The notes beneath the pieces are model-generated. The model was not told the origin of the DNA, did no database searches, and saw only the letters and a program-made list of their open reading frames with translations. The position numbers and the translations under genes were made by a program. From Chthoniobacterales bacterium (GTDB taxonomy: Bacteria > Verrucomicrobiota > Verrucomicrobiia > Chthoniobacterales > UBA10450), in the NCBI GenBank assembly GCA_035536995.1, contig DATLNB010000047.1:1047-65046 (forward strand): a stretch of DNA of 64,000 nucleotides, given 5' to 3'. Below are positions 1 through 64,000 of the stretch, piece by piece; positions within the stretch are counted from its first letter, which is position 1, and the number at the start of each line of letters is the position of its first letter.

Positions 1-1
1 C

Positions 2-3000
2 ACGGAAGGCCGGCTCGGAGGCCAGGCGGTGGTGAAAGGCGTTGCGGGCACTTGGAAAGACCTCACTGACTCGGTGAATTTCATGGCCGGTAACCTGACC
101 AACCAGGTGCGTGGTATCGCGAAAGTCGTCACGGCGGTCGCGAACGGCGACCTGAAACAGAAGCTCCTGGTCGAAGCGAAAGGGGAGATCGCCGCTCTGG
201 CCGACACGATCAACGGCATGACTGATACGCTCGCCATTTTTGCCGATCAGGTGACGAGCGTGGCGCGCGAAGTGGGCGTGGAAGGAAAACTCGGCGGCCA
301 GGCCAACGTGCCGGGCGCGGCGGGAACCTGGCGCGACCTCACGGACAACGTGAACCAGCTCGCCGGCAATCTTACTTCACAGCTCCGCGCGATCGCGGAC
401 GTCGCGACCGCGGTGACCAAGGGAGACCTGACCCGATCGATCCAGGTCGATGCCCAGGGGGAAGTCGCGTTCGTGAAGGACAACATCAACGAAATGATCC
501 GCAACTTGAAGGACACGACGTTGCGGAACGACGAGCAGGACTGGTTGAAGACGAACCTGGCGAAGTTCACCCGGATGCTGCAGGGCCAGCGCGATCTCTT
601 GACCGTCGGGCGGCTGATCCTGTCAGAGCTGGCACCCGTCGTCTCGGCGCAACAGGGTGTGTTCTACATGATGGACGGTTCGGCCGACGAACCCGAGCTG
701 CGGCTCCTGGCGAGCTATGCTTATCGGGAACGCAAAGGCGTGAACACGCGCTTCAAGCTCGGTGAGGGTTTGGTCGGGCAGGCCGCGCTGGAGAAGGAAC
801 GAATTCTCCTCTCCAAGGTCCCGCCGGATTATATCCAGGTCAGTTCCGGTCTTGGTGAAGCGGCGCCGCGCAACATCGTCGTCCTGCCGATCCTCTTCGA
901 AGGCCAGGTAAAAGCGGTGATGGAATTGTCATCGCTCGAGCAGTTCAATCCCACCCACCACGCGTTTCTCCATCAGCTCACGGAGAGTATCGGAATCGTC
1001 TTGAACACGATCGAGGCGAACACGCGAACGGAGGATCTCCTCAAGCAATCGCAATCCCTGGCATCCGAGCTCCAGAGCCGGCAGGAAGAATTGCAACAGA
1101 CCAACCAGGAGCTGGAGGAAAAAGCGCGGCAGCTCTTCGAGCAAAACGAGGAAGTCGAGCGGAAGAACCGCGAGGTCGAGCAGGCCCGACAGGCGCTCGA
1201 AGGCAAGGCGCAGCAGCTTTCGATCACTTCGCGCTACAAGAGCGAGTTCCTCGCGAACATGTCCCACGAGTTGCGGACGCCGCTCAACAGCCTCCTCATT
1301 CTCGCCGACCAGCTCTCGTCCAATCCGGAGGGGAACCTGACGCCCAAGCAGGTGGAATTCGCGCGCACGATCCGAGGTTCCGGCAAGGATTTGCTCCGCC
1401 TGATCAACGACATTCTCGACCTCTCGAAAATCGAGTCCGGCACGGTCACGCTCGACGTCGGCGAAGTTCGATTCGAAGAAATGCGCCAGACAATGGAGCG
1501 AACCTTCCGGCATGTGGCGGAAGGGAAGGGGGTCACGTTCAAGATCGACATCGATCCGCGAGTACCGGCCGGGGTCCAAACCGATTCGCAACGACTCGAT
1601 CAGGTCTTGAAGAACCTGCTCTCGAATGCCTTCAAGTTTACCGAGCGCGGTTACGTCAATTTGCGGGTGGCGCCCGCGGCGGCCGGCTGGTCGTCTGACA
1701 ATCACAGTCTGAACCGAGCCGACAACGTCCTTGCGTTTGCCGTGAGCGACAGCGGCATCGGCATTCCGCCGGATAAACAAACGACGATTTTCGAAGCGTT
1801 CCAGCAGGCCGATGGCAGCACGAGCCGGAAGTACGGCGGAACGGGTCTCGGCCTGGCCATTAGCCGTGAGCTCGCGCGGGTCCTGGGCGGGGAAATCCGG
1901 GTCGAGAGCTCCGAAGGTCGCGGGAGCACCTTCACGCTCTTTCTGCCGCAGGATTATGCGGCGTCACCGACGGAGCGGGCCGCAGCCCGGGTCTTGTCAC
2001 AATCGACTGGGGCGCAAACAGCAGCGACGCCGCCGCCTCGGCCGCCGGCAGTCGAGTTCACCCTGGCGGATGACCGGTCCAATATCCTGCCTGGTGAGAA
2101 ATCGGTGCTGATTGTCGAAGACGACGGCGATTTCGCGCAGTGGCTGCTCGACCTTGCCCACCAGAATGGGTTCAAGGCCGTGGTTACGCCCCGTGGCAAG
2201 GCGGCGCTCGATTTAGTCCGCGAATTTCTCCCTGCGGCGATCACGCTCGATCTGAGTCTGCCGGACATGGATGGCTGGCACATTCTCAATCATCTCAAAT
2301 CCGATCTCACGACGCGTCATATCCCGGTGTTCGTGATTTCCGCCAGGGACGAGCCCCAAAACGCGTTGCGGCTCGGCGCCATGCGGTTCCTGACCAAGCC
2401 AATTGATGAGATGCAAATCCGGCAGGTGTTTGAAAAAGCCAACCAGATGGACCAAACGAAGGCGAAGAAGCTTCTCGTGGTTGAAGATGATGAAATCCAG
2501 CGGCACAGCATCAGAGACCTGGTTGGTAACGGAACCGCAGTGGTGGTGGAGGCCCAGGATGGCGGAACAGCTCTCGACCGTTTGCGGAACGAGCCGGTCG
2601 ATTGCGTGGTCCTCGATCTCATGCTTCCCGACATGTCGGGCTTTGAGTTGATCGAAAAAATCCGGGAAGAGCACCAGGATCTTCCGATCATTGTTTACAC
2701 GGCCCGCGACCTGACCCAGGAGGAGGAAGAAAAGCTGAATCGGATCGCGCAAACGACAATCGTGAAAACGGTGCGCAGTCCGGAACGGCTGTTCGATCAG
2801 ACAGCGCTCTGGCTGCACCGGGACGCGGCATTGTTACCGCCCGACAAACGCGAGCTGCTCCGGCGTTTGAACGATCCCAACGAAATACTCGCCACCAAGA
2901 AGGTGGTGATCGTTGACGATGATATTCGAAACATCTTCGCCATGACGAGCATGCTCGAGCGCTACAAGATGGATGTGCACTCGGCAGAGACGGGCAAGGC

Positions 3001-3262
3001 CGCGCTGGAGCTGCTCCAGTCGGAACCGAACATCGATCTCGTCCTGATGGACATCATGCTCCCGGAGATGGATGGCTACGAAACCATCCGCGCCATTCGG
3101 AAGATGTATGGATTCGAGGAGCTGCCCATCATCGCCTTGACTGCGAAAGCGATGAAAGGCGATCGCGAAAAATGCATCGATGCCGGCGCGAGCGATTACA
3201 TTTCCAAGCCGGTCGATACCGACCGCCTGCTGACCCTGCTTCGCAACTGGCTCCATCGGTAG
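2..3262 (+). CDS. Hybrid sensor histidine kinase, 5'-truncated by the window edge: tandem HAMP repeats - GAF - coiled coil - HisKA/HATPase - three receiver domains
   Basis: The frame is open from nt 2 ([23 protein letters not shown]), so the listed GTG at 29 is internal. A HAMP-type ~92-aa repeat is seen twice ([25 protein letters not shown] / [25 protein letters not shown]). H-box SHELRTPLN; G-boxes DSGIGIP and [10 protein letters not shown]. Three REC modules ([24 protein letters not shown]). Confidence 0.9.
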
Positions 3263-3265
3263 CTC

Positions 3266-5431
3266 ATGGCTGAGAATCCCAGCACGAAGGAGCCGGCCGA
3301 GGAAAAGGTCTGTATCCTGATCGTTGACGATCGGCAGGACAAGATGCTGGCCTACGAGGCGATCCTCGGCGACCTGCAAGAGAATATTGTCTGCGCTCGC
3401 TCGGGTAAGGAAGCGTTACGATGTCTTCTTAAGCAGGACTTTGCCGTCATTCTCCTCGACGTGAACATGCCGGTGATGGACGGGTTCGAAACCGCATCCC
3501 TCATTCGGCAGCGAGCGCGCTCCCAAACCACGCCGATCATTTTTATCAGCGCGGTTAACGATACCGAAACCCACGTCTCGCGCGGCTATTCGCTCGGGGC
3601 GGTCGATTACATCCTGACTCCCGTCGTCCCGGAAATCCTCCGCGCCAAGATTGCGGTATTCGTGGACCTGTTCAGAAAGACCGAGCAGGTAAAGCGGCAG
3701 GCCGAAGAACGCGAGAAACTGATCCGAGAACAAGCGGCGCGCGCGGAAGCGGAAGCGCGCCAGGAACGGCTCGCCTTCCTGGCCGATGCGAGCAATGTCC
3801 TGGCGAGCTCGCTGGATTATGATGAAACCCTGAGCAACCTGGCGAGTCTGGTCGTGCCGCGTGTCGCCGATTTTTGTCTCGTTCACGCCACCGAAGAGGA
3901 AGGCGGGATGCGGCAGGTTGCGCTGGCCTATCGCAATCCCACGGATGATCCAGTCCTGCAGAAGCTCATCGCGGAATTTCCTTCGAGCCCGGCCGCACAA
4001 AAGGGCGGAGCGCATGTCGTTAAAACAGGTCGCTCCAGAATGGTTTGCGACGTTTGCAACGGCGAGCTCCGGGAAGTTTTCGAGGAGAAAGCAGATCGGG
4101 ACTTCATCCGCTCGTTCGCGGCGAAATCATTTATCGCGGTCCCGCTTCGAGCGCAGGAGCGCATTCTCGGGGCTATCGTCATGATCAATACCGGCACGGG
4201 CCGGGATTGCGGGACCGAGGAGTTGTCCTTGGCGGAAGAGCTGGCCCATCGCGCCGCGCTCGCCCTGGAGAACGCGCGCCTTTACAAATCCGCTCAGAAG
4301 GCTCGGGCCGAGTCCGAACGGGCCAACCGGGCGAAGGATTCCTTCCTGGCCATGCTCAGCCATGAGCTGCGAACCCCGCTCACGCCCGTGCTCACTTCGG
4401 TGCTCCAGCTCGAACAGGCGCAAAATCTGCCGGACGAAATTCGCGGCGCCCTGCAAATGATCCGCCGAAACGTGGAACTGGAGGCCCGCCTCATCGATGA
4501 CCTGCTCGACCTGACCCGGATCAGCAAGGGCAAGGTCCAGCTCAGCATCGAGGAAGTGAATGCGCATACCCTCCTTCAAAACGCGCTCGAGATTTGCCAG
4601 GCGGATATTGAAAAGAAGCATCTGGCGCTGGGCACGGAGTTCATGGCCGAAAAAGTTTCACTCGAAGCCGACCCAGCTCGGCTCCAGCAGATTTTTTGGA
4701 ACCTGATCAAGAACGCGGTGAAGTTCACGCCGGAAGGCGGCCAGCTCAAGGTCCGGACTCAGAATCTGGACGGCCAACTGCAGGTGGAAGTTTCCGACAA
4801 CGGTATCGGCATTGACGCCGAAACGTTGCCGAAGATTTTCAATGCCTTCGAGCAGGGTGAGCGCGGGCAGCTGGGAGGCCTTGGTCTGGGCCTCGCGATC
4901 AGCAAAGCCCTCGTAGAAACCCACAGCGGGAAACTGACTGCGGCCAGTGACGGACCGGACAAAGGCGCGACGTTCACGGCAACATTCCCGATGGTGAACG
5001 CTTTGACTGAGTCGCGCGGCCGCGCTGTGGCCCCGCCTGCCGGCGAACGAAAGGCGCTGCGGGTTTTGCTGGTCGAAGACCATGAAGACACGAACCGGTC
5101 GCTGACCCAATTATTGCGCCGGCGCGGGTATCACGTTCAACCTGCCCATTCGGTTCAATCGGCTGTTGAAGCGGCCGCGCAGGGGGCCTTTGACGTTCTC
5201 GTCAGCGACATCGGTTTACCCGACGGGAGTGGGATTGACCTCATGCAAAAGATCAATCCGGAGCATCGCCTGTTCGGTATTGCTCTCACCGGATTTGGAA
5301 TGGAAGACGATGTCCGGCGCAGCCAGGCGGTCGGCTTCCATCATCACCTGGTGAAACCGGTCGATTTGAATCGGCTCGATGCCCTGATCCAGGAGGCTCA
5401 GCCAATTGTCGAACCAGCCGTGGCTGATTAA
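3266..5431 (+). CDS. Hybrid histidine kinase: receiver - GAF - HisKA/HATPase - receiver
   Basis: N-terminal REC (ILLDVNMPVMDG); central GAF-like region; H-box [10 protein letters not shown]; NLIKNAVKFT, DNGIGID, GLGLGLAISK; C-terminal REC (VLVSDIGLPDGSG). Starts 4 nt after the upstream kinase stop. Confidence 0.9.
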   Translation: MAENPSTKEPAEEKVCILIVDDRQDKMLAYEAILGDLQENIVCARSGKEALRCLLKQDFAVILLDVNMPVMDGFETASLIRQRARSQTTPIIFISAVNDTETHVSRGYSLGAVDYILTPVVPEILRAKIAVFVDLFRKTEQVKRQAEEREKLIREQAARAEAEARQERLAFLADASNVLASSLDYDETLSNLASLVVPRVADFCLVHATEEEGGMRQVALAYRNPTDDPVLQKLIAEFPSSPAAQKGGAHVVKTGRSRMVCDVCNGELREVFEEKADRDFIRSFAAKSFIAVPLRAQERILGAIVMINTGTGRDCGTEELSLAEELAHRAALALENARLYKSAQKARAESERANRAKDSFLAMLSHELRTPLTPVLTSVLQLEQAQNLPDEIRGALQMIRRNVELEARLIDDLLDLTRISKGKVQLSIEEVNAHTLLQNALEICQADIEKKHLALGTEFMAEKVSLEADPARLQQIFWNLIKNAVKFTPEGGQLKVRTQNLDGQLQVEVSDNGIGIDAETLPKIFNAFEQGERGQLGGLGLGLAISKALVETHSGKLTAASDGPDKGATFTATFPMVNALTESRGRAVAPPAGERKALRVLLVEDHEDTNRSLTQLLRRRGYHVQPAHSVQSAVEAAAQGAFDVLVSDIGLPDGSGIDLMQKINPEHRLFGIALTGFGMEDDVRRSQAVGFHHHLVKPVDLNRLDALIQEAQPIVEPAVAD

Positions 5432-5475
5432 ACGTCGCGGTCTCAAGGCCAGCCGCGCGATTTCTGATATTCTGC

Positions 5476-6189
5476 GTGCAATTGAGGCGCGTTTTCGCGT
5501 TTATTCTCGGCGCTGTGCGAATCCAACGGACTGCATTCTTGTTTTTGGCACTGGGGGCGACGACGACGCTCGTCCCCGCGGCGGATACATTTAACGAGGA
5601 GAAACCGCACGCGCGATTTTGCCTCTCCCTTTTCGATCCAGGTCCGCCCGAAAAAGAGGAGGCGTTCCAGATCACCGCGGCCGCAGGTCCGGGGAAAGTC
5701 GTCCGCGCCTACGTCGATGCGAGTGAGACGTGCACAGTGCTTCTGGCCGCGATGACGCGGGACGGAAAGCTCGCGAATGGCTGGCGGCCACAGCTGGCCG
5801 AGGTGCCGGCAGAGTTTGAAGAAATTCTGTTGCCGAAAGCGCCGGTGAAGTGGGACTGGACAAGCTCGAGCAGTCCTTTTGACGTCTACGTGCTGGTCCT
5901 GGCTCCGGGCAGCAAGGAGACCGAGGAGGCGAAGAAGCTGGTGGACGCGATGCAGAACCCCAAGGTGGACGACCGTGTGCTCGCGCTTCAGACCGGGAAG
6001 CTCAAGGAATTGATCGGCCGGCTGGCTGGTGACCGGGGGAAAAACGCTGGACCGGCGGCCGAACCCGAAGTCGGCGGAGTATTCCGCGGGGCCGCTTTCC
6101 CGTGGCGACAGTTTGCGCAGGGCGTGAACTTTTCGCCCGATCGTCCGGGAGTCCTGATCGTTTCCACCGACAAGGCTGATAAAAAATGA
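5476..6189 (+). CDS. Secreted hypothetical protein (tentatively DUF4384-like), first gene of the CHASE2/CHAT operon
   Basis: GTG start; signal-like hydrophobic N-terminus (AFLFLALGATTTLVPAAD). Its stop overlaps the next start (ATGA at 6186-6189). The family assignment is from memory and tentative. Confidence 0.55.
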   Translation: MQLRRVFAFILGAVRIQRTAFLFLALGATTTLVPAADTFNEEKPHARFCLSLFDPGPPEKEEAFQITAAAGPGKVVRAYVDASETCTVLLAAMTRDGKLANGWRPQLAEVPAEFEEILLPKAPVKWDWTSSSSPFDVYVLVLAPGSKETEEAKKLVDAMQNPKVDDRVLALQTGKLKELIGRLAGDRGKNAGPAAEPEVGGVFRGAAFPWRQFAQGVNFSPDRPGVLIVSTDKADKK

Positions 6190-8294
6190 TGGCCGGCAGT
6201 TCGCCCGGCCCGAATTCCGTCCGCGAACAAATCTGGCTGCGCTCGCCGTGGCCTCTGCTCGTGGTGATCTGCGCGGCAGCCGCTCTCTGGACGGCGGTCG
6301 CGGGGAATCCGTTCGAGAGCGTGGAGATGCGGTGGTTCGGGCAGGTCCTGCGGTGGCGCTACGAGCGCGGCCTCGCGCCGCCGGCTGACCCAGGCCTTGT
6401 CCACGTCGACATTACGCAGGCCGATCTGCGCAAGGTGCCGACCCTGGAATTAGAATATCAGAACGCGGCAAACATTATCCGGCAGGCGTTCGAGCTCGGG
6501 GCAAAGGTCGTTGCTTTCGACGTCGTTTTCGGACGGGGCAACGAAGCAATGGCGGGCCCGATTCTAAAAGAAATTGAAGCGAGTAAAACGCAAAGCCGCT
6601 CTGTTATTCTCGCGGAAGCGCTTTTGCCGGGCCCTGAGAGCGGAGAAGAACGGGTCCGCTCGTTCCCCTTTCGAGAACGGGTTGTGCCGGCCGGCCTCAT
6701 CAACGTTCGCGCGGATGGCGATGGTGTGCTGCGACGTTACGATTATGTGCATCGCAACGGTGCCGGCGAAACCGAGCCGTCGCTTGCCCTGGCCTGTTAC
6801 CTTGCATGGCGCGATATCGCGTGGCCCGGCGGCGTGACATTCCCGGCGCAGGGCGTCGCTCGCTGGGAAGAACTGTCGAGTGATTTTACAAGTGTCGAGC
6901 CACGAGAGCTCAAGCTCGAGACCGTGTTATTGAACTACCGGAGCCCATGGACCGGTCAGGGACCTGCGGCCTTTCGGCACTATAACGTGGCTCAGCTTGA
7001 AGCTCTGCATGCGACTAGCCGGGCGAACGGGACCCAGCCCCTCACTAATGCGATTGTCATTGTGTCTTACTACGGCGCTGGGCTCGGCGACATGGGGACC
7101 ACTTCGATCGCTCCGAATCAACCTCGCGTGGTGCTTCATTCCACCGCGCTAAACGATTTGATCCAGCGCTCCTGGCTAAAGCGAACGCCGCGCTGGCTGG
7201 ATGCGCTCGCCATTATCGGACTGATCATGCTTGGGGCGGTGGCGGCCTTTATTCGCGGGACGGTTCCTCTGCTCTTGTTCTGGTTCGCCGGCGTTGCGGT
7301 GTGCTGCGGGCTCAGCATTTGGTTCATTTTGAAAACGGGCTGGGTACCTGGGCTGATGAGCACGGGCATCATCTGGAGCCTGTTGACCTTCGTGGAGCTG
7401 GGCCGAAGGCAAAGCCACGAGTTCATCCAGCGGCTCAAGCTTCGGTCGACGATGAGCCTCTATTTTTCCCCCCACATCATGGAGCAGGTCCTGAAGAACC
7501 CGGGCTCGATGGAACCGCAGCAGGCTGAGATCACCGTTCTCCTGACCGATTTGCGCAACTCGACCCCGATCGCGGAGCTGCTCGGTCCTCCCGGTATGTT
7601 CCGCCTGCTCAATCAGGTGTTCGAGACCCAGACGCAGGCCATCCTTGCGGAAGACGGCAGCATGGAACATTTCCTTGGCGACCAATTCCTGAGTTATTGG
7701 GGTGCGCCGCAGGCACAGGTCGACGCGGCCGACCGCGCTTACCGTGCGGCTCTGAGTCTGATTTCAGGGATGGAAGCCCTGCAGGGCAATCTTGAGCCAA
7801 ATCTGAAGGCTTTGTTCGGATATGGGGTTGCCTTGCATAGCGGAAGCGCGCTTATCGGGAACAAAGGATCGGCGCAGCGTCTGGACTACGGTTTGGTCGG
7901 CGACCTGATCAACGCGGCCGCGCGCGTGGAGTCGCTCACGAAATACTACGGCGTTCTTTTCCTGATGACGCGCGAAGCGTTTACCCGGCTTTCCCAACCG
8001 CCTTCCTTTCGCGTCATCGACAGAGCAGTGGTGAAGGGAACGTCCCAGCCGCTCGAGTTGATCGAGGTGAAGCATCCCTTCAGTCCCGCGAAGTTCGACG
8101 ACATTGCCGACCGGTACCGGAATGCTTTTGCCGAATACGAGCGCGGCGATTTTGAACAGGCCCAGCGTCTGTTCTCGGACCTGGCTGAGGAAGAACGAGA
8201 CAAACCGAGCGCACTTATGGCAGAACGATGCCGGGAGCTGGCAGAAACGCGGCCATCCGACTGGCGCGGCGTTTATCACCTGACAGCCAAGTAG
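6186..8294 (+). CDS. CHASE2 sensor domain - class III adenylate/guanylate cyclase
   Basis: N-terminal TM, a ~300-aa periplasmic region, then a 3-TM block (LDALAIIGLIMLGAVAAF...GIIWSLLTFV). Cyclase motifs follow: VLLTDLRNST, FLGDQFLSYWGAP, GVALHSGSALIGNKGS, GDLINAAARVES. Confidence 0.85.
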   Translation: MMAGSSPGPNSVREQIWLRSPWPLLVVICAAAALWTAVAGNPFESVEMRWFGQVLRWRYERGLAPPADPGLVHVDITQADLRKVPTLELEYQNAANIIRQAFELGAKVVAFDVVFGRGNEAMAGPILKEIEASKTQSRSVILAEALLPGPESGEERVRSFPFRERVVPAGLINVRADGDGVLRRYDYVHRNGAGETEPSLALACYLAWRDIAWPGGVTFPAQGVARWEELSSDFTSVEPRELKLETVLLNYRSPWTGQGPAAFRHYNVAQLEALHATSRANGTQPLTNAIVIVSYYGAGLGDMGTTSIAPNQPRVVLHSTALNDLIQRSWLKRTPRWLDALAIIGLIMLGAVAAFIRGTVPLLLFWFAGVAVCCGLSIWFILKTGWVPGLMSTGIIWSLLTFVELGRRQSHEFIQRLKLRSTMSLYFSPHIMEQVLKNPGSMEPQQAEITVLLTDLRNSTPIAELLGPPGMFRLLNQVFETQTQAILAEDGSMEHFLGDQFLSYWGAPQAQVDAADRAYRAALSLISGMEALQGNLEPNLKALFGYGVALHSGSALIGNKGSAQRLDYGLVGDLINAAARVESLTKYYGVLFLMTREAFTRLSQPPSFRVIDRAVVKGTSQPLELIEVKHPFSPAKFDDIADRYRNAFAEYERGDFEQAQRLFSDLAEEERDKPSALMAERCRELAETRPSDWRGVYHLTAK

Positions 8295-8334
8295 ATTTGC
8301 AAACGTCCTTAACTCTCGCCGTCTTAACGTCACG

Positions 8335-11300
8335 ATGAAATCCGCCTCTCGATTTATCAGTCTTCTTATATTCCTTGTTCTGTCGGCCAGGCCCGAGGCT
8401 GGCGCGCAGGAAGCGAGTCCAACCCCGAAGCTTGGGCGAGCGGAACTGGAAGCGCAGTTCAAGAAGGTTGAGGCCGAGCGAACGGCTGCGAAGCCAAATA
8501 CCAAGGAACGGGCCGATGCCGCAAACACGGCCATGCAGGCAGCGTCCGACATCGCCTGGATTGCTTTCGACGACGGGAAGTTCGACGAAGCGGCTACCTG
8601 GTTCGCGACCAGCGCAACCTTAAAAGAAGATAACGAGGCAAATGCGCGGGGTTATTGGGACGAATACCTGCGGACGACTGCCCTGGAGCTCGACGGGAAG
8701 GTCGATGAGCGAATAAAGACCGACCGTGAGCAGTTGAAAACGGCGGAAGAGGCAAAGAAACCGATGCTGCTGAAGCTGATTCACGGGTGGGAGAAGCTTC
8801 GTTATCTCAACCGCTACAACGCGGTAACGATGCTCCAACAGATCGCGCGGGAGAACAACAATGCCGCAGACCTCCTGAAATATTACGAGCAAGAGCTCGC
8901 GATCAGGCGTGCGGAGATGTCTTATCTGGAAAAGGCGAAGGCTCCCGAGGCTGAGCTGGTTGAGAAGACCGCACACCTCGCAACCGCCCTGGAGCGGGTG
9001 GCGAGCGCGGAGGCAGACCTCGCGCTCTTCGAACAGGCGGAGAAGCACGCGCTGGAAGCATTGAGTCTGCGACGCGGGCTGCCGGAGGAGATGGCTGAGC
9101 GAAAACTGGATGAGAGTCTCACCGCCCTGGCACGCATGTACGCTTACAACGTGGGCGACTTGAGAAAAGCCCGCGATTACTTTCAGCAATCCTTAACCAG
9201 CATTGAGACCTCGGCCGCAGTGCGAAAGAAGGCTCTGGAGGAAGACCGGTTCTACACGGCGGAGCAAAAGGCCGCGATGAGCAAGGAGGAGCTGGCAAAG
9301 CATGAAGAATCCCGGGCCCAGACGCGCGACATGAAGATCGCGTTGGACGCCATGTCGCTTGCGATGGCTTTGGTCAATCTGGGCGAGATCAGCCAGGAGG
9401 ATGGGGATTTCAAGGGAGCGGCTTCCTACTACGAGAAAGCGCTAAAGGTGGGGACAGAGTTGCCGCAGGGCGGTTTCATGAATGTCTTCGAAATGTTTCG
9501 GGCCCGAATTCGGGCGCGAGTCCTGGGCGACCTGGCCTCGCTCCACGCCGAGAGCGGCGAAGTAGAGCTGGCGTTAAAGGAGCTCAATGAAACTATCTCG
9601 CTCAAGCGGAGCATCGGCCAGGACGATTGGACCGCGCAGTCAATGATCCAGGCGGCCGACCTCGCGAATAATAAGGGCGATATCGCCAATGCCCGCCGTC
9701 TCGTCGAACAGGCGCGGCAAATTTTTGCCGCTGCTCATAAGCTGAACAATGTCGTCCAGGCAACCGGATTCCTGGCCATCATTGCGCGGGACGAAGAGAA
9801 ACTAGATGAAGCGGCCAGGTATGCCGAAGAAGCGCTTCTGCTCGCCCGGAAGACGGGGAACCTTGGCGCTCTAAGCGGGGCCGCCCGAACCTTCGCGTCT
9901 ATTCGAGTAAAGCAGAACAAACTCGCTGAAGCGAAGGCCTTGATAGATGAAGCCCAGGCCGCGGATGCCCGGACGGGGTCAGTCAACGACCGGATCGGCA
10001 GCCTGGGAATTGCCGGGGAGGTCCTGGAAGCTCAGGGAGAAAACGAGAAGGCCCTCGAGGCTTACAAAGAGGCTGTTAAACTAGTGGAGACGGTTCGCGC
10101 GACCGTTGCATCGGAAAGTGCGTTTGCCGATGTGAAACGCAACTACCGCCCGTACGAGAGGATCGTTCGAGCGTTGATCAAGCTAAACAGGGTGGACGAG
10201 GCCTTTGATTATCTCAACCGGGCTAAGTCGAAAAAGCTTCAGGATTCGCTTCGGCTTTCGAGCGTCAAGACGGGCGATAAGGCCATGCAGGCCCTGTTGG
10301 ATCGAGCTACCGGCCTCGAAACCAAGCTTCAGGCTACGACAGCCCAGCTTCAAACCGAGCAGGCGAAGCCAGAGGGCGACCGGGACAAGGCGCGGATCGA
10401 GAACCTCAAGCAGGTGGTCGCTTCTACTCAAGGCGAGTTCCGCAAAGTCGTAGAACAGATCAAGAGCTCGAACCCGAACTACGAAAAGTTCATGACGGTT
10501 AATCCCAAGGCTTTAAAGGAGACGCAGCGGAGCATTCCGCCTGGAACGATGCTGGTGCAGTACGCGCCCCTCGGGGAGCAGCTCTACGTTTTTCTGGTTA
10601 GCAAAGAGAGCATCAAAATCGTGATTTCTCCAGCCCAGCCAGAGGAGCTCTGGAAAAAGATAAAGACGGTCCGTAAGCAAATCACGAGCGGCGAATCGGC
10701 TGGTCCCTTGAACAAGAACCTGACCGCGCTCTACGACGCGTTGATAGCTCCCATCGAATCAGACCTGGAGACAATAAAGGTTATCGCCTTTATCCCGAAC
10801 CAGCTTCTTTTCTATCTGCCAATGCAGGCGCTGGCGAAAAAGCAGCCGGACGGATCGACGCGTTACCTGATCGAAGACAAGCAGATTGTCTATTTAACCG
10901 CGGCTGACGTCATGAAGGTTGTGCAACCTCCCGATGACGAGAAATCGCCCGGTGGGATGGTGGCTTTTGGTAATCCTGCCGGCGCAAACCTGCCCGCCGC
11001 TGAAATAGAAGTAAAGGCGATTGCCGAGGTATTTCCATCTACCGAAGTGCTCGCAGGCCCGCAGGTAACCAAGGCTGCGGTTCACGCCGAGCAGCGGCTG
11101 AACAAAAGGATCGTTCATTTCGCTACCCATGGAATCCTCAACGCAACCGCGCCCTCCGAGAGCTATATCCAACTGGCGGCCTCCGCAGGCCCTTCTGAAG
11201 GGCATTTGACTGTCGGTGAAGTGTGGGATCTGCCTCTGAAGAAGGTCACGTTGGTAACCCTATCTGCCTGTGAGTCAGCCTTGGGGGATAAGGAGCCCGA

Positions 11301-11547
11301 CGGCGGCGAGATCACGACCCTGGCAGAAGCCTTTTCGAGTGCGGGCGCCACTACCGTTCTCGCCAGTCTTTGGAGCGTGGGTGACGAGAGCACCAAGGAG
11401 CTGATGGTAGAGTTTTATAGCCAGCTGGCGGCCGGTGTTTCCAAAGCCGAGGCGCTCCAGAAAGCCGAATTGAAACTACTGAAGAACCCGAAATTTTCCC
11501 GCCCGCTCTATTGGGCTCCTTTTGTTCTGATGGGAGACTGGCGGTGA
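8335..11547 (+). CDS. Secreted TPR-repeat protein with C-terminal CHAT (caspase-like) protease domain
   Basis: Signal peptide (ISLLIFLVLSARPEAGAQE). About 750 aa of TPR-like helical repeats. CHAT hallmarks at the C-terminus: IVHFATHG (His), TLSACES (Cys), LASLWSV.D, PLYWAPFVLMGDWR. Confidence 0.85.
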   Translation: MKSASRFISLLIFLVLSARPEAGAQEASPTPKLGRAELEAQFKKVEAERTAAKPNTKERADAANTAMQAASDIAWIAFDDGKFDEAATWFATSATLKEDNEANARGYWDEYLRTTALELDGKVDERIKTDREQLKTAEEAKKPMLLKLIHGWEKLRYLNRYNAVTMLQQIARENNNAADLLKYYEQELAIRRAEMSYLEKAKAPEAELVEKTAHLATALERVASAEADLALFEQAEKHALEALSLRRGLPEEMAERKLDESLTALARMYAYNVGDLRKARDYFQQSLTSIETSAAVRKKALEEDRFYTAEQKAAMSKEELAKHEESRAQTRDMKIALDAMSLAMALVNLGEISQEDGDFKGAASYYEKALKVGTELPQGGFMNVFEMFRARIRARVLGDLASLHAESGEVELALKELNETISLKRSIGQDDWTAQSMIQAADLANNKGDIANARRLVEQARQIFAAAHKLNNVVQATGFLAIIARDEEKLDEAARYAEEALLLARKTGNLGALSGAARTFASIRVKQNKLAEAKALIDEAQAADARTGSVNDRIGSLGIAGEVLEAQGENEKALEAYKEAVKLVETVRATVASESAFADVKRNYRPYERIVRALIKLNRVDEAFDYLNRAKSKKLQDSLRLSSVKTGDKAMQALLDRATGLETKLQATTAQLQTEQAKPEGDRDKARIENLKQVVASTQGEFRKVVEQIKSSNPNYEKFMTVNPKALKETQRSIPPGTMLVQYAPLGEQLYVFLVSKESIKIVISPAQPEELWKKIKTVRKQITSGESAGPLNKNLTALYDALIAPIESDLETIKVIAFIPNQLLFYLPMQALAKKQPDGSTRYLIEDKQIVYLTAADVMKVVQPPDDEKSPGGMVAFGNPAGANLPAAEIEVKAIAEVFPSTEVLAGPQVTKAAVHAEQRLNKRIVHFATHGILNATAPSESYIQLAASAGPSEGHLTVGEVWDLPLKKVTLVTLSACESALGDKEPDGGEITTLAEAFSSAGATTVLASLWSVGDESTKELMVEFYSQLAAGVSKAEALQKAELKLLKNPKFSRPLYWAPFVLMGDWR

Positions 11548-11585
11548 GGTTGACTGTTTAGCCGCACCACGAAACGTCCGTTTCG

Positions 11586-11876
11586 TTACGCCGAAAGGTA
11601 GCGCGCCAGGACCATTAGCCACGTCCCCAAGACCGCTGCGCCGATATAACCAATCAACAGGCCGACCAATGCCACAGACCTGGCCAGAGAACTCCGCCCG
11701 TCAGCGCGGTGACGAGCCAACGCGACGTGTCCGCAAATAATCGAAGGCACCGCTGTGAGCCCGAATGTCAGAATGGCGAATACGCCAAGTGTGAAGGTCC
11801 AGATCGGTAACGCGGAGAGTTCTTCCTCACGGTCTTCAATCAACCGCGCAGGGATGGCCTGACTGCTAGTCATCAT
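11586..11876 (-). CDS. Small membrane protein (DUF4190-like)
   Basis: Two hydrophobic helices with the GHVALARH motif typical of DUF4190-type proteins. Start moved to the internal ATG-ATG at 11871-11876; the longer listed ORF adds a basic, non-membrane extension. Confidence 0.55.
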   Translation of the reverse strand: MMTSSQAIPARLIEDREEELSALPIWTFTLGVFAILTFGLTAVPSIICGHVALARHRADGRSSLARSVALVGLLIGYIGAAVLGTWLMVLARYLSA

Positions 11877-11982
11877 GGTTCGGAGTGGACGGGGCGCGAC
11901 CGTTCTTTTGCAAAAAATCTCGCAGCGGAAATCACGCAACGGCCGCTTGTGAGTTCGTTCCCACCTCTGGTAAGAGAAGTGC

Positions 11983-12624
11983 ATGGAACCCGGCGAAACA
12001 GCGCGCGAGAAATCGAAGGAGGAGAGGGCGCCCTTCGTCTTCGGGGTGAGCGGTCACCGGGATCTGGTGGCGAGCGATATTCCCGAACTACGGCGGCAAC
12101 TCGATATCGTTTTCGCCCGTTTTTGCGCGGCCCATTCCGCCTGTCAGTTCCAACTCCTGACGCCGCTGGCAGAAGGCGCAGATCGCCTCGCGGCAGAAGT
12201 GGCCCTGGCGCACGGCATCAATTTATGGGTGCCCATGCCAATGGCCCAGGCGGACTACGAACGGGACTTTACTGCTCCCGAGTCGCTTGCGGAATTTCGA
12301 CGGCTGCTTGGCTTTGCGGAAAGAGTGTGGCGGATTGACAGCCCGGCGAATACCAGCCGCGACGATCAATACGCCGCGGTGGGCGATTTCATCGCGCGAA
12401 CGAGTCACGTCCTTGTTCTTTTTTGGGACGGTCAGCTGAACGAAATGAAAGGGGGCACCGGCTGGGTGAAGCTGCGGCGGGACCATTGGATCGGAAGCGC
12501 GGGAATGAATCCCGGCCCGCCTGGGTACGTGGGAACGATCCAGATTGTGACGCCGCGGGCGACGGGCGCAAAACGCGGGGAGAGACAGCCCCGGATCGAG
12601 GTTAAAGGCGAGCTCCCCGCTTAG
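11983..12624 (+). CDS. Stand-alone SLOG-like (LOG/DprA-fold-like) domain protein
   Basis: Motif series FGVSGHRD ... PLAEGADRLAAEVAL ... LWVPMP ... LFWDG...KGGTG. The same series occurs in the central domain of the convergent neighbour (VFSGHM ... AASGSDILFAEAML ... HLVLPWP ... VWDGYTGAPGGTG). The superfamily call is an inference from motif pattern. Confidence 0.6.
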   Translation: MEPGETAREKSKEERAPFVFGVSGHRDLVASDIPELRRQLDIVFARFCAAHSACQFQLLTPLAEGADRLAAEVALAHGINLWVPMPMAQADYERDFTAPESLAEFRRLLGFAERVWRIDSPANTSRDDQYAAVGDFIARTSHVLVLFWDGQLNEMKGGTGWVKLRRDHWIGSAGMNPGPPGYVGTIQIVTPRATGAKRGERQPRIEVKGELPA

Positions 12625-14531
12625 GTTCGTCCTGAGACCGCTGTGCGTTCGATGCTGTAGACGCGGAACAATCCGTAGCTTTTTGCCAGGGCAGTCGTGC
12701 CCACCAGATCACAGGTAAACCCTTTGGATTGATCCGCCGCGGCAAGAGCGGCGAACTCTTCGCTCGTGAATACTTCGCCTTCGTGAGTAATCGGCTCGAT
12801 CCTCGCGGCCCGACTGACGTGCGCTCCGGTAAAGGATATCTGTCTCACTACCGGATCGAAGTTAACGTAAACCGGGCCGGCGTGAATTCCGATGCGGATG
12901 TTAAGCTGATGAGGCAGACCTAGCTCTACCCAGTCAATCGAGGTAACCATGTCGCGTAGATCAAGCGCGAACCGGCCGGCATCTTCTACCCCGTTGAAAA
13001 CAAAGAAGAGGCCATCGCCCCACGTGTTGCAATTCACCGGAGCGGCCGGACTATCGGCGATCAAACGCGAAACGCGCTGATTGAATTGAGCGACGTACTT
13101 CGGGATGACCGTCTCCGGCAGCTTACTGTAGCCGACTACGTCCGCGAACATGATCGCCTTGATCTCCTGACGCCCCGAAGCGCGCACCCAGGCTTCGAAC
13201 TCGTCGTCGCTGTTACTCGCATCAACGTCGAATGTTTCAGTGTCGTGAAGCATGGAAGGGGGCTTCGTGGCAATCGGAACGACCTTTACCTGGGCGCCAT
13301 GATTTCTCCAATAGCGGACAAAGGATCCTGTCCCGCCAGGAGCCCCGGTATAGCCGTCCCAGACCGCGAGCGGCGTGATTTCCAGATCGAGGGAGCGCGC
13401 GAAAATCCGCGCCAGCCCGTTCATGGCGAGATTGCAGTATTCGAAACCGGTCGCGCTGCCCGGCATATAAAGCTGGCCAAGGATACGGATCGAAGCGGCG
13501 CGATCGAGGACGTTCTCAAATCGCTTTACCCAGGCGCCGTTACTCGCAAGCGCGACGCTTGTCCTGACGAACTCCTCGGCCGGCCACGGAAGGACAAGGT
13601 GGATGCTCGCGCCTCGTTCGAGCATTGCTTCCGCGAACAGGATATCCGAACCCGATGCAGCGCTCGAGAAACCGATCCCGGCGTTCATTGCCGCGAGTTG
13701 CTTCTCCAGAAGCGCCTTTATTTCGCCTTCCTTTTCCTGTGGGAAACGCGGGGTCCGCCGATCCGGCGCATCGATCATGTGCCCCGAGAAGACAACGAGC
13801 TTCGGGATAGGGAAACAGTCGTCGAAAAGGTCTGATCGTCCGTAGAGTTGCCGCGACAGGGTGCGGGCCTGCTTTCGAGTGGATGAGAAGGCGCGCAGGT
13901 TATCCTTCTCCATCCCGACCGCGTTGCGGTAAGCGCGTTTGGCTCCGTCGGCGTCGCCCAGAATAACCAAAGCTTCGGCGACGGTTGCCAGTTTCCAGTA
14001 ATCGTCCGGTTGCTTCTGGCAGATATCGAGAACCATGGTGGCGATCTGCTTCGCCTTGCTCGTCTCCTTGAGAAGTAAAGCTATGGTTGCCGCATTGATT
14101 CCTGGATAAGAGTCGGGCGGATGAACTTCAAAGGCCCGGTTGTAATGCTCGAAGGCCTGGCGGAGTGGCTCCTCGTCGGCAGGGTCGGCGCACCATTGGT
14201 CTTTGTAGGTCCTTCCAAGGATGCTGAGAGTTTCGCGATTGGTCGGGTCCTGTTCGATCAGAGCATTTAAAATTGCCTGGGCCCGGGCAGGGGAACCCAT
14301 CTGGGCGAGAGAGAGAGCCATTCTTTGTTGCAGCCAGGCATCGTCGGGATGGCTCTCGAGAGCGGCCCGCCCAGCGTCGTAGGCAGTCAGGAACTCACCG
14401 GCGGAAAGAGCGCGCTTAACGAACGAATGGACCGCCTTAATGTCGTCCATCCATTCCGTGCGGCGGCGCCAGAGCTCGTGGAGGGCAACGCTGGCGCTGG
14501 TGGCGTTATTGACTTCGGACAAATCGGACAC
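12621..14531 (-). CDS. Three-domain protein: TPR-like (DUF4071 / TRAF-binding-domain-like) - SLOG-like - class III adenylate/guanylate cyclase
   Basis: The N-terminus has GRTYKDQW ... YPGINAATIALL ... DYWKLATVAEALV. The centre carries the SLOG-like motifs (about 13272-13805). C-terminal cyclase motifs: IMFADVVGYSKL, NTWGDGLFFVF, IRIGIHAGPV, FTGAHVSRAARIE. Its stop overlaps the stop of 11983-12624 (TTAG at 12621-12624). Confidence 0.8.
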   Translation of the reverse strand: MSDLSEVNNATSASVALHELWRRRTEWMDDIKAVHSFVKRALSAGEFLTAYDAGRAALESHPDDAWLQQRMALSLAQMGSPARAQAILNALIEQDPTNRETLSILGRTYKDQWCADPADEEPLRQAFEHYNRAFEVHPPDSYPGINAATIALLLKETSKAKQIATMVLDICQKQPDDYWKLATVAEALVILGDADGAKRAYRNAVGMEKDNLRAFSSTRKQARTLSRQLYGRSDLFDDCFPIPKLVVFSGHMIDAPDRRTPRFPQEKEGEIKALLEKQLAAMNAGIGFSSAASGSDILFAEAMLERGASIHLVLPWPAEEFVRTSVALASNGAWVKRFENVLDRAASIRILGQLYMPGSATGFEYCNLAMNGLARIFARSLDLEITPLAVWDGYTGAPGGTGSFVRYWRNHGAQVKVVPIATKPPSMLHDTETFDVDASNSDDEFEAWVRASGRQEIKAIMFADVVGYSKLPETVIPKYVAQFNQRVSRLIADSPAAPVNCNTWGDGLFFVFNGVEDAGRFALDLRDMVTSIDWVELGLPHQLNIRIGIHAGPVYVNFDPVVRQISFTGAHVSRAARIEPITHEGEVFTSEEFAALAAADQSKGFTCDLVGTTALAKSYGLFRVYSIERTAVSGRT

Positions 14532-14624
14532 GGATTGAAGAACGCGGTCGCGCGAGAAGGTCTGCGCTCTATTAGCCGATGGCTCCGAAGCTGACCAGTA
14601 ATTTTTGCGATTGAAAAAAACGTG

Positions 14625-15836
14625 TTAGTGGCGGCAGCAATCGTGCGGACCCGATCCGTGATCGTGATCGCATTCATGATCGTGCTGGCCAGTCTCGTGG
14701 TCGTGGCCGCAATCGTGATCGTGATGATGGTGATGAGCCGACCACGATGGGAATGGATCGGCCAGGCGCTTCCAGGCTGCGGGGCCCCCAACCATTTCTT
14801 CATCGGTTAACAAACATCCATCCAACTCAGCGCGGACGACAGCGGGCTCCAGGTCCACGGTCATCAACGCGATCGCCTGCCGCCGGTCGCCGAACGGTTC
14901 CTGCCAGTGTTTCCGTGTCCCTGCCGACATTTCCCGGTCGCGCGTTTCTTGATCGCGCGTTGCCCACCACTCGCCCGCGGCGCCGCATTGGAGCTCGGTT
15001 CCCGCCAGGTTGAGACCGCCGACGAGGTCCATTCTCGTGGCGAGCCAGACAAAGCCTTTGGCCCGGAAAATCTGGCGCAGGTCGCTCTGGAGAAGGCGCC
15101 AAAGACGCTCCGGATGGAATGGTTTCCGTGCGTGATAAGCAAAGGCGGTCACCCCATGCGGATACGAGATGGGATCTGCTTGCTCCTCAATAAGCCGGCG
15201 CCATTCAGCCGCGTCGAGCACAGCGGCAAAGTCGAGTGTCTCTCCGCTTATCCTGGTGACCATGTCACTGGGGCCGTTTCCCCGAAGGTCAGGCAAGGTC
15301 GCCCGGGGATTGAGCGCGCCAAGGACGGCGCGGGCAAGGCTAACTTCGGAATCGTCCGCTGCTGGGTCGAGGAGGATGCTGCCGGCGAACTCGAGTTGCT
15401 CAACGATAAAGCAGACCGGCTGCGTCGAGGAACCTTTGCGGTCGGGCAGGAGCAAGTCCAGGACGGTTGTGGGGGCAATAGCCATCGCGGCGTGACTTAA
15501 TCGCACTGCGCCCGATGAGTTTTCGTTCTCGAGTGCAAACAAAGAGGCATAGGCCATGATCGGCTGGCCTTCGTCGCAGTGGACGATGAGGTGGTCGAGG
15601 CCACCATGCCCCGCGATGGTTTTGATCTGATGGCTGATCTCCGCCGGACTAGATGTCGTTAGGTGGAACAAGCGCGGGTCCGACTCCGCCGGGCCACCGG
15701 GGACTTGCGGGGTTAATAATCCGATCCGCGCGTTCTGGTTCCCGGCATGCCAAAGTTGCCTGGCCGCAGACGCGGCGGATGGTCCGCCAATAATAGACAC
15801 GGGCAACACGGCCGTGCCGTCGACAACGTCTTTCAT
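14625..15836 (-). CDS. CobW/COG0523-like protein with degenerate GTPase motifs, CobW_C-like domain and His/Asp/Cys-rich tail
   Basis: The C-terminal half resembles CobW_C (GVTAFAYHARKPFHPERLWRLL...IFRAKGFVWLA...DRRQAIALM). The tail is HHHHHDHDCGHDHETGQHDHECDHDHGSGPHDCCRH. The expected Walker A position reads VSIIGGPSAASAA. No CxCC or NKxD equivalents were recognised. Confidence 0.65.
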   Translation of the reverse strand: MKDVVDGTAVLPVSIIGGPSAASAARQLWHAGNQNARIGLLTPQVPGGPAESDPRLFHLTTSSPAEISHQIKTIAGHGGLDHLIVHCDEGQPIMAYASLFALENENSSGAVRLSHAAMAIAPTTVLDLLLPDRKGSSTQPVCFIVEQLEFAGSILLDPAADDSEVSLARAVLGALNPRATLPDLRGNGPSDMVTRISGETLDFAAVLDAAEWRRLIEEQADPISYPHGVTAFAYHARKPFHPERLWRLLQSDLRQIFRAKGFVWLATRMDLVGGLNLAGTELQCGAAGEWWATRDQETRDREMSAGTRKHWQEPFGDRRQAIALMTVDLEPAVVRAELDGCLLTDEEMVGGPAAWKRLADPFPSWSAHHHHHDHDCGHDHETGQHDHECDHDHGSGPHDCCRH

Positions 15837-15845
15837 CTTGCTGGG

Positions 15846-16745
15846 CTAGCTGGCCGGCGGTGGTTTCCCAGCCCGCGCAACCGGTGCCGACGGCGGCGGC
15901 TTTCCGGCGCGTGCCGCGGGCGCAGCTGGCGCATCCGCGGACACGACGTTGGGCGCGGTCACATCGCTGCGCCATGGAATAGCAAGCCGATGCAGAATGG
16001 ACTTGGCTTCCAATGGTGCGAGGTCAGGCATCTGCGAAACGAGCCGCGCGAGCAGAGCGCTCATGATAGGCGCCGCGAAACTGCTGCCAGTGACTTCCTT
16101 GGTCCCCTTGTTGTTCCAGGGAAGAGTAACGTCCACGCCGCGAGCAGCGAATTCAACGAGATGGCCGGGTTTGTAGAAGAAGGTGTGGTCCTCGTCGAAC
16201 CGCGCCATGTTAACTGTAACCACGCTGGGGAAGTAGCCGGGCCATTCGGGCGTGGTAAAGTCGTAGTTGTTACAGGCGGAGACGATGTGGATGCCTTTCA
16301 GGTAGGCTTCGTCGATCCACTCCTTGTATTGAAAGATGTGCTCGGACAACCCGCAGCCGAAGCTGCAGTTGAGGATGTGATAGCCCCGGTCAATCGCCTG
16401 TCTGACTCCTTCCCGAATAATGACAGTGCGCGACCCCAAATTCGCTCCGAGCACCCGAATGCTTCCGACCCGCGCGTCGGGTGCGATCCGCCGGATCACG
16501 GCTGTAACGGCGGTGCCGTGGCCGAAGACATCGGTCCCATCACCTTCTTTGACTTCGATTTGGACGCCGGCATCGACGACGTGCAAATCGTCAACGAGAG
16601 AAAGGCCCGACAGGGCCGGATGATCGGTCTCAACTCCGGAATCGATAACTGCGATGCGAACCCCCTTGCCGGTGCCCTCCTTTAAGGCGCGCCGTGCTTC
16701 CTCGAGGCGGAACGGGCTCGGATCCCGGGTCAGAGTCGATTCCAT
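15846..16745 (-). CDS. S8 (subtilisin-family) serine peptidase without a signal peptide
   Basis: Catalytic triad contexts AVIDSGV (Asp), GHGTAVTAV (His), GSSFAAPIM (Ser). No N-terminal hydrophobic segment. The C-terminus has a duplicated Pro-rich unit ARAGKPPPSAPV/ARAGKPPPAS. The start overlaps the GAF gene end by 16 nt. Confidence 0.85.
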   Translation of the reverse strand: MESTLTRDPSPFRLEEARRALKEGTGKGVRIAVIDSGVETDHPALSGLSLVDDLHVVDAGVQIEVKEGDGTDVFGHGTAVTAVIRRIAPDARVGSIRVLGANLGSRTVIIREGVRQAIDRGYHILNCSFGCGLSEHIFQYKEWIDEAYLKGIHIVSACNNYDFTTPEWPGYFPSVVTVNMARFDEDHTFFYKPGHLVEFAARGVDVTLPWNNKGTKEVTGSSFAAPIMSALLARLVSQMPDLAPLEAKSILHRLAIPWRSDVTAPNVVSADAPAAPAARAGKPPPSAPVARAGKPPPAS

Positions 16746-17353
16746 CCCACTGCAGTACCGAGAAGCCGGTAATCGATCAAGTCTCTTACGACCGCAGCGA
16801 TGGTTTGGATGGCGTTCAGCTCGGGCGGCCCAAAGCCCGACGGCGTCTCACCGGTCGCGGCAGCCTGGCCATCGTGAACCATGACGTCGAGGAGCTGGAC
16901 ACACGAAATAACGCCGCGGACCTCGTTCAAAAAATAGAGCGGCACCGCGATCATCGCGTAAGTCGTCTTCTGCAGCTTTTTATCGAGGGTGGCGCTGTGC
17001 TTGGCGTTCTTGAAGACCTGGTTTTCGACAAAGGCATGCTCGCTCGCCACAACCAGGCTAACGATGCCCTGACTGACCGGCTGCTTGAAGCCCATGATTT
17101 TTTCGGTGTTCGGACCGCTGTTGTAGGCCACCACCAAATGTTGCTTTTCGGAGTCAAGTAACCAGATGCTCCCTTCGTCCGCTGAAATTCGCGCGAACGT
17201 GTCTTTCAGAAGCTTGAGCAGCATCTCGTCGCAAATGCTGAGAAAATTTTCCGGATTGATCGCGGCTCCCAGCTTCGCGAGATGTTCCTGGAGCGCGGGG
17301 CGGAGCGCTGCCAGACGCTGTTCCGGCAGGAAATTTGCGCGACTGGCCTTCAT
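16730..17353 (-). CDS. GAF domain protein
   Basis: GAF-like core (EGSIWLLDSEKQHLVVAYNSG ... GIVSLV ... AMIAVPLYFLNEVRGVISCVQ). Overlaps its upstream gene by 4 nt and its downstream gene by 16 nt. Confidence 0.75.
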   Translation of the reverse strand: MKASRANFLPEQRLAALRPALQEHLAKLGAAINPENFLSICDEMLLKLLKDTFARISADEGSIWLLDSEKQHLVVAYNSGPNTEKIMGFKQPVSQGIVSLVVASEHAFVENQVFKNAKHSATLDKKLQKTTYAMIAVPLYFLNEVRGVISCVQLLDVMVHDGQAAATGETPSGFGPPELNAIQTIAAVVRDLIDYRLLGTAVGWNRL

Positions 17354-17583
17354 TCGGGCGGTTGCCTGATCGCCTTGGTCTCCGTGACCAGCGCAGAAAT
17401 TAGCTCGGGATGTTCCTGGAGCAGCTTCTTCATCTCAGTTCGCTCTTCTTCACTGCATTTCCCATGGGCAAACCTGGCGATCTTTTCCCGGAGCTCTGCC
17501 GGGATCGCCGCGCCGGTGCGACCCGCAACTTCGCGGGCGTCACCATCGAAGAACTCCAACAGGGTTTTGAAATCATCATTCAC
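17350..17583 (-). CDS. Short soluble anti-sigma-factor-like protein (degenerate zf-HC2-like)
   Basis: 77 aa with no TM segment. FAHGKCSEEERTEMKKLLQEHPEL mirrors the anti-sigma pattern (Y)LDGELSPEER..VE.HL..C..C, with the metal ligands replaced. Sits directly downstream of an ECF sigma gene. Confidence 0.45.
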   Translation of the reverse strand: MNDDFKTLLEFFDGDAREVAGRTGAAIPAELREKIARFAHGKCSEEERTEMKKLLQEHPELISALVTETKAIRQPPE

Positions 17584-17739
17584 GGCAAAAGAGTGGTCAA
17601 AGAAAAACGGGAGTCAGGTCATGGTTAGGAGCCCACGAGCGGGTCACGGCGCGGTGGAGATTTACCGGCGGCATCCCGTTGTTTATGCTCAGTTCTTAGA
17701 CTTTTCGCACAGCGCATTTTGCGAATTATCTTCCAGGGT

Positions 17740-18450
17740 TCAAAAAACATCCGAGGAACCGGCGCAAAGCTCGACGAAATCTTCCCAGCGCAGCTCGAGC
17801 CATGGATCGATCCGCTTTAGCTCCGCGAGGATGATCCGCGATACGCTCTGCCGCGTTCCGTCCAGCGTCCGGCTTACTTTCGATTCGTGCCAGCCCCACA
17901 TCCGCGCGATCTCTCGCTGCGTGAGATCGTGCAGGTGAACCAGTTTCAACATCAGGACCGCGTCAGGCTCCTGCTTCGCGAAGGCGCGCTTGATCGCGTC
18001 CCGCAGGAGCTCGACGAGCCGTTGTTCGCTTGTTTCTTTTTCAGGTTGCGGCCGGCGATCGAAGAAATCTTCAGGCGAATCCGGCGAAGGCGATACGTCG
18101 ACGCGAAAGCTTTGCCGCCGCTTAAGATCGACCAGCCGATTGGTTGCGACGGTAAGCAACCACGATTCGAGCGCGCACCGTCCCTGATATTTGGAGAGCA
18201 GCGGCTCGCGATTCCCGCGCGGGGCAAAACAATCAGCCCAAAGGTCGGCAACCAGGTCTTCCGCTTCGGTTTGGCTGGCGCCGCGGGCGCGAAGGACGCC
18301 GACGAGCTTGCCGTGGTAACGGGTCCGGAGTTCCGCTGCGGCGGCTGCGTCCGTGGCCAGAACCCGCTGGACGAACGCGAGATCCTGTTCATGGCGCGAT
18401 GGAGCCAGGGCCTGCATAAGGAAAGGGAGGATGAAGTTGGCTTCCCGCAT
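17740..18450 (-). CDS. ECF-type sigma-70 family RNA polymerase sigma factor
   Basis: Region 2 (DLVADLWADCF ... LESWLLTVATNRLVDLKRR) and region 4 (LMLKLVHLHDLTQREIARMWGWHESKVSRTL). The listed 373-aa ORF runs through tRNA-Arg, so the start is trimmed to the ATG at 18448-18450 (alternative ATG at 18417). Confidence 0.8.
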   Translation of the reverse strand: MREANFILPFLMQALAPSRHEQDLAFVQRVLATDAAAAAELRTRYHGKLVGVLRARGASQTEAEDLVADLWADCFAPRGNREPLLSKYQGRCALESWLLTVATNRLVDLKRRQSFRVDVSPSPDSPEDFFDRRPQPEKETSEQRLVELLRDAIKRAFAKQEPDAVLMLKLVHLHDLTQREIARMWGWHESKVSRTLDGTRQSVSRIILAELKRIDPWLELRWEDFVELCAGSSDVF

Positions 18451-18475
18451 CGTCAATGATTTTGACCGCGCCGCG

Positions 18476-18549
18476 CGTGCCTGGAGGGATTCGAACCCCC
18501 AACCTGCTGATCCGAAGTCAGCTGCTCTATCCGGTTGAGCTACAGACAC
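18476..18549 (-). tRNA. tRNA-Arg (anticodon TCG)
   Basis: Hand-folded 74-nt cloverleaf: acceptor GTGTCTG/CAGGCAC, D arm GCTC-AACCGGATA-GAGC, anticodon arm GCTGA-CTTCGGA-TCAGC, variable loop AGGTT, T arm GGGGG-TTCGAAT-CCCTC, discriminator G. No encoded CCA. Confidence 0.9.
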
Positions 18550-18652
18550 TCGCGCGGTCAAGGTGTCGGAGCCAGCGAGAGCGTGCAAGTCACGAAGCGA
18601 TGCCGTAATCGGGAAATGGGCGCTGTCCTGTGCAATATTTCCACCAGAGCCT

Positions 18653-20071
18653 ATGTATCTCCGCCTCATTACCGGCATTTCTTTGTTTGCGCTGTCCTTC
18701 GTCCCGCGGGGACACTCGTACGTTTTGGAAGATGAACCGTGGACACCGAACCGGACCATCGTGATGCAATTGTCTCTGGGCGGGCCGAAAGCTTTGAACG
18801 ACGGGTTCAGCTCCTTCAACCAATCGGCACTCGACGCCCTGAATATCTGGAACCAGCACACTCCGCATCTTCAGTTCGCCGGAATAATGAATTCCCCGGT
18901 CCCCGTCAGTGGGACTGACGACCTGATGTCAGTCGTATTTTCTTCAACCTTCAACGGGGAGAGTTTCGGAACCGGGACGCTGGCCGTAACCCTGCTTTAT
19001 TCGCGGCAACCAGGGGTACGGGAACAGACCGACACCTACTTCAACACGGCGTATCCCTGGGATTCGTACCGCGGGCCGTTGCAGGCCGCGGAGGATTTTC
19101 ATCGGGTAGCGATCCACGAATTCGGACACACCCTCGGGCTCGATCATCCCAATCAGGCCGGACAAAACGTAAGTGCCATCATGAATTCGTCGGTCAGCAA
19201 CGTCGAAACCCTGCAACCGGACGACATCGCCGGAGCGCAGGCGCTCTCCGGGCCGCCCTATCAGACGTCGGTAAATGCGCCGGTTCTTCAAAACATTTCG
19301 ACACGCAGCTTTGTCGGGACCGGTGACAATGTCCTGATTGGCGGCTTCATTATTCAGGGGACGCAACCGGCGACCGTGATCCTTCGTGGGATTGGTTACT
19401 CCCTGAGCGCTTTCGGGATTACAAATGCGCTGGCCGACCCGGTGATCACGGTTTTCAACTCAAGCAACCAGCAGGTGGCGACGAACGACGATTGGTTTAC
19501 GAGCGCGAATGCCAGCACCATCGCGAGCTACCGGCTCGATCCGCCGAGTAGTATCGAATCGGCGCTCCTCCTTACTTTGAACCCCGGTTCCTATACCGCC
19601 GTCGTCCGCGGCTACTCGGATTCGAGCACGCCGGCCTCCACCGGCATCGCGTTGTTCGAGCTTTACGATCTCCACACGACCGGGGGCCGCGCCGGAAATG
19701 TTTCTACCCGGGGACGGGTGGGCACTGGCGGAAGCGTTTTGATTGGCGGATTCATCATTGGCGGAGGGCAGGCCAAGCAGGTCATCATTCGGGCGCTAGG
19801 GCCCAGCCTCGCAAATTCCGGCGTTGCTAACGCGATCGCCGATCCGACTCTTGAACTGCACAACGCGAATGGCGCGACGTTGCAGACGAACAACAATTGG
19901 CAGGAGAGTCCGGACGCCGGCACGATATCGAGCCAGGGCTTCGCGCCGGCCGATGCGCGCGAGTCTGCTCTGCTCGCCACCCTCAATCCCGGCAGCTTCA
20001 CCGCGGTCGTCCAGAACGCGAACGGGGTGACCGGCGTAGGGTTGGTGGAGGTCTACGACTTAAGCCCCTGA
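18653..20071 (+). CDS. Secreted matrixin-like (M10) zinc metalloprotease with two C-terminal ~125-aa repeat modules
   Basis: Signal peptide from the ATG at 18653 (MYLRLITGISLFALSFVP). Zinc site HEFGHTLGLDHP followed by AIMNS (Met-turn). Two tandem modules at 19283-19672 and 19694-20062. Confidence 0.85.
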   Translation: MYLRLITGISLFALSFVPRGHSYVLEDEPWTPNRTIVMQLSLGGPKALNDGFSSFNQSALDALNIWNQHTPHLQFAGIMNSPVPVSGTDDLMSVVFSSTFNGESFGTGTLAVTLLYSRQPGVREQTDTYFNTAYPWDSYRGPLQAAEDFHRVAIHEFGHTLGLDHPNQAGQNVSAIMNSSVSNVETLQPDDIAGAQALSGPPYQTSVNAPVLQNISTRSFVGTGDNVLIGGFIIQGTQPATVILRGIGYSLSAFGITNALADPVITVFNSSNQQVATNDDWFTSANASTIASYRLDPPSSIESALLLTLNPGSYTAVVRGYSDSSTPASTGIALFELYDLHTTGGRAGNVSTRGRVGTGGSVLIGGFIIGGGQAKQVIIRALGPSLANSGVANAIADPTLELHNANGATLQTNNNWQESPDAGTISSQGFAPADARESALLATLNPGSFTAVVQNANGVTGVGLVEVYDLSP

Positions 20072-20081
20072 CGATTCGAAC

Positions 20082-22385
20082 TCAGGGCAGATTGTAAACC
20101 TCGGCAAGAGCAACGCCGGTGCTGGATCCTTTCCCGCGAACGATCGCCGTATAATTCCCGGGCGCGAGAGACGTGAGGATTGCTGCTTCATCGGGATTGC
20201 CCGGGGCAAGTCCGGCCGTCACCAGCTCAGCCGACCCGGAATCCGTGATCCAACTGTCATTCGTGCGGAGGGTGGCGCCATTGCTGTCGTGCAATTCAAG
20301 AACCGGATCGGCTAAGGGGTCGGCAATCCCGGCACTGCTCAACGATGGACCAAGCGCGCGTGTCGCGATGTGCCCGCTGGAGCCAGTGCCGACGATAAAT
20401 CCGCCGATGAGGACGTCGTCGCCAGTGCTGACAAAGCCCCGTGTGCTAATGTTCGCGACCATCGAATTTGCGGCCTGAACGAGATCGTACATCTCGACGA
20501 GACCGACGCCGGTCGCGTTATTTTTCCCCCGGACAATCGCGGTGTAAGCCCCGGGCAACAGGGTTTGGACAAGGGCGGCTTCCTTGTTGTTGTCAGGCGC
20601 GATTCCATTTGACCTAAGCTCCGCGGCTGCGGCGACGTCGCTCTCCCAATCGTCGTTCGTGGCAACGATGGAACCATCCGGGCCATGAAGCTCGAGCAAG
20701 GGATCAGCCAGGACGCCGCTGAGGCCGGCGTTGGTCAACGACGGGCCAATGCCGCGGATCGCGATCCGTTTTGGTTCCGCGCCGGTGATGATGAAACCGC
20801 CTATCAAAACCCCTTCGCCACTGAGCACCCGCATTCGCGTGGAGACGTTGATAAGAGACGACTGCTCGCCCGTGAAAATATTGTCATAGACGTAGCCCGC
20901 AATTTTTCGGCCTTGCTCGATACCCGCGGTTTTGTCGAACGCCCAATGAATTCCAAGATAGATGCGGCTCTGGCCATTCTCTTCCTCGGCCTCGGACAGG
21001 GAATTAAAATGGCGCGGCTTGAGGTCGCGGATGTTTCCGCCGTTATCGACGGTCACGCCGTTAAATTCGTCCGACGTAAACGTGAACGCGATATCGTCCG
21101 TGTGGTAGTAGCGCCGGAGGGTTTCGAACAGGGCTCCGCCGAAGGTCGCGTGCCCCGATGGATAGGCGGGGAAGGGAGGCGTGAAGTTAGGTCCGGTCAG
21201 ATTGCTCGCAGGAGCGCCAAGGGGATGGAAGGTGGGATCCCCAATCGTGGCCAGGTTACCATCGCCGGCGCCGGAAGGACCTGTCCCGGCATCGGATTCG
21301 CGAATGCCGGTAACGGGCCGCCAGAATTGATAGAAGAATTTCGATTCCCAGGAGGCGATTCCAGCATCAGCCATGGAAACGTTAACCAGCGCGAGAAGGC
21401 GGGCCATCTCGAGCGCGTTCCGGTCCGTGCCTTTTTGCTTCGCGATATGCATCGTGATCTGATTGTAAAGCCGCGGGGGCGCGCACAGGCTGGGTGTTCC
21501 ATCGTAAGCCCAGAAGATCCCCATTTCCGTCTGGTCGGAGGTCCGAACCGTCGGCGTATTGATGCCATCACCTCCGAGTGCCTTCACTTCGTTGTAGGCA
21601 ACGGTGTATTCTACGCTGTCCAAAGCGGGGGGCGCCGGTGTCCGAAACTGATTGGCCGATTGTAGGACAAAGGGCGTGACCTGGCTCCAATTCGCGCCTA
21701 GGGCCAGGGGGATCTGGCTGATCGGGTCCTGGCGCCATTTGCCGGCTTCGTTACTCGGGAGGAACTCCTGGCCCACGCGCGGCTCGGCATGCGCTGAACC
21801 ATCGTTCGCACGCAGATTAAGGATGCCCGCCGCGGTCTGATGTCCGAGTTCAATTCCCTCAGCTTTGGCGGAGCCGGAATCGATGTTAGCGAGGTCGTCA
21901 GCGAGCGCCTGGTCGAAGGCAGCGGCTTGGGACGGGAACATGGCGGTCAACGTATCCCTTGCCGCCTGGGCGATGGCCGCGCTCATGGAAGCCGTCTTCA
22001 CCGGGCTAATGGTGCTGAAACTTTTGTAGCCCCCCGCAATCGCATTCACGCTGTCGAACATCGCGATGTGCACGATCGCGATCGCACGGCTGGACCGCGC
22101 CGGCCCGACTTGTTCGCCAAATATACGCGGGTCACCCGGGGGAACCGGGGTGTGATCGAGACCGCTCGCGTCGATTGCGATCTGATTCCACCGGGCAAGA
22201 ACATCCGCCGGGTCATCACCGCCGTGAGCGGGCACCGCGGGGGAGGTAACGCGCGCTGCCGCTTCGAATTGCGGTCCAAAAAAATCCTGAAGATTTCGTG
22301 TCCGCGGTGAGGCCGAGGAAGAGAACGTAAGCGCAATCGTGACGCCAGAAAGAGCGCTAATCGCTTTTCGGAATCGAATATTCAT
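20082..22385 (-). CDS. Secreted PAP2-superfamily / vanadium-haloperoxidase-like protein with two C-terminal ~125-aa repeat modules
   Basis: Signal-like N-terminus from the ATG at 22383-22385 (MNIRFRKAISALSGVTIALTFSSSA). Motifs PAYPSGHATFGGA and SRIYLGIHWAFD. Modules at 20481-20852 and 20085-20456. Confidence 0.75.
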   Translation of the reverse strand: MNIRFRKAISALSGVTIALTFSSSASPRTRNLQDFFGPQFEAAARVTSPAVPAHGGDDPADVLARWNQIAIDASGLDHTPVPPGDPRIFGEQVGPARSSRAIAIVHIAMFDSVNAIAGGYKSFSTISPVKTASMSAAIAQAARDTLTAMFPSQAAAFDQALADDLANIDSGSAKAEGIELGHQTAAGILNLRANDGSAHAEPRVGQEFLPSNEAGKWRQDPISQIPLALGANWSQVTPFVLQSANQFRTPAPPALDSVEYTVAYNEVKALGGDGINTPTVRTSDQTEMGIFWAYDGTPSLCAPPRLYNQITMHIAKQKGTDRNALEMARLLALVNVSMADAGIASWESKFFYQFWRPVTGIRESDAGTGPSGAGDGNLATIGDPTFHPLGAPASNLTGPNFTPPFPAYPSGHATFGGALFETLRRYYHTDDIAFTFTSDEFNGVTVDNGGNIRDLKPRHFNSLSEAEEENGQSRIYLGIHWAFDKTAGIEQGRKIAGYVYDNIFTGEQSSLINVSTRMRVLSGEGVLIGGFIITGAEPKRIAIRGIGPSLTNAGLSGVLADPLLELHGPDGSIVATNDDWESDVAAAAELRSNGIAPDNNKEAALVQTLLPGAYTAIVRGKNNATGVGLVEMYDLVQAANSMVANISTRGFVSTGDDVLIGGFIVGTGSSGHIATRALGPSLSSAGIADPLADPVLELHDSNGATLRTNDSWITDSGSAELVTAGLAPGNPDEAAILTSLAPGNYTAIVRGKGSSTGVALAEVYNLP

Positions 22386-22591
22386 AGAGGTGCGCTCTTC
22401 GGGCCGCCGGGGGGGAAGGGACACGGAGCGAGTATTGGTATTTCTGGGCATATTCGAAAAACTCCGCGCAAGGCAAGCTTATAGACGAAACTCTCAAATT
22501 TTTGCGGGGGACGGCCGGGGGTGGCCGCACTTGAAAAAGCTTAATCGGATTGACGTCGGAGGGATGCAGGTCGAGTGAGAGCGGGTGCTTT

Positions 22592-23077
22592 ATGGATGCG
22601 CTTTGTAGTTATCTAAACGATCATCTGGCGGGGTCCGTCGGCGCGCTCGAATTGATGGATCGCCTGGTCGACGCCCACCGCGACAAACCGATGGGGAGTT
22701 TTTTTGAAACATTGCGTGGCGAAATTCAGGCCGACCAGGACCAGTTGAAAGGCCTTCTGGAAAAACTCGGGGGACATGAAAGCTCCGTGCGCAAGGCGGG
22801 GGCCTGGATCGCGGAGAAACTATCCCGGCCGAAGATTGACCTTGAAAGCGATCCTGACGAAACCAACGTCGGATTACTTCTTGCCCTGGAAGCGCTCGTC
22901 CTCGGGATAACAGGGAAACGCTCGCTCTGGCGTGCCCTTGGTGCCGCGTCCCGAACGGTTCCGGAGTTAGCCCGCCTCGATTACTCCGGACTCGAAAAGC
23001 GCGCGATCGAGCAGTGCGAACGGGTGGAAGCAAAGCGGCTCGAGCTGGCGCGCACTGTCTTTCTCCCGCGGGATTGA
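22592..23077 (+). CDS. Hypothetical helical protein
   Basis: ORF with GC-rich third positions. Start set at the ATG at 22592 (MDALCSYLNDHLAG). No family recognised. Confidence 0.5.
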   Translation: MDALCSYLNDHLAGSVGALELMDRLVDAHRDKPMGSFFETLRGEIQADQDQLKGLLEKLGGHESSVRKAGAWIAEKLSRPKIDLESDPDETNVGLLLALEALVLGITGKRSLWRALGAASRTVPELARLDYSGLEKRAIEQCERVEAKRLELARTVFLPRD

Positions 23078-23174
23078 GCGGTAAATAACCGGGCCGCAGA
23101 AGAGGCTCCGCCATTTTTAGCTTGAGTGCCCGGGCGGGAGCAATCACGCTGAAAACGTGAGAGCTACGTCCGTC

Positions 23175-23930
23175 ATGGAGAGCCCGACGCCTCTGACCCA
23201 CTTTGCCACCACGCGCTGGAGCCTGATTCGGCAACGCTATCTTCCCGGGGAAAATCGCAGCAAAATCGACCCGGGCCTCGCGCAGCTTTGCCAGATTTAT
23301 TGGCGCCCAATTTTCACTTTCATCTACCGGCGGGGATACTCGGCTCCCGATGCGCAGGACCTGACGCAGGATTTTTTTCTGATGCTGCTGGAAGGCAAGC
23401 TCCTGGAAATGGCTGATCCAGAACGGGGCCGTTTCCGTTCCCTCCTTTTGCGATCGCTAAAAAACTTTTTGATCGACGCAGCGGTGAAGCGACGCCGGCA
23501 CAAGCGCGGAGGGCAGGTCCAGTTTGTTTCGTGGGAGAAATGGATGGCCGATGCCCCGCCTCAGTTGTCACTGCCGTCCAGCGCGGTGGAATCGTCGCCG
23601 CCGGAAGCGCTGTTTGACGCCGGTTGGGCGGCGGCCATCGCAGAAGAAGCGTTGCGCCGACTCCGCTTGGAATGCGAAAGCAAGGGCCGGCGCCGGGTTT
23701 ACGAAGTCCTGCATACCTACCTTACGGCTGAGCGGACTGAGACCTGTTATGAAGGACTGTCGCGGGCTCTCGGAGTTCCCGAAGCTTCAGTCAAGAGTCT
23801 GCTTCACCATTTCCGGACGCGCTATCGCACGCTTCTTCGCGAGGAGATCGCCAAGACCGTCGAGTCGGAGGCGAACGTAGACGAAGAAATCCGTTATCTT
23901 TGCGCCACCCTCAGCGCCGCCGCCGGGTAG
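23175..23930 (+). CDS. ECF sigma factor, ECF43-like (Ser/Thr-kinase-associated type)
   Basis: N-terminal ATTRWSLI motif; region 2 (DAQDLTQDFFLMLL); region 4-like C-terminus. Immediately followed by a Ser/Thr kinase gene, with no anti-sigma gene. An alternative GTG start lies at 23157. Confidence 0.8.
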   Translation: MESPTPLTHFATTRWSLIRQRYLPGENRSKIDPGLAQLCQIYWRPIFTFIYRRGYSAPDAQDLTQDFFLMLLEGKLLEMADPERGRFRSLLLRSLKNFLIDAAVKRRRHKRGGQVQFVSWEKWMADAPPQLSLPSSAVESSPPEALFDAGWAAAIAEEALRRLRLECESKGRRRVYEVLHTYLTAERTETCYEGLSRALGVPEASVKSLLHHFRTRYRTLLREEIAKTVESEANVDEEIRYLCATLSAAAG

Positions 23931-23936
23931 GCGCTC

Positions 23937-26678
23937 ATGCCACGGGGACCCTCCAGCGATTCGTCTTTTTCCGTAACCGTAGAGCCGCAGATTTGCTCGC
24001 GGTGCCATACCGTTTCACGACTGACTAACGGCCTTTGCCTCAACTGCCTCCTGCGCGGCGCGCTGAGTGAGGAAACTGCCCCGGCCGGCAAGGAGGCCTT
24101 CAAGGAAGTACTCTCCGCGGTCCAGTCGCGGGACGGGGATTGGCACATCGCCGATCACGAGATCCTGCACGAGATCGCGCGAGGCGGGATGGGGGTCGTT
24201 TACCAGGCGCAAGAACCTCATTCCGGCCGAATCGTCGCGCTAAAGTGCGTTCTCGCCTTTCACGACGATTCAGACCATCTCCTGGCGCGATTCCGGCGGG
24301 AGGCGGAAACGGCCGCCCGGCTGGATCATCCGAACATCGTCCCGATTTATCAGATCGGGGAGACGGCTGACGGGTTCCCGTATTACACGATGAAGTACGC
24401 GCCCGGCGGGAGTCTGCTTGGGGCGCGCGGTCCTCTTCGCCAGCACCCGCGGGAAAGTGTCGAGCTCATGGCGAAAGTCGCGCGGGCCGTCCACTACGCG
24501 CATGAGCACGGGGTTCTCCACCGGGACCTAAAACCCGGCAATATTCTCCTGGATAATCAGGGGCAACCGATGGTGAGCGATTTCGGCTTGGCCAGATGTG
24601 AAACCGTCTCCGGTGATCTCACCCGGTCGCTGAGCAGCTTCGGCACGCCTGGCTATATCGCCCCCGAACAGGCTGACGGTCCCGCGGCCAACCTCACCCC
24701 AGCCGCCGATATTTACAGCCTCGGTGCCATCTTGTTTGAGCTCCTGACCGGCCGGACGCCATTCGTCGGCGATAACGCGTTTGCGGTAATGAAGCAATCG
24801 GCTGACGAGCCCGCGCCGAAGGTGCGATCCCTGGCGCCGCGGGTCCATCGCGATCTGGAGAAAATATGCGAACGGTGCCTGGAGCGGGAGCCGCGCGATC
24901 GATATCAGTCCGCTGCGGCCCTCGGGCACGATCTGGAGCAGTGGCTGGCGGGGGAACCGATCAGCGCCACGATCGTCCCTCCATGGAGGCGCGTAGCGCG
25001 ATGGGCGGGCCGGCACCAGAAACTTGCGGCCGCGTTATCCGTAGTTGCTCTCATGGCGGCAATAGCAATCGGGTGGCAGGTCTACAGTGCACGCCTCCGC
25101 TCCATGATGCACGAAACTGTCGTTGCTTCACGGTCGACTGTTGTCCTGCCGTTTTTCGACATCGATCGGGTCGGCCGGGACGACGCGGTAGCCCGGTTGG
25201 TGGGAGCTCAGCTCAAAGAGCGCCTGGTTGCTCTGGGCCCGGCGCAGGTGGAGCTGGCTGATTCAGGTCCGCCGATCAATTGGGCCGCGCCCGACACGAT
25301 CCGCGTGGGCGGGCGGATCGCGAAAGCCCGAACCGTCATAAGCGGCACAATCCGCAACACCGAAAACGGGAAACGGATCTCGCTGCGACTTCGCAATGCG
25401 GCTGATGGGACCCCGCTATTCACCAAAGTATTAGTCCTGGAGACTGCCAACGCGCCCGTGGTGACTGACGACCTCGCCCGCAGCCTCTACGCGCTCATCA
25501 GCGCTTCCGACTGGTCCTCAGTCACCGAAGCAACCGCGGACGCGGTTTGCAACAACCCCGAAGCGAAAGAGCATATTCTGGCCGGGCGCAATTTGCTTAA
25601 CCGCGCTTCAAACACCTCGGACTGCGACGGGGCGATCGATCTGTTCAGGCGGGCCCTGGCGAAAACGCCTAATTCGGTTCTCGGCCATGTCTATTTGTCT
25701 TACGCGGCCGCCGGCCGAACCCACTACAACTCTGATGCGAGTTTTCTCACTCTCGCCGAACAGGAAGCGGATCGGGCTCTTACGCTTTCAGCCGAGTCTG
25801 GCGAGGCCCACCGGGCAAAAGCCGCCGTCTATTACCAGCAAGGGCGTTTTTCTGACGCGCTTGAAGAAGAAATAAAATGCATCGAGTTCGGTGGACTCGA
25901 CGAGAAGGTCGCAAACTTCATCGGGCGAACCCTGGATACCCTTGGGCGACCGGAGCTGGCTCTAAAATGGTGCGAAGTTCCGTTGCGGACGCCGCGGACT
26001 CCCGGCGAAGTGGAATGGGTCATCGGCGATTGCTGGATGAAATTAGGTGACGACGGGCGCGCGCTCGAAGCCTATCGGCGTTCCTACGAGCTCCATCCCG
26101 ATATGCCGCACGGGCCGATGGGTATCTCGCACATTTACTTGCTCCAGGCTGACTTTGACAAAGCGCGCGCGGCTTTGCGCCAGCTGGAGAAAGTTCGCGA
26201 CGCCGGCGAATCCGACAAGCTCGCCGCAGAGATAGAATTCTTTGCCCGCGATTTCACGAAAGCCCGCGTGCGTTACGAGGCACTCGCTGCACATGACCCT
26301 GAGGGCGGGGGATTGTTCTGGGGGTCGATTAGCTACAAATCCGCCCTCGCCCGGATACATCAGGAACGCGGCGAGGCTGCCCAGGCAAACGACCTTCTGC
26401 GCCATTGCCTCGCGCGCGAATTTAAGGCGACAGCGCTTGAGCCCGCGAATGCGGAGCCGCTTTATCGTCGCGCAGCCGTCGAAGCGATGCTCGGCATGCC
26501 GGATGCCGCCTTCCAGCACCTGCGCCGCGCCGTCGAGCTGGGCTGGCTTGATTACCGTTCTTTTAGACTGGACCCCCGCTTTGATTCGTTGCGCGCTCGG
26601 CCTGAGTTCGAACAAATCGCTTCTGCCATGTCGAATAATGTCAGGGCAAAAAGGGCTCAGCTACAACCAGCAGACTAA
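23937..26678 (+). CDS. Membrane Ser/Thr protein kinase with N-terminal Cys4 zinc-ribbon-like motif and C-terminal TPR region
   Basis: CSRCH-x11-CLNC; kinase motifs GGMGVVYQA, VALKCV, HRDLKPGNILLD, DFGLAR, GTPGYIAPE; TM segment (LAAALSVVALMAAIAIGW); TPR-like C-terminal ~400 aa. Confidence 0.9.
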   Translation: MPRGPSSDSSFSVTVEPQICSRCHTVSRLTNGLCLNCLLRGALSEETAPAGKEAFKEVLSAVQSRDGDWHIADHEILHEIARGGMGVVYQAQEPHSGRIVALKCVLAFHDDSDHLLARFRREAETAARLDHPNIVPIYQIGETADGFPYYTMKYAPGGSLLGARGPLRQHPRESVELMAKVARAVHYAHEHGVLHRDLKPGNILLDNQGQPMVSDFGLARCETVSGDLTRSLSSFGTPGYIAPEQADGPAANLTPAADIYSLGAILFELLTGRTPFVGDNAFAVMKQSADEPAPKVRSLAPRVHRDLEKICERCLEREPRDRYQSAAALGHDLEQWLAGEPISATIVPPWRRVARWAGRHQKLAAALSVVALMAAIAIGWQVYSARLRSMMHETVVASRSTVVLPFFDIDRVGRDDAVARLVGAQLKERLVALGPAQVELADSGPPINWAAPDTIRVGGRIAKARTVISGTIRNTENGKRISLRLRNAADGTPLFTKVLVLETANAPVVTDDLARSLYALISASDWSSVTEATADAVCNNPEAKEHILAGRNLLNRASNTSDCDGAIDLFRRALAKTPNSVLGHVYLSYAAAGRTHYNSDASFLTLAEQEADRALTLSAESGEAHRAKAAVYYQQGRFSDALEEEIKCIEFGGLDEKVANFIGRTLDTLGRPELALKWCEVPLRTPRTPGEVEWVIGDCWMKLGDDGRALEAYRRSYELHPDMPHGPMGISHIYLLQADFDKARAALRQLEKVRDAGESDKLAAEIEFFARDFTKARVRYEALAAHDPEGGGLFWGSISYKSALARIHQERGEAAQANDLLRHCLAREFKATALEPANAEPLYRRAAVEAMLGMPDAAFQHLRRAVELGWLDYRSFRLDPRFDSLRARPEFEQIASAMSNNVRAKRAQLQPAD

Positions 26679-26690
26679 CGAATAAAAAGT

Positions 26691-27008
26691 ATGAATCTCA
26701 AGAATTGGGACAACATGACAAACGACGAGAAGCTTGATCGCCTTACTTCTGTTCTGACCCGGGCTGGCGCCGACGCCGACTTTCGGGGCCGATGCCTTGC
26801 ATCGGCGGACTCGGCCAAGGCAGCAGTGAGCGAGGTTGGGGAAATCGAATTTCCGCCGGATTTTCGAGTTCAGTTCCTTACTCCGGAGGAGCGTTTGAAA
26901 ACGCTTTTGCTGGCGGTGCCCGACCTAATCCCCACAGAAAACGGGCGGGCTGAGGTTCGCCAGGCCGAGGACTACCAGACCTGTACCTATACGATGTGGC
27001 GGACTTGA
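26691..27008 (+). CDS. Candidate RiPP precursor with NHLP/Nif11-like leader
   Basis: ADADFRGRCLASADSAKAAVSEVGEIEFPPDFRVQFLTPEERLKTLLLAVPDLIP follows the NHLP leader pattern (D..F...LL......A...E.G...P....V.V.E.....L.LVLP). The short C-terminal tail is TENGRAEVRQAEDYQTCTYTMWRT. Starts 12 nt after the kinase stop. Confidence 0.55.
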   Translation: MNLKNWDNMTNDEKLDRLTSVLTRAGADADFRGRCLASADSAKAAVSEVGEIEFPPDFRVQFLTPEERLKTLLLAVPDLIPTENGRAEVRQAEDYQTCTYTMWRT

Positions 27009-27017
27009 GCGAACAGC

Positions 27018-28505
27018 TCAGCGCGAGAGGGCGTTGCGAATAGCTGCGGTTAACTCCGGAACCATTGCCGGCGTCTCGGCCGGCATTGATTCGTCGGTTC
27101 GACGGATGAAGTAGGGGATATCGAGCCTGAGTAGCGATTCGATTTCGGCCTTCTTCACCGCTGAACCCGCGGTCCCTCGTGTGCACAAGCGCTCGACGAG
27201 CTTCCGGCGCGCCGCGGATGAACGAAGCGCGCCGGGCTCGATCGAAGCTTGCCGGATTTCGATGTAGCGGACTGTCGCCCAGTATATCCAGCGGCGCTTC
27301 CGAGAACGGATGCGACGGACGCGCCGGCAGAAACTGGCATTCCGCTGATGGGTGCCCAGGATGCATTTCCACCCAGCCGCAAACCCCTTAACGATTGCCT
27401 CTTTGAAATCCGCCGCCTGCAAGATGGCTCCTTTGACACGGGGTAAGTGAATTCCGCTTTTTGTTTCGGCCAGGACGCTACTGCGCGATTGTAAGCTCCG
27501 CCGGTTTTGGCTCGGAAAGAACCCGGTGCGGAGGAGGACCGTAACTGGCGATTGAGTCTTTGTTACAGCCGAGACGTGCCAGAGCGCATCGAGATCTACG
27601 ACGACCGGTTGTTCACCCGCCGCGATCATGTTCTGGCGATGACAATCGACAGCTTTCAGAAGATAGGCGGCGACAATCGTGCCACCGACCCGCTGATAAA
27701 AGCGGCGGGCGGCGGCGCGGCTCGAGCATTGAGTCGGGGCTATGTCTTCCATCCAGCAATACCCTCTCCTTTGCAGAACCGGCGCCGCGCGCAAGGCCGG
27801 ATGGAAACCGTGGCGGTTCATCCAATTCAAAAGTGAATGCCATTCCGCTTCGCCCTGTCGCCGCCCCGGTTTGTAGATGATCGAACTGTTTTCGAAGATG
27901 ACTCGAACGACACTGCGACCGCAAAAATGTGGATCTGATAATCCGAGCTCCACGTCGTCAATTTTTCCCAGCGGCTTCTGGTCAAAAAACATCTGGGAAA
28001 GCACAGCCCGGTCTCTCGTCGCGCGGCCGATTACTTCCAGGAGGTGATCGCGCCATTGCCGAATTGTTAGCGCCCAAAGCTGCGCGAGGACGGGGTATCT
28101 CCGAAAGAGTGCCTGCAACCTGTGCCAGGGCTCGTGTTGCAAAAACATCTGCTCTCGTTTGGCCGGTGCCATGTCACCACGCCCCAACGCCTGTGTCGCG
28201 AGGCAAAAACTGGCCCATTCCAGGTCAAGGCTCGGCCGGGTAAGCCAGCGTAAACGCCCCCGTAAATCTTGTCTGATCCTTGCCTTCGCTTTTTCTGAGA
28301 CCCACCTTAAGCAACCCGTTCGGGAGTTATTAAGTTCCTGCCATCCGTAACTCACCCCGCTTTCACAGAGCCGTGCCAGTGCTCCTGCTTTCGCCGATGT
28401 GAAGCTGGCTCGCTCCAGGACGGCTAGCATTTTGCGAAGCTCTGGTTTGAAGGCGGCGGGCGCCGCAGTCACGATGGCTTTGATCCCAGGGGAGGAGATA
28501 GCCAT
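27018..28505 (-). CDS. Stand-alone LanM-type dehydratase (kinase/lyase) domain protein, DUF4135-like, no LanC cyclase domain
   Basis: Matches the remembered LanM N-terminal pattern throughout: SDPHFCGRSVVRVIFENSSIIYKPGRR, RRGYCWMEDI, FYQRVGGTIVAAYLLKAVDCHRQNMIAAGEQPVVVDLDALWH, R.IRSRKRRWIYWATVRY, EIESLLRLDIPYF. The protein ends after ~495 aa, so there is no room for a LanC-like domain. Confidence 0.75.
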   Translation of the reverse strand: MAISSPGIKAIVTAAPAAFKPELRKMLAVLERASFTSAKAGALARLCESGVSYGWQELNNSRTGCLRWVSEKAKARIRQDLRGRLRWLTRPSLDLEWASFCLATQALGRGDMAPAKREQMFLQHEPWHRLQALFRRYPVLAQLWALTIRQWRDHLLEVIGRATRDRAVLSQMFFDQKPLGKIDDVELGLSDPHFCGRSVVRVIFENSSIIYKPGRRQGEAEWHSLLNWMNRHGFHPALRAAPVLQRRGYCWMEDIAPTQCSSRAAARRFYQRVGGTIVAAYLLKAVDCHRQNMIAAGEQPVVVDLDALWHVSAVTKTQSPVTVLLRTGFFPSQNRRSLQSRSSVLAETKSGIHLPRVKGAILQAADFKEAIVKGFAAGWKCILGTHQRNASFCRRVRRIRSRKRRWIYWATVRYIEIRQASIEPGALRSSAARRKLVERLCTRGTAGSAVKKAEIESLLRLDIPYFIRRTDESMPAETPAMVPELTAAIRNALSR

Positions 28506-28538
28506 GCTCTGCCGTGAGGCTCAATGACGCCAGCGTCA

Positions 28539-30059
28539 CTACTGCAAATGCCGGCTGGGGAATTGGAAGCGCCGCCAATGCGCTTCGCATTCAGGTAACA
28601 GCCTTTCGTCACCGACGAGTTGAACCACGCGAATCAGTGAATCGACCGCCCGACATGACCCGCCCGGGAAAAACCACTGCGGCAAATTCCAGTCTGGCCC
28701 CATGATATTAAGATAGCTGTCCGGGTCGGCTTCAATCGCCCCCTCGATGACGTCCGCAACAATAGAACTACCCACCGGGCCCAAAGTCAGTCCTTCTTCT
28801 CTAAGCTCTGCTTCCTTGAGGATGTAATAGAAAAGGGGCGTGTTATCCTCGAGCCTGTTTCGGCGAAGTACGCTTCCGGATTCATTCGAGGTATCGGTTA
28901 TTAACTCGGCCTCACTGAGACGGTCTTCTGCCTTTATCCTGCCTTGGGCGATAAGAGCATTGGCGGCTTCCTGGCCCGAGACCAGACCTGCCCGGGCCCC
29001 TCGAAGCAAGGTGCGGACAGGAAGGTTGGATGGGTCCGGCGATTCGCGATGGTTAGCGAGACGGATCGTGCCCGGGGCGAGCCCGTGCATCGACTGGCTA
29101 ACCGAAGTATCTATAAAGGAACTTGAAGCCTGGGGACCCGATGTAGGCAGACCATCGAGAAAGGTACCCCATTCAACCAGGTAATCGTCAGGCAGGGGTG
29201 CGGCCGTTTGCCCCATTGCCATAAGCTCATCAATTACCACCCGCTTGTTGCGACAATTCAACCGATAGGCATTGCGCACCATGCTATGCCCGAATCGAAA
29301 CGCCGCGAGAGAGAATTCTATCGGAATCGGAAACTGCGTTCCTGTTTTCTGAATTATCCGGTTCTGTCGGCTATGCCAGACATCATTGCAGACCACCCGC
29401 GGAAGGTAGTCGTGCCGTACAATCCATTGGTAATGCCAGGAGACCAGCCGGCGCGCCTTCGCAAACAGAGTCCCTCCTCCTAAAGTCTCACCGAGCTCCG
29501 CGAGGCCTGGATTTGTTTGTAGTTGTTCTATCGCGACGTTGTGAAATTTGAGGAAGAGGACGTGGAGCTGGCGGAGTAACACATTGTCGAGGTTACGGCG
29601 GTCTTCCATGTCGCCGACGAGGAGGCGCCCCGCCTTCAGTGGCAGGTCCCGCTGGTATTCTCCCGGGGCGGTCGCACCGATCTTAAAAGTTTCGGCATCG
29701 GGTTCGCCTTCATACAGGTAAGGTGAAATGGCCGGCCCGCCCCCATAAACGTGGTCGAGATCCAGGGTCGGCGTCCTGAAGTTTGGTGTTTCCTCCGGTT
29801 CAGTATAAGGACCTGCCAGCGGCGTGGGGTCATGGGTGAGATCATGACCGACAAATTGCCCAAAGTAGGTGTAGCCGATGCGCGGCGTCAGGGTGCCCTC
29901 GCGCTCGACCTTATACCTCATCGAGTTTCCCAGGGTGATAAGCTTCCTTTCGTGGTCCCTCGTGACAGGGTGAGCCGGCCTGCCAAGGAGGCGCGTATAA
30001 TACCCCCTGGGCTCTGCCTTAGCAGGACGCGCGTGACTGCACATCCCTCGTGAATCCAT
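28539..30059 (-). CDS. Animal-type heme peroxidase family protein (peroxidase-cyclooxygenase superfamily)
   Basis: Distal-His motif YFGQFVGHDLTHD; proximal-His motif AAFRFGHSMV; HVLFLKFHN. No obvious signal peptide. Starts 5 nt downstream of the DUF885 gene stop, and 33 nt separate its stop from the DUF4135 gene start. Confidence 0.8.
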   Translation of the reverse strand: MDSRGMCSHARPAKAEPRGYYTRLLGRPAHPVTRDHERKLITLGNSMRYKVEREGTLTPRIGYTYFGQFVGHDLTHDPTPLAGPYTEPEETPNFRTPTLDLDHVYGGGPAISPYLYEGEPDAETFKIGATAPGEYQRDLPLKAGRLLVGDMEDRRNLDNVLLRQLHVLFLKFHNVAIEQLQTNPGLAELGETLGGGTLFAKARRLVSWHYQWIVRHDYLPRVVCNDVWHSRQNRIIQKTGTQFPIPIEFSLAAFRFGHSMVRNAYRLNCRNKRVVIDELMAMGQTAAPLPDDYLVEWGTFLDGLPTSGPQASSSFIDTSVSQSMHGLAPGTIRLANHRESPDPSNLPVRTLLRGARAGLVSGQEAANALIAQGRIKAEDRLSEAELITDTSNESGSVLRRNRLEDNTPLFYYILKEAELREEGLTLGPVGSSIVADVIEGAIEADPDSYLNIMGPDWNLPQWFFPGGSCRAVDSLIRVVQLVGDERLLPECEAHWRRFQFPSRHLQ

Positions 30060-30064
30060 GGGAC

Positions 30065-31867
30065 TTATTGCCGCTTCGGAGACGGCGTGCTCCCGGGTGG
30101 CGCCTTCTTCGTTTCAAGCCAGCGATTTACATTTTGTTCGAGCACGTCGAGCGGGACGGCTCCGGAAAGCAGGACGGTATCGTGGAACTCGCGGATATCG
30201 AATCCGTCGCCGATTGCCCGGCGAGCGCGGTCACGAAGCTCTTTCAGCTTGAGCTCACCGATCTTGTAAGCCAGGGCCTGTCCCGGCATTGAGATGTAAC
30301 GGTCGATCTCGTTGACGATGTCGTTCTCGGCCTTGGGGGCATTTTCCATGAAGAAGTCGATCGCGCGCTGGCGTTCCCACTTCATCTGGTGCATGCCGGT
30401 ATCGACCACTAGCCGGACCGCCCGCCACATTTCATAAGTCAGCTGACCGAATTTCGAATACGGATCGTCATAGAGTCCCATGTCCTCGCCGAGTGACTCA
30501 GCATAAAGGCCCCAACCTTCGACATAAGCTGTGAACCCTCCATACCGGCGGAACTTGGGAACATCCCCTAACTCCTGGGCCAGGGCGATCTGGAGATGAT
30601 GGCCCGGCACTGCCTCGTGCAATGACAATGCCATCATCTCCCACTTCGGCCGCGTCTCGGGCTTGTAGAGATTGACGAAGTAATACCCGGAGCGTGAGCC
30701 GTCTGCCGCCGGCTGGTTATAGTAGGCTGTGGTGGTGTCCGGGGCGATCTTATCCGGAATCGGTATCACTCCATAAGGCATCCGCGGCAACGTCTTGAAC
30801 ACCTTTACGAGGTGTGGGTCGATCCGCTTGGCCATGGCCTGATACGCAGCCAGCAATTCCTCCGGCGTCTTGTAAAAGAACTGAGGATCGGTCCGGAGTT
30901 TCGTGAAGAATTCCGGAAGGGTGCCTTTGAAATCGACCTTGCCCATGACGGTCTGCATCTCAGCCTTGATGCGCGCCACTTCACTCAGGCCTTTTTCGTG
31001 GATTTGCTGGGGCGTAAGGTCGGTAGTGGTGTGGCGTTTTGTGAGATGAGAGTAATACTCGGCACCCTCTGGCATTTGCCATACGCCAACCTGCTCGAAC
31101 GCTGCGGGCAGATATTCTTCGACAAAATACTTCTTCAGTTTCTCGAATGAAGGCAGGACACCGGACGCAACCGCCTCCTGCGCGGCTTTTGCCAGCCGAT
31201 CGCGGTCGGCCGCGCTGATTGCTTCCGGGAATTTTCGGAACGGCTTGTAGAACGGGCTATCCTCCGGCTTGGAGACCAGCTGCTTGTCGATTTGCGCCGG
31301 GACCCGGTTCAGAACGATCTTCGGCCAGATGATATGCGCGCGCGCTCCCTCGCGCATCAGGGCGATATTTTGCTCTACCAGAGCGGGAAAGGCGCGCAGC
31401 CTGGCGATCCAATCCTCGAAATCCTTGAGGTTCTCGAAGCGGATCCGATCCGTCAGCTCATCGAGCGTTTGGACGCCGCCACGCTGAGTAATCGGCATCA
31501 GGTAACTGCGAAACTTGAAACCCTCGATGTCGTTTTCGAGGTCCTTCTGGAACAGATCGTAGTTGAGCTGGTTTGCCAACGAGAGCTGGGCGCGATTGAA
31601 TTTCTTTAAACGTGTGAGCGTTTCCCTGGCATGCGCTTCGCGCTTCCGGATCGCGTCCAGGCTCTGATCGCCCCAACGATCATTCCAGCGGCGATCGCCC
31701 ATGAACGATGCCCGGACGGGACTTTGTTCCATCTCGTAATTCCATTCCGCTTCGAAGAAATCGTTGAGGGCCTTATCCTCTCCTTTGTTTTGTGCATGAA
31801 GCATGGACGCGAAGTGCAGGCCCAGAAGGACAACGAGGAGGCGGACCGAAAAGGTAAGTGAGCGCAT
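30065..31867 (-). CDS. Secreted DUF885 family protein (putative metallopeptidase-like)
   Basis: Signal peptide from the ATG at 31865-31867 (MRSLTFSVRLLVVLLGLHFASMLHA). HEAVPGHHLQ motif; N-terminal FFEAEWNYEMEQSPVRASFMGD pattern typical of DUF885. Confidence 0.8.
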   Translation of the reverse strand: MRSLTFSVRLLVVLLGLHFASMLHAQNKGEDKALNDFFEAEWNYEMEQSPVRASFMGDRRWNDRWGDQSLDAIRKREAHARETLTRLKKFNRAQLSLANQLNYDLFQKDLENDIEGFKFRSYLMPITQRGGVQTLDELTDRIRFENLKDFEDWIARLRAFPALVEQNIALMREGARAHIIWPKIVLNRVPAQIDKQLVSKPEDSPFYKPFRKFPEAISAADRDRLAKAAQEAVASGVLPSFEKLKKYFVEEYLPAAFEQVGVWQMPEGAEYYSHLTKRHTTTDLTPQQIHEKGLSEVARIKAEMQTVMGKVDFKGTLPEFFTKLRTDPQFFYKTPEELLAAYQAMAKRIDPHLVKVFKTLPRMPYGVIPIPDKIAPDTTTAYYNQPAADGSRSGYYFVNLYKPETRPKWEMMALSLHEAVPGHHLQIALAQELGDVPKFRRYGGFTAYVEGWGLYAESLGEDMGLYDDPYSKFGQLTYEMWRAVRLVVDTGMHQMKWERQRAIDFFMENAPKAENDIVNEIDRYISMPGQALAYKIGELKLKELRDRARRAIGDGFDIREFHDTVLLSGAVPLDVLEQNVNRWLETKKAPPGSTPSPKRQ

Positions 31868-31947
31868 GATTTTACGTTTGGTTGCAAGCTGGGGCCGCGA
31901 CGCCATTGTCTAGAGACGCTGGAAAAAGAACAATTAAAACTTGCCTT

Positions 31948-33423
31948 ATGATGCGACGCGCCCGCTCGGAATCCGCTCTTACTTCGCTTGCCGCGATGGT
32001 GCTCCTAACGATTGTCCCAGCCACCGCGCTCGCTCAGGAACCGTCGCCTTCGCCGACGCCGACCCCCACGCCGCCGCTTTACTCCGCGCAAACACTCGCA
32101 GAACTGAAACAAATCCAGCAGGCTTCGTTGAAGAGCGATTACGCGTACCGGCAGGTCGCGCACCTCTGCAATAACATCGGCCCGCGATTGACCGGCTCTG
32201 CCCAGGCGCAGAAGGCGGTGGATTACGTCGCGGCTGAATTGAAGGCCCTCGGCCTCGAAGTGCAGCTCGAGAAATTGATGGTGCCGCACTGGGTCCGCGG
32301 CGAGGAAACTGCCGCCTTGGTGGAGTTCCCCGGGATGGCTGAAAACACGACCCAAAAGATTGTTCTTTGCGCGCTCGGCTCGAGCGTGGCAACGCCCGCG
32401 GACGGATTGACCGCCGAGGTCGTCGTGGTTCGTGATTTCGATGAGCTCGAGGCGCTCGGGAAAGACAAGGTCGCGGGCAGGATCGTCCTGTTCAATTATC
32501 GTTTTGACAGGCAAATGGCGGCGCAAAGCCGGGCAGGCGACGCTTACGGACAGGCAGTGAAGTATCGTTCTGATGGGCCGACGGCGGCCGGACGTCTTGG
32601 AGCGGTCGCGGCCCTGATTCGGTCAGTAGGTGGCGCGGAATATCGTCTGCCCCATACCGGGAACACGGATTACAAAGCCGACGCGCCGAAGATCCCCGCC
32701 GGGGCTGTGTCGGCGGAAGACGCCGATTTGATAGCGTCCCTGGTTCCACAGGGGACGGTGCGGATGCGCTTGCTCCTGACGCCGCAGACCCTGCCTGACG
32801 CCCCCAGTTTCAACGTCATCGGCGATATCAAGGGGAGCGAGTATCCCGAGCAAATCATAATTGTCTCAGGTCACCTGGACTCATGGGATCTGGGGACGGG
32901 TGCGATCGATGACGCGGCAGGAGTGGCTGTATCGATGGAGGCGGCGAATGTAATCCGGAAACTTAACCTGCGGCCGAAACGCACGATCCGCGTGATCGCG
33001 TGGATGAACGAAGAGAACGGGCTGGTCGGCGGGAAGACGTACGCCAGGAACCGGGAGAAGGAGATTGCCAATCATTTCGCCGCCATCGAAACAGATGGCG
33101 GGGCCGGGCATCCGCTCGGGATCAATTATGCGACCAAACCGGAAGGGAAAACCTTTTTCGAACCAGTCGCAAAGATCTTGCGAAGCTCGGGCGCGGGTAT
33201 ACTTCAGCACGCGGAACATCCGGGAGCGGACATCGGTCCGCTGACCAAGCTGGGCGTTCCTGGCTTCAGCCCAATTCAGGATAACAGAACCTATTTCGAC
33301 TACCACCACACGGCCGCCGACACCTTCGATAAAATCGTTCCCCAGGAGCTGGCGGAAAACGCAGCGGTGGTGGCAGTGACAGCTTACGCTCTGGCGAATC
33401 TCGAAAAGCCGCTGCCGCGCTGA
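31948..33423 (+). CDS. Secreted M28 family metallopeptidase (aminopeptidase-like, with PA-type insert)
   Basis: Signal peptide (LAAMVLLTIVPATALA) followed by a Pro/Ser/Thr linker. M28 metal-site context VSGHLDSWDLGTGAIDDAAGVA and WMNEENGLVG. Confidence 0.8.
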   Translation: MMRRARSESALTSLAAMVLLTIVPATALAQEPSPSPTPTPTPPLYSAQTLAELKQIQQASLKSDYAYRQVAHLCNNIGPRLTGSAQAQKAVDYVAAELKALGLEVQLEKLMVPHWVRGEETAALVEFPGMAENTTQKIVLCALGSSVATPADGLTAEVVVVRDFDELEALGKDKVAGRIVLFNYRFDRQMAAQSRAGDAYGQAVKYRSDGPTAAGRLGAVAALIRSVGGAEYRLPHTGNTDYKADAPKIPAGAVSAEDADLIASLVPQGTVRMRLLLTPQTLPDAPSFNVIGDIKGSEYPEQIIIVSGHLDSWDLGTGAIDDAAGVAVSMEAANVIRKLNLRPKRTIRVIAWMNEENGLVGGKTYARNREKEIANHFAAIETDGGAGHPLGINYATKPEGKTFFEPVAKILRSSGAGILQHAEHPGADIGPLTKLGVPGFSPIQDNRTYFDYHHTAADTFDKIVPQELAENAAVVAVTAYALANLEKPLPR

Positions 33424-33440
33424 AGGGCCACAAAACAAAA

Positions 33441-33466
33441 AGCCCTCGCGTCGAAACGCGAGGGCT
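33441..33466. terminator. Bidirectional intrinsic terminator hairpin between convergent genes
   Basis: Perfect 10-bp stem AGCCCTCGCG / CGCGAGGGCT with a 6-nt loop, flanked by an A-run (33437-33440) and TTTT (33467-33469). Confidence 0.8.
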
Positions 33467-33495
33467 TTTGTCCCTGTCTCGTTACTCCTAACTAC

Positions 33496-34806
33496 TTAGT
33501 CGCGATCCAGCTCGTAGACTTCGACCAGCGCGATGCCGGTCCCGTTGTTCACGCCGTCCACCACGGTCGTGTAAGTGCCGGGCTCGAGCCGGATCAGGAT
33601 AGCGGCTTCCTGCGCATCGGTCGGAGCGATCGTGGTAGCGATCACTTCGTTCGCATTGGCCGCACTGCCCCAATTATCGTTCTGGCGAAGAAGGGTGGTG
33701 TTCTGGAACAGCTTAAGTTGTGGGTCAGCCAGGGCTGGGCTCACACCTCGCGCCGTCAAAGAAGGTCCGAGCGCGCGGATTAGCACGAGTTTCGGTCCGC
33801 CCCGGATAATAAAGCCGCCGATTAGCTGGCCCTGGCCGGTATTCACGAACCCGCGGGTCGCGATATTCGCCAGGCGATTCTCGGAGGATTCCTGCGGCGC
33901 ACGGAAGCGGAAGACGACGCCGTTCAATGTGAAGTCGCCGATGAGCAATCCATGACTGCGGGTGAGATGGCCGGTCACGGTCTCACCGGTCACGAAGGTC
34001 AACGTAAAGGTCGCGCTGAAGCTATGATCGTTATCGTCCAGGTGATGATCTTCTCTTTCATCGCTGTCCTCGTTGCAGTTGTTACCCGGGCCGCTGCTGT
34101 CGCAGTCGTCATCATCACCATCGCCGTCGTGATCGGGCGTGCTTGCGCTGGCAAGTGCGAACGATGGAGAAGGACTCGGCGAAGCCGATGGGCTGGGCGA
34201 GGCGGACGGGCTTGGTGAAGCCGATGGGCTTGGAGATGCAGATGGACTTGGAGATGCAGATGGGCTCGGCGAAGCAGACGGTCCAGGAGAAGGCGAAGGC
34301 GACGCGCTTACCGTTACCGTGCCGAATCCGCCGAGAACGTTCGAACCCTGTTTGGCGATCATGAAAATGTTCTTTTGAGCATCGATCACGAAGCGGACGT
34401 CGAAGGAAACGCCGGTGCTGGAGGTCGCGATGGCGGAAAATCGGCCACCCAGGTGCTCCGATTCGCCGAACGTTCCCGCCCGATTGGCCGTCACCGTCTG
34501 GTTCAGCAGCGTGGCGGTAACGAAGCCGGAATTTACCGTGCCGGTGATTGTGCCTGCGGGGGTCGTCGTCAACGTGAAGGTCCCGTTATCGTTTATGGTC
34601 GCGCCGCCGAGGTAGGCCTGGTGGCCGGCGGTATCGAACACGTAAGTCGAAAGCGCCCGGTTACCCTGGACAAAGAAAACGATCCGGCCGCCTCCAGCCA
34701 GATTGCCTTCGTAAAAACCGCGCCTGCTTTCCTCCGCGAAGCCCGGGACCGCCAAAGCGATCAGGAGCGCGCAGACCTGTAAAGATCGAGACATCCATTG
34801 TTTCAT
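33496..34806 (-). CDS. Secreted protein: N-terminal beta-rich domain - (SPSPSA)n linker - acidic Asp/His/Cys region - one C-terminal ~125-aa repeat module
   Basis: Signal peptide (VCALLIALAVPGFA). SP-rich linker encoded at 34162-34305, acidic region at 34024-34140. The module at 33499-33873 has the same motifs as in the M10 protease and the haloperoxidase-like protein. Confidence 0.8.
   Translation of the reverse strand: MKQWMSRSLQVCALLIALAVPGFAEESRRGFYEGNLAGGGRIVFFVQGNRALSTYVFDTAGHQAYLGGATINDNGTFTLTTTPAGTITGTVNSGFVTATLLNQTVTANRAGTFGESEHLGGRFSAIATSSTGVSFDVRFVIDAQKNIFMIAKQGSNVLGGFGTVTVSASPSPSPGPSASPSPSASPSPSASPSPSASPSPSASPSPSASPSPSPSFALASASTPDHDGDGDDDDCDSSGPGNNCNEDSDEREDHHLDDNDHSFSATFTLTFVTGETVTGHLTRSHGLLIGDFTLNGVVFRFRAPQESSENRLANIATRGFVNTGQGQLIGGFIIRGGPKLVLIRALGPSLTARGVSPALADPQLKLFQNTTLLRQNDNWGSAANANEVIATTIAPTDAQEAAILIRLEPGTYTTVVDGVNNGTGIALVEVYELDRD
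34162..34305 (-). repeat. Coding tandem repeat (18-nt period) encoding SPSPSA units
   Basis: The plus strand reads ...GGCGAAGCCGATGGGCTG/GGCGAGGCGGACGGGCTT/GGTGAAGCCGATGGGCTT/GGAGATGCAGATGGACTT... These imperfect 18-nt units lie inside CDS 33496-34806. Confidence 0.8.
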
Positions 34807-34886
34807 GCGCCCATTTCAACACCACAGCGCGAGCGATTCCACCTGACAAAGGTAACGTGATTGTTACCCGGCACGAAGACGACTCG

Positions 34887-36269
34887 TTAGGCCAGCACTG
34901 CTTCGGGCTGTCGCGCCCCTGCTACTACTCCCGCGAGGGTAAGACGAAATTCCGTCCACTCGTCATCAGAGCGAATCAATTCGAGGCGGCCGCCATGGGC
35001 CTTCGCCAATTCGCAGGCAATGCTCAATCCTAATCCCTGTCCCGAAATGCGGGCATCCGGACGCGCTCGATAAAAACGCTCGAAAATATGGGGCGCTCGC
35101 TCGGGCGGAATCGGTTCTCCATTGTTCTTCACGGTCACTTCCGCTTCACCGTTGACGTTGCGCGCATAGATACAGATGCACCCCTCGGGCTCATTGTACT
35201 TGATCGCGTTCTCCAAAAGATTTTGCACGATGAGCGAGACCGCGCGCCGGTCGGCGACCAGGGGCAATTCCTGGGGCAAGTCTGCCTCCACCTCGAGGCC
35301 TTCCGCTTCGGCCATCACGCTCGCGTCTTCGCAGGCCCCGCGAAGCACCTCGCAGAGGTCGAATTGTTCCCGGTTCAAGACCAGGCGCCCCGCGTCCGAC
35401 CGGGCCAGAAGCAAAAGGTTCTCTGCAATCGAAGTTAATTGGTGGACCTGATGGAGGAGCGCATCCGCGCGAGTCTGCTGTTTCGACGGCGTGTCCGGAT
35501 CAGTGAGGATTTCTTCAATTCCCGCGCGCAAGACTGAGATGGGCGTTTTCAAGTGATGGGACGCTTCGGCGGAAAAACGGACTGACTGTTCGAAGCTCCG
35601 CTGTAACCGGTCGAGCGTGACATTCATTACCTTGATCAGCTCGGCAATTTCGTCCTCGGTGGGTGGGACTGGAAGACGTTGGTCGAGATTGTCCACACTG
35701 ATCCGGGAGGCCGCGTGGCTGATTGCTTCGACCGGAGCGAGCGCCTGCCTCGCGACCCATCGGCCGCCGATCGTGATGACGATCAGAACCGTCGGGATCG
35801 CCCCTACCATTCCAAGGAGGATGTCCCAGCCAATGCGATTTACTTCCCTCATGTCGGCGCCGACACAAAGGGTTAGTCCGTTCCACTGATAGGTGCCCAT
35901 TCGAATACTGCGTTCATCGATCTTGCGCGTGTGCACGTTCTCAATGCCGTCAAGCATTCCGGAAGGCGGAACATTGGCGGATCGATAAATGATTTCCCCA
36001 GCCGGTCCGCGGATCTCGATGAAGCGGTCTTTTAACGCGAGCGGGACGAACTTTTCCTGGAAAGCCCGGCTGTTGGTCGCCAGGCCGCCCTCGAAGTTTT
36101 CCACGTCGCGGAACAACTCCCGGGCGTCGAGAGCAAGGCGCTCATCGAAGGCCTTCATTTCCCAGAACCGCATGATGGTCCACGTCGTGGTTGCACCCGC
36201 GAGGGTGGCGACAACCGCAAGGGCCGCGGCGTAAACCGCGAGTTTCCAACGCAGAGGCCAGCGCTTCAT
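34887..36269 (-). CDS. Two-component sensor histidine kinase (2 TM, HAMP, HisKA, HATPase)
   Basis: Start set at MKRWPLRWKLAVYAAALAVV, whose ATG overlaps the regulator stop (ATGA at 36266-36269). H-box ASHHLKTPIS; NLLENAIKYN; GQGLGLSIA. Confidence 0.9.
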   Translation of the reverse strand: MKRWPLRWKLAVYAAALAVVATLAGATTTWTIMRFWEMKAFDERLALDARELFRDVENFEGGLATNSRAFQEKFVPLALKDRFIEIRGPAGEIIYRSANVPPSGMLDGIENVHTRKIDERSIRMGTYQWNGLTLCVGADMREVNRIGWDILLGMVGAIPTVLIVITIGGRWVARQALAPVEAISHAASRISVDNLDQRLPVPPTEDEIAELIKVMNVTLDRLQRSFEQSVRFSAEASHHLKTPISVLRAGIEEILTDPDTPSKQQTRADALLHQVHQLTSIAENLLLLARSDAGRLVLNREQFDLCEVLRGACEDASVMAEAEGLEVEADLPQELPLVADRRAVSLIVQNLLENAIKYNEPEGCICIYARNVNGEAEVTVKNNGEPIPPERAPHIFERFYRARPDARISGQGLGLSIACELAKAHGGRLELIRSDDEWTEFRLTLAGVVAGARQPEAVLA

Positions 36270-36937
36270 TCTGATTCGGCTTCGCGGATCGTGTAGCCGA
36301 CATGCCGAACGGTGTGGATCAGGGGCGGATTGCCGATTTTTTTTCGTAACCGGCCAACGAAGACTTCCACCAGTTTCATGTCGTACTCGTGCTCGCGTTC
36401 CCAGACGCGTTCGCACAATTCCGTGCGGGTGAAAACGCGCCCCGGCTCGCGCATGAGCACTTTTAGCAAGGTTAGCTCGCGAGTGGAAAGCTCGATCTGC
36501 CGCTCGCCGCGGTGCACTTCCTGGCTTGCCTGGTGGAGGGTGAGATCGCCCACGCGCAGGACCAGCTCCGGTTCCTCCGCATAACGGCGTCCGAGCGCGC
36601 GGACCCGGGCCAGCAGCTCCTGCATTGCGAACGGCTTGGCTAGATAATCGTCCGCCCCGAGCTGGAGCCCGGTGACGCGGTCGTTTAATTCCCCGCGTGC
36701 CGTCAGCATGAGGACGCGATGGGAGAGATTTTTCGCGCGCATCCGTTTCAAAACTTCGAAGCCATCCATTCCGGGTAAGCCGACGTCGAGGACCACGAGA
36801 TCGAACGCCGTTCGTTCCGCTTCGCCAAGCGCCGTCTCGCCGTCGTGAATGACGACGGGATCGTGCCCCGCCTCGGTGAGGGCGGACGCCACGTGCCGGG
36901 CGAGCCGGACCTCGTCATCTACGACCAGGATGTGCAT
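36266..36937 (-). CDS. OmpR-family response regulator
   Basis: REC (MHILVVDDE ... LVVLDVGLPGMDG ... KPF) plus winged-helix output (LTLLKVLMREPGRVFTRTEL ... VEVFVGRLRKKI ... IHTVRHVGY). Confidence 0.95.
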   Translation of the reverse strand: MHILVVDDEVRLARHVASALTEAGHDPVVIHDGETALGEAERTAFDLVVLDVGLPGMDGFEVLKRMRAKNLSHRVLMLTARGELNDRVTGLQLGADDYLAKPFAMQELLARVRALGRRYAEEPELVLRVGDLTLHQASQEVHRGERQIELSTRELTLLKVLMREPGRVFTRTELCERVWEREHEYDMKLVEVFVGRLRKKIGNPPLIHTVRHVGYTIREAESE

Positions 36938-37066
36938 GCTTTTATCACCAGAGCAGGGGCCGCCGACATCGACAAATCCATGCTCGGTCGGGACGCAAGA
37001 GCGTCATCACGCACGGTATGGGCGCGAATCCGTGCAGCGAGTGCGTAAAAGTAACGCCTTTGTTAC

Positions 37067-37237
37067 TTATGCAGCGAGCAGGTCTTGTTCGTCGAAGGCC
37101 GCGATAATTTCGCAACCGATCAGGAGCTTGGCCAGGTCGTCGCAATCGCGAAGGGCTTTGTCAGTCAGCAGGCGCAGCCAAAAATCCGATGGGATATCTT
37201 CCGACTTCGAGGGTTCGACCACGGCTGGATTGAGCAT
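37067..37237 (-). CDS. Possible small ORF (56 aa) below the ORF-track cutoff
   Basis: Hand translation: MLNPAVVEPSKSEDIPSDFWLRLLTDKALRDCDDLAKLLIGCEIIAAFDEQDLLAA. Third positions are GC-rich like neighbouring genes. No family recognised. Confidence 0.3.
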   Translation of the reverse strand: MLNPAVVEPSKSEDIPSDFWLRLLTDKALRDCDDLAKLLIGCEIIAAFDEQDLLAA

Positions 37238-37280
37238 GACCCGACCTTAGCAACGCACATGCCACCGCCGCCATTGCGGC

Positions 37281-37368
37281 GGAAATCCCAAGTTTCAAAT
37301 CCCAAGCTCCAAATCGAGTCCGCCACGCGCCCCTTTTGGGGTTTGGGATTTCGGATTTGGGATTTCCC
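37281..37368. repeat. Long imperfect inverted repeat (hairpin) built from AAATCCCAA units, just 3' of tRNA-His
   Basis: The left arm is GGAAATCCCAAGTTTCAAATCCCAAGCTCCAAA. The reverse complement of the right arm is GGAAATCCCAAATCCGAAATCCCAAACCCCAAA. That gives blocks of 11 and 9 matches separated by 5-nt bulges. Confidence 0.7.
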
Positions 37369-37384
37369 GCGCGCGGCGCGGGCG

Positions 37385-37457
37385 GGTGACCGACGGGACT
37401 CGAACCCGCAACAGCCAGAATCACAATCTGGAGCTCTACCATTGAGCTACGGTCACC
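37385..37457 (-). tRNA. tRNA-His (anticodon GTG) with encoded G-1
   Basis: Hand-folded: G-1, acceptor GTGACCG/CGGTCAC, D arm GCTC-AATGGTA-GAGC, anticodon arm CCAGA-TTGTGAT-TCTGG, variable loop CTGTT, T arm GCGGG-TTCGAGT-CCCGT, discriminator C pairing with G-1. Confidence 0.9.
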
Positions 37458-37471
37458 AAAACGAGAGCCAG

Positions 37472-37499
37472 ATTCTAGTTTTTCGAACGCTCTTTGCAA
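37472..37499 (-). promoter_or_regulatory. Candidate sigma-70-type promoter for tRNA-His
   Basis: On the minus strand: TTGCAA - 16 nt - TAGAAT. The -10 element ends 14 nt upstream of the tRNA 5' end. Confidence 0.45.
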
Positions 37500-37607
37500 A
37501 CGTGAAACCGGCCTCGCTGGCACGCTGGCCGCTTTAATTGAAACCGCAGTGCTCTCGGGCATTGCAACTCAACCAACCACATGACTAGTCTCAGGCTTCT
37601 CCAAAGC

Positions 37608-39713
37608 ATGAAAAAAATCGGGCTGCTGCTTTTCGCCGGTTTTTGTCTGGCCCTCGCGCCTGTTCGTCTCGCTGCGCAGTCCGACGATCCGAGCGACGTT
37701 TTTCTGAAGGCCTACATGACCTCGCAGCAGGGTGAAAAACTCGAACACGACAATCAGCTCCAGGCCGCGCTCGCGAAGTTCCGTTTTGCCGGCAGCCTTC
37801 TCGAGGAGCTCAAGAAAACCCATGGCGACTGGCAGCGCGCAATCGTTGATTACCGGAGCCGCAAAATCAGCGAAAATATTATCCGAGTGCAGGGCAAGCT
37901 CGGCACTCAAAAAGACCTGGCAGCGACGTCGAACGTTCCGCCTCCAGCAGCATCGAACCCGCCCGTTTTGCCGAAGAAGTCCGGGCCTCCGGAGCCAAGC
38001 GTCGAAGTTACCGCGCCACCGGCCAGTCAACCGAAGCCAGCCGCTGAAAAACCAGTGCCTGTGATCGCGCAAACCGCCCCGAGTCCTTCTGTCGCGAGCG
38101 ACGCGGCGATAAAGGAAGCGACCAAAAAATTGCAGGACAAAGTCGATCAGCTCCAAAGTGAGCTCGAGAAGTCGCGGAACCAGTACGATGCCGTGGCGAA
38201 AGAGAAGGAGACGCTGAACGGCCGGTTGCAGGAGACCAACACGAAGCTGGAGCAGGCCCAGGGCGAGCTGGAGAAAACCAAAGGCGCGGAACAGGAAGTT
38301 CGCAGCCAACTGGCATCAGCGGAAGAGTCTTTGAAGAAAATTGCCGGGAGCGACCGGGAAGATTCCAAGAAGCAGGAGGCGCTTCGGGCCGAGATCAACC
38401 AGTTGAAGAAGGCGCTCGCATCGGCTGAAAAGGGCCGCGCGGCCGCCGAGAAGGAGAAGGATGCCGAGAGCGCGAAAGTGACCGCCGTCACGAAGGAGCG
38501 CAATCAACTACTGGCGGATTTGAAGACGGCGAAGCAAGCCCAGGAGCGGGTCCAAGGGCTCGTCTCGGAAAACACCGATCTTAAGTCGAAGCTCGCCCTG
38601 GCCGAAAAGACGGTTCGGGAGATCAGCGCGGACAAGCCGAAGAAGGAACAGGAAGTCGCTGAAGTGAAACGGCAGGTGGAGCAGTTGAGGCAGCAGCTCG
38701 CGGCCAGCCAAAAGCAAAACCGGGACTTCGAAGTGACCGTCGCCGACCTGCGCTCGCAATTGGCGGAGGCCGGGACCGAGTTGGAGAAGGCCAAGCTGAC
38801 CGGCGCCAACCCGGAAGAAACCGCCCGGTTGATGAAGGAGAACGACATGCTCCGCAAGATCGTTCTGAGGGAGCGCCAGGAAGAAGCCCGACGAGAGCAG
38901 GCCAAAAAACTTATGCTCGCCGAGTTCGAGAAGCTTCAGATCAAGTCGGACACATTGAACCAGCAAATCGAGTTGCTGGCTCAGCCTGTGACGAAACTGA
39001 CCGAGGCCGAGCTGGCCTTGCTCCGTCAGCCTGTGGTCGCGGTCTCGGATGTCGCGCCGACCTCTTCGTCAGGAACGTTTGCGCTCGCAAAACAGCAGGG
39101 CCCGACGAAACCCAGTGCGCCGGCCGGCCCGACGGTGCAGACCAGCGCCCCGGCCGTTCCGGATGAGCTCGCCTCCGTGGCGCGAGACGCCAAAGAAAAT
39201 TTTGAGAAAGGGAAGTATCGGGCCGCTGAAAAGCAGTACCAGGAGATTCTGACCAAGGCGCCGAATAATCTCTATTCACTCTCCAACCTCGGGGTTGTGT
39301 ATTTCCGCACCGGCAAGTGGAAAGCGGCCGAGCTCACCTTGAAGAAAGCGGTCGCGCTCGCGCCAAAAGATGAGTTCGCGCACACCACCTTGGGCATCGT
39401 TTATTACCGCCAGAGCAAATTTGACGACGCGATCACCGAGTTGACCACAGCCCTCGGGATCAATCCGAAGAGCGCAACGGCGCACAATTATCTCGGCATC
39501 ACCGCGAGCCAAAAGGGTTGGCAGGAGGCGGCTGAGAAAGAGATGCTAGACGCGATCGCCGCGAATCCGGACTACGCCGACGCGCATTTCAATCTGGCGG
39601 TTGTTTATGCGACGAGCCAGCCGCCCGCGAGAGAGCAGGCAAAGCTGCACTATGTGAAGGCGACTTCGCTCGGCGCGCAGCCTGATCCAGCGCTCGAAAA
39701 ACTCCTCAGATAG
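37608..39713 (+). CDS. Secreted/lipoprotein-like coiled-coil protein with C-terminal TPR repeats
   Basis: Signal peptide (MKKIGLLLFAGFCLALAP). About 400 aa of heptad-rich Glu/Lys/Gln/Ala coiled coil. C-terminal TPRs (NLGVVYFRTGKWKAAE, TLGIVYYRQSKFDDAI, NYLGITASQKGWQEAA). Confidence 0.8.
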   Translation: MKKIGLLLFAGFCLALAPVRLAAQSDDPSDVFLKAYMTSQQGEKLEHDNQLQAALAKFRFAGSLLEELKKTHGDWQRAIVDYRSRKISENIIRVQGKLGTQKDLAATSNVPPPAASNPPVLPKKSGPPEPSVEVTAPPASQPKPAAEKPVPVIAQTAPSPSVASDAAIKEATKKLQDKVDQLQSELEKSRNQYDAVAKEKETLNGRLQETNTKLEQAQGELEKTKGAEQEVRSQLASAEESLKKIAGSDREDSKKQEALRAEINQLKKALASAEKGRAAAEKEKDAESAKVTAVTKERNQLLADLKTAKQAQERVQGLVSENTDLKSKLALAEKTVREISADKPKKEQEVAEVKRQVEQLRQQLAASQKQNRDFEVTVADLRSQLAEAGTELEKAKLTGANPEETARLMKENDMLRKIVLRERQEEARREQAKKLMLAEFEKLQIKSDTLNQQIELLAQPVTKLTEAELALLRQPVVAVSDVAPTSSSGTFALAKQQGPTKPSAPAGPTVQTSAPAVPDELASVARDAKENFEKGKYRAAEKQYQEILTKAPNNLYSLSNLGVVYFRTGKWKAAELTLKKAVALAPKDEFAHTTLGIVYYRQSKFDDAITELTTALGINPKSATAHNYLGITASQKGWQEAAEKEMLDAIAANPDYADAHFNLAVVYATSQPPAREQAKLHYVKATSLGAQPDPALEKLLR

Positions 39714-39716
39714 TGG

Positions 39717-39738
39717 ATCGCGCGCTGGGTCGCGCGAT
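39717..39738 (+). terminator. Possible terminator hairpin after the coiled-coil gene
   Basis: 8-bp GC-rich stem ATCGCGCG / CGCGCGAT with a 6-nt loop, 4 nt after the stop. There is no T-run, so the call is weak. Confidence 0.3.
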
Positions 39739-39774
39739 GCTAATCAAACGTCGAGCGAAATTGCTCGATCCACG

Positions 39775-40488
39775 ATGCGACCGTTTCTCACCGCCGAGTG
39801 GCGTTATCTCGCCATGTTGAACTTCGCGGTCGATCCACACATCCTTCAACCGTTGGTTCCGCCGCAGACGGAGCTGGATTTCCATGACGGGGCGACCTTC
39901 GTCAGCGTCGTCGGGTTCATGTTTCTGAATACACGAGTGATCGGCCTGCCGATCCCTTTTCATCGTCACTTTGAAGAGGTGAATCTGCGTTTCTATGTGC
40001 GCCGCAAGACGGCGGACGAATGGCGGCGCGGGGTCGTATTTGTCCGCGAGCTCGTGCCGCGACGCGCGATTGCCCTGATCGCGCGAACAATTTACGGCGA
40101 GCCGTACCTGGCGTTGCCGATGCGCCACACGCTAGAGCAAAAGGAGAACAAGGTTTTCGCTCAGTACGAATGGTATCGCGGTCGGCGCTGGGAAACCGTT
40201 GCCATGACTGCCACCGGGCAACCGCAAAACGCCGCCAGCGGTTCGCATGAGGAGTTTATTACCGAGCATTATTGGGGATACACCGCGCGCGGAAACCGAT
40301 GCAGCGAGTATCGAGTCGAGCATCCCCGGTGGCGGTTGTGGACTGCGGAAACCACGAAGTTAGATGCAGACGTCGCTACCCTCTACGGACCGCGGTTCGT
40401 CGAAACCTTAGGTGCCAAACCCGTTTCCGGTTTCATCGCCGAAGGTTCCCCGATCGTGGTGCATCACCGGAGCCCCGAGTCCTTTTAG
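39775..40488 (+). CDS. DUF2071 (YqjF-like) family protein
   Basis: The N-terminus FLTAEWRYLAMLNFAVDP..L...VP and FEEVNLRFYVRR match the DUF2071 pattern as remembered. Confidence 0.7.
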   Translation: MRPFLTAEWRYLAMLNFAVDPHILQPLVPPQTELDFHDGATFVSVVGFMFLNTRVIGLPIPFHRHFEEVNLRFYVRRKTADEWRRGVVFVRELVPRRAIALIARTIYGEPYLALPMRHTLEQKENKVFAQYEWYRGRRWETVAMTATGQPQNAASGSHEEFITEHYWGYTARGNRCSEYRVEHPRWRLWTAETTKLDADVATLYGPRFVETLGAKPVSGFIAEGSPIVVHHRSPESF

Positions 40489-40516
40489 CCGACGGCCGCG
40501 GACGCGGGTAGCGAGC

Positions 40517-43423
40517 TTACCCCCGCGCCATCAGCTCGCGCAGGACGAAGGGCAGAATGCCGCCGTGGCGGTAATAATCGATTTCGATGGGGGTATCGAT
40601 TCGGAGCTTCACCGGGACCGATTGTTTGGACCCGTCCGTGCGATCGATTTCCAGGGACACCATCTGCCCCGGTTGGACCGCTTCTGAGATACCGGCGATC
40701 GCGTAAATCTCGGAGCCGTCGAGACCCAGAGTTTGAGTATTCGTTCCCTCCGCAAACTGCAACGGCAGAACACCCATCCCAACCAGGTTTGAGCGATGAA
40801 TCCGCTCGAAGCTCGCCGCGACGACCGCCTTGACGCCCAGCAAACGCGTCCCTTTTGCAGCCCAATCCCGACTGGACCCCGTGCCGTACTCGTGCCCGGC
40901 AAGGATGACGAGCGGAACGCCCTCTGCCTGGTAGCGGACCGCCGCGTCGTAGATCGACATTTGTTCGCCCCCGGGGTGGTGAATCGTCACGCCCCCTTCA
41001 GTCCCCGGGACCATCAGGTTTTTAATCCGGACGTTCGCGAAGGTCCCGCGGGTCATGACCAGATCGTTACCCCGGCGGCTCCCGTAGCTGTTGAAGTCGG
41101 CGGGCTCGATGCCGCGCGATTTCAAATAATGACCGGCCGGAGAAGTCGGCTTAATCGCGCCTGCCGGCGAAATGTGATCGGTCGTGACTGAGTCGCCAAA
41201 AATACCAAGAGGCCGAGCCCCGCGTATCTCGTCGATCGTGCCCGCAGACATCGAGAAATTCTCGAAGAACGGCGGCTTGTGAATGTAATCGCTCTTTTCA
41301 TCCCACTCGTAGATTTCGCCGACACTCGATGGGATTTCATTCCACTTCGGATTTTGCGCCGCGAAATCGCGGTAAAGACGCCGGAACACCTCCGGGGTAA
41401 GCGCCGATTGGAGCGCGTCCCGGATTTCCTGCATCGAAGGCCAGAGATCGCGCAGGTAAACGTCGTTGCCCGCGCGATCCTTTCCGAGCGGATCGGTGGC
41501 CAGATTCAAATCGACGCGACCAGCGAGCGCGAACGCGACCACAAGTGGAGGGGACATGAGGAAGTTCGCCTTGATGTTCTGATGGACGCGCGCTTCGAAA
41601 TTGCGATTTCCGGAAAGGACCGACGCGGCCACAAGATCATTTTCACTGATTGCTTTTTCGATCTTGGGATCGAGGGGGCCGGAGTTGCCAATACAGGTCG
41701 TGCAACCATAGCCGACAGTGTTGAATCCAAGCTGATCCAGATAGGTTTGGAGGCCGGTCTTATTCAGATAATCGGTGACAACGCGTGATCCGGGCGCGAG
41801 CGAAGTCTTGACCGATGGATCGACCTTCAACCCGCGTTCCACCGCCTTTTTCGCCAGCAGTCCGGAAGCGAGCATCACGCTTGGGTTGCTTGTGTTGGTG
41901 CAACTCGTAATCGCAGCGATGAGGACACTGCCGTGTCCGATCTCGGCATGCCCTTCGTTGAACTCACGTGCGTGCGTCCCGGCCAGCATGTCCGCAGGAG
42001 TCGCCGTCGGCCGATTCGTGATCATCTCACTATGACCGACGGTCTTCCCGATTTTCTTGCCGCCGTCGGCGTCCATCCCTTCACCCGTATCGGTCGGACC
42101 AGCGACACTTGCCGCCTCGACATCCTCGTCCGTTGGCTTCGCGCGGCCGTTCAGGTCAAGCGGGAAACGCCGACCTAACAAGTCGTCGCTTTTCCCATAG
42201 CCGCCGTCTTTCACCGGCCTGGCAAAGAGCGAGCGAAAAGTAGCGCCAAGCTCCGGAAGATTGATCCGGTCCTGAGGACGCTTCGGCCCGGCTACGCTCG
42301 GCTGGACATCGCCAAGATCCAGCTCCAGGTCGATGCTGTACTCAATTTCGCCTTTCCGTGGCATCCCAAACATATTCTGGGCCCGGAAGTAATTTTCGAA
42401 GGCGGCGCATTGTTCATCCGTGCGTCCGGTCGCACGGAGATACGTTACTGACTCGGCATCGACTGGGAAAAACCCCATGGTCGCGCCGTACTCCGGGGAC
42501 ATATTCCCGATCGTGGCCCGGTCTGCCACCGGTAACGATTCTGCGCCTTCGCCATAGAATTCGACAAATTTTCCGACCACTTTCTGGGACCGCAGCATCT
42601 GGGTGATGTGCAGCGCCAGATCGGTCGCGGTAACGCCTTCGCGCAGCTCGCCACTCATATGGACTCCGACCACTTCCGGCGTGAGAAAATAAACCGGCTG
42701 CCCGAGCATGCCTGCCTCGGCTTCGATCCCGCCGACGCCCCAGCCAACGACACCCAGTCCGTTGATCATCGTGGTATGCGAGTCGGTGCCGACGAGTGTG
42801 TCCGGGTAAAAAAGTTGAGAATCGTCGGTTGAGCCCTGGGAGTTCAATACGCCTTTCGCGAGATACTCGAGGTTGACCTGGTGAACGATCCCGATGCCGG
42901 GCGGAACAAGTCCAAAGGTCTTAAATGCCTGCTGGCCCCATTTGAGGAATTGGTAACGCTCGCGATTGCGCTTGAACTCCATCTCCATGTTGAGCTGCAA
43001 CGCCTGCGCCGAACCTGCAAAATCGACCTGGACCGAATGGTCGACCACCAGATCCACCGGCACCAGCGGCTCGATGATCTTGGGGTCGCCCCCAAGTTCT
43101 TTCACCGCGCTGCGCATTGCCGCCAGATCGACGACAAGCGGAACGCCGGTGAAGTCTTGAAGGACGATTCGCGCAACCACGAACGGAATCTCCTCGGCCG
43201 CGGGCGCCTTGGCGTTCCAGTTCGCGAGGGTCTCCACGTCTTTCCGCCGGACCTTTTTCCCATCGCAATTCCTAAGAACCGATTCGAGCACGATCCGGAT
43301 GCTGACTGGGAGGCGGGAGATCGGCCCAAGGCCCTGCTCCTCCAGCGCCGGCAAGGAAAAAAACGAACCTTCCCGTCCGCTCCCGGCATCGAACCGCCGC
43401 AGGGTTTTGAACTCGTCCGTCAC
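40517..43423 (-). CDS. acnA: Aconitate hydratase A
   Basis: Aconitase signatures: [78 protein letters not shown] start overlapping the peroxiredoxin stop (GTGA). Confidence 0.95.
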
Positions 43424-43914
43424 TTCAACTCCGCCAGCTTCGCTTTGATCTTGTCAAAATTCGGCAGCTCGCGCGCGTCGTCGTTGCTTTCCGAATATTG
43501 AATCACACCATCGCGGTCGATGACGAACGCGGAACGCTTGGCCACCCCGTTCATTCCGAAGTTCATCTGGGGGAGGAATGAGTCGTAGGCTACGTCGTAT
43601 TGTTTCGCGACCTTATGTTCGTAATCGCTCAGGAGAGTGACCGAGATATTTTCCTTCTTCGCCCAGGCGTCGAGGGTAAACGGGCTGTCGCCACTAATCC
43701 CATAAACGACCGCGTTCATTCCGCTGTAATTTGGGAGCTCTGAGGTCAGGCCGCACATTTCCGACGTGCACACCCCGGTGAACGCCATCGGAAAGAAGAG
43801 AAGGACGGTGTTCGTTTTGCCGAGGTTATCGCTCAGCTTCACCTGCTTGCCGCCCTCCGCCGTTTTGGTCGGTAACGAAAAATCGGGGGCTTTGCTGCCA
43901 ACTGCGAGTGCCAT
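43420..43914 (-). CDS. Peroxiredoxin (AhpC/TSA-redoxin family)
   Basis: [13 protein letters not shown] peroxidatic-Cys context, with thioredoxin-fold length and pattern. Confidence 0.85.
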
Positions 43915-43981
43915 AGAAATTCTCCGGTTTGGATTTGATGGGGAGGGTCAACTATAGAAACCGGAGGAACATGATCAAGCG

Positions 43982-44470
43982 ATGGAAATTCTTTGGTGGC
44001 TGATCGCGATTGTCCTCATGGCGGTCGGGTTGATCGGGACGGTCCTGCCGCTGGTGCCGGGCTCGATCGTCATCCTTGCGGCCGCGATCCTTCACCAGAT
44101 GATGGTCGGGCCAGGGAAAAGCCTCGGCTGGTGGAATATTGCCGGGCTTGGTCTGCTGACTTTGCTTTCCTATGCCCTGGAATTTGGCAGCGGATACTTT
44201 GGCGCGAAACGGTTCGGGGCCACGAAGTGGGGAACGTTCGGCGCTGTGATCGGAACTATCGTCGGCGTGTTTTATCCCTTCCCTGGTCTGCTGGTCGGCC
44301 CACTTCTGGGAGCGATCGCCGGCGAGCTCATCGCGGGCAAGAAGCTGGTCAAGGCCGGCCGCGCAGGGTGGGGGACGGTCCTTGGCAACATCGCGGGCAT
44401 AATCGCCAAATTGCTGGTCGCGCTGGCAATGGTCTGCTGGTTCCTCCTCACCGTGCCGGCGCCGTTTTGA
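43982..44470 (+). CDS. DUF456 family membrane protein
   Basis: Four hydrophobic helices; LPLVPGS and GAKRFGATKWG motifs. Confidence 0.7.
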   Translation: MEILWWLIAIVLMAVGLIGTVLPLVPGSIVILAAAILHQMMVGPGKSLGWWNIAGLGLLTLLSYALEFGSGYFGAKRFGATKWGTFGAVIGTIVGVFYPFPGLLVGPLLGAIAGELIAGKKLVKAGRAGWGTVLGNIAGIIAKLLVALAMVCWFLLTVPAPF

Positions 44471-44476
44471 TTTTGC

Positions 44477-44881
44477 ATGCGGGACCCCGCCGAGCTGTTT
44501 CTCGACCTCGCGAAATCGAAGTTCCGGTCGCGTCGTCATTTGAATGCCGAAGAACGCGAATATCTGGCTCGTCGCGGACTCGACACCGTGCTCAAGCACG
44601 CAGCAGAGTTCATTGAAACTCGGTTAGCGCCGCGCCTCCCGGCAAACGACGGCCGGCAAACTCCATGGCGCAATCACCCGGTCTTTGTTGCGCAGCATGC
44701 CACCGCCACGTGTTGCCGCGGATGTCTGGCAAAGTGGCACCGGATTCCGAGAGGCCGCGAGATGACAGCGGAGGAACAGGGTTACGCCGTGGACATCATT
44801 GGTCGCTGGCTGACTACTGAAATGGATCGACCGGTGCCGAGGCGGAGGCTTCAGTCGGAGACGCCAGACCTGTTCGATTAA
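44477..44881 (+). CDS. DUF4186 family protein
   Basis: The HPVFVAQHATATCCRGCLAKWH motif is characteristic of DUF4186, as remembered. Confidence 0.7.
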   Translation: MRDPAELFLDLAKSKFRSRRHLNAEEREYLARRGLDTVLKHAAEFIETRLAPRLPANDGRQTPWRNHPVFVAQHATATCCRGCLAKWHRIPRGREMTAEEQGYAVDIIGRWLTTEMDRPVPRRRLQSETPDLFD

Positions 44882-44907
44882 GTGCCGTCCTGTGGTAAAC
44901 TCGGCGC

Positions 44908-45334
44908 GATGGCAGATGATCGCTGACGCGGCCCGCTTTGCGGGGCGCGTGAGAGGAAAGTCCGAACACCATACGGCGGCATGCCGCGGAAAACACGCGG
45001 GCGGCGTTCGCGCAAGCGGGCGCTGACGGAAAGTGTCACAGAAAAGACACCGCCGGTTCTTTGGCAACAAAGCACAGGTAAGGTTGAAAAGGCGAGGTAA
45101 GAGCTCACCGCTCGCGGAGCAATCCGCGGGGCAGGAAAAACCCCATGTGGTGCAAGACAAAACAGAGGGAGGCCAGCCGGGCCGTCGACCTCGGGTATAG
45201 TCGCATCACGGTGACCTGTAGCGGCGGTCTATGACCGCCGACGCAAGTCGCCGGGCGGTTCACGCAAGTGAGCTGAGATAAATGATCATCACGTCCCGCG
45301 TCTGCGGGACGACAGAATTCGGCTTATCGCCATC
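44908..45334 (+). ncRNA. rnpB: RNase P RNA, bacterial type A
   Basis: P4 halves GAGGAAAGTCCG and ACAGAATTCGGCTTA. Other conserved blocks: CACAGAAAAGACACCGCC, GGTAAGGTTGAAAAGGCGAGGTAAGAGCTCACCG, GGTGCAAGACAAAACAGAGGG. P1 pairing GATGGC (44908) with GCCATC (45329-45334). Ends are +/- a few nt. Confidence 0.9.
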
Positions 45335-45339
45335 AAAAT

Positions 45340-45371
45340 GAAGGGCGCTTTCGGAAACGAAGGCGCCCTTC
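45340..45371. terminator. Bidirectional terminator hairpin between rnpB and the convergent aminotransferase gene
   Basis: GAAGGGCGCTTTCG-GAAA-CGAAGGCGCCCTTC: a 14-bp stem (one G-U pair) with a GNRA tetraloop. Confidence 0.7.
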
Positions 45372-45382
45372 CGCTTGTGCGC

Positions 45383-46462
45383 CTACGAGCGTTCGAGGAC
45401 CTGGTCGAGGGAGTCGAGCAAACCTCCCACCGTCTCTTCAGTTTCGTCGCCCATATTGGAAAGGCGAAACGTCTGTCCTTTGATCTTGCCGTAGCCGGGA
45501 TCGATCACGAGATGGTGTTTCTCGCGCAGATCACGCGCGAGTTGCGGGACGTCGATGCCGCGGCTGTTTCGGACGCAGGTGAGGGTCTTTGAGCGGTAAC
45601 TGTCCTTCGCGAAGAACTCAAAGCCACGCTCGCGAACCCAATCATGGACGAGAGCGTTCGTTTTGGCGTGGCGATCGTAACGGCTCGCCAGACCTTCGCT
45701 GAAAATATCCTCGAGCTTGGATTCGAGCGCGTGGATGTGAGCAATGCTCGGGGTCGTGGGGGTCATGTCGTTTTCCTGGTTCTTTTTGAATTCGAGGAAG
45801 TCGAAGTAGTAACCGCGGTCTTTTTGTTGTTCCGCTCGCGCAAAAGCTTTTTCCGACACGGAAAAGAGAGAAAAGCCGGGCGGCAAGGCGAGGGCCTTTT
45901 GACTGCCGGTGAGGAGCACGTCGATCCCGAGCTCATCCATCGCGATGGGCACCGCGGAAAACGACGAAACACTGTCAACGATCAGGAGGACGTCGGAATA
46001 TTTGCGAACAACTTCGCAGATATCGCCCAGCGGATTCACCACCCCGGTCGAGGTCTCGTTGTGAATCAGGGTGACCGCGTCACAATCGCCGGTCGCGAGT
46101 TTTTGATCGAGCGCCGTCGGGTCGATATGTTGTCCCCACTCGACCTGGAGTGGCTCGGCGGCTTTTCCGCAGCGGCGGCTGACATCGAGCCATTTGTCGG
46201 AGAACGCGCCGCACATGCAGTTGAGGACGCGGCGGGAAACCAGATTGCGGATGGATGCTTCCATCACGCCCCAGGCAGATGAGCTGGAAAGCAAGACCGG
46301 CTGTTTGGTCCCGAACAGGGTCTGGAGACGAGGGAGGATTGCCCGATAAAGCTCACGGAAGGCTTCGCCGCGATGGCCGATCATCGGCCTACAAAAGGCG
46401 GCCCAGGTTTTGGGCGAAACTTCCACCGGACCGGGAATGAAGAGCTTGTCGTGCGAAGGCAT
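45383..46462 (-). CDS. Class V aminotransferase (serine-pyruvate / alanine-glyoxylate / phosphoserine aminotransferase-like)
   Basis: PGPVEV N-terminus, HNETSTG, PLP-lysine context TGSQKALALPPG. Confidence 0.8.
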   Translation of the reverse strand: MPSHDKLFIPGPVEVSPKTWAAFCRPMIGHRGEAFRELYRAILPRLQTLFGTKQPVLLSSSSAWGVMEASIRNLVSRRVLNCMCGAFSDKWLDVSRRCGKAAEPLQVEWGQHIDPTALDQKLATGDCDAVTLIHNETSTGVVNPLGDICEVVRKYSDVLLIVDSVSSFSAVPIAMDELGIDVLLTGSQKALALPPGFSLFSVSEKAFARAEQQKDRGYYFDFLEFKKNQENDMTPTTPSIAHIHALESKLEDIFSEGLASRYDRHAKTNALVHDWVRERGFEFFAKDSYRSKTLTCVRNSRGIDVPQLARDLREKHHLVIDPGYGKIKGQTFRLSNMGDETEETVGGLLDSLDQVLERS

Positions 46463-46524
46463 CGGGGCGAACCCTGCTCCGCATGCCTACGGCGGGCAAG
46501 CCTCGAACTCTCCGACGCTCCGCT

Positions 46525-47037
46525 CTACCTCTCTTTCTTGATGAAACTGATGTCGCCGCTTCGTTCGAGCCGGGCGATCTTTATCGCGGAAAGGTCTTCC
46601 GTTCTGGCGGTGAGGTGCAGGTCTTCATCGAAGTCGTGCTTCGAAACCAGCGTCTGCTTCATCTTCTCCCAGTCGATTTCGCCATTTCTGGCCAGGGTAA
46701 CCGGCTGCCCTTTGAGGAGCTTGCCGAACCAGTGCCATTTGTACGCCCCAAGGGCACAAGCCCGATGGATCAGCATGAGGACCACACTCGCGGCGATCGT
46801 ATTGAAAAATGGGGCGGGACCGTTAATGGCACGCGAAAGCATCGAGCCGATGAAGACGATGAAGATTGCGTCGAAAGCCGTTTTTTCTGCGAGCGAGCGC
46901 CGATCGCCAAGGCGTACGATAACCAGTGCGGCAAAGAAGATGACCAGGCCGCGCAGGGAAATCTGAAGAAGGGTTAATTCAGTCGCCTTGTTGTCCGGTC
47001 CGAAAATCGCGAGGAAAAATTCTTGGAGCGCGTTCAT
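46525..47037 (-). CDS. DUF421 (YetF-like) membrane protein
   Basis: N-terminal helices plus the RLGDRRSLAEKTAFD motif. Confidence 0.7.
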   Translation of the reverse strand: MNALQEFFLAIFGPDNKATELTLLQISLRGLVIFFAALVIVRLGDRRSLAEKTAFDAIFIVFIGSMLSRAINGPAPFFNTIAASVVLMLIHRACALGAYKWHWFGKLLKGQPVTLARNGEIDWEKMKQTLVSKHDFDEDLHLTARTEDLSAIKIARLERSGDISFIKKER

Positions 47038-47151
47038 GAAAATGCTTCGCCGGAAGGGACCGACATGCGCGTATCGTTCCGGAGGACGGGATAAATCCGG
47101 CGCTGCGGCGAGAAGCGTTTCGTCTGAAACCTAACGACTGAGGAGGAAAAA

Positions 47152-47400
47152 ATGCCACAAGGCGACAAGTCGAGTTACACGTCGAAACAGAAACGGAAAG
47201 CGGAGCACATCGAAGAAAGCTACGAGGAACGCGGAGTTTCGAAAAAGGAGGCCGAAAAACGGGCGTGGGCCACGGTTAACAAGTCGGACAAAGGGGGCAA
47301 GAAAAGCGGCTCAGGCCGGGGCAAGAAGAGCAGCAAGGCGCCTTCACGCAAAGGGGGAAAGAAAGGCGGCAAGAAATCCGGCGGGAAAAAGAAGCGCTAA
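47152..47400 (+). CDS. Small Lys/Gly-rich basic protein (stress-protein-like)
   Basis: Shine-Dalgarno GAGGAGG 7 nt upstream of the ATG. The conserved-looking core KQKRKAEHIEESYEERGVSKKEAEKRAWATVNK is followed by a KKGGK-type tail. Confidence 0.7.
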   Translation: MPQGDKSSYTSKQKRKAEHIEESYEERGVSKKEAEKRAWATVNKSDKGGKKSGSGRGKKSSKAPSRKGGKKGGKKSGGKKKR

Positions 47401-47446
47401 AGGCGCTTTAAGTTGAGGCAGCGAGCCGCCGCGTGTTTGCTTCTCC

Positions 47447-48055
47447 ATGCCCGCAAAGAATTCAGACCTCCACGGCAGCGCGCCGGACAAATCCGATGTT
47501 GCGCTGGTGCTGATCGACGTCATCAACGACCTCGATTTCCCGGAGGCGGGTCAACTGCTCCGATATGCGCGGCCGATGGCGCGGAAACTCGTCCGGCTGA
47601 AGAAGCGGGCGAAAGAGGCCGGAATTCCCGTCATCTACGTGAACGATAACTTCGGCCGCTGGCGCTCCGACTTTCGCCGGCAGGTCAGGCATTGTCTCGA
47701 AGAACAATCCCGCGGCCACGAAATGGTCGCGCTCCTTCAACCCGACGAAGACGACTATTTCGTCCTGAAGCCCAAGCACTCCGGCTTCTTTTCGACGACT
47801 CTCGATACTCTGCTCCGTTATCTCGGGTCGAAAAAACTCATTCTCACGGGGCTCGCCGGCAATTTCTGTGTCCTGTTCACCGCGAACGATGCCTACATGC
47901 GGGACTATGAGCTCATCATTCCCTCCGATTGCACGGCCTCAAATACCGCGGAGGAAAATCGCCAGGCTCTTGGCTTGATGAGAAAATTTCTGAAAGCCGA
48001 TACGCGTCCTTCGGCGAAACTGCGCCTGGCGCGGGCGCGAAAACGCGGGCGCTAA
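47447..48055 (+). CDS. Isochorismatase-family cysteine hydrolase
   Basis: ALVLIDVINDL (Asp), K in VLKPKHSGF, catalytic Cys in LTGLAGNFCVLFTANDA. Confidence 0.85.
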   Translation: MPAKNSDLHGSAPDKSDVALVLIDVINDLDFPEAGQLLRYARPMARKLVRLKKRAKEAGIPVIYVNDNFGRWRSDFRRQVRHCLEEQSRGHEMVALLQPDEDDYFVLKPKHSGFFSTTLDTLLRYLGSKKLILTGLAGNFCVLFTANDAYMRDYELIIPSDCTASNTAEENRQALGLMRKFLKADTRPSAKLRLARARKRGR

Positions 48056-48273
48056 CCGGACTTACCGCGTCCCGTTTTCGCCTGAAGCTCGTCGATCCGC
48101 TTTGAGGCCGCGGCCTTCGTCAGGGAATCGTCAAACTCTTCCTTGGCCTCACGGCAGAGAGTTTGGAGGTAGGAACGCTGCGGGCCAGTCATCGGCTCAT
48201 CGCCGGTCGTCCATTCTTCCGGGTCTTTCTCCGGGTTTTGGGAGGGAGGGGTTTGGTCTTGCTCGGCCATCAA
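48052..48273 (-). CDS. DUF3072 family protein
   Basis: PMTGPQRSYLQTLCREA...FDDSLTKAAASKRIDELQ matches the DUF3072 pattern as remembered. Its 3' end overlaps the isochorismatase gene end by 4 nt. Confidence 0.7.
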   Translation of the reverse strand: MMAEQDQTPPSQNPEKDPEEWTTGDEPMTGPQRSYLQTLCREAKEEFDDSLTKAAASKRIDELQAKTGRGKSG

Positions 48274-48398
48274 GGGAAAATCGCAGGAGATGGCTGCCGC
48301 GGACTTACCGGCTTGCGCTTGCGCCGGAAACTATCGCGTGGCATAGACCAAGCCTCCCGCGCCTCCGGAGGGTTAGGACCGGGGCCTTTTCGCCGATT

Positions 48399-49142
48399 AT
48401 GCCGATTGATACGACCACTGATGCCGTCCTGGAACGGGAAGTTTTTTGGGAACGTCATAAGACGGAAGTGATGATCGCGCTCGTCGCGATCCTTCTCGCG
48501 GCCGCGGCCTTTGGAGGTTATCGGCTTTATAGCGAACGACGCGCGAGCACTGCCGGGAACCTGCTGGCTGCGGCGAAGACGTCCGCCCAGTTCCAAAAGG
48601 TCATCGCGGATTACCCCAGTACCCCAGCCGGCGCGTCCGCGTATCTCCTTCTCGCCGACGCCCAACGAAGCGAGCAGAAATACAGCGAAGCAAACGCGAC
48701 CCTTGAGACTTTCCTGCGCAAATTTCCTAAACACGAATTAGCCGGAACTGCGCGGCTCGGGATTGCGGGAAACCTCGAGGCGCTCGGACAGAAAGACGAG
48801 GCGCTCGCTGCCTACCAAAAGCTGGCCGCGAGTGAGCCGAAAGCGTTCGCCGCGCCGGTCGCGATGTACTCGCAGATTCACCTGCTTAAGGAAAAGAATC
48901 AGATCGCCGAGGCGCGCCGGATTTGCGAGACGATCATCACGCAGTATCGCGAAAGCCGTTTCGCTCCGGAGGCGACCTATCTGCTGAGAACGTTGAAGTT
49001 GCCAGCTCAACCGGCTGTATCTCCGTCACCGAGCGGGGCGCCCCCGAGTGCGCCTCCGCCATCGCAGACAGCGGCTCCGTCAGCAGCTGCTCCCCCGGCT
49101 CCGAACGCGCCAGCCCCCTCGGGCCCTCCGAAAAAGCCGTAA
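48399..49142 (+). CDS. Membrane-anchored TPR-like protein (YfgM/YbgF-like) with Pro/Ala-rich tail
   Basis: Start trimmed to the ATG at 48399 (MPIDTTTDAVLEREVFWERHK), followed by a TM segment (VMIALVAILLAAAAFGGY). The longer listed ORF overlaps the DUF3072 gene on the other strand. Confidence 0.65.
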   Translation: MPIDTTTDAVLEREVFWERHKTEVMIALVAILLAAAAFGGYRLYSERRASTAGNLLAAAKTSAQFQKVIADYPSTPAGASAYLLLADAQRSEQKYSEANATLETFLRKFPKHELAGTARLGIAGNLEALGQKDEALAAYQKLAASEPKAFAAPVAMYSQIHLLKEKNQIAEARRICETIITQYRESRFAPEATYLLRTLKLPAQPAVSPSPSGAPPSAPPPSQTAAPSAAAPPAPNAPAPSGPPKKP

Positions 49143-49212
49143 CCGCGGATAGCGGATTAGCTGCTCGACAGATGACTGTCGCCCTGACCGGGGACTCCGA
49201 GCGTGAGCCGGC

Positions 49213-49608
49213 TTAGCGCTTCGAGAACTGGAAGCGCTTCCGCGCTCCGGGCTGTCCCGATTTCTTGCGCTCTTTCATCCGGGGATCGCGGCGAAGGAGG
49301 CCCTCGGCCTTGAGCGTGCCGCGGAGATTTGCATCGACCAGCAAGAGCGCCCGGGAAATCGCCAGACGCGCTGCCCCGGCCTGGCCAGTCGCGCCGCCGC
49401 CGGTTGTGTTGATCGAAAGATCGTAAGAGTTCGCAAGTTTTACCACCTGAAGCGGCTGTAAGACTGTGTTTTGAAGGGGGATGGTCGGGAAATAATCCTC
49501 AAAACTTTTGCCGTTAACGTCGATCTTGCCGTTGCCCGGCATCATTCGGATACGGGCGACGGAGGTCTTGCGGCGACCGGTAGCAATAAATTCCTGCGTT
49601 TCAGCCAT
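49213..49608 (-). CDS. rpsI: 30S ribosomal protein S9
   Basis: GRRKTSVARIRM ... GGGATGQAGAARLAISRAL ... LLRRDPRMKERKK..QPGARKRFQFSKR. Confidence 0.97.
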   Translation of the reverse strand: MAETQEFIATGRRKTSVARIRMMPGNGKIDVNGKSFEDYFPTIPLQNTVLQPLQVVKLANSYDLSINTTGGGATGQAGAARLAISRALLLVDANLRGTLKAEGLLRRDPRMKERKKSGQPGARKRFQFSKR

Positions 49609-49616
49609 GGGAAATC

Positions 49617-50045
49617 CTAGAATGAGACCGCGGTGGGTTGCTGCGCGGTGTGCGGGTGCAGATCGCCGCGGTAAACCTTGAGCTTGCGGTAAACCGATCG
49701 GCCGAGCTTGGTGTGCGGGATCATTCCCCGGATGGCGCGCTCCACGAGCAATTCGGGATGACGAACACGGCGGGCCTTTACGTTCTCGGTTTTATGTCCG
49801 CCCACGTAACCGGAGAAGCTCATGAACGATTTCTGATCCTCTTTCTTTCCGGTCAATCGGACCTTCTCGGCGTTGATCACGACAACGAAATCGCCGGTAT
49901 CCACATGCGGGGTAAAAATCGCTTTTTCTTTTCCGCGCAACAGGTTGGCGGCTTTAACGGCGACCTGGCCGAGGACCTGGTTCCTGGCGTCGATGATCCA
50001 CCACTTGCGTGGGACTTCGGTAGCTTTTGCGGAAAACGTCTTCAT
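49617..50045 (-). CDS. rplM: 50S ribosomal protein L13
   Basis: MKTFSAKATEVPRKWWIIDA..QVLG..A...A..LRGK.K..FTPHVDTGD.VVVINAEK. Start trimmed to the ATG at 50043-50045 (142 aa). Confidence 0.95.
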   Translation of the reverse strand: MKTFSAKATEVPRKWWIIDARNQVLGQVAVKAANLLRGKEKAIFTPHVDTGDFVVVINAEKVRLTGKKEDQKSFMSFSGYVGGHKTENVKARRVRHPELLVERAIRGMIPHTKLGRSVYRKLKVYRGDLHPHTAQQPTAVSF

Positions 50046-50187
50046 CGGGAGCGGAAGGGCACGGAAAGTATGGGTGAACCGGTGGGGTGTCAACAGGATG
50101 TTGGGATGGGGACAGATCCGTTGAAAGCCGGTCCGCGGAATTGCCGGGGGCGGCCGGGTGGCACCGGGCGTGCTTATAATTTCTATA

Positions 50188-50853
50188 ATGCGCGCCTCTG
50201 TCATTTCCACTCTGATTGTTTCTTTTGTCGCCGGCTCGACCCTCCTCGGTTCCGACCAAAAACAAGCGGATGAACCTTCGGGCCGCGCGGTAATCCGTGA
50301 AATGAATTTGGCCCGGCAAAACCCGGCGGCTTACGCAACTTATCTCCAGGAATCGCGCAGCCGGATTAGCGGCAACGTCCTCGTTCTTCCTGGCGGCACC
50401 CGATACCGGACGAAAGAAGGCACCCGGGCTATAGATGAAGCGATCCGATTCCTTCAGACCGCCCAACCGTTGCCGGCATTGACTTTGTCTCCTGGGATGA
50501 GCCGGGCTGCGGCGGACCACTGCGCGGATCAGGCTGGCGGCGGTTTCGGCCACGCGGGCCGGGACGGCAGCCACGCCGACACGCGTATCTCGCGCTATGG
50601 CACCTTATTGGGTGGCTGGGCCGAGAATGTTTCCTACGGCAAATCGTCCGCACGCGACGTCGTCCTGGCGCTCATAATCGACGACGGCCTGCCGGGCCGG
50701 AAACATCGGAAGAACATTTTCAATCCGAATTACAATTTCGCCGGAGCCGCTTTTGGTCGCCATGCCCGATTCGGAACCATGTGCAGCATGGATTTCGCGG
50801 GTGGATATGCCGAGCGCGGCGCGACGGATACGTTGGTCGCTCGGAACTTTTAA
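50188..50853 (+). CDS. Secreted CAP/SCP (PR-1-like, YkwD-like) domain protein
   Basis: Signal peptide (MRASVISTLIVSFVAGSTLLG); EMNLARQNP and GRKHRKNIFNPNYNFAGAAFG motifs. Confidence 0.75.
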   Translation: MRASVISTLIVSFVAGSTLLGSDQKQADEPSGRAVIREMNLARQNPAAYATYLQESRSRISGNVLVLPGGTRYRTKEGTRAIDEAIRFLQTAQPLPALTLSPGMSRAAADHCADQAGGGFGHAGRDGSHADTRISRYGTLLGGWAENVSYGKSSARDVVLALIIDDGLPGRKHRKNIFNPNYNFAGAAFGRHARFGTMCSMDFAGGYAERGATDTLVARNF

Positions 50854-50885
50854 CTCCTTGCCGCGCGCGCGGCGCTGTCTGTTCT

Positions 50886-51266
50886 TTAGCGGTGATCGCC
50901 TCGTTCCGCGCGCAGTTTGTCCAAGATCGGCTGGATAGAAGGATCAGCCCTCAATAGCGCGGGCCGCATGATCTCGCGGAACTCTCGCCGGGCCTGGCGC
51001 AACCGTTCGCGGGCGGCCTGCACGGCCGGATCTTCCATCGCTTTGTGATGCGCAGCCCGAAGCCGGCTTCGTTCGTCTTCCGATAAGTTCGCCCACCGCG
51101 CCCGGCGCTCGTTACGAAAGGGCCGGTCGGGTCGGTCTGGCGGCTGCGCCAGGGCCAGGGGCGAAACGGTCAGCAACGCGGTTAGCACAAGGGTGAGGCG
51201 GTAAGCGATGTTCGCTTTTGTCCCTTTCAGTTCGAAGCTGGACCGGGGCGGAAGTTGCATGGGCAT
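50886..51266 (-). CDS. Secreted Arg-rich helical protein (possibly Spy/CpxP-like)
   Basis: Signal-like LTLVLTALLTVSPLALA followed by charged helices (LSEDERSRLRAAHHKAMEDPAVQAARERLRQARREF). The start is uncertain; it was trimmed so as not to overlap proS. Confidence 0.5.
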   Translation of the reverse strand: MPMQLPPRSSFELKGTKANIAYRLTLVLTALLTVSPLALAQPPDRPDRPFRNERRARWANLSEDERSRLRAAHHKAMEDPAVQAARERLRQARREFREIMRPALLRADPSIQPILDKLRAERGDHR

Positions 51267-51321
51267 ATGGAAATGGTCGCTGGTCATTTCATTTCGCCAA
51301 GCGTAATTTTCCCGCTTTCTC

Positions 51322-52866
51322 ATGGCCCAACCATCGAACGCTTCGAACAAAACCGCGATCACTCCGCGGCGCGACGAGGATTTTCCGGAATGGTATCAAC
51401 AGGTGATCCGCGCCGCGGCCATGGCCGAACCTTCGGATGTTCGCGGGTGCATGGTGATTCGCCCATGGGGCTACGGAATCTGGGAAAACATGCAGCGCCA
51501 GCTCGACGCGATGTTTCGCGCGACCGGCCATCGGAACGCATACTTCCCCCTCTTCATTCCGCTCAGTTACATGGCGAAAGAGGCGGAGCACGTCGAGGGA
51601 TTCGCGAAGGAATGTGCGGTAGTCACTCATAGCCGTCTCGAGGCAGATGCCGATGGCAACCTCGTTCCTGCGAGCCCGCTGACCGAGCCGCTGGTCGTAA
51701 GGCCGACCTCGGAAACAATCATCGGCGCGACTTACGCGAAGTGGGTCCAGAGTTATCGCGACCTGCCGATCCTGATCAACCAGTGGTGCAACGTCGTCCG
51801 CTGGGAAATGCGTCCGCGGATTTTCCTGCGGACAACCGAGTTCCTCTGGCAGGAAGGCCACACCGTCCACGAAAGCGAAGAAGAGGCGCGCGCCGAGACG
51901 AAGCAAATGCTCGATGTTTACGAAACTTTCGTGCGCGATCATCTGGCGGTCCCGGTATTCAGTGGCGAGAAATCAGAGAGCGAGCGTTTCCCGGGGGCGG
52001 TTCAAACCCTGTGCATCGAAGCGATGGTGCAGGATCGGAAAGCGATCCAGGCCGGGACGTCCCATTTCCTCGGCCAGAATTTTGCCCGGGCCAGCGGGAT
52101 TCAATTTCAGAGCCGGTCCGGGACGCAAGAGCATGCCTGGACCACAAGCTGGGGAATGAGCACCCGGTTGATCGGCACCGTCATCATGGCCCACGCCGAC
52201 GATGACGGCCTCGTCTTGCCTCCGCGAATCGCGCCCACTCATGTGGTGATTCTGCCAATCACGCCAAAAGAAGACACTCGGGCGCGGGTCCTGGAGGCGG
52301 CGGACAATCTCGCCGCGGAGCTACGTGCCCAGACGTTTTATGGAGCCCCGCTTGAGGTCGAAGTCGATCGCCGCGAGATCGGCGGCGGACAAAAGGCGTG
52401 GGAATGGGTGAAGAAAGGCGTGCCTCTGCGACTGGAAATCGGTCCCCGCGATTTGGAAGCCGGAACGGTTGCAGTCAGCCGCCGCGATCAACCGGTGAAA
52501 ACGAAAGAGGCGATCCCTGCCACGGAGCTCGCTGGCCGGGTGGTCGATACATTGAAGGCGGTGCAGCAGGCTCTGTTCGATCGCGCGAAACAATTCCGCG
52601 ATGCGCATACCCGGGAGATCAATTCGAAGGAGGAATTTTACGCATTCTTCACCCCGAAAGATTCCGGGAGACCCGAAATCCATGGCGGCTTCGCGCTCGC
52701 GCATTGGGACGGTTCGCGCGAGGTCGAAGAGAAGATCAAAAACGAGCTGAAGGTAACGATCCGGTGTATTCCGCTCGACGATCCTTCCAATCCGCCCCAG
52801 GCAGGGACCTGCCCTTTCACCGGGAACCCAAGCCCGCGGCGCGTCATCTGGGCGAAAGCTTATTAG
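51322..52866 (+). CDS. proS: Proline--tRNA ligase (archaeal/eukaryote-like class II type)
   Basis: ITPRRDEDFPEWYQQVI N-terminus; class II motifs (FRDE-like WEMRPRIFLRTTEFLWQEGHT, QAGTSHFLGQNF); C-terminal zinc-binding-type tail ending WAKAY. Confidence 0.95.
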   Translation: MAQPSNASNKTAITPRRDEDFPEWYQQVIRAAAMAEPSDVRGCMVIRPWGYGIWENMQRQLDAMFRATGHRNAYFPLFIPLSYMAKEAEHVEGFAKECAVVTHSRLEADADGNLVPASPLTEPLVVRPTSETIIGATYAKWVQSYRDLPILINQWCNVVRWEMRPRIFLRTTEFLWQEGHTVHESEEEARAETKQMLDVYETFVRDHLAVPVFSGEKSESERFPGAVQTLCIEAMVQDRKAIQAGTSHFLGQNFARASGIQFQSRSGTQEHAWTTSWGMSTRLIGTVIMAHADDDGLVLPPRIAPTHVVILPITPKEDTRARVLEAADNLAAELRAQTFYGAPLEVEVDRREIGGGQKAWEWVKKGVPLRLEIGPRDLEAGTVAVSRRDQPVKTKEAIPATELAGRVVDTLKAVQQALFDRAKQFRDAHTREINSKEEFYAFFTPKDSGRPEIHGGFALAHWDGSREVEEKIKNELKVTIRCIPLDDPSNPPQAGTCPFTGNPSPRRVIWAKAY

Positions 52867-53025
52867 GAGGGTTGGCGGCGCGCCACGCTGCGACCCGCCG
52901 GCGTCTGCCCCAGAGTAACGGTAATTCGCGACGCCGCGTAACCGCAGTTTTAGCAGACTCGAATATCGGCGGATCCGCCAGGATGCACGGTTGACGCGGA
53001 GAAAGGGTAGGTTTTATTCCGATGC

Positions 53026-53277
53026 GTGGCGACCGACCTTACTCTTTACAGCCGGGCCTGGTGCTCATGGTGCATCGACGCGAAGGAATATCTGACTGAG
53101 CGCGGGTTTCAGTTCACCGAAATCGACGTCGGCAAAGACCGTGAGGCCTACGACGAAATGCGGGAGCTTTCCGAGCAGACTTACGTTCCGACCCTCGTCG
53201 CCGGCGATGAGATCCTGGCAAATTTTGACACCGACCAGCTGGAAGCGTTTCTGAACAAGCACGGAATCGAGCCTTAA
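53026..53277 (+). CDS. Glutaredoxin-family small redox protein
   Basis: LYSRAWCSWCIDAKEYL (CxxC), TYVPTLV, about 83 aa. GTG start. Confidence 0.8.
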   Translation: MATDLTLYSRAWCSWCIDAKEYLTERGFQFTEIDVGKDREAYDEMRELSEQTYVPTLVAGDEILANFDTDQLEAFLNKHGIEP

Positions 53278-54092
53278 TGCTGTTTGGCCTTTTTCTTACG
53301 CTGGGCGTTGCTGTGCTCAGCGTCGCATTGCGGAGCTTCCAGACCTCATTCGCCCAAAAGACCGGCGCAGTCGGGATCCTCGTTTCCACTTTTCTCGCGG
53401 TTTACTTTGTTTCCGGTAGTTGGGTGGCGGGCCTAGCGGGAGCGCTCGCCTGGTTTTTTCTTCCCTGGCTCGAGATCCTCACCCGGATCCGGGCGCTCCG
53501 TTTGCCAAAAGAAAAGGCGCTCCGTCCGAAGAGCCCGCCCTCAGCGGAAGTCTTCCCCACACTCGACGAGATCAGCGCGGAGATTCACAACGAAGGTTTC
53601 ACCCACATCAACGACGCCGGCTGGGACTGGGAAGATTACCGGCAATTCTTCCGGCTTTTCTACAAGGAGGAAGACCGGGCCCAGGCCACGATCTGCCTGA
53701 ACGAGCAGAACGACCTTTCGTTTTATTACCTGCGCATTTCTTCCCGCGCCCAGGACGGCACGATCTGGACGACGTGGAATTACCCGCTTTCCTACGGGTT
53801 GAAGCTGACCCCGCAATTCCGGATCAATCGCCAGCGTCCAGATCAATCATTCTGGCAGCTTTACCAAAGCCACAAAGAGTTCCTCCGGCAAAACCAGGTG
53901 GAGACGAGCGTGATCGATCCCCTGGACGAAGACCGCATCCAGCTCGAGGTCGAGAACGACTTGCGCGACCAAATCGCGCACAACATCAAGAAAGGTGTGT
54001 TGAAGCCGACTCCGGAAGGGGAGGTGAAGTATTCCTGGCGGGGAATGGTTTATCTGTGGTGCCAGTTTCTGCTCGATCTGGTGAGGCTTTAA
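53277..54092 (+). CDS. Hypothetical membrane protein
   Basis: Three N-terminal hydrophobic helices, then a soluble domain. The start ATG overlaps the glutaredoxin stop (TAATG). No family recognised. Confidence 0.6.
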   Translation: MLFGLFLTLGVAVLSVALRSFQTSFAQKTGAVGILVSTFLAVYFVSGSWVAGLAGALAWFFLPWLEILTRIRALRLPKEKALRPKSPPSAEVFPTLDEISAEIHNEGFTHINDAGWDWEDYRQFFRLFYKEEDRAQATICLNEQNDLSFYYLRISSRAQDGTIWTTWNYPLSYGLKLTPQFRINRQRPDQSFWQLYQSHKEFLRQNQVETSVIDPLDEDRIQLEVENDLRDQIAHNIKKGVLKPTPEGEVKYSWRGMVYLWCQFLLDLVRL

Positions 54093-54154
54093 GTGGCGGA
54101 GCTGTCGGCGCGCTGCGCCAGCCTCGGGATGACACGCATTCCGAAAGCGCCGCG

Positions 54155-54715
54155 CTACACTTTCATCACTTCGGCCTCTTTGCGCTCGAAGTGATCGTCG
54201 ACCGATTTCACGAAACGGTCGGTCAGCTTCTGCACGTCGGCTTCGATGTCGTGCAATCCGTCTTCAGTCAATTCACCGGACGCCTTCAGCTTCTTCGCTT
54301 CGTCGAGGGCCGTACGGCGATTCGCTCGGACCCGGACCCGCGCTTCCTCTGCCATCTGACGCAACGATTTCACGAGGTCCTTTCGCCGTTCTTCAGACAG
54401 TTCCGGAATCGGCAGCCGAATGATTTTCCCGTCAACCAGCGGCGTGATGCCGATCTTGGAATCCTTAAGCGCCTTCTCGATATCGCGGACGGTGGCGGCA
54501 TCGAACGGCTGGACTACGAGCAGTCGCGGCTCGGGCGTCGTGATCAACGCCAGCTGCTTCAGTTTCATGGCCGAGCCGTATGCTTCGACATCGACGTTTT
54601 CGACCAGCGCGGGCGAGGCTTTGCCGGTGCGAACAGACGAAAACTCGTGGACCATGTAGTCCACGCTTTTCTCCATTGTCATCTCCGCTTCGAACAAAAT
54701 TTCTTCGGCGCTCAT
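54155..54715 (-). CDS. frr: Ribosome recycling factor
   Basis: FSSVRTGKASPALVENV.V..YGS...L.QLA.I...EPR.L.VQPFD ... IRLPIPELSEERRK.LVK. Confidence 0.97.
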   Translation of the reverse strand: MSAEEILFEAEMTMEKSVDYMVHEFSSVRTGKASPALVENVDVEAYGSAMKLKQLALITTPEPRLLVVQPFDAATVRDIEKALKDSKIGITPLVDGKIIRLPIPELSEERRKDLVKSLRQMAEEARVRVRANRRTALDEAKKLKASGELTEDGLHDIEADVQKLTDRFVKSVDDHFERKEAEVMKV

Positions 54716-54718
54716 CTA

Positions 54719-55459
54719 TTACTCCGATACCACCGTTCCGATCGTTTTGCCCAGAATGATGTCGGTAAAATTGGTCGGCTTGTTCATGTCGAACACTACG
54801 ATCGGAATCCGGTTGTCCATGCAAAGGCTGAAGGCGGTGGAATCCATGACCTGGAGCCGCTGTGTCAGTGCGTCGGAGAACGTCAGGCGTTCGAAGCGTT
54901 TGGCGTCTGGATTCGTGGCGGGGTCGCTGTCATAAACGCCATCGACCTTGGTCGCCTTCAAGATGACGTCCGCGCGGATTTCGCTGGCTCGAAGCGCCGC
55001 TGTCGTGTCGGTTGAAAAATAAGGGTTCCCGGTGCCGGCGACGAAAATGACGACCCGCCCCAGCTCCAGATGGCGAATGGCGCGCCCCAGGATAAAGGGC
55101 TCCGCGACATTTTTCATTTCAATTGCGGTCTGGACGCGAGTTTCGATTCCAAGTTGCGTAAGAGCGCTTTTTAAGGCGAGACCGTTGATCACGGTTGCCA
55201 GCATCCCCATGTAATCGGCGGTGGTCCGATCCATTCCACGATGACTGGCTGATAATCCGCGCCAGATATTCCCGCCTCCGATGACCACGGAGGTCTGGAC
55301 CCCGAGCATTTTCACCTCTTTGATCCGCTCGGCGATCTCGCGAACAATCTGGGGCGAGATATTTTCTTTCGCGCCGCGCTCGCGCAAGGCTTCCCCGCTC
55401 AGCTTGAGGACGATTCTTTTAAAGACTGGCGCTGAAGTTTCCTCGGGCATGGCCGGCAA
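54719..55459 (-). CDS. pyrH: UMP kinase
   Basis: [67 protein letters not shown]. Confidence 0.97.
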
Positions 55460-55516
55460 TGATCAACAGAACGGCGAAGGGTTGGGAAGCAAAGAATGCA
55501 ATGGAAGGCTTCTGTT

Positions 55517-55593
55517 GTAGCCGCTTCGCTGTGCGAAGCGTCCGCACGCGTCACAGCGGAGCCCGCCTGCGTCGCCCACAGGGCGACGGCTAC
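55517..55593. repeat. 77-nt multi-hairpin palindromic intergenic element (REP-like)
   Basis: The closing stem GTAGCCG / CGGCTAC encloses three hairpins: CGCTTCGC-TGT-GCGAAGCG, TCCGC-(10 nt)-GCGGA and TCGCCC-ACA-GGGCGA. The fmt stop codon lies inside the closing stem. Confidence 0.6.
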
Positions 55594-56504
55594 CGAAGAC
55601 GGAGCACGGCGTTATAGCCCCGGAGGAATTCCGCGGCGCTCATTCGGCGTTTTCCGTCCAGCTGAACTTCGTCGAGTTTGAGCGCCCCGACTTTTGTCGG
55701 GATAACAAGGTTCGCCGGGTCCGCGCTGCAGGAATCGACGACCCTGGCTCGAAAGACTTTCAGTTTCCTCTCGCGCCCGGCTTCATCGTGCAGGACTGCG
55801 AACGCACCCGGCCATGGGTCGAACGCGCGCACTTTGCGTTCGATCAACGCGGCTGATTCGTTCCAATCGATTCGTCCATGTTCTCGTTCCAGCTTCGGGG
55901 CGTAAGTGGCGATGGACGCATCCTGGGGAGTCCGCGGCGCGCTGCCGTTTGCAATCTGATCAAGCCCTTCCTCGAGCGCCGCCGGCGCGATTTCCGCGAG
56001 CCGACCATGGAGCGACCCTCCGGTTTCGTCCGGTGTGATTGGGATTCTCTTCTGCAGGAGCATGTCTCCAGTATCCAGCCCTGCGTCCATGTACATCACT
56101 GTGATTCCTGTTTCCTCGTCGCCATGGACAATCGCCGCCTGGATCGGCGCCGCGCCGCGATGTTTAGGCAGCAATGAAGCGTGGAGATTGAGGCACGCGA
56201 TCCGTGGGATCTCCAGAAGCGAGGGCGGCAAAATCTGGCCGTAAGCCATCACAACGATTACGTCCGGCGAAAAGTCCCTGATTTGTGCGACCGAGTCGTC
56301 CGCCCTGATCTTTATCGGTTGAAGGACTGGCACGGTCTGCCCGGCTAAAGCGGCCTTGATCGGCGGGGCTTCACTCCGCTGCGCTCGCCCGACCGGTTTA
56401 TCTGGCTGGGTGACGACCGCAACAAGCTCGTGCTCGGACGATTGTCGCAGCCAGCGCAAGACCGGCAGCCCAATTTCACCCGTCCCGATAAAGACTACGC
56501 GCAT
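55590..56504 (-). CDS. fmt: Methionyl-tRNA formyltransferase
   Basis: MRVVFIGTGEIGLPVL, VVTQPDKPVGR, NLHASLLPKHRGAAPIQ. Start trimmed to the ATG at 56502-56504. Confidence 0.93.
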   Translation of the reverse strand: MRVVFIGTGEIGLPVLRWLRQSSEHELVAVVTQPDKPVGRAQRSEAPPIKAALAGQTVPVLQPIKIRADDSVAQIRDFSPDVIVVMAYGQILPPSLLEIPRIACLNLHASLLPKHRGAAPIQAAIVHGDEETGITVMYMDAGLDTGDMLLQKRIPITPDETGGSLHGRLAEIAPAALEEGLDQIANGSAPRTPQDASIATYAPKLEREHGRIDWNESAALIERKVRAFDPWPGAFAVLHDEAGRERKLKVFRARVVDSCSADPANLVIPTKVGALKLDEVQLDGKRRMSAAEFLRGYNAVLRLR

Positions 56505-56511
56505 CGCGCGC

Positions 56512-56760
56512 TTAGAGCTGAATACGTTGAACGGGGACATGTCGGCGCGGCCGTCGCGCCGACGTGGCTTGCGCCATCAACTTTTCGCCAGCGGTTACTT
56601 CGCGCTGGCCGACCGAAGATGCGCAGCCGGTGCAAAGGTAATCGTAAATCTCCTTTTCCGGCAGGATCAAAAGGAGCCGCTCGCGCACCGGCATCGCGGC
56701 CTTGCACTTCTCGCAGTAGAGGCTCGAGGCGGTGAAATTCTCAAACTGCTGCTGACTCAT
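56512..56760 (-). CDS. Small zinc-ribbon-like protein (CxxC ... CxxC)
   Basis: 82-aa ORF with CEKC and CTGC pairs and a GC-rich third position. It fills the adk-fmt gap and overlaps the adk 3' end by 20 nt. Confidence 0.45.
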   Translation of the reverse strand: MSQQQFENFTASSLYCEKCKAAMPVRERLLLILPEKEIYDYLCTGCASSVGQREVTAGEKLMAQATSARRPRRHVPVQRIQL

Positions 56761-57352
56761 GCGCGCCGTTTACTCCATCGTTCACGCTTTCCAGAATGTG
56801 CAGCAGGACCTTCGCTGGCGGCTGGGTCGCATCGATACACGTGATCCGGTCCGGCCCATAGTAGCCGAGGACTGGCTTGGATTCCGTGTCGTAAAGGGCG
56901 AGCCGCCGCTGGATGACTTCTTCGTTGGCGTCATCGAGACGATTATCCTTCAACGCGCGCTTCTTCAGCCGGGCAAATAGCGCGTCGCGGTTCGGGCAGG
57001 AGAGGTGAAACACCTTTTTCACGTCGATCAGCTCATCCATGATTTTGGCCTGCCCGACGTTCCGGGGGATGCCATCGAGCACGAGAATATCGATGTCGGG
57101 CTTAAAAGTGTGGCCATTCACCGCGGCATCGATCTGCGCCTTCCAAAGCTCGACCGTAATTTCGTCGGGAACGAGCTGGCCCTTGCTTGAATATTCGAGA
57201 AAAGCCCGGCCGACCTTTGTCCGGGTATCGATCGATCGAAAGACATCCCCGCAGGCGCAATGAAAAAAACGCGGAATGCTGCCAAGCGTGCGGCCCTGCG
57301 TGCCTTTGCCGCTGCCGGGCGCGCCGAAGAGGAGGTAAGTCTGGTATTTCAT
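56741..57352 (-). CDS. adk: Adenylate kinase family protein
   Basis: P-loop LLFGAPGSGKGTQ, VLDGIPRN, RLDD. Start trimmed to the ATG at 57350-57352. Confidence 0.85.
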   Translation of the reverse strand: MKYQTYLLFGAPGSGKGTQGRTLGSIPRFFHCACGDVFRSIDTRTKVGRAFLEYSSKGQLVPDEITVELWKAQIDAAVNGHTFKPDIDILVLDGIPRNVGQAKIMDELIDVKKVFHLSCPNRDALFARLKKRALKDNRLDDANEEVIQRRLALYDTESKPVLGYYGPDRITCIDATQPPAKVLLHILESVNDGVNGAHESAAV

Positions 57353-57432
57353 GAGCAAATTCCGTTTGTAACGCAAAAGAGCCCGGGCGCACAGCGTATT
57401 CGCTGGCGGAAGATGGTCGGGGGCGGGGCCCG

Positions 57433-57687
57433 CTATTTGGCCGCGAGCGGGTCGACATTGACCCGGCGCCCGGCGCGATCGAACCGGACCTGCCCGTCGA
57501 CCAGCGCGAAAATCGTGTAATCACGGCCCAGCCCGACGTTCTTTCCTGGCTGAAACTTCGTGCCCCGCTGCCGGATGATGATGTTCCCGGCGACGACGGC
57601 TTCGCTCCCAAATTTCTTGACGCCCAGGCGTTTACTAACGCTATCCCGCCCGTTTTTGACGCTGCCCTGTCCTTTTTTATGTGCCAT
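57433..57687 (-). CDS. rpmA: 50S ribosomal protein L27
   Basis: [26 protein letters not shown]...[29 protein letters not shown]. Confidence 0.97.
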
Positions 57688-57732
57688 TTGGGTGAGTTAA
57701 AGTTGAAAGTGGATCGTTGAGAGGTCGGAACG

Positions 57733-58098
57733 TTACTCGGCTTTGTCTTCGGCTTTTGCCTTCTTCGCCTTGGAAGTTTTGTCCCCCAGGCTGATGCCGG
57801 TGATTTTTATGCGGGTCAGCTTACGACGGTGACCGACGGTGCGGTGATACCCTTTCCGGCGGCGATACTTAAACGCGATGACTTTCTTGTCCTTGCGCTG
57901 CTCGAGGACCTCACCAGTGACCGTGGCGCCTTCGATGAGAGGACTCCCGTGCGTAGCTTTGTCGCCGTCGCTGTGAAAGAGAACGTCCGCGAAAACACCC
58001 TCTTTCCCGGGCTCCTCATTGAGGAAATCCACGTCGATAATGTCGCCCTCGGCAACCCGATGTTGTCTACCGCCAGTCCTGATAATTGCGTAAGCCAT
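57733..58098 (-). CDS. rplU: 50S ribosomal protein L21 (with Lys/Ala-rich C-terminal tail)
   Basis: MAYAIIRTGGRQHRVAEGD ... KVIAFKYRRRKGYHRTVGHRRKLTRIKI. Confidence 0.95.
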   Translation of the reverse strand: MAYAIIRTGGRQHRVAEGDIIDVDFLNEEPGKEGVFADVLFHSDGDKATHGSPLIEGATVTGEVLEQRKDKKVIAFKYRRRKGYHRTVGHRRKLTRIKITGISLGDKTSKAKKAKAEDKAE

Positions 58099-58202
58099 AC
58101 GAAAGGTGGGTGCTTAACTGGGGGAAAAGCCGCGCAAACTTCCACAGGTCAGGCGGAATGACAAGGGAGAAAAACGACCGCCTGGAGCCCTGATCTGATC
58201 TG

Positions 58203-58304
58203 TCATGTTGAGCGGAGCGAAACATCTCTGACTATTTCCGGCTTTCCACGCGCAGAAATGGTCACAGATCCCCTTCGCCCTCTTCGCGGCTCAGGTTAAC
58301 ATCC
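58203..58304. repeat. Imperfect inverted repeat (REP/MITE-like) in the rsmI-rplU spacer
   Basis: Arm 1 is GTCATGTTGAGCGGAGCGAAACATCTCTGAC (58203-58232). Arm 2 is GTCACAGATCCCCTTCGCCCTCTTCGCGGCTCAGGTTAACATCC (58261-58304). Arm 2 resembles the reverse complement of arm 1, with indels. Confidence 0.45.
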
Positions 58305-58361
58305 ACTTTTGCTCATACCGCTGATCATGATCCTGATCCTTTGTGCCGTAGGCGCTTGTTC

Positions 58362-59030
58362 TCACGAGGGCATCCCGCTAATCACCAGCGTGATCTCCCC
58401 CTTGGCCGGGTGCGCCGTGTAATGCGCAAGAAGCTCAGCGGCAGTCCCGCGCCGGAATTCCTCGAATTTTTTCGTTAGCTCGCGCGCCACGCAAAGATCG
58501 CGGTCCGGCATGATCTCCGAACACGCGGCCAGGGTTTTCAAAATCCGATAGGGTGACTCGAAGAAAATCGTCGTTTCAATCCGCTCCGCCGCCGCCCGCA
58601 ACTCCCTTTCGCGCTGCCCGCTTTTCACCGGAAGGAAGCCGCGGAAGCAAAATGCGTCTGCGGCCAGTCCGGATCCGACCAGCCCAGCCAGGATTGCCGA
58701 GACTCCAGGGACAATCGTGTAAGGCAGACCGCGCTCGATGCATTTTCGGATCAACCGGGCGCCCGGATCGGAAAGGCCAGGCATCCCTGCGTCCGTGATC
58801 AGGGCGACATTTTCTCCCGCTGCGAGTTTTGTGGCCAATTCTTCTGAGCGCATCGCTTCGTTATGCTCGTGATAGCTCACGAGCGGCTTCCGGATCTCAA
58901 AGTGCCGCAGCAGATTCCCGGAGTGGCGGGTATCCTCAGCTGCGATCAGGTCGACCGATTTAAGAACTTCCAAGGCCCGGAGCGTGATGTCGTCCAGGTT
59001 CCCGATCGGGGTGGCAACGACATAAAGCAT
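58362..59030 (-). CDS. rsmI: 16S rRNA (cytidine1402-2'-O)-methyltransferase
   Basis: MLYVVATPIGNLDDITLRALEVLKSVDLIAAEDTRHSG.LL..F.I ... DAGMPGLSDPG ... FFESP.R. Confidence 0.93.
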   Translation of the reverse strand: MLYVVATPIGNLDDITLRALEVLKSVDLIAAEDTRHSGNLLRHFEIRKPLVSYHEHNEAMRSEELATKLAAGENVALITDAGMPGLSDPGARLIRKCIERGLPYTIVPGVSAILAGLVGSGLAADAFCFRGFLPVKSGQRERELRAAAERIETTIFFESPYRILKTLAACSEIMPDRDLCVARELTKKFEEFRRGTAAELLAHYTAHPAKGEITLVISGMPS

Positions 59031-59048
59031 GGCGCGGCCCGCAAACGC

Positions 59049-59570
59049 CTACTTGCGAGGATGCGGCCGATAATCCGTTTCGTACTTGCGCCACTTCGCG
59101 TCGTCTTGCGACCGGGGCGTGATCCGGATCTTCCAAGGCTTTTTCATCCCCAATTCGTCGATCGTGCCGCGGATGCATTTCACGGCCGCCTTGACCACGT
59201 CGTCATCCGTCAGATCATACTGATCCGGGGCCTTCATCTGCGACAGATTTAGTGTGGCCACGTAATGCTCAGGTTTTTCCACCCACTCGGCTTCGACGGA
59301 GATTGCGAGCAGCGAAAGCAGGTTCGAGTCTTCGATGATCTCAGGCCCGCGCTGAGGCAACCGGTTCGGCGCCGCGATATAAACCAGGACATTTTCCAGT
59401 GGACCGCTGGCGATGATTGGGACCTTGGCGACGATGATCTTCGGGTCGGCGTCGGTCCCAAATGTAGTGAGCGGCTGGTAAACGAAACCAACCCCGCTGA
59501 CGCTTCCAAAGGCCGGCATTGTGCCAAGCAACACGAGCAGGATAAAGAATCGTAGGCGTTGAGTTTTCAT
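59049..59570 (-). CDS. Hypothetical secreted protein, translationally coupled to putA
   Basis: Signal peptide (FFILLVLLGTMPAFG). The start overlaps the putA stop by 4 nt. No family recognised. Confidence 0.6.
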   Translation of the reverse strand: MKTQRLRFFILLVLLGTMPAFGSVSGVGFVYQPLTTFGTDADPKIIVAKVPIIASGPLENVLVYIAAPNRLPQRGPEIIEDSNLLSLLAISVEAEWVEKPEHYVATLNLSQMKAPDQYDLTDDDVVKAAVKCIRGTIDELGMKKPWKIRITPRSQDDAKWRKYETDYRPHPRK

Positions 59571-62500
59571 GAGTGATTCACCGTGGCCGCGCCAAACGCC
59601 TGCCGGAACTCCGGGGTCGTGTCAGGCGCGAACCCGTGCCGCATGATGTTTTCGGTCACGACCCGCGGGACGACGAATTGGAGCAGGTAATCGCCGCCGC
59701 CCGCCTTGGTCCCGCCACCCGACATCTTGAAACCGCCAAATGGATGCCGGCCGACAACCGCACCCGTGCAGGAACGGTTGATATAAACATTCCCGGCAAC
59801 CAGTTCCGCTTTCACCCGTTCGATGTTCGCCGGGCTCCGCGAGAAGAATCCGGCGGTCAACGCGTAGTCCGTGTCGTTCGCCACCCGAATCGCTTCATCC
59901 AGATCGCGCACCTTCAACACGCTCAGGACCGGCCCAAAAATTTCCTCGCGCGCAAGCCTCGTATGGGGCTTCACGCCGGTGAAAATCGTCGGCGGAATAA
60001 AGAAACCTTCTGACGGGGCCTTGCCCTGGTAAGCAAGCGTTGCCTCCGACTTACCCGCTTCCACGATCTCGATGATCCGGCGGTAGGCCGTCTCATCAAT
60101 CACCGGGCCGACCGTGATCCCCGGCGTTTCCGGATTGCCCACTCGCAAGCTGGCCGCCGCTTCGACCAGGCGCTTCACGACGCGTTCGTAATTTTCCTCG
60201 AGTACAATCAGGCGCGAACAGGCCGAACATTTTTGGCCCTGATAACCGAAAGCGGAATAGACCGTATCGACGATCGCTTCGTCGAGGTCGGCATCGGAAT
60301 CGACGATGACGGCGTTTTTACCGCCCATTTCGCAGACCACACGCTTCAGCTCCAACTGACCCTCGCGGGTTTCGCCGGCGCTCTTCCAAATCCGGAGGCC
60401 CACCTCGCGCGAGCCGGTGAAGGCGATCATGTGGACGTCCTTGTGATCGACCAAATGCTGCCCGATGACCGAGCCTTTTCCGGGCAGAAAATTCAGGACG
60501 CCCGCCGGCACGCCCGCTTCCTCGAACATTTCCATCAGCAGCGCACCGCAAACCGCCGATTGCTCGGCCGGCTTCATGATCACGGTGTTGCCGGTAACGA
60601 GCGCGGCGGAGACCATTCCGGTCAGGATCGCGACCGGGAAATTCCAGGGCGCGATGACGAGAGCGACGCCCCGCGGCCAGTAGTGCTGATAGCTCTCTTC
60701 ACCCGGGACGTGCTGCGTTAATCGGGGAAGGCCGCGCAGTCTCATCTGCTGCGCGTAAAAGAGGAGGAAATCGATCGCTTCCCGAATATCGCCGTCCGCC
60801 TCCGCCCACGGTTTGCCGACTTCGTAAACCTCAAGGGCAGACAGCTCGAAACGGCGACGGTCCATGATCGTCGCGACTCTTTCCAGCAGCTCAGCCCGAT
60901 GGTCCACGCTGACCCGGCACCAATGTTCGAACGCTTTTTTCGCGGCTGTGACCGCCTGCTCGGCGTGCTCGATCTTCGCTTCGGCCACTGCGCCCACGAC
61001 CTTGTCCGGCGAAGTCGGGTTGATCGAATTGATCAGGTTATCGGTCCAGACTTTTTGCCCGTCGATGACGAGCGGATATTTGTTCCCCAATCGCCCTCGC
61101 ATTTCGACCAGGGCCGCCTGCATTTTTTCCTGGCTGCTGCGATGGACGAAATTCACCAGGGGCGAATTCTCATACGTATCGCCCGGCGGCGTATCGAGGG
61201 ACTGCCCATTGCGAGATTGCGAGGTTGTAGCCGGGATCGCCGATCCCGGCCGCGCTGAGTTGCGAATCAGCGAGCGCGGATCGCGCAAAAGCTGTTCCGG
61301 GCCCGCTTTGTCGGAGAATTTCGCTTTCAGGAATCCTTCGTTCGACGTGTTCTCGAGGAGACGCCGCACGAGATACGACATCCCGGGCAGGAGCTCACCG
61401 ACCGGGCAATATTCGCGAACGCGATAACCCATCTCGACCAGCGCGCGCTTGATCGGGCCCGCCATACCGTAAAGGAGCTGAAATTCCATTCGGCTTTTAT
61501 CGATCCCGAGTTCCTGCGCATAAGCCTGCGCGTGGGCGATGCTCCGAATGTTGTGCGAGCCGAAGGCCGAGGAGGCGATTCCCTCGTTCTCCAACAGGAT
61601 CCGGGTGCAGATTTCGAAGTTCGCGTCGCTCTCCGGCTTTTGCAGGAACACAGGGACGCGCCAACCGTTTTGCGCTGCCTTGATCTTCTCGTAATCCCAA
61701 TACGCCCCTTTGACGAGACGAACGGTGAACCGTGTGCCGCGCTGCCGGCCCCACTCGATCAAATCGCGCAGGTCCTTCTCTGCATCGCGCAGATACGCCT
61801 GGATCACGATGCCGGCGTGCGGCCATTCGCGGAACTCGGGCTCGGAAAAGAGGGTCCGGAAAAGCTCGAGCGTCGTGTTCTTATGCGCGTAGCTCTCCAT
61901 GTCGAAATTGATGAAGGCACCGAGCTCCCGGGCCCGCCGCAGGATCGGCCTCAACTTTGGCCCCAGGTGCGCGATGGCATCCGCCGGATCAGCCGGGTTC
62001 ATCTGGGAATAGAGGGCCGAGATTTTCACGGACACGTTCACAACCGGGAACAGCTCGCTGTTTTTCCCGAGCGGATCGCGCCAGCCCCGGGTTTGTTCCG
62101 ATAGCCCTTCGACCAACGCCAGGCAGCGGGCGGCGTATTCGTTCGTTTCCTCTTCGCTCACCACCGCTTCGCCCAGCAGATCCACCGTAAACCCGATCTT
62201 TTCCGCGCGCCGTCTGCGGAGCGTCTTCATGACGTCGTCCGGGTCGCGGCCCGCGATGAACTGGCGCGCCATCCCCGACACGTTCCAGCGGAGGATCGGG
62301 GCGGTTAGCCACGGAAAAATGCGCGCCGCCCGAATGCCGGTCTGAAGGAACGGGACCGACCCGTTGCGCATATCGGCGAAATATTCGTTCAAGTGCCGGA
62401 CGATGTCGGCTGGCCGCCGGAGCGACGCGAGGACATCGACGAAGCGGAACATCTGGACCTTGAAATGTTCGTCCCGCATCGAGAAGGCCATCATCCGCTG

Positions 62501-62599
62501 GTAGAACCCCGCTTTGCTGAAAATCGATTCCGGGTTTTGATCGACCAGATCCAACATCTGCAACCCCCGTTGCTCGATCTCCTGCTGCAACGAACTCAT
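59567..62599 (-). CDS. putA: Bifunctional proline dehydrogenase / L-glutamate gamma-semialdehyde dehydrogenase
   Basis: N-terminal PRODH barrel (VRLVKGAYWDYE, FGSHN, EFQLLYGM) plus a C-terminal ALDH (EMGGKNAVIVD, GYQGQKCSACSR, EEIFGPV). Confidence 0.93.
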   Translation of the reverse strand: MSSLQQEIEQRGLQMLDLVDQNPESIFSKAGFYQRMMAFSMRDEHFKVQMFRFVDVLASLRRPADIVRHLNEYFADMRNGSVPFLQTGIRAARIFPWLTAPILRWNVSGMARQFIAGRDPDDVMKTLRRRRAEKIGFTVDLLGEAVVSEEETNEYAARCLALVEGLSEQTRGWRDPLGKNSELFPVVNVSVKISALYSQMNPADPADAIAHLGPKLRPILRRARELGAFINFDMESYAHKNTTLELFRTLFSEPEFREWPHAGIVIQAYLRDAEKDLRDLIEWGRQRGTRFTVRLVKGAYWDYEKIKAAQNGWRVPVFLQKPESDANFEICTRILLENEGIASSAFGSHNIRSIAHAQAYAQELGIDKSRMEFQLLYGMAGPIKRALVEMGYRVREYCPVGELLPGMSYLVRRLLENTSNEGFLKAKFSDKAGPEQLLRDPRSLIRNSARPGSAIPATTSQSRNGQSLDTPPGDTYENSPLVNFVHRSSQEKMQAALVEMRGRLGNKYPLVIDGQKVWTDNLINSINPTSPDKVVGAVAEAKIEHAEQAVTAAKKAFEHWCRVSVDHRAELLERVATIMDRRRFELSALEVYEVGKPWAEADGDIREAIDFLLFYAQQMRLRGLPRLTQHVPGEESYQHYWPRGVALVIAPWNFPVAILTGMVSAALVTGNTVIMKPAEQSAVCGALLMEMFEEAGVPAGVLNFLPGKGSVIGQHLVDHKDVHMIAFTGSREVGLRIWKSAGETREGQLELKRVVCEMGGKNAVIVDSDADLDEAIVDTVYSAFGYQGQKCSACSRLIVLEENYERVVKRLVEAAASLRVGNPETPGITVGPVIDETAYRRIIEIVEAGKSEATLAYQGKAPSEGFFIPPTIFTGVKPHTRLAREEIFGPVLSVLKVRDLDEAIRVANDTDYALTAGFFSRSPANIERVKAELVAGNVYINRSCTGAVVGRHPFGGFKMSGGGTKAGGGDYLLQFVVPRVVTENIMRHGFAPDTTPEFRQAFGAATVNHS

Positions 62600-62653
62600 G
62601 GGCCGATTCTAAACAAGGAGCGGCGGTTTACAAACCGCCGTTTCCTAAGCGCC

Positions 62654-63255
62654 CTACTTCGGCTCCGGAACGACTATATCGCGCGATCCGCGCCATACCC
62701 CGCCGCCCCCGCGTTTCAGGTCGATGATAACCACGAAGGGACGATCGCGGCCTCCGCTCGCGCTTTTCAGCTCCCTCTCATTGATCCGTGGATCGTCTTT
62801 GAACCAGTAATCCTCGATCGACCGCTCAGAATATCCCGGTCCGTAAACGTGCGCGTGGATGTGGCCGGCGTGCTCCGGTGCGGATACGCTCCTGGGCGTA
62901 TCGTGCGGAATTCGTATTTTCCGTTGGCCCCAATCAACATCCAGCCCTTGAGCCGCGGGTGGCTCGCGTCGTCTTTTTCATTGTAATAACCGGTTCGGTC
63001 TGTGTGATATACCCACAGCACCATTCCCTCAGCCGGCGTTTTGCCGTCGGGTTTGAAAACTCTGCCGGTGACGATCAATGGCTCGCCGGCCTCCTTCTCC
63101 GAAGTGATTACGGTTTTCCAGGAAAGCTGTTCCGGGGCATTGCACGACCCGCAGGGCGCGCCGCCCGTCAGGGTTGCCGGATAATTTTTTTCCGGTTCGG
63201 CCGCGACGCAGCATGACGCAACAAGAACAACCAGAACGCGCCAGCGCCACTGCAT
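62654..63255 (-). pseudogene. Intradiol-dioxygenase-like (PAHIH-type) secreted protein gene interrupted by a 1-nt frameshift
   Basis: The upstream frame reads ...GKYEFRTIRPGAYPHRSTPA, then goes out of family (TSTRTFTDRD...). The -1-shifted frame continues GHIHAHVYGPGYSERSIEDYWFKDDPRINERELK...VVPEPK to a stop at 62654-62656. The junction is at the GG/CC run at 62863-62866. Signal peptide from the ATG at 63253-63255. Confidence 0.65.
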
Positions 63256-63326
63256 CCGGTCGGTATAACTGAGGCACCCTCTATTCACGAGACCGGAGTT
63301 GCCCCGACCAGCGTTGTACGCGTATC

Positions 63327-63800
63327 ATGGCGGCGCTCGACACCACCGGGCATCAGATAATGCAAAAAATAGGATTTGCCGAAGCGCTTGATTCAATCGT
63401 GGCCAGCGATCCCCGTTATCAGCGCGAGGCCTACGTGTTTCTGCGCGATGCGCTCGATTACACGACCAAGCAGCAGAAAAAGACCAAGGGGGCATCGGTC
63501 CGCCACGTAGCGGGGCCGGAGCTGCTCGCGGGTGTCCGCCAGTATGCGCTCAAGGAATTCGGCCCGATGGTTGTAACTGTTTTTTCCTACTGGGGAATTC
63601 GTTCCTGCGAAGACATCGGTCACATGGTCTTCAACCTGATCGGAGCCGGAATTTTCGGGAAAACGGAAGAGGACTCGATCGAGGATTTCAAGAACGTCTT
63701 CGATTTCCACGAAGCCTTTGTGAAGCCGTTTGAACCGGAGAAGCGCTCGCATCCGGATATTCCGGCCGGACTTCCAGCTTCGGCGCCGAAGGTCTCCTGA
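63327..63800 (+). CDS. Conserved hypothetical protein (Minf_1886-like, Planctomycetes/Verrucomicrobia family)
   Basis: DPRYQREAYVFLRDALDYT ... RHVAGPELLAGVRQYALKEFGPM ... WGIRSCEDIGHMVFNLI..G.FGKTEEDS.EDF resembles that family as remembered. The start could instead be the ATG at 63360. Confidence 0.6.
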   Translation: MAALDTTGHQIMQKIGFAEALDSIVASDPRYQREAYVFLRDALDYTTKQQKKTKGASVRHVAGPELLAGVRQYALKEFGPMVVTVFSYWGIRSCEDIGHMVFNLIGAGIFGKTEEDSIEDFKNVFDFHEAFVKPFEPEKRSHPDIPAGLPASAPKVS

Positions 63801-63839
63801 GATTGCGCCGGGCGCCTTCGAGCGCTTTGGTTCATCGAA

Positions 63840-64000
63840 ATGCTGACCGCTCATCTGAAGGCTGCTCCGTCCGAGACCGGGCCCGGGATCACGTTCCCGC
63901 CGAGCTCGGCTGAGAAACGTGTCTTGCCCAATGGCCTGACAATCATTGTGCAGGTGGACCGGAGCGCGCCGGTGGCGAGCGTCCAGGCCTGGTGTGGGAC
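63840..64000 (+). CDS. M16 (pitrilysin/insulinase) family peptidase, 3'-truncated by the window edge
   Basis: Hand translation from the ATG at 63840: MLTAHLKAAPSETGPGITFPPSSAEKRVLPNGLTIIVQVDRSAPVASVQAWCG. This is the typical M16 N-terminal strand pattern (LPNGL.v....d..aP.vsv..w). The frame is open to the end of the window. Confidence 0.6.
   Translation, partial: MLTAHLKAAPSETGPGITFPPSSAEKRVLPNGLTIIVQVDRSAPVASVQAWCG

What the first reader, a model, noticed from the sequence alone, without database searches (positions are those of the whole stretch)
11983..14531. Convergent pair: stand-alone SLOG-like protein and a TPR - SLOG-like - nucleotide cyclase fusion with overlapping stop codons
Seen in sequence: the 213-aa protein and the middle domain of the 636-aa protein (13272-13805) share an ordered motif series. 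The series is SGH near the N-terminus, A(E/S)G(A/S)D..(A/F)AE, an (L/V)P.P strand, and WDG followed a few residues later by GGTG. They are therefore paralogous domains. The pattern resembles the LOG/DprA-like SLOG superfamily of nucleotide-binding/processing domains. The fusion protein adds an N-terminal DUF4071/TRAF-binding-domain-like TPR module and a C-terminal class III cyclase with intact metal and transition-state residues. The two genes converge and share 4 nt (TTAG), leaving no room for terminators. Inference: this is a nucleotide-signal generator fused to a putative nucleotide sensor or processor, plus a free copy of the same sensor. In comparative-genomic surveys of nucleotide-centred conflict systems that architecture type has been linked to immunity-like signalling. 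This specific trio of domains is, to my knowledge, uncharacterised experimentally.
Basis: partly seen in the sequence, partly recalled or inferred. Interest (0 to 1): 0.65.

Follow-up and report, generated by a model that had tools for sequence, protein, structure and literature searches.

The report
Two SLOG sensors flanking a cyclase
Two converging genes in a soil Verrucomicrobium each encode a predicted YpsA-like SLOG nucleotide-binding domain, one of them fused to a TPR-S array and an unusual nucleotide cyclase. Their relatives elsewhere sit next to TIR immune-signalling genes, but here they lie in a conserved regulatory gene cluster that has no TIR gene.

Summary
ORFs 11983-12624(+) (213 aa) and 12621-14531(-) (636 aa) converge and overlap by 4 nt. 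The 213-aa protein and residues ~235-430 of the fusion are remote paralogues (hhalign E 2e-7). Both AlphaFold models match YpsA (2nx2) best, followed by other SLOG proteins.

The fusion is TPR-S + SLOG + class III cyclase. The cyclase keeps both metal aspartates and the arginine. It has Asn, Ser and Ser at the Lys, Asp and Asn positions, and this pattern is conserved across its clade.

Neither SLOG family has a Pfam model, yet both are large. Family A is normally fused to a SLATT-like membrane region and preceded by a TIR-TPR gene. Family B normally follows TPR-S, and TIR is the commonest domain in its neighbours.

In Verrucomicrobiota the pair sits in a conserved cluster of about 12 genes. 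The fusion is the last gene of a sigma / anti-sigma-like / GAF / S8 / CobW_C-like operon. No TIR was found in the window.

The convergent pairing is confined to that one clade, and each gene occurs without the other in the nearest outgroups. My best reading is a Thoeris-like receptor module that converts a nucleotide signal into cNMP. It is a new variant of a known kind, and its biochemistry is untested.

The parts
11983..12624 (+). Stand-alone YpsA-like SLOG protein, 213 aa ('family A'). Motifs: S23-G-H25, G65-x-D67, E72, V83-P-x-P86, W148-D-G150, G157-G-T159.
   Evidence: ORF. No Pfam, NCBIfam or PADLOC hit. At least 500 homologues. AF2 model pLDDT 85. Foldseek top hit YpsA 2nx2, E 9e-9, TM 0.60/0.70.
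12621..12624 (.). 4-nt overlap (TTAG) of the two convergent stop codons.
   Evidence: In relatives the gene ends overlap by 4 to 28 nt, or abut within a few nt (L023, L024, L093).
12621..14531 (-). TPR-S / SLOG ('family B') / class III cyclase fusion, 636 aa from the GTG start. Gene callers start relatives about 30 codons later, giving 605-606 aa.
13830..14531 (-). N-terminal TPR-S / MAP3K_TRAF_bd-type TPR array (about residues 1-234).
   Evidence: PF20308 E 9e-22, 78 bits against a cut-off of 27.6. PF13281 E 6e-13.
13242..13829 (-). Middle YpsA-like SLOG domain (residues 235-430). Motifs: S249-G-H251, G294-x-D296, E301, L314-P-x-P317, W391-D-G393, G399-G-T401.
   Evidence: No Pfam hit. AF2 pLDDT 87. 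Foldseek top hit 2nx2, E 1e-6, TM 0.62/0.68. 6193 representatives at 50% identity match the profile.
12624..13199 (-). C-terminal class III nucleotidyl cyclase domain (about residues 445-636). D464, D506 and R577 are kept. N502, S566 and S573 replace Lys, Asp and Asn.
   Evidence: PF00211 E 1e-8, 35.4 bits against a cut-off of 21.9. Alignments to 3mr7 and 3et6. Clade-wide conservation.
14625..15836 (-). CobW_C/COG0523-like protein with a His-rich tail. It lies upstream of the fusion on the same strand, 93 nt away.
   Evidence: PF07683 E 5e-19. NCBIfam ZigA matches residues 143-363 only, far below its cut-off. Conserved in synteny.
15846..16745 (-). S8 subtilase.
   Evidence: PF00082 E 9e-25. 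Conserved in synteny. Also next to distant fusions in L010, L102 and L107.
16730..17353 (-). Single-domain GAF protein, 207 aa. Its 3' end overlaps the S8 start by 16 nt.
   Evidence: PF13185 E 1e-5, 25.8 bits, just below the 28.6-bit cut-off. Conserved in synteny. A GAF gene also lies in the L010 cluster.
17350..17583 (-). 77-aa anti-sigma-like ORF. Its 3' end overlaps the GAF start by 4 nt.
   Evidence: ORF. A 77-78-aa gene is called at the same place in relatives. The 'anti-sigma-like' label is my reading of the sequence and has no profile hit. In L102, L107 and L113 the equivalent neighbour is a 145-164-aa ORF with an H-x3-C-x2-C motif.
17740..18861 (-). Sigma-70-family, ECF-type sigma factor. 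The true start is probably internal, since relatives are 225-229 aa.
   Evidence: PF04542. Synteny.
11586..11984 (-). Small DUF4190 membrane protein, divergent from the 213-aa gene. The likely true start is the internal Met near 11876, giving about 96 aa.
   Evidence: PF13828 E 2e-7, 31.1 bits, below the 35-bit cut-off. Relatives are 96-97 aa.
8335..11547 (+). TPR-CHAT (caspase-like) protein, 1070 aa.
   Evidence: PF12770 E 6e-66. Conserved in synteny.
6186..8294 (+). CHASE2 sensor fused to a class III cyclase, 702 aa.
   Evidence: PF05226 and PF00211. Conserved in synteny.
5476..6189 (+). 237-aa protein of unknown family, first gene of the + strand unit.
   Evidence: No Pfam hit. Conserved, with a second paralogue in many relatives.

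Best explanation
Shown here:
- The two genes encode two different members of the YpsA-like branch of the SLOG fold.
- Family A is the 213-aa protein. In other phyla it is the N-terminal domain of proteins of about 580 aa with a SLATT/DUF4231-like membrane C-terminus, often preceded by a TIR-TPR gene.
- Family B is the middle of the fusion. It usually follows a TPR-S array and is followed by variable outputs, most often this atypical cyclase.
- In this verrucomicrobial lineage both genes sit in a conserved chromosomal cluster made of two converging gene sets, and no TIR gene was found.

Inferred mechanism:
1. TPR-S plus SLOG-B forms the receptor for a small nucleotide-derived ligand, most likely an ADP-ribose-type molecule. 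This is by analogy with ThsA-SLOG and with the TPR-S effector of type VIII Thoeris.
2. Ligand binding switches on the C-terminal cyclase, which keeps its metal-binding and arginine residues.
3. The cyclase makes a cyclic nucleotide of unknown base.
4. The co-operonic single-domain GAF protein reads that nucleotide and controls the S8 protease.
5. The protease acts on the small anti-sigma-like protein and so controls the ECF-type sigma factor of the same operon.
6. The free SLOG-A has lost its membrane effector region. It most likely binds the same class of ligand, as a buffer or threshold-setter or as an adaptor for the neighbouring TPR-CHAT protease.

The convergent overlap means the two transcripts must overlap, or one must terminate inside the other gene. 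Whether that has any regulatory use is unknown.
For: Fold:
- The AF2 models are confident (pLDDT 85 and 87).
- Both hit YpsA 2nx2 first, followed by other SLOG proteins.
- Both carry G-x-D after strand 2. The YpsA clade has a GxD/E signature (PMC6459960).

Paralogy: hhalign E 2.2e-7.

Family B:
- 6193 representatives match the profile.
- Of 60 multidomain members, 43 have TPR-S, 19 a cyclase, 5 RyR and 2 TIR. CHAT, kinase, patatin and a sigma-54 activator each occur once.
- A constant TPR-S/SLOG part with a variable output fits a sensor module.

Family A:
- It is widespread (at least 524 loci).
- The long forms have weak SLATT_1, SLATT_3 or DUF4231 hits. NCBI names the Caballeronia homologue a DUF4231 protein.

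TIR context:
- TIR_2 is the commonest family among immediate neighbours of both families: 17 of 109 and 18 of 108.
- A preprint reports that TIR+SLATT (type VII) and TIR+CMP-hydrolase/TPR-S (type VIII) Thoeris systems use cADPR, and that the two effectors sometimes share one operon (10.64898/2025.12.03.692087).

Operon logic:
- sigma, the 77-aa ORF, GAF, S8, CobW_C-like and the fusion lie on one strand. Neighbours overlap by 4 and 16 nt or are 9 to 156 nt apart.
- The gene set is conserved in 15 of 16 related genome loci.
- Distant fusions at 42-47% identity again lie next to sigma, anti-sigma and S8 (plus GAF in L010), in a different gene order (L010, L102, L107, L113).

Cyclase: D464, D506 and R577 are conserved in 64-65 of 66 clade members. 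The replacements are themselves conserved (Asn 55 of 66, Ser 44 of 66). This argues for a working but unusual active site.
Against: - No ligand, product or interaction was tested. Every step from ligand binding onward is inference.
- No TIR or other obvious signal generator was found in the window with a local TIR profile.
- The missing transition-state Asn (Ser573) and the unusual base-specifying residues could mean low or no cyclase activity.
- SLOG domains can be enzymes rather than sensors. Family B has many invariant polar residues (H, D, R, R, D, E).
- The GAF match is below Pfam's cut-off (25.8 against 28.6 bits).
- The anti-sigma role of the 77-aa ORF rests only on my reading of its sequence.
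- Pairing of the two SLOG genes is limited to one clade.
- L019 and the Agrobacterium TIR-caspase-SLOG operon suggest that SLOG-A goes with the CHAT/caspase side rather than with the fusion.
Confidence: 0.4

Rival explanations
1. The two genes are the ends of two separate functional modules that merely abut. SLOG-A belongs to the + strand set (237-aa protein, CHASE2-cyclase, TPR-CHAT, DUF4190) and works with the caspase-like CHAT protease. The fusion belongs only to the sigma/GAF/S8 operon. The 4-nt overlap is genome compaction.
For: - L019 keeps SLOG-A together with the 237-aa, CHASE2-cyclase, CHAT and DUF4190 genes, but has a different 990-aa gene in place of the fusion.
- Fusions at 65-78% identity (L099-L101), and about 70 more distant ones, have no SLOG-A nearby.
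- On Agrobacterium Ti plasmids a stand-alone SLOG-A-like protein (E 7e-19) follows TIR and a caspase-family gene in one operon.
- Convergent genes cannot be co-transcribed.
Against: - The pairing is kept in 15 of 16 related genome loci and in 6 metagenome loci, with ends overlapping or abutting.
- Family A and TPR-S/cyclase fusions also lie within 3-8 kb of each other in Gammaproteobacteria (L065, L077, L083). A Caballeronia plasmid shows the same, although its middle domain is degenerate.
- The Thoeris preprint reports SLATT and TPR-S effectors sharing operons.
Confidence: 0.3
2. One or both SLOG domains are enzymes, not sensors. They would cleave or rearrange a nucleotide, in the manner of LOG N-glycosidases or the NAD-cleaving Rossmannoid domain of BcTpr. 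They would thereby generate or destroy the signal, or process the cyclase substrate or product.
For: - Family B has invariant or nearly invariant polar residues across 60 diverse members: G-H-M-x-D, two Arg, G-x-D, E, S, R, N and G-G-T.
- Family A has a similar set.
- LOG-clade SLOG proteins are N-glycosidases (PMC9503650).
- A preprint reports that the Rossmannoid domain attached to TPR-S in BcTpr consumes NAD+ and makes a cADPR isomer (10.1101/2023.05.26.542521).
Against: - The closest structural match is YpsA, for which no catalysis is known.
- ThsA-SLOG is a pure sensor.
- The architecture pattern (constant TPR-S/SLOG, variable output; family A fused to SLATT-like regions) is that of a receptor.
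- No match to LOG profiles at E <= 0.1.
Confidence: 0.2
3. The locus is an active anti-phage defence system of the Thoeris kind, with the TIR partner encoded elsewhere.
For: - TIR is the commonest neighbour domain of both families elsewhere.
- Related loci carry nSTAND1, patatin, restriction-modification and TIR genes.
Against: - No TIR in any window ORF of 50 aa or more.
- The cluster shows stable synteny across many Chthoniobacterales-type genomes rather than patchy, island-like occurrence.
- Its partners are regulatory (sigma factor, GAF, CHASE2).
- PADLOC gives only a weak PycC match, E 0.003.
Confidence: 0.1

Closest known systems
YpsA (B. subtilis, PDB 2nx2) and the YpsA-like clade of the SLOG superfamily
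   Same: It is the best structural match for both domains (TM 0.60-0.70). The order of strands and helices is the same. A G-x-D/E motif follows strand 2, and an acidic or aromatic-rich motif ends strand 5.
   Different: - No significant sequence match (hhalign to the YpsA sequence E 0.015-0.19; no Pfam YpsA hit).
- Extra conserved S-G-H-x-x-D and G-G-T motifs.
- Different contexts (TPR-S, cyclase, SLATT-like regions, TIR).
ThsA SLOG domain of type I Thoeris (PDB 7uxs)
   Same: A SLOG-fold receptor for a TIR-made ADPR-derived signal, attached to an output domain. Relatives of both families here are often next to TIR genes.
   Different: - Only a weak structural match (E 2e-3, TM about 0.36).
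- The output here is a cyclase, or nothing, instead of SIR2.
- No TIR in this locus.
Type VII (TIR + SLATT effector ThsH) and type VIII (TIR + CMP-hydrolase/TPR-S effector ThsI) Thoeris, bioRxiv 10.64898/2025.12.03.692087
   Same: - Family A long forms are SLATT/DUF4231-like proteins behind TIR genes.
- The fusion carries the same TPR-S array that the preprint credits to Aravind and colleagues as a predicted participant in TIR-mediated signalling, and that it proposes perceives cADPR.
- The two effector kinds sometimes share a locus.
   Different: - I could not check whether ThsH has the family A domain.
- The Rossmannoid partner of TPR-S here is a SLOG placed after the TPR, not a CMP-hydrolase-type domain before it.
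- The output is a cyclase.
- The window copy of family A lacks the membrane region.
BcTir/BcTpr and the TPR-S assemblies of Burroughs and Aravind 2020 (as summarised in bioRxiv 10.1101/2023.05.26.542521)
   Same: TPR-S coupled to a TIR/DrHyd/SLOG-class Rossmannoid domain. The preprint lists 'YspA-Tpr' and 'Patatin-Tpr' assemblies.
   Different: - Reversed domain order.
- An added cyclase.
- The 2020 paper itself could not be read here, so I cannot say whether this exact architecture is listed.
Class III adenylate/guanylate cyclases; Pycsar cyclases as a looser comparison
   Same: A Pfam PF00211 match above the cut-off. Both metal aspartates and the arginine are present.
   Different: - Asn, Ser/Thr/Asn and Ser stand at the Lys, Asp and Asn positions, so base specificity and rate cannot be predicted.
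- Only a weak PycC match (E 0.003).

Membership tests
SLOG superfamily | Rossmannoid three-layer alpha/beta fold whose closest structural relatives are SLOG proteins | tested here: met
   AF2 models have pLDDT 85 and 87. Foldseek hits for both models: YpsA, DprA, ShosA, MoCo carrier protein, TM1055 (1rcu). The 213-aa model also hits ThsA-SLOG and TRPM4/8; the middle-domain model also hits type-I LOG.
SLOG superfamily | Significant match to a curated SLOG sequence profile (LOG, DprA, YpsA, YAcAr, LSDAT and similar) | tested here: not met
   No Pfam hit for either domain at E <= 0.1. One of 28 family B members hit YAcAr at E 0.07. PDB sequence searches found nothing relevant.
YpsA-like clade of SLOG | G-x-D/E signature after strand 2 (G53/E55 in B. 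subtilis YpsA) | tested here: met
   G65-A-D67 and G294-S-D296 lie at the start of helix 2. The signature is described in PMC6459960. The register against the YpsA sequence comes from a non-significant hhalign (E 0.015).
SLOG superfamily | Binds or processes a nucleotide or nucleotide-derived ligand | not testable with these tools
   Needs binding and turnover assays.
TPR-S (PF20308) | Profile match above the curated cut-off | tested here: met
   78 bits against a cut-off of 27.6, residues 55-150. PF13281 49 bits against 24.1.
Class III nucleotidyl cyclase | PF00211 match above the cut-off | tested here: met
   35.4 bits against 21.9, residues 459-613.
Class III nucleotidyl cyclase | Two metal-binding aspartates | tested here: met
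   D464 and D506, conserved in 65 and 64 of 66 clade members.
Class III nucleotidyl cyclase | Transition-state Asn and Arg | tested here: not met
   R577 is present (65 of 66). The Asn position is Ser573. In the clade it is Ser 44, Asn 10, Thr 5.
Class III nucleotidyl cyclase | Canonical base-specifying pair (Lys/Asp for ATP, Glu/Cys-type for GTP) | tested here: not met
   Asn502 (Asn in 55 of 66) and Ser566 (Thr, Asn or Ser in most).
Thoeris-type TIR signalling system | A TIR-domain gene in the same operon or locus | tested here: not met
   A TIR profile built from 35 TIR neighbours finds the TIRs of L007 and L010 but nothing in any window ORF of 50 aa or more at E <= 1. Some relatives have a DUF4062 protein beyond the sigma gene; the window has an M10 peptidase there.
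Thoeris-type TIR signalling system | An effector protein with a sensor domain for an ADPR-derived signal | tested here: inconclusive
   SLOG and TPR-S domains are present. Their families are often next to TIR genes elsewhere. The ligand is unknown.
SLOG-SLATT effectors | C-terminal SLATT two-helix membrane domain | tested here: not met
   The window protein ends at 213 aa with no membrane region. Long relatives show weak SLATT_1, SLATT_3 or DUF4231 hits, mostly below cut-off. The neighbouring DUF4190 protein is not SLATT-like (hhalign probability 1.8%).

The most novel reading that the evidence does not exclude
TPR-S/SLOG-B/cyclase proteins are signal converters. They would take an ADP-ribose-type, TIR-style nucleotide signal and re-emit it as a cyclic mononucleotide. 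In this lineage the module would have been taken over from immunity for housekeeping regulation. The cNMP would act through a GAF protein and an S8 protease on an anti-sigma-like protein, giving a previously undescribed route of ECF sigma activation. The effector-less SLOG-A would set the ligand threshold.
Probability: 0.2. Interest if true: 0.75.

Novelty: new variant of a known kind. Interest (0 to 1): 0.55.

Why it matters
Both SLOG families are large. One has at least 6000 clusters at 50% identity. The other occurs in at least 524 species-level genomes. Neither is covered by the Pfam, NCBIfam or PADLOC copies searched here, so databases label these proteins only as 'hypothetical' or 'TRAFs-binding domain' proteins.

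Relatives of the fusion are frequently next to TIR genes. A cyclase output would mean a two-step nucleotide relay, from an NAD-derived signal to a cNMP. I did not find such an output in the readable text of the Thoeris papers I consulted.

The verrucomicrobial cluster offers a possible case of immune-type receptor domains reused in a stable sigma-factor circuit. The atypical, clade-conserved cyclase active site (Asn/Ser/Ser) also raises the question of which nucleotide it makes.

Tried and rejected
- Pairwise BLASTP of the two proteins showed no significant similarity.
- Pfam, NCBIfam and PADLOC scans gave nothing for either SLOG region.
- PDB sequence searches with single sequences and with profiles gave only chance-level hits.
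- hhalign of each family against the YpsA sequence was in register but not significant.
- I tested whether DUF4190 is a detached SLATT. hhalign probability was 1.8%, so I rejected the idea.
- I tested whether the ~150-aa ORFs convergent with distant fusions (L102, L107, L113) are diverged SLOG-A. They are not. They carry an H-x3-C-x2-C anti-sigma-type motif and do not match either SLOG profile.
- I looked for a TIR gene in the window with a local profile and found none. A Pfam census of the remaining window ORFs listed only its top 25 families, so it could not exclude a weak TIR on its own.
- The Caballeronia plasmid fusion has TPR-S and the cyclase, but its middle region is degenerate: no S-G-H or W-D-G/G-G-T motifs and only a marginal profile match. 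It is weak evidence for co-occurrence.
- The two key comparative papers could not be read here: Burroughs et al. 2015 NAR, and Burroughs and Aravind 2020 J Bacteriol. I therefore cannot say whether these exact families or this architecture are already listed there.
- The consensus scan found no promoter-like site and no more terminator-like hairpins than in shuffled sequence (6 against 3.6 +/- 2.4).


Full report
**1. The observation**

The window has an ORF at 11983-12624 on the + strand (213 aa, ATG start). It has another at 12621-14531 on the - strand (636 aa from a GTG start). The + ORF ends in TAG at 12622-12624. The - ORF ends in TAA, the reverse complement of 12621-12623. The genes therefore converge and share TTAG.

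| Motif | 213-aa protein | Fusion |
|---|---|---|
| S-G-H | 23-25 | 249-251 |
| G-x-D | 65-67 | 294-296 |
| E | 72 | 301 |
| (V/L)-P-x-P | 83-86 | 314-317 |
| W-D-G | 148-150 | 391-393 |
| G-G-T | 157-159 | 399-401 |

Direct BLASTP of the two proteins is not significant.

I collected homologues of each region and aligned them (A1 and A2). Profile-profile comparison then gave probability 93.6% and E 2.2e-7 over 149 columns, with all motifs in register. The shared pattern is therefore more than chance. The relationship is remote.

**2. What the shared domain is**

Neither region matches any Pfam, NCBIfam or PADLOC model. Neither matches any PDB sequence.

AlphaFold models built on the two alignments are confident: pLDDT 85 with pTM 0.83, and pLDDT 87 with pTM 0.87. 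They show the same alternation of six strands and helices.

Foldseek against the PDB puts B. subtilis YpsA (2nx2) first for both models (E 9e-9 and 1e-6, TM 0.60-0.70). DprA, ShosA, the MoCo carrier protein and TM1055 follow for both. The 213-aa model also hits the ThsA SLOG domain and TRPM4/8. The middle-domain model also hits LOG. All of these proteins are SLOG-fold.

The G-x-D motif after strand 2 corresponds to the GxD/E signature of the YpsA clade (PMC6459960). The register against the YpsA sequence fits but is not statistically significant. I conclude that both are YpsA-like SLOG domains from families that the domain libraries searched here do not cover.

**3. The rest of the fusion**

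Residues 55-150 match TPR-S (PF20308, 78 bits). Residues 72-208 match MAP3K_TRAF_bd. Residues 459-613 match the class III cyclase family (35 bits against a cut-off of 22).

Alignments to solved cyclases identify the catalytic positions:
- The two metal aspartates are D464 and D506.
- The arginine is R577.
- The Lys, Asp and Asn positions are Asn502, Ser566 and Ser573.

In 66 cyclase domains from this architecture the Asp, Asp and Arg are kept in 64-65. The replacements are themselves conserved: Asn in 55, Thr/Asn/Ser in most, and Ser in 44. This looks like a maintained but unusual active site and not decay. The product cannot be predicted.

**4. How big and how varied the two families are**

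*Family B.* A profile of the middle domain finds 6193 cluster representatives at 50% identity (E <= 0.001). Of 60 multidomain members:
- 43 carry TPR-S.
- 19 carry the cyclase.
- 5 carry an N-terminal RyR domain.
- 2 carry TIR.
- CHAT, protein kinase, patatin and a sigma-54 activator each occur once.

Stand-alone copies lie next to a TIR-TPR gene (L007) or a patatin gene beside a restriction-modification system (L009).

*Family A.* The 213-aa type occurs in at least 524 loci among species-representative genomes from many phyla. Outside Verrucomicrobiota it is almost always the N-terminal domain of proteins of 570-650 aa. Their C-termini give weak SLATT_1, SLATT_3 or DUF4231 matches. NCBI names the Caballeronia homologue a DUF4231 protein.

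**5. Neighbours in other phyla**

I ran a Pfam census of the genes immediately next to family A in 63 non-verrucomicrobial loci. TIR_2 was the commonest family, in 17 of 109 neighbours. The typical upstream partner is a TIR-TPR protein of about 595 aa.

The same census for about 70 distant TPR-S/SLOG/cyclase loci from metagenomes again put TIR_2 first, in 18 of 108 neighbours. The 12 IspD hits there fit a recurrent ~226-aa upstream gene seen in about ten loci. I take this to be inherited lineage synteny and not a functional link.

Both families therefore keep the company expected of receptor or effector parts of TIR-based signalling systems. A 2025 preprint reports that TIR+SLATT (type VII) and TIR+CMP-hydrolase/TPR-S (type VIII) Thoeris systems defend against phage using canonical cADPR. 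It also reports that the two effector kinds occasionally share an operon. An earlier preprint on BcTir/BcTpr lists 'YspA-Tpr' assemblies from the Burroughs and Aravind 2020 survey. I could not read that survey or the 2015 SLOG paper.

**6. The local cluster**

In Verrucomicrobiota (Chthoniobacterales-type MAGs) the pair lies in a conserved cluster.

On the + strand:
- A 237-aa unknown protein.
- CHASE2-cyclase.
- TPR-CHAT.
- Often a second copy of the unknown protein (absent in the window).
- The stand-alone SLOG-A gene, further downstream.

A small DUF4190 gene lies on the - strand, between TPR-CHAT and SLOG-A.

On the - strand, converging on SLOG-A:
- Sigma factor.
- A 77-aa ORF.
- GAF.
- S8 protease.
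- CobW_C-like protein.
- The fusion.

In the window the - strand genes are tightly packed. The 77-aa ORF overlaps GAF by 4 nt, and GAF overlaps S8 by 16 nt. S8 and the CobW_C-like gene are 9 nt apart. The CobW_C-like gene and the fusion are 93 nt apart. The fusion is therefore most likely the last gene of a six-gene operon.

More distant fusions (42-47% identity) in L010, L102, L107 and L113 again lie next to a sigma factor, a zinc-finger-type anti-sigma ORF and an S8 protease. L010 also has a GAF gene. The gene order is different. Retention of the same neighbours after rearrangement is the best evidence I have for a functional link. It links the fusion to that set rather than to the 213-aa gene.

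**7. Is the convergent pair a functional pair?**

*For.*
- 15 of 16 related genome loci and 6 metagenome loci keep the two genes end to end. Their ends overlap by 4 to 28 nt or abut within a few nt.
- Family A proteins and TPR-S/SLOG/cyclase fusions lie 6-8 kb apart in three gammaproteobacterial loci (L065, L077, L083).
- They lie 3.4 kb apart on a Caballeronia plasmid beside a TIR gene. That plasmid's middle domain is degenerate.

*Against.*
- The verrucomicrobial loci are not independent of one another.
- L019 keeps SLOG-A with the + strand genes but has another gene in place of the fusion.
- Fusions at 65-78% identity (L099-L101), and all the more distant ones with enough flank, lack SLOG-A.
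- On Agrobacterium Ti plasmids a stand-alone SLOG-A-like protein follows TIR and a caspase-family gene. That fits a link to the CHAT protease here.

I therefore treat the coupling of the two genes as possible but unproven.

**8. No TIR here**

I built a TIR profile from the 35 TIR neighbours. It recovers the known TIRs of L007 and L010. It finds nothing in any window ORF of 50 aa or more. Some relatives have a DUF4062 protein beyond the sigma gene. The window has an M10 peptidase at that position.

Together with the stable synteny, this argues against a mobile defence island. It points to a resident regulatory circuit.

**9. Mechanism I commit to (inferred)**

1. TPR-S plus SLOG-B binds a nucleotide-derived ligand, probably of the ADP-ribose type.
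2. This activates the cyclase.
3. The cNMP is read by the GAF protein.
4. GAF controls the S8 protease.
5. S8 acts on the anti-sigma-like protein and so on the sigma factor.
6. SLOG-A has lost its membrane region. It binds a related ligand, as a buffer or as an adaptor for the CHAT protease.

I put about 0.4 on this overall picture. I am much more confident (about 0.85-0.9) in the fold and family assignments. The main rivals are:
- The two genes belong to separate modules.
- The SLOG domains are enzymes.
- The locus is an active defence system with a distant TIR.

**10. Verdict**

The finding is a new variant of a known kind: TIR/SLOG/TPR-S nucleotide signalling with a cyclase output and a sigma-factor context. 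It is of moderate interest, and all of its biochemistry remains untested.

Noticed in passing
window 14625-15836 (-): The COG0523/CobW-like protein matches only through its C-terminal part (CobW_C; ZigA model residues 143-363, far below cut-off). Where the GTPase P-loop would be, the sequence reads IIGGPSAASAARQL with no Lys, so the GTPase looks degenerate. It ends in a long His/Asp/Cys-rich tail. It is conserved in the operon in all relatives.
   Followed up: partly
window 17350-17583 (-): A 77-aa ORF overlaps the GAF start by 4 nt. Its sequence (…HGKCSEEERTEMKKLLQEHPEL…) resembles the N-terminal sigma-binding part of anti-sigma factors but lacks the full H-x3-C-x2-C motif. A 77-78-aa gene is called at the same place in relatives.
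   Followed up: partly
P0207; L038 2546-4651; L075 5842-7518; L070 13311-16061; L010 4347-4691: RyR domains (PF02026) recur around these systems. They are fused N-terminally to TPR-S/SLOG/cyclase in 5 of 60 sampled proteins, and they occur in genes next to family A SLOG-SLATT proteins. This is curious, because cADPR has long been linked to ryanodine-receptor Ca2+ release in animals (background knowledge, not tested here). The role of the bacterial domain is unknown.
   Followed up: no
window 5476-6189 (+); L001 6929-7585: A 237-aa protein without any Pfam match opens the CHASE2-cyclase/TPR-CHAT gene set. Many relatives have a second, diverged copy (about 218 aa) between CHAT and DUF4190. The window lacks that copy.
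   Followed up: partly
L005 14866-16653; L014 16795-18582; L015 16709-18517; L020 16759-18597; window 18563-20071: In several relatives a ~600-aa DUF4062 protein lies just beyond the sigma gene. It gives weak hits (E 0.03-0.09) to my TIR profile. The window has an M10 (matrixin-type) peptidase at that position instead.
   Followed up: partly
L174 (Agrobacterium pTiCFBP5877) 5639-7480: A TIR gene, a caspase-family gene and a 149-aa stand-alone family-A-like SLOG form an apparent operon on Ti plasmids. CHAT genes and a TIR + S8 peptidase pair lie nearby. It looks like a three-gene relative of the caspase-type Thoeris systems.
   Followed up: partly
L024, L025, L027, L010: In several assemblies the fusion, S8, CobW_C-like and GAF genes are split into two or three ORFs. 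This is probably frameshift error. It may explain why the database search with the middle domain returned mostly fragments rather than full-length proteins.
   Followed up: no
window 11586-11984 (-): The mechanical ORF for the DUF4190 gene (132 aa) overlaps the start of the 213-aa gene by 2 nt. Relatives are 96-97 aa, so the real start is probably the Met-Met near 11876. That would leave a divergent intergenic region of about 107 nt.
   Followed up: partly
window 29-5431 (+): Two large hybrid histidine kinases (HAMP-GAF-HisKA-HATPase with three receiver stretches, and receiver-GAF-HisKA-HATPase) lie directly upstream of the cluster. They are not part of the conserved synteny in relatives.
   Followed up: no
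window 23157-26678 (+): A second sigma-70-family gene is followed directly by a Ser/Thr protein kinase with a long TPR tail (913 aa).
   Followed up: no
L077 3892-7647; L065 4524-8195: In the gammaproteobacterial loci a large nSTAND1-TPR NTPase lies between the TPR-S/SLOG/cyclase gene and the family A SLOG-SLATT gene. An unknown protein of about 730 aa lies there too, conserved in L071, L077 and L083. Neither has a TIR match.
   Followed up: partly

Follow-up and report, generated by a model that had tools for sequence, protein, structure and literature searches.

Layout of the cassette

The locus comprises five genes within the 64-kb stretch of DNA that was analysed as a whole, referred to here as the window. 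A sigma factor, a kinase and a small protein are encoded in that order on one strand, and converging on them are the genes for a heme peroxidase and, downstream of it, a LanM-type dehydratase with a DUF4135 domain (Table 1). The original prediction had proposed a three-gene unit of small protein, dehydratase and peroxidase. All three ORFs are real, with the coordinates claimed for them; the convergent stops of the small ORF and the DUF4135 gene are 9 nt apart and the peroxidase stop lies 33 nt from the DUF4135 start on the same strand. The components of the unit stand, but its extent does not, as the sigma/kinase pair also belongs to it.

Table 1. Positions of the cassette genes and of the tail motif within the window.
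Feature	Position	Strand	Remark
ECF-like sigma-70 family factor, 257 aa	23157..23930	+	starts the cassette
Ser/Thr protein kinase, 913 aa	23937..26678	+	between sigma and small gene
Small protein, 105 aa	26691..27008	+	NHLP-clan domain and C-terminal tail
Tail motif Y95-Q-T-C98-T99-Y100-T-M-W103	26973..26999	+	C-terminus of small protein
Stand-alone LanM-type dehydratase (DUF4135), 495 aa	27018..28505	-	convergent with small gene
Heme peroxidase, peroxidase-cyclooxygenase superfamily, 506 aa	28539..30059	-	upstream of DUF4135, same strand

The sigma factor scores above the Pfam cutoff for Sigma70_r2 (E=9e-6) and below that of TIGR02937 (38.8 bits, cutoff 42.9). In every locus with enough flank it is encoded immediately before the kinase (53-81% identity), and all loci in turn have the kinase gene preceding the small gene. 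The kinase matches Pkinase (E=2e-46) and TPR families and carries HRDLKPGN and DFG motifs in its translation. It consists of an N-terminal Hanks domain, one hydrophobic helix (aa ~355-378, LAAALSVVALMAAIAIGWQVY) and a C-terminal TPR region, which in this topology would be extracytoplasmic. Such a location obscures any regulatory link with the small protein of the window locus, which has no export signal.

Only 12 nt separate the kinase stop from the small gene and the gap contains no terminator, hence the small gene is probably co-transcribed with the sigma/kinase pair. Its transcription unit would then be that of the sigma factor and kinase and not that of the enzymes, which counts against a modification module. 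The same arrangement favours a model in which the small protein is not a substrate but a partner with a regulatory or structural role, as does the established regulatory pairing of ECF sigma factors with kinases (PMC7826278). The small protein might then act in the kinase/sigma system, as an adaptor or in an anti-sigma-like role, or else serve the peroxidase as a subunit, inhibitor or electron donor, with the peroxidase and DUF4135 protein being merely stress-response genes under the sigma factor. For reasons given below, we regard this model as rather unlikely.

The small protein and its candidate enzymes

The small ORF is a genuine gene with 766 homologues and is under strong purifying selection (pN 0.14, pS 0.75, dN/dS ~0.07). 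The AF2 model of the protein has pLDDT values of 87-95 for residues 1-70 and 49-72 for the tail, and we describe it as a folded NHLP-clan domain (aa ~6-85) followed by a flexible C-terminal tail. The proposal that it carries an NHLP/Nif11 leader held in part. Direct searches with the NHLP (TIGR03793) and Nif11 (TIGR03798, PF07862) HMMs returned no match to the small ORF at NCBIfam E<=10, and its sole Pfam match was Frankia_peptide (E=0.14), an outcome that the original prediction had listed as refuting it; kinship of residues ~8-89 with the NHLP clan was nevertheless found by profile methods. Alignment of family profile A2 with the bona fide NHLP protein P0306 using hhalign gave a probability of 96.9% (E=1.6e-10), and the solved NHLP leader 9cjx_A was matched by small-protein profiles A5 (E=8e-7) and A2 (E=3e-3). 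Among distant relatives, 17 of 50 gave sub-threshold NHLP matches and P0306 alone scored above the cutoff. A Foldseek search with the AF2 model returned no structural match; the evidence for NHLP kinship is thus of the profile-profile and profile-PDB kind only.

The DUF4135 protein is, as predicted, the N-terminal dehydratase half of a LanM, matching Pfam DUF4135 with E=4e-73 and containing no LanC domain. It scores 259.7 bits against the LanM model TIGR03897 (cutoff 304), with the best stretch covering model positions 7-274 of 932, and it aligns to LicM2 (E=3e-35) and CylM (E=1e-12). Extending the end of the alignment places its last residue, 495, at roughly LicM2 residue ~550. Foldseek with the AF2 model (pTM 0.84) found LicM2 (6ST5; TMq 0.75, TMt 0.42) and CylM (5DZT; TMq 0.72, TMt 0.42), the TMt values indicating that the dehydratase half alone is matched. 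Residues D190, H192, K211, D286, H288, N291, D303, R404 and T410 are invariant in the family and correspond, in the same order, to CylM D252, H254, K274, D347, H349, N352, D364, R506 and T512. Judged from these alignments, the protein keeps all LanM residues for phosphotransfer and phosphate elimination.

The intact kinase residues are also what would be expected if the DUF4135 protein were a kinase only, leaving a stable phospho-Thr99 as a regulatory mark on a tail that is not dehydrated. A phospho-signalling setting with a Ser/Thr kinase and sigma factor would suit such a role, and a dehydro residue would lack a cyclase to use it. We nevertheless find this quite improbable, since the four CylM elimination residues (D252, H254, R506 and T512) all have invariant equivalents and excised LanM dehydratase domains do dehydrate (PMC10676384).

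Searches of the 64-kb window found no LanC-like motif or domain, including the WCxG/CHG motif pair, and there are no LanC-like genes among the Pfam-annotated flanking genes of related loci, where the four-gene intervals are too tight for an additional gene. A LanC gene adjacent in orthologous loci would have made this an ordinary split LanM; it is absent from all loci examined and hence the protein is not one. An ordinary class II lanthipeptide pathway with LanC encoded elsewhere and the peroxidase as an unrelated neighbour, although consistent with the strong LanM N-terminal match and the NHLP-clan precursor, is therefore very improbable. Further against it are the absence of a C39 transporter and GG motif, an invariant neighbour that across clusters of <50% identity is a peroxidase and not a cyclase, and a tail that precludes a normal ring (see below).

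The 506-aa protein is an animal-type heme peroxidase (An_peroxidase, PF03098; E=6e-17, 61.7 bits, cutoff 25) and the predicted GQFVGHD and FRFGHS motifs are present and kept across the family. Q67, H71 and D72 on the distal side, the catalytic R154 and the proximal His of FRFGH257 are invariant. The family is divergent, its profile matching LPO/MPO only weakly (E=2e-3), and the window enzyme has no export signal. In MPO and LPO, two residues form ester bonds with the heme: the Asp that precedes the distal His and the Glu that follows the catalytic Arg. At what we take, from alignment to LPO/MPO, to be these positions, the window peroxidase has Gly70 and Asp157 and its periplasmic relatives have QFIDHD and DPRQDEN. 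The window enzyme lacks the pair of residues for covalent heme of the MPO/LPO type.

Conservation of the cassette and covariation in the tail

Within Chthoniobacterales, 25 GTDB species have the block intact. Another six sequence clusters (L029-L033, L061-L066 and the P0352 contig) show the genes in unchanged order and orientation, at identities of 30-45% for the small protein, 29-42% for DUF4135 and 30-48% for the peroxidase. The neighbourhood conservation asked of the locus thus holds far beyond close relatives; all sequences come from metagenomes or MAGs. The DUF885 and M28 flanking genes are likewise syntenic within Chthoniobacterales, as would be expected if the adjacency were inherited synteny in one verrucomicrobial clade and functionally meaningless. 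This explanation is extremely improbable and is contradicted by the distant loci: gene order is kept where the small protein is only 30-45% identical, TatC/NUDIX/FolB and sigma-54 genes replace the window's neighbours in the two long-flank loci (L029 and L063), and insertions in the close clade fall outside the block only.

The small protein is conserved over its entire length, and its tail is conserved rather than hypervariable, with the family consensus [YFH]-x-x-C-[TS]-Y-x-x-[WY]. Across 120 close homologues C98, Y100, W103 and R104 never vary and positions 101-102 are unconstrained, and the motif is still present in small-protein homologues at 25-45% identity. The Cys is not universal, some relatives having GEY or GLY, and the best-conserved tail residues are Tyr and Trp/Tyr. 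Tyr and Trp are typical peroxidase substrates. Given that the lone Cys of the tail immediately adjoins its lone conserved Thr/Ser, a normal lanthionine ring is impossible.

Position 99 is Thr or Ser in all loci with DUF4135 and Cys in loci without it, the enzyme being present in 7 of 7 C[TS]Y clusters and absent in 5 of 5 CC clusters. In the derived clade Cys-Cys-Tyr replaces Cys-Thr/Ser-Tyr and DUF4135 is lost. In a rough NJ tree this clade comes out as monophyletic, so the Thr/DUF4135 covariation may represent one event rather than several independent ones. Where a CC-type small protein carries a Sec signal, its peroxidase has a twin-arginine (Tat) leader; in L070 neither protein has an export signal, yet DUF4135 is absent. 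There are three natural variants: cytoplasmic Thr with DUF4135, cytoplasmic Cys-Cys, and periplasmic with Sec and Tat signals.

The peroxidase adjoins the small gene or DUF4135 at every locus and, since it and the small protein are both kept, with matched export signals, in the clade without DUF4135, these two form the core pair. On this comparative evidence the peroxidase is the invariant partner of the small protein and DUF4135 an accessory that tracks a single Thr/Ser. A shared compartment does not separate substrate from partner, because a peroxidase partner would share it too. The partner model leaves unexplained, however, why Thr/Ser versus Cys in the tail tracks a Ser/Thr dehydratase, and why DUF4135 retains the elimination residues R404 and T410.

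No GG-type cleavage motif is conserved in the small-protein family, and searches of the window ORFs and the annotated related loci revealed no protease, exporter, ABC transporter or C39 domain. A conserved tail without these elements is atypical of a RiPP. The partner model draws support from their absence and from conservation throughout the small protein, and a classical secreted RiPP becomes just one reading of the locus.

Proposed function and relation to known systems

We consider it reasonably likely that the five-gene module serves post-translational modification of the C-terminal tail of the small NHLP-clan protein. We propose T99 (26985-26987) as the target of DUF4135 and Y100, W103 and C98 as those of the peroxidase, and the most likely function would be dehydration of Thr99 together with oxidation or cross-linking of the Tyr/Trp/Cys tail. 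LanM dehydratase domains make contact with the structured nucleus of NHLP leaders, which are folded (PMC12537861). By analogy the DUF4135 enzyme would dock on the NHLP-like domain, phosphorylate Thr99 with ATP and eliminate the phosphate to give dehydrobutyrine. With H2O2, the peroxidase would oxidise Tyr100 and Trp103, and perhaps also Tyr95 or Cys98, leaving the tail cross-linked or oxygenated. If Cys98 added to the adjacent dehydro residue, it would do so without catalysis, no cyclase being present, and the resulting thioether would be the counterpart of the Cys-Cys pair in relatives without DUF4135. The sigma/kinase pair would control the module or read out its product.

Possible, though doubtful, is a reading in which the module works as a peroxide-gated signalling device and represents a RiPP-like class that would be the first to have an animal-type heme peroxidase as its defining enzyme. 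Here the peroxidase and H2O2 would cross-link or oxygenate the tail, cytoplasmic versions being first primed by DUF4135 through dehydration of Thr99, and the modified tail would be a ligand or regulator sensed by the TPR Ser/Thr kinase, which would thereby switch the ECF-like sigma factor. The tail of such a device may instead become a peptide-derived redox cofactor.

If tail modification is correct, His-ligated heme peroxidases would join, as a new class, the enzymes tailoring ribosomal peptides and small proteins, and a lone LanM dehydratase half would be seen to act on just one residue in an NHLP-type substrate. The fixed sigma/receptor-kinase association suggests modification for signalling or stress adaptation in uncultured soil Verrucomicrobiota, which are abundant, and their relatives; an antibiotic pathway seems a poorer fit. 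A LanC-type cyclase is what standard lanthipeptide mining searches for (PMC11251773), and the cassette, lacking one, is likely to escape such screens.

Hanks-type Ser/Thr kinases control ECF sigma factors in ECF43 (EcfP/PknT), EcfK/PknS and groups ECF59-62, 217, 267 and 283. The window's ECF-like sigma gene is likewise directly followed by that of a transmembrane Ser/Thr kinase, but PMC7826278 and PMC13147305 report no small-protein or peroxidase partner for these groups.

ProcM with the prochlorosins, DprM-DprE2 and OspM-OspA are examples of class II lanthipeptide synthetases whose precursors are of the NHLP/Nif11 kind. The cassette shares with class II systems the DUF4135 kinase/lyase fold with all catalytic residues and a folded NHLP-clan N-terminal domain. 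It differs in lacking a LanC domain or gene as well as a GG cleavage site and a C39 exporter, in having one conserved Thr/Ser beside one Cys instead of many Ser/Thr/Cys, in a conserved tail instead of a hypervariable core, and in its obligatory heme peroxidase partner. In the dehydrazoles, CcaM ('LanMbC') is a DUF4135 domain fused to a zinc-less class III cyclase and works with a YcaO enzyme (PMC10676384). There too DUF4135 chemistry gives dehydro residues that are not converted to lanthionine rings, but the domain needs its fused cyclase-like domain for activity and is azole-dependent and leader-independent (PMC10676384). The window DUF4135 protein, unlike CcaM, stands alone, without a YcaO, and is paired with a peroxidase.

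Biarylitides, cittilins and atropopeptides are RiPPs cross-linked by cytochrome P450s. As proposed here, a heme enzyme oxidatively joins Tyr/Trp/His side chains that lie a few residues from each other in a ribosomal peptide. P450s, however, are thiolate-ligated and use O2 and a reductant, whereas the window enzyme is a His-ligated peroxidase that presumably uses H2O2. Literature searches turned up no RiPP class defined by an enzyme of the peroxidase-cyclooxygenase superfamily and no description of the present combination, in line with the original prediction. Collectively, the small protein with its conserved Cys-Thr-Tyr-x-x-Trp tail and its constant neighbours in many uncultured soil bacteria, the heme peroxidase, cyclase-less dehydratase and sigma/kinase pair, point to a peptide-modification system for which we found no description in the literature.

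Protein cross-links and cofactors made by peroxidases include the Met-Tyr-Trp adduct of KatG, the sulfilimine bond of peroxidasin, the tyrosine coupling of thyroid peroxidase and the tryptophan tryptophylquinone made by MauG. These systems are not known to have a dedicated small NHLP-like substrate gene, a partner dehydratase or a bacterial sigma/kinase cassette. In each, heme peroxidase chemistry acts on Tyr, Trp, Met or Cys of a specific protein, and this is the nearest precedent for the chemistry that the tail residues suggest.

A conserved five-gene unit

The original prediction rested on a small ORF lying tail to tail with a longer one, and a heme peroxidase gene upstream of the latter; all three ORFs were found at exactly the coordinates and spacings described. 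The small ORF is a genuine gene. Its product is 100% identical to the deposited VM940_09385 (P0001), 22 orthologues give a pN of 0.14 against a pS of 0.75 (dN/dS ~0.07), and 766 homologues were recovered at E ≤ 0.01, the 120 of these that are listed having full-length identities of 73-80%. A 913-aa Hanks-type Ser/Thr kinase, which has a single hydrophobic helix and, at its C-terminal end, a TPR region, is encoded on the same strand and ends 12 nt upstream of the small gene, and an ECF-like sigma factor gene precedes that of the kinase. Hence the unit comprises five genes.

Features of the window
Feature	Position	Strand	Remarks
Small ORF	26691-27008	+	105 aa
DUF4135 protein	27018-28505	-	495 aa; stop 9 nt from small-ORF stop
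Peroxidase	28539-30059	-	506 aa; 33 nt upstream of 495-aa ORF, same strand
Apparently secreted protein	18563-20071	+
Apparently secreted protein	20082-22451	-
Apparently secreted protein	33496-34806	-
Low-GC3 ORF	53114-53389	-
Low-GC3 ORF, larger	53420-55015	+
RNase P RNA (class A)	44907-45339	+
tRNA-Arg(TCG)	18475-18549	-
tRNA-His(GTG)	37384-37456	-

The order sigma factor, kinase and small protein, facing the convergent DUF4135 and peroxidase genes, occurs in 25 GTDB species genomes, all of them Chthoniobacterales or 'Spartobacteria' MAGs, in which the block is intact wherever the contig permits and insertions fall only outside it. The proposed conservation of the neighbourhood held well beyond this group, with five-gene order and orientation retained in far more distant relatives (identities of 30-45% for the small protein, 29-42% for the DUF4135 protein and 30-48% for the peroxidase). 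Only two of these distant loci, L029 and L063, have long flanks, with TatC/NUDIX/FolB on one side and sigma-54 on the other, together with DciA in L063, and these are quite unlike the flanks in the window. Since the order is kept in such distant relatives, the adjacency reflects a functional module rather than inherited synteny. All of the sequences come from metagenomes or MAGs. A conserved block precedes the sigma gene across 23 loci; a search of these loci for an ECF-type promoter shared by the sigma and peroxidase genes found no common motif, and a generic promoter and terminator scan gave results at chance level. The sigma, kinase and small-protein genes probably form one transcription unit.

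The tRNA-Arg and tRNA-His genes bracket a ~19-kb stretch that holds the cassette. A tRNA-flanked island was considered and rejected because the composition is uniform and the clade shows synteny in the flanks. The three apparently secreted proteins are an M10 metalloprotease, a PAP2/vanadium-haloperoxidase-like protein and one with a Pro/Ser-rich linker, and they have in common a doubled ~90-aa C-terminal module (N[VI]STRG..TG..VLIGGFI..G...IRA.GPSL...LADP.LEL...ND.W). In several close relatives the haloperoxidase-like gene is three genes upstream of the cassette, with a DUF892-like ORF between; distant relatives do not have it there. The first 16,800 nt (1-16800) are dense in signalling genes, with two hybrid histidine kinases carrying GAF and receiver domains, CHASE2- and TPR-S-linked adenylate/guanylate cyclases, a TPR-CHAT protein, a CobW-like GTPase and a subtilase. 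Two ORFs have a GC3 of 0.46-0.51 against ~0.70 elsewhere in the window, so that they may be of foreign origin or may not code for protein; the larger, the only one scanned, had no Pfam match.

The small protein, the dehydratase and the peroxidase

An NHLP/Nif11-like leader had been proposed for the small protein. Direct comparison with the NHLP and Nif11 HMMs of Pfam and NCBIfam did not bear this out, giving no match even at E ≤ 10; Frankia_peptide (E = 0.14) was the sole match in either database at that threshold, and neither includes a model of the small-protein family. By profile methods, residues ~8-89 nevertheless belong in the NHLP clan: the family matches both P0306 and 9CJX_A. P0306 is a bona fide NHLP precursor (56 bits on TIGR03793, GG motif, Ser/Thr/Cys core) retrieved by the family profile among 1.8 billion representatives, and hhalign of the family against it gives a probability of 96.9%. 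9CJX_A, a solved 'NHLP leader peptide family natural product', is matched at E = 8e-7 by the broad family profile and 3e-3 by the close one. AlphaFold2 predicts a helical domain (pLDDT 87-95 at residues 1-70) followed by a low-confidence tail, which agrees with the folded nature of NHLP leaders (PMC12537861); Foldseek found no structural match to the model in the PDB. Profile matches also include two giant proteins, P0277 (3667 aa) and P0286 (2178 aa), in which profile positions ~28-66 are matched 12 and 6 times, and tandem two-domain versions (P0249, P0251, P0254 and P0257) with an aromatic tail on each domain. The gene of one tandem protein (locus L068) lies between a kinase gene and a convergent peroxidase gene.

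The tail is conserved. Close homologues end in AEDYQTC[TS]YxxWR[STA], with C98, Y100, W103 and R104 invariant and positions 101-102 free, and homologues at 25-45% identity retain [YFH]-x-x-C-[TS]-Y-x-x-[WY]. We considered whether the tail (C-T-Y-x-x-W, CCYPVW) is a remnant of the metal claw of nitrile hydratase alpha (VCTLCSCYPW), and dropped this reading because the NHLP alignment would put the claw at residues ~75-81 (AVPDLIP), ~20 residues before Cys98.

The 495-aa protein is DUF4135 by Pfam (E = 4e-73), as predicted. Only the N-terminal part of the NCBIfam LanM model is matched (best stretch positions 7-274 of 932), at 259.7 bits against a cutoff of 304, and the protein aligns with LicM2 (6ST5, E = 3e-35) and CylM (5DZT, E = 1e-12). 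The AF2 model (pTM 0.84) matches only these two structures, with query-normalised TM-scores of 0.75 and 0.72; the target-normalised score of 0.42 implies that only the dehydratase half of each is matched. D190, H192, K211, D286, H288, N291, D303, R404 and T410 are invariant in the family and correspond, in order, to CylM D252, H254, K274, D347, H349, N352, D364, R506 and T512, the residues that phosphorylation and phosphate elimination have been shown to require (PMC4550811). In keeping with the predicted lack of a cyclase, none of the ORFs in the 64-kb window yielded a LanC-like motif or domain, an ABC transporter or a C39 peptidase. The protein is a complete LanM dehydratase half that lacks a cyclase. 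The public record gives the gene only 384 aa (P0121); as homologues and invariant residues start at about residue 42 of the 495-aa ORF, the start codon in the record has probably been placed too far downstream.

The assignment of the 506-aa protein to An_peroxidase was confirmed by Pfam (61.7 bits, cutoff 25). Its invariants are the distal GQFxGHD, catalytic Arg154 and the proximal FRFGH257. The protein is a divergent member of the peroxidase-cyclooxygenase superfamily. A phmmer search of the PDB gave no match, and the family profile matches LPO/MPO weakly (E = 2e-3).

Tail type, DUF4135 and export signals

A derived clade of small proteins carries the tail C-C-[YF]-x-x-[WF] in place of C-[TS]-Y-x-x-[WY]. 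In these CC-type loci, comprising L068, L070 and 27 loci from a metagenome scan seeded with a six-sequence alignment, the sigma, kinase and small genes face the peroxidase gene directly, without DUF4135. Counted as sequence clusters below ~50% identity, DUF4135 is present in 7/7 C[TS]Y types and 0/5 CC types. The CC clade is monophyletic in a rough NJ tree, so this covariation may represent a single evolutionary event. P0299 (CTY) and P0288 (CC) look like sisters in that tree.

Most CC-type small proteins have a Sec-like N-terminal signal, and the peroxidases of these signal-bearing types have twin-arginine leaders (MKRRHFLK..., MISRRKFFQ..., MISRRRFL...). All C[TS]Y-type pairs are without both signals. 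L070 combines a CC tail with no signal on either protein and is still without DUF4135. Taken together, the covarying signals and L070 indicate that the peroxidase and small protein are an invariant pair, always located in one compartment, and that DUF4135 follows the hydroxyl residue after Cys, not the compartment. The cytoplasmic cassette of L070 has an AhpC/Redoxin peroxiredoxin gene (291-899) two genes upstream of that for the sigma factor; this single observation hints at a link to peroxide.

The Tat-exported peroxidases (L034-L058) keep the heme-ester residues of the MPO/LPO type (QFIDHD, DPRQDEN). Cytoplasmic Chthoniobacterales peroxidases have Gly and Asp in place of the two acidic residues to which heme is ester-linked in the mammalian enzymes, as does the peroxidase of the window (Gly70 and Asp157). 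This pattern suggests that only the periplasmic variant has covalent heme and perhaps oxidises halides.

Proposed chemistry and relation to known systems

LanM dehydratase domains bind NHLP nuclei (PMC12537861). By analogy, the NHLP-like domain of the small protein is most likely the docking site of the DUF4135 enzyme, which would next phosphorylate Thr99 and remove the phosphate by elimination. The peroxidase would most likely use H2O2 to oxidise the tail Tyr/Trp (and Cys), with a cross-link or an oxygenated residue as the outcome. The KatG Met-Tyr-Trp adduct, peroxidasin, thyroid peroxidase and MauG offer chemical precedents. More speculatively, Cys98 could add to the neighbouring dehydrobutyrine to form a thioether that resembles a vicinal Cys-Cys disulfide, a likeness that offers a speculative rationale for the exchange of Thr and Cys. 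We hold this enzyme-substrate assignment with moderate confidence.

The conserved tail, the lack of a cleavage motif, protease or exporter, and the probable co-transcription with sigma and kinase genes argue against a classical secreted RiPP. It is possible that the modified small protein is itself the product, and that it acts in sigma/kinase signalling; the pairing of an ECF sigma factor with a Ser/Thr kinase is an established form of regulation (PMC7826278; PMC13147305).

Searches of the full-text literature found nothing relevant on DUF4135 or NHLP with a peroxidase, on LanM with a heme peroxidase, on a heme peroxidase with a RiPP precursor peptide, or on ECF/kinase/peroxidase/lanthionine combinations. 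We regard the cassette as a RiPP-like system for modification of an NHLP substrate. The nearest known systems are the NHLP-dependent class II lanthipeptide systems and the dehydrazole CcaM, from which it differs in having no cyclase, one proposed target residue and a heme peroxidase as its defining component.

Follow-up and report, generated by a model that had tools for sequence, protein, structure and literature searches.

Proteusins and other NHLP-type precursors, such as PoyA and DprE2 (9CJX; TIGR03793), resemble the small protein reported here in having a long folded leader with the signature W...FRxxCL...P...F.V.F....LP, and in combining a C-terminal core with a LanM-type partner enzyme. 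Such partners are DprM for DprE2 (PMC12537861) and PoyF for PoyA (PMC9505594). NMR analysis of DprE2 revealed a three-helix bundle with a short beta-hairpin, the C-terminal tail being disordered (PMC12537861). PoyF (polytheonamide) and EmbM (phospeptin) are cyclase-less LanM-like enzymes that act on one or two Thr residues of the RiPP precursors PoyA (NHLP) and EmbA, respectively (PMC9505594). Among signalling systems, ECF43-type sigma factors are activated by Hanks-type Ser/Thr kinases, as in the PknS-EcfK pair (PMC13147305; review PMC8999054). The papers found describe no such pair that has a module for peptide modification linked to it, whether as output or as input.

No paper was found that links RiPPs, NHLP precursors or proteusins with animal-type haem peroxidases. 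Aromatic cross-linked RiPPs are produced by other metalloenzymes, including P450s (biarylitides, cittilins and tryptorubin), radical SAM enzymes (darobactin and triceptides) and BURP copper cyclases. A review devoted to RiPP cross-linking by P450s is available (PMC10124130). The coupling of Tyr, Trp and Met side chains by haem and peroxide is established, as exemplified by the sulfilimine of peroxidasin, dityrosine, and the Met-Tyr-Trp adduct of KatG, the last enzyme belonging to a different peroxidase superfamily.

The locus described here lies in a stretch of 64,000 nucleotides from a Chthoniobacterales bacterium, which was analysed as a whole and is called the window. It contains a cassette in which genes for a sigma factor, a Ser/Thr kinase and a small protein are followed, in convergent orientation, by an optional DUF4135 gene and a peroxidase gene. 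The same arrangement was found in about 58 loci of the order, from at least 15 genera. In all loci analysed, the kinase gene is directly upstream of the small ORF, which invariably comes third in the sigma-kinase operon. The features of the cassette are as follows.

23157 to 23930, plus strand: ECF-like sigma factor of 257 aa, the first gene of the cassette (Sigma70_r2, TIGR02937).
23937 to 26678, plus strand: Hanks-type Ser/Thr kinase of 913 aa (Pkinase, E 1.8e-46; several TPR families).
26691 to 27008, plus strand: small ORF, translated into a protein of 105 aa that ends in QTCTYTMWRT.
26691 to 26933, plus strand: NHLP-like folded leader, about residues 1-81 (hhalign, PDB profile match, AF2).
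26934 to 26981, plus strand: linker, residues 82-97, TENGRAEVRQAEDYQT (column entropies; pLDDT 74-63).
26982 to 27005, plus strand: putative core CTYTMWRT, residues 98-105, with the frame C98-[T/S]99-Y100-x-x-W103-R104 (conservation, codon changes).
26991 to 26996, plus strand: codons 101-102 (T, M), a hypervariable pair inside the frame (entropy, omega).
27018 to 28505, minus strand: stand-alone DUF4135 protein of 495 aa, a predicted LanM-type kinase/lyase dehydratase without a cyclase domain (PF13575, E 4e-73).
28539 to 30059, minus strand: animal-type haem peroxidase of 506 aa, without a signal peptide (PF03098, 61.7 bits against a cut-off of 25).

The sigma factor matches Sigma70_r2 and TIGR02937 (38.8 bits, under the cut-off of 42.9), and a homologue occupies the same position in nearly all of the 58 loci. 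The kinase consists of an N-terminal Cys4 motif, the kinase domain, a single hydrophobic segment near residue 365 and a TPR-rich C-terminal half. Variability in this sensor half exceeds that in the kinase domain (column agreement 0.51-0.70 and 0.76-0.83, respectively), which is usual for sensors and was given no weight. By gene arrangement the two genes resemble the ECF43-type PknS-EcfK system, in that a sigma factor without an anti-sigma gene is followed by a transmembrane Ser/Thr kinase. Entire cassettes, including their own sigma factor and kinase, are duplicated side by side at three loci (L092, L103 and L083), and the genome of the window carries a second cassette of the CC type, without DUF4135, on contig C75. 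No conserved protease or exporter was found in the cassette or among the conserved flanking families; the release of a mature peptide is therefore unaccounted for by the reading preferred below. The other flanking families were rejected for these roles, the shared flanks being housekeeping synteny (rpoN-like, argH-like and TatC-like genes). The DUF885 gene at 30065-31906 was likewise rejected as a leader peptidase or cassette member, as it adjoins the cassette only here and at L048 and is absent or distant elsewhere.

Evolutionary evidence marks the small ORF as a genuine gene under selection, with 766 homologues (105-109 aa) and a gene-wide omega of about 0.14. The protein family is present in 76 of the 355 genomes of the bacterial family and in hundreds of metagenomic variants. 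It is common among uncultured soil Chthoniobacterales. Pfam and NCBIfam scans of the small protein yielded nothing usable, the single match being Frankia_peptide at E 0.14. The promoter scan returned no hit and terminators were at chance level, while the palindrome at 27006-27020, which spans both stop codons, folds no better than shuffled sequence (z = 0.36).

Profile comparison indicates that the leader is homologous to RiPP leaders of the NHLP type. The alignment of small-protein homologues matched six NHLP precursors, taken from a neighbouring family and scoring 50 bits on TIGR03793, with a probability of 97.3% over 72 columns (hhalign, E 1.9e-11), placing the NHLP-like domain at residues 5-83, and the best PDB sequence match by profile was the NHLP leader of DprE2 (9cjx, E 0.0023). 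The small protein gave no match, even at E 10, to TIGR03793 or to any NHLP model of NCBIfam and Pfam. The AF2 model is confident for residues 1-70 (pLDDT at least 89), with three helices (11-27, 29-37 and 39-50) and short strands, and its confidence in the tail is low, declining from 74 to 59. The sole Foldseek match was a proteusin precursor, 8tb1, and was weak (E 7.3, TM 0.42/0.49). The leader is unusually conserved, with a mean column identity of 76%. The profile matches and the model bear out the precursor suggested in the earlier note: the ORF behaves as a precursor-like protein, here with a folded NHLP-type leader and a functional C-terminal tail. Its remark that a GG-type cleavage motif is lacking also holds: the whole 105-aa protein has no GG dipeptide, whereas NHLP relatives at loci L007 and L008 do have GG. 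Equally correct was the statement that no C39 transporter lies nearby; none is present in the window, and the genome-wide search for Peptidase_C39 gave one weak match (26.8 bits) on another contig (C12). In contrast to proteusins, the small protein and its cassette thus have no GG site, C39 exporter, protease or match to a curated NHLP HMM. Instead of the long core of proteusins, rich in Cys, Ser and Thr, a single six-residue frame is found, the neighbour that would define the class is a haem peroxidase, and the precursor gene is inside a sigma/kinase operon.

The tail (residues 82-105, positions 26934-27005, TENGRAEVRQAEDYQTCTYTMWRT) directly follows ...LLLAVPDLIP. Its last 10 residues include four Thr (97, 99, 101 and 105), Y100, M102, W103 and C98, the sole Cys of the tail. 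Among 14,275 ten-residue segments of the window's 24 ORFs of 300 aa or longer, only two held eight or more of C/T/S/Y/W/M and none contained C[TS][YW]xx[WY]. The composition measure is post hoc, and the evolutionary evidence was ranked above it. Among 120 close homologues, C98, Y100, W103 and R104 are invariant and position 99 is T in 90 and S in 30. Variability is highest at positions 101 and 102, whose columns reach 3.36 and 3.31 bits with 14 residue types each. When codon changes were mapped on a tree of 26 genus-level orthologues, C98, Y100 and R104 had undergone 5, 9 and 11 synonymous changes, respectively, and no non-synonymous change, while omega was about 1.0 at codon 101 and 1.07 at codon 102, against 0.14 for the remaining gene. 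Positions 101-102 differ at 52% of sites in pairs with only 3-5 differences among the other 98 sites. Positive selection at this pair was considered and is unproven, omega being about 1 and synonymous sites saturated; such values fit unconstrained spacers as well as diversification. In the linker, G85, E88, R90 and A92-E93-D94 are kept at the genus level, and the linker is unconserved among distant homologues. The motif C[TS][YW]xx[WY] is retained at 30-45% identity, where C98 is one of just two invariant columns, and distant relatives retain [Y/W]-x-x-[W/Y]. Variable C-terminal extensions beyond the motif occur in distant homologues, and tandem two-domain forms of the small protein occur at L054, L057 and L086.

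From this pattern, the tail is taken to be the conserved functional end of a precursor-like small protein. The alignment of orthologues called for earlier gave a conserved leader followed by a strictly conserved frame with two hypervariable positions. The earlier note had stressed the concentration of modifiable and redox-active residues in the last 10; they are present there, but constraint falls on C98, T/S99, Y100, W103 and R104 and spares T101 and M102. Its proposal of four Thr as dehydration targets shrinks to T99, as position 101 is hypervariable, position 105 is S, A or T, and position 97 is T in 93 of the 120 homologues. A Met-derived sulfilimine cannot be the conserved chemistry: Met occurs in 21 of the 120 homologues at the hypervariable position 102, and a Lys partner is missing from the tail. 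A Tyr-Tyr link between Y95 and Y100 is unlikely as well: Y95 is replaced by F in 6 of the 120 and lost in distant homologues, and the conserved aromatic pair is Y100/W103.

The DUF4135 protein, encoded by the only such gene in the genome, matches LicM2 (6st5, E 2.6e-35) and CylM (5dzt, E 1e-12). Its residues D191, H193, K212, D287 and H289 correspond to D252, H254, K274, D347 and H349 of CylM, and N292, D304, R405 and T411 to N352, D364, R506 and T512. All nine catalytic residues are kept in the 25 DUF4135 proteins, and by its residues the enzyme looks active and catalytically intact. As the residues for phosphorylation and elimination are all kept, it is as expected of a PoyF-like dehydratase; it shares with PoyF and EmbM a stand-alone DUF4135 without a LanC domain, but unlike EmbM, which stops at phosphorylation, it keeps R405/T411. 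It differs from both in being optional, occurring in about half of the cassettes, and in its presumed target, a Thr/Ser immediately preceded by a conserved Cys and followed by an aromatic pair. The match to TIGR03897 covers model positions 7-274 of 932 (259.7 bits against a cut-off of 304), and LANC_like has no match in the protein. The genome search for PF05147 found nothing, a weak negative as the control genomes were silent too.

The peroxidase is assigned, by sequence and model, to the peroxidase-cyclooxygenase superfamily, which also includes peroxidasin, LPO and MPO. Profile matches were obtained with LPO, MPO and EPO, and the AF2 model (pTM 0.86) matched 8s6c, LPO, MPO, DdPoxA, DUOX and COX in Foldseek with a probability of 1.00 (TM 0.5-0.6), a cyanobacterial peroxidase being among the matches. 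Seventeen cassette peroxidases share Q68, H72, D73, R155 and R255-F-G-H258 without exception; at position 158, nine have E, seven D and one Q. The invariant residues are the distal Gln-x-x-x-His-Asp, the distal Arg and the proximal His, in motifs that align with lactoperoxidase. The predicted haem residues are thus intact, and the enzyme looks active.

Comparison across loci supports covariation of the tail motif with the neighbouring enzymes. Wherever DUF4135 and the peroxidase occur together (25 loci), the tail carries C[TS][YW]xx[WY]. Where only the peroxidase is present, the C[TS] start is found in none of 31 loci (CC, GT, AA, GA and others occur instead), while the aromatic-x-x-aromatic arrangement is kept in all 31. 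The two loci with only DUF4135 keep C-T and have lost the aromatic pair. When the presence of DUF4135 is mapped on the tree of peroxidases, it switches at least five times, at least four of them on well-supported branches, and C[TS] follows the switch in every one of the 4 independent pairs (sign test, p = 0.125). Five of the small proteins have a signal peptide and their partner peroxidases bear a twin-arginine (Tat) signal, a combination seen in none of the other pairs. At L102 and L105 (the second cassette of the window's genome), a small protein with an N-terminal hydrophobic segment is accompanied by a peroxidase without a Tat signal, which counts against matching of the compartments of the two proteins.

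Tail and cassette, as read from their sequences, point to an undescribed chemical modification of a ribosomal peptide. The reading preferred here, to which a probability of roughly 60% is assigned, is that the small protein is the RiPP-like substrate of a four- to five-gene cassette whose peroxidase and DUF4135 enzyme modify the tail. In the course of events that we infer, which extends to whether and how the tail is modified, to what becomes of the leader and to what the kinase does, the leader (about residues 1-81) would dock both enzymes. The cyclase-less LanM-type enzyme would phosphorylate T99 and eliminate the phosphate, giving dehydrobutyrine (Dhb) beside Cys98; we know of no productive chemistry between adjacent Cys and Dhb. 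The cytoplasmic haem peroxidase would use peroxide to oxidise the Y100/W103 pair, the likeliest outcome being an i,i+3 aromatic cross-link, and so a small macrocycle, possibly involving Cys98 too, with two ring-internal residues free to vary. The predicted co-transcribed sigma/kinase pair may control or sense the product. Two conserved aromatics at a short fixed spacing, with variable residues between them and an adjoining redox metalloenzyme, are also features of the cross-linked RiPPs, which would work alike. However, the peroxidase is unrelated to P450s, radical SAM enzymes and BURP cyclases, and would use peroxide rather than O2 plus reductant or SAM. In contrast to the peroxidasin system, Met is unconserved and there is no Lys or hydroxylysine partner, and the role of substrate would fall to a dedicated small protein from the same cassette instead of collagen or, as in KatG, the enzyme itself.

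Several other explanations bear on the enzymes and their products. The peroxidase might halogenate or hydroxylate Tyr/Trp through hypohalous acid chemistry, as LPO and MPO do, or oxidise Cys98, in either case without a cross-link. Its nearest structures are LPO, MPO and the cyanobacterial peroxidase, and it retains D73 and an acidic residue 158, the haem ester link positions to which mammalian peroxidases owe their halide-oxidising power. This outcome is nevertheless considered improbable: the fixed i,i+3 spacing of the aromatics in all 54 peroxidase-linked loci better fits joining than independent modification, and cores of the AA and GA types have no Cys to oxidise. The least credible is a class II lanthipeptide precursor, in which several Thr would be dehydrated and Cys98 placed in a (methyl)lanthionine ring, as four Thr and one Cys beside a seemingly intact DUF4135 enzyme could suggest. 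Of the earlier appeal to LanM-type chemistry, the dehydratase half alone stands. A cyclase is lacking, and the sole conserved Cys adjoins the sole conserved Thr/Ser, at no thioether ring spacing, so the product would not be a lanthipeptide; moreover, the cassettes without DUF4135 still have the peroxidase and the aromatic pair. Both the canonical lanthipeptide and the Met-sulfilimine readings were rejected on conservation. By analogy with PqqA/PQQ and the pearlin scaffold peptides, the tail might also be a scaffold from which a cross-linked Tyr/Trp unit is excised as a small molecule or cofactor, the intervening residues being discarded. Omega near 1 between the aromatics, with constraint confined to these and their neighbours, is as expected of discarded spacers, and the variable extensions past the motif agree with this. 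Such a fate is, however, very doubtful, given that the cassette and its surroundings have no conserved gene for a peptidase or for additional tailoring, that R104 is invariant at the genus level, that the tandem two-domain forms resemble proteins rather than disposable scaffolds, and that homology to Pqq or PEARL enzymes is lacking.

A different view is that the small protein is no natural-product precursor but a regulatory partner of the sigma factor and kinase (an adaptor, anti-sigma-like factor, kinase substrate or ligand), with the peroxidase and DUF4135 enzyme as regulated targets or as tuners of the regulator. The invariable third place in the operon, the side-by-side duplication of cassettes with their own sigma factor and kinase, the lack of protease and exporter, and the highly conserved, confidently folded leader all agree with it, and the secreted variants would share a compartment with the extracytoplasmic TPR half of the kinase. 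We regard it as fairly unlikely, since it does not account for the correlations of C[TS] with DUF4135, of the aromatic pair with the peroxidase, and of the signal peptide with the Tat signal of the peroxidase; the leader is homologous to RiPP leaders, and the conserved motif sits in a flexible, low-confidence tail, as that of a substrate would. It can also be combined with the preferred reading of an enzymatically modified tail, the modified peptide then acting as a signal.

A more far-reaching proposal, put forward tentatively, is a new RiPP-like family defined by its haem peroxidase, which would use peroxide to cross-link aromatics three residues apart on an NHLP-type protein, with the cyclase-less LanM dehydratase as an option that would install a dehydro residue next to the conserved Cys. 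The modified tail might then serve as the cognate signal, or as a redox switch dependent on peroxide, for the kinase and sigma factor of its own cassette to read, and the two free ring positions might set specificity between paralogous cassettes. If the inferred modification holds, peroxidase-cyclooxygenase enzymes would be added to the P450s, radical SAM enzymes and copper BURP cyclases that cross-link aromatics in ribosomal peptides, and would offer new enzymology for macrocyclic peptide engineering on a tiny, recognisable core, [C-T/S]-Ar-x-x-Ar, with two freely variable positions. It would also provide a function for the bacterial 'animal' haem peroxidases, which are mostly without known substrates, and would place stand-alone LanM dehydratases in a second natural setting. 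The invariable link to a sigma factor and a Ser/Thr kinase would offer a possible first ligand or output for a widespread and poorly understood type of signalling.

The small protein P0001, an NHLP-type leader domain with a C-terminal tail, and the tail flagged in the earlier note are encoded as follows.

26691..27008, + strand: small-protein ORF (P0001), 105 aa
26934-27005, + strand: flagged tail, residues 82-105 of P0001, TENGRAEVRQAEDYQTCTYTMWRT

The ORF begins 12 nt past the stop codon of a gene for a 913-aa Ser/Thr kinase, which itself lies 6 nt downstream of an ECF-like sigma gene, and the ORF is convergent with a gene for a 495-aa DUF4135 protein (9 nt between stops), beyond which lies the gene for a 506-aa animal-haem-peroxidase. 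The kinase N-terminus (window 23937-24060, + strand) has a Cys-x2-Cys ... Cys-x2-Cys arrangement (CSRCH...CLNC) before the kinase domain, and a lone hydrophobic segment near residue 365 predicts an extracytoplasmic location for the TPR half. A gap of 5 nt separates the peroxidase gene from a DUF885 gene (window 30065-31906, - strand); this adjacency was found elsewhere only at one homologous locus (L048), the DUF885 gene being 4 kb off or missing at the others, so it probably stands outside the cassette.

A homology search with P0001 gave 766 homologues, all of 105-109 aa and the top 120 at 73-80% identity, whose named sources are Verrucomicrobiota or Chthoniobacterales MAGs. The gene is real and under selection, with a gene-wide omega of ~0.14 (codon tree, 26 genus-level orthologues). 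Curated family models searched against P0001 gave no match. The best PDB match of a 40-homologue profile was 9cjx (E 0.0023), a structure of the DprE2 NHLP leader solved by NMR (PMC12537861), and profile-profile comparison of the family with six NHLP precursors aligned residues 5-83 at 97.3% probability (E 1.9e-11). These reference precursors, from other Verrucomicrobia, match TIGR03793 at 50 bits, possess GG motifs and adjoin a radical SAM gene. In other Verrucomicrobiota families (L007, 1417-2396; L008, 726-1806), three NHLP precursors in tandem, with GG motifs and cores rich in Cys, lie beside a radical SAM/SPASM gene; they served only as NHLP reference set. The AF2 model of P0001 (pLDDT 84.5) is confident for residues 1-70, with three helices and short strands, and falls from 74 to 59 in the tail; its sole Foldseek match, a weak one, is a proteusin precursor. 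C35 takes the place of DprE2's buried Cys30 in the alignment and is therefore probably structural, not a modification site.

The earlier note proposed that the tail is a core adjoining a leader, which is borne out by the NHLP-type leader and the conserved tail motif, and its residue counts for residues 82-105 are correct. The terminal decapeptide is rare in composition (at least 8 of C/T/S/Y/W/M in 2 of 14,275 background ten-residue windows), a post hoc test, and the weight rests on the evolutionary evidence. The orthologue alignment that the note proposed revealed an invariant tail frame with two hypervariable positions and a strongly conserved leader. Across the 120 close homologues R90, A92, E93, D94, C98, Y100, W103 and R104 are invariant, position 99 is T (90) or S (30), position 95 has Y in 114 and F in 6, T97 is kept as T in 93, and position 105 takes S, A or T. 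Nowhere in the protein is variation greater than in columns 101 and 102 (3.36 and 3.31 bits, 14 residue types each), which differ at 52% already in pairs with just 3-5 of 98 other sites changed. On the codon tree of the 26 orthologues, all changes at C98, Y100 and R104 (5, 9 and 11) are synonymous, and omega is ~1.0 at codon 101 and ~1.07 at codon 102; positions 101-102 are unconstrained or diversifying, an omega of ~1 being no demonstration of positive selection. The relevant unit is C98-T/S99-Y100-x-x-W103(-R104). Of the four threonines named as dehydration targets three are not conserved, nor is the Met, so the suggested Met-derived sulfilimine and the Tyr-Tyr link (Y95-Y100 dityrosine) are not conserved chemistry. 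Among representatives at 30-45% identity, taken from an exhaustive 50%-cluster search, only R32 and C98 are invariant; C-[T/S/C]-[Y/W]-x-x-[W/Y] is retained, and the linker and C-terminal extensions vary. Some relatives have N-terminal signal peptides and some two tandem leader-plus-core units (L054, 9369-10121; L057, 9592-10248; L086, 7677-8405; P0129, P0130, P0132, P0135), whose cores are often unlike within one chain, e.g., GCFTKF vs. GFYFVW.

Strong matches in a phylum-wide sample of 401 genomes were confined to the window's own family; matches were found in 20 of 301 genomes at order level and 76 of 355 at family level, among them 31 of 39 in the genus, with 2-3 copies in several genomes of the family. 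For 58 loci the flanks were annotated by profiles made from the window's own proteins. Essentially all have the order sigma, kinase and small protein, facing convergent [DUF4135] and peroxidase; wherever contig extent permits a peroxidase is found, DUF4135 occurs in about half, and beyond the cassette the common families in these flanks are housekeeping synteny only. Two full cassettes are adjacent at L092, L103 and L083, each with its own kinase and some with their own sigma gene; at L092 one has DUF4135 (CTYEPY) and its neighbour lacks it (CCYRIW). The window's own genome also holds both states, the second cassette (L105, contig C75, 240-7749) having a CCYDPY core and no DUF4135.

240-1022: sigma gene
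1019-3760: kinase gene
3766-4341: small protein, 191 aa, hydrophobic N-terminus, core ending MMCCYDPY
4298-5803: peroxidase gene, convergent with the small-protein gene
5947-7749: ABC-exporter-like ORF, after the peroxidase gene

Where DUF4135 and peroxidase occur together, C-[T/S]-[Y/W]-x-x-[W/Y] is present in 25 of 25 loci; where the peroxidase occurs without DUF4135, C-[T/S] is found in 0 of 31 and aromatic-x-x-aromatic in all, the replacements being CC (12), GT (8) and AA (8), besides GA, AT, GC, CG and GF. Two DUF4135 loci without detectable peroxidase keep C-T and lack the aromatic pair: in L062 the small protein ends LCTDPTG, and in L058 (G600:C187, 6518-9066) a 621-aa DUF4135 gene adjoins a 213-aa NHLP-like protein whose tail is eight RECTQGGGPP repeats. 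No peroxidase was seen across the 9.4-kb contig of L058, which looks like a multi-core relative retaining just the C-T unit. Thus the aromatic pair tracks the peroxidase and the C-T/S pair tracks the dehydratase, which upholds the proposed connection of the tail with two neighbouring enzymes. The tree of 54 peroxidases requires at least 5 switches of the DUF4135 trait, at least 4 of them on well-supported branches, and in all 4 independent pairs C[TS] switched along with it, a perfect concordance (p = 0.125) with too few pairs for significance. Sec-type signal peptides occur on five of the small proteins (L050, L054, L065, L066, L069), whose partner peroxidases have twin-arginine signals, absent from every other cassette peroxidase; L102 and L105 are exceptions, with a hydrophobic N-terminus on the small protein and no Tat signal on the peroxidase. 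Judged from sequences, the covariation shows a functional link of each enzyme to its part of the motif, from which we infer the reaction itself. At L049 (9893-11597) the DUF4135 gene is broken into ORFs of 187 and 366 aa, perhaps by a frameshift or through an assembly error, and the core is still CSYNLW.

Both enzymes look competent from their residues. The DUF4135 protein is alignable with LicM2 and CylM and has all five phosphorylation and four elimination residues defined in CylM (PMC4550811), namely D191, H193, K212, D287, H289, N292, D304, R405 and T411, all of them retained across 25 cassette sequences, with either T or S in the final place. The peroxidase exceeds the Pfam threshold, has profile matches to lactoperoxidase, eosinophil peroxidase, myeloperoxidase and peroxinectin, and keeps the invariant haem residues (distal Q68/H72/D73, R155, proximal H258; E or D at 158); its AF2 model (pTM 0.86) matches a cyanobacterial peroxidase, LPO, MPO, DdPoxA, DUOX and COX at probability 1.00. 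A true lanthipeptide would fit the LanM-like residues and is very improbable: the DUF4135 protein is without any cyclase domain, and a search for LanC-like sequence in the genome found none, a weak negative as the control search was silent too. Lanthipeptide identity was rejected. Cyclase-less LanM-like enzymes have precedents on RiPP precursors in PoyF, which dehydrates a single Thr of its NHLP precursor, and EmbM, limited to phosphorylation (PMC9505594); the cassette dehydratase is PoyF-like.

The 105-aa protein is considered a RiPP-like substrate with a probability of roughly 0.6. The NHLP-type domain would recruit the enzymes, DUF4135 would convert T99 to dehydrobutyrine, and the peroxidase would oxidize Y100 and W103, the simplest outcome being coupling into a small ring around the two free positions, in which chemistry Cys98 may participate. 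Halogenation or hydroxylation in place of cross-linking would equally involve the peroxidase and its aromatic pair, and is unlikely. A purely regulatory protein would suit the sigma/kinase context and is also unlikely, if slightly less so, the motif-enzyme covariation counting against it; a cofactor scaffold, in which the near-neutral positions between the aromatic residues would be spacers, is improbable, the loci sharing no peptidase or tailoring gene near the cassette. As for the RiPP-like substrate, its product may remain a small modified protein, because there is no protease or exporter, the leader is strongly conserved and the sigma/kinase context is invariable, and it may act in signalling with the cassette's own kinase. 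Hanks kinases are known to activate ECF43-type sigma factors (PMC13147305, PMC8999054); the likeness to ECF43 systems lies in sigma plus Hanks-type kinase, the ECF43 membership of the cassette sigma being only putative.

Among the papers searched, none was pertinent to RiPP, NHLP or proteusin in combination with an animal-type haem peroxidase. The known part is a RiPP-like system with NHLP leader and PoyF-like dehydratase; the class-defining enzyme and the regulatory context are unprecedented.
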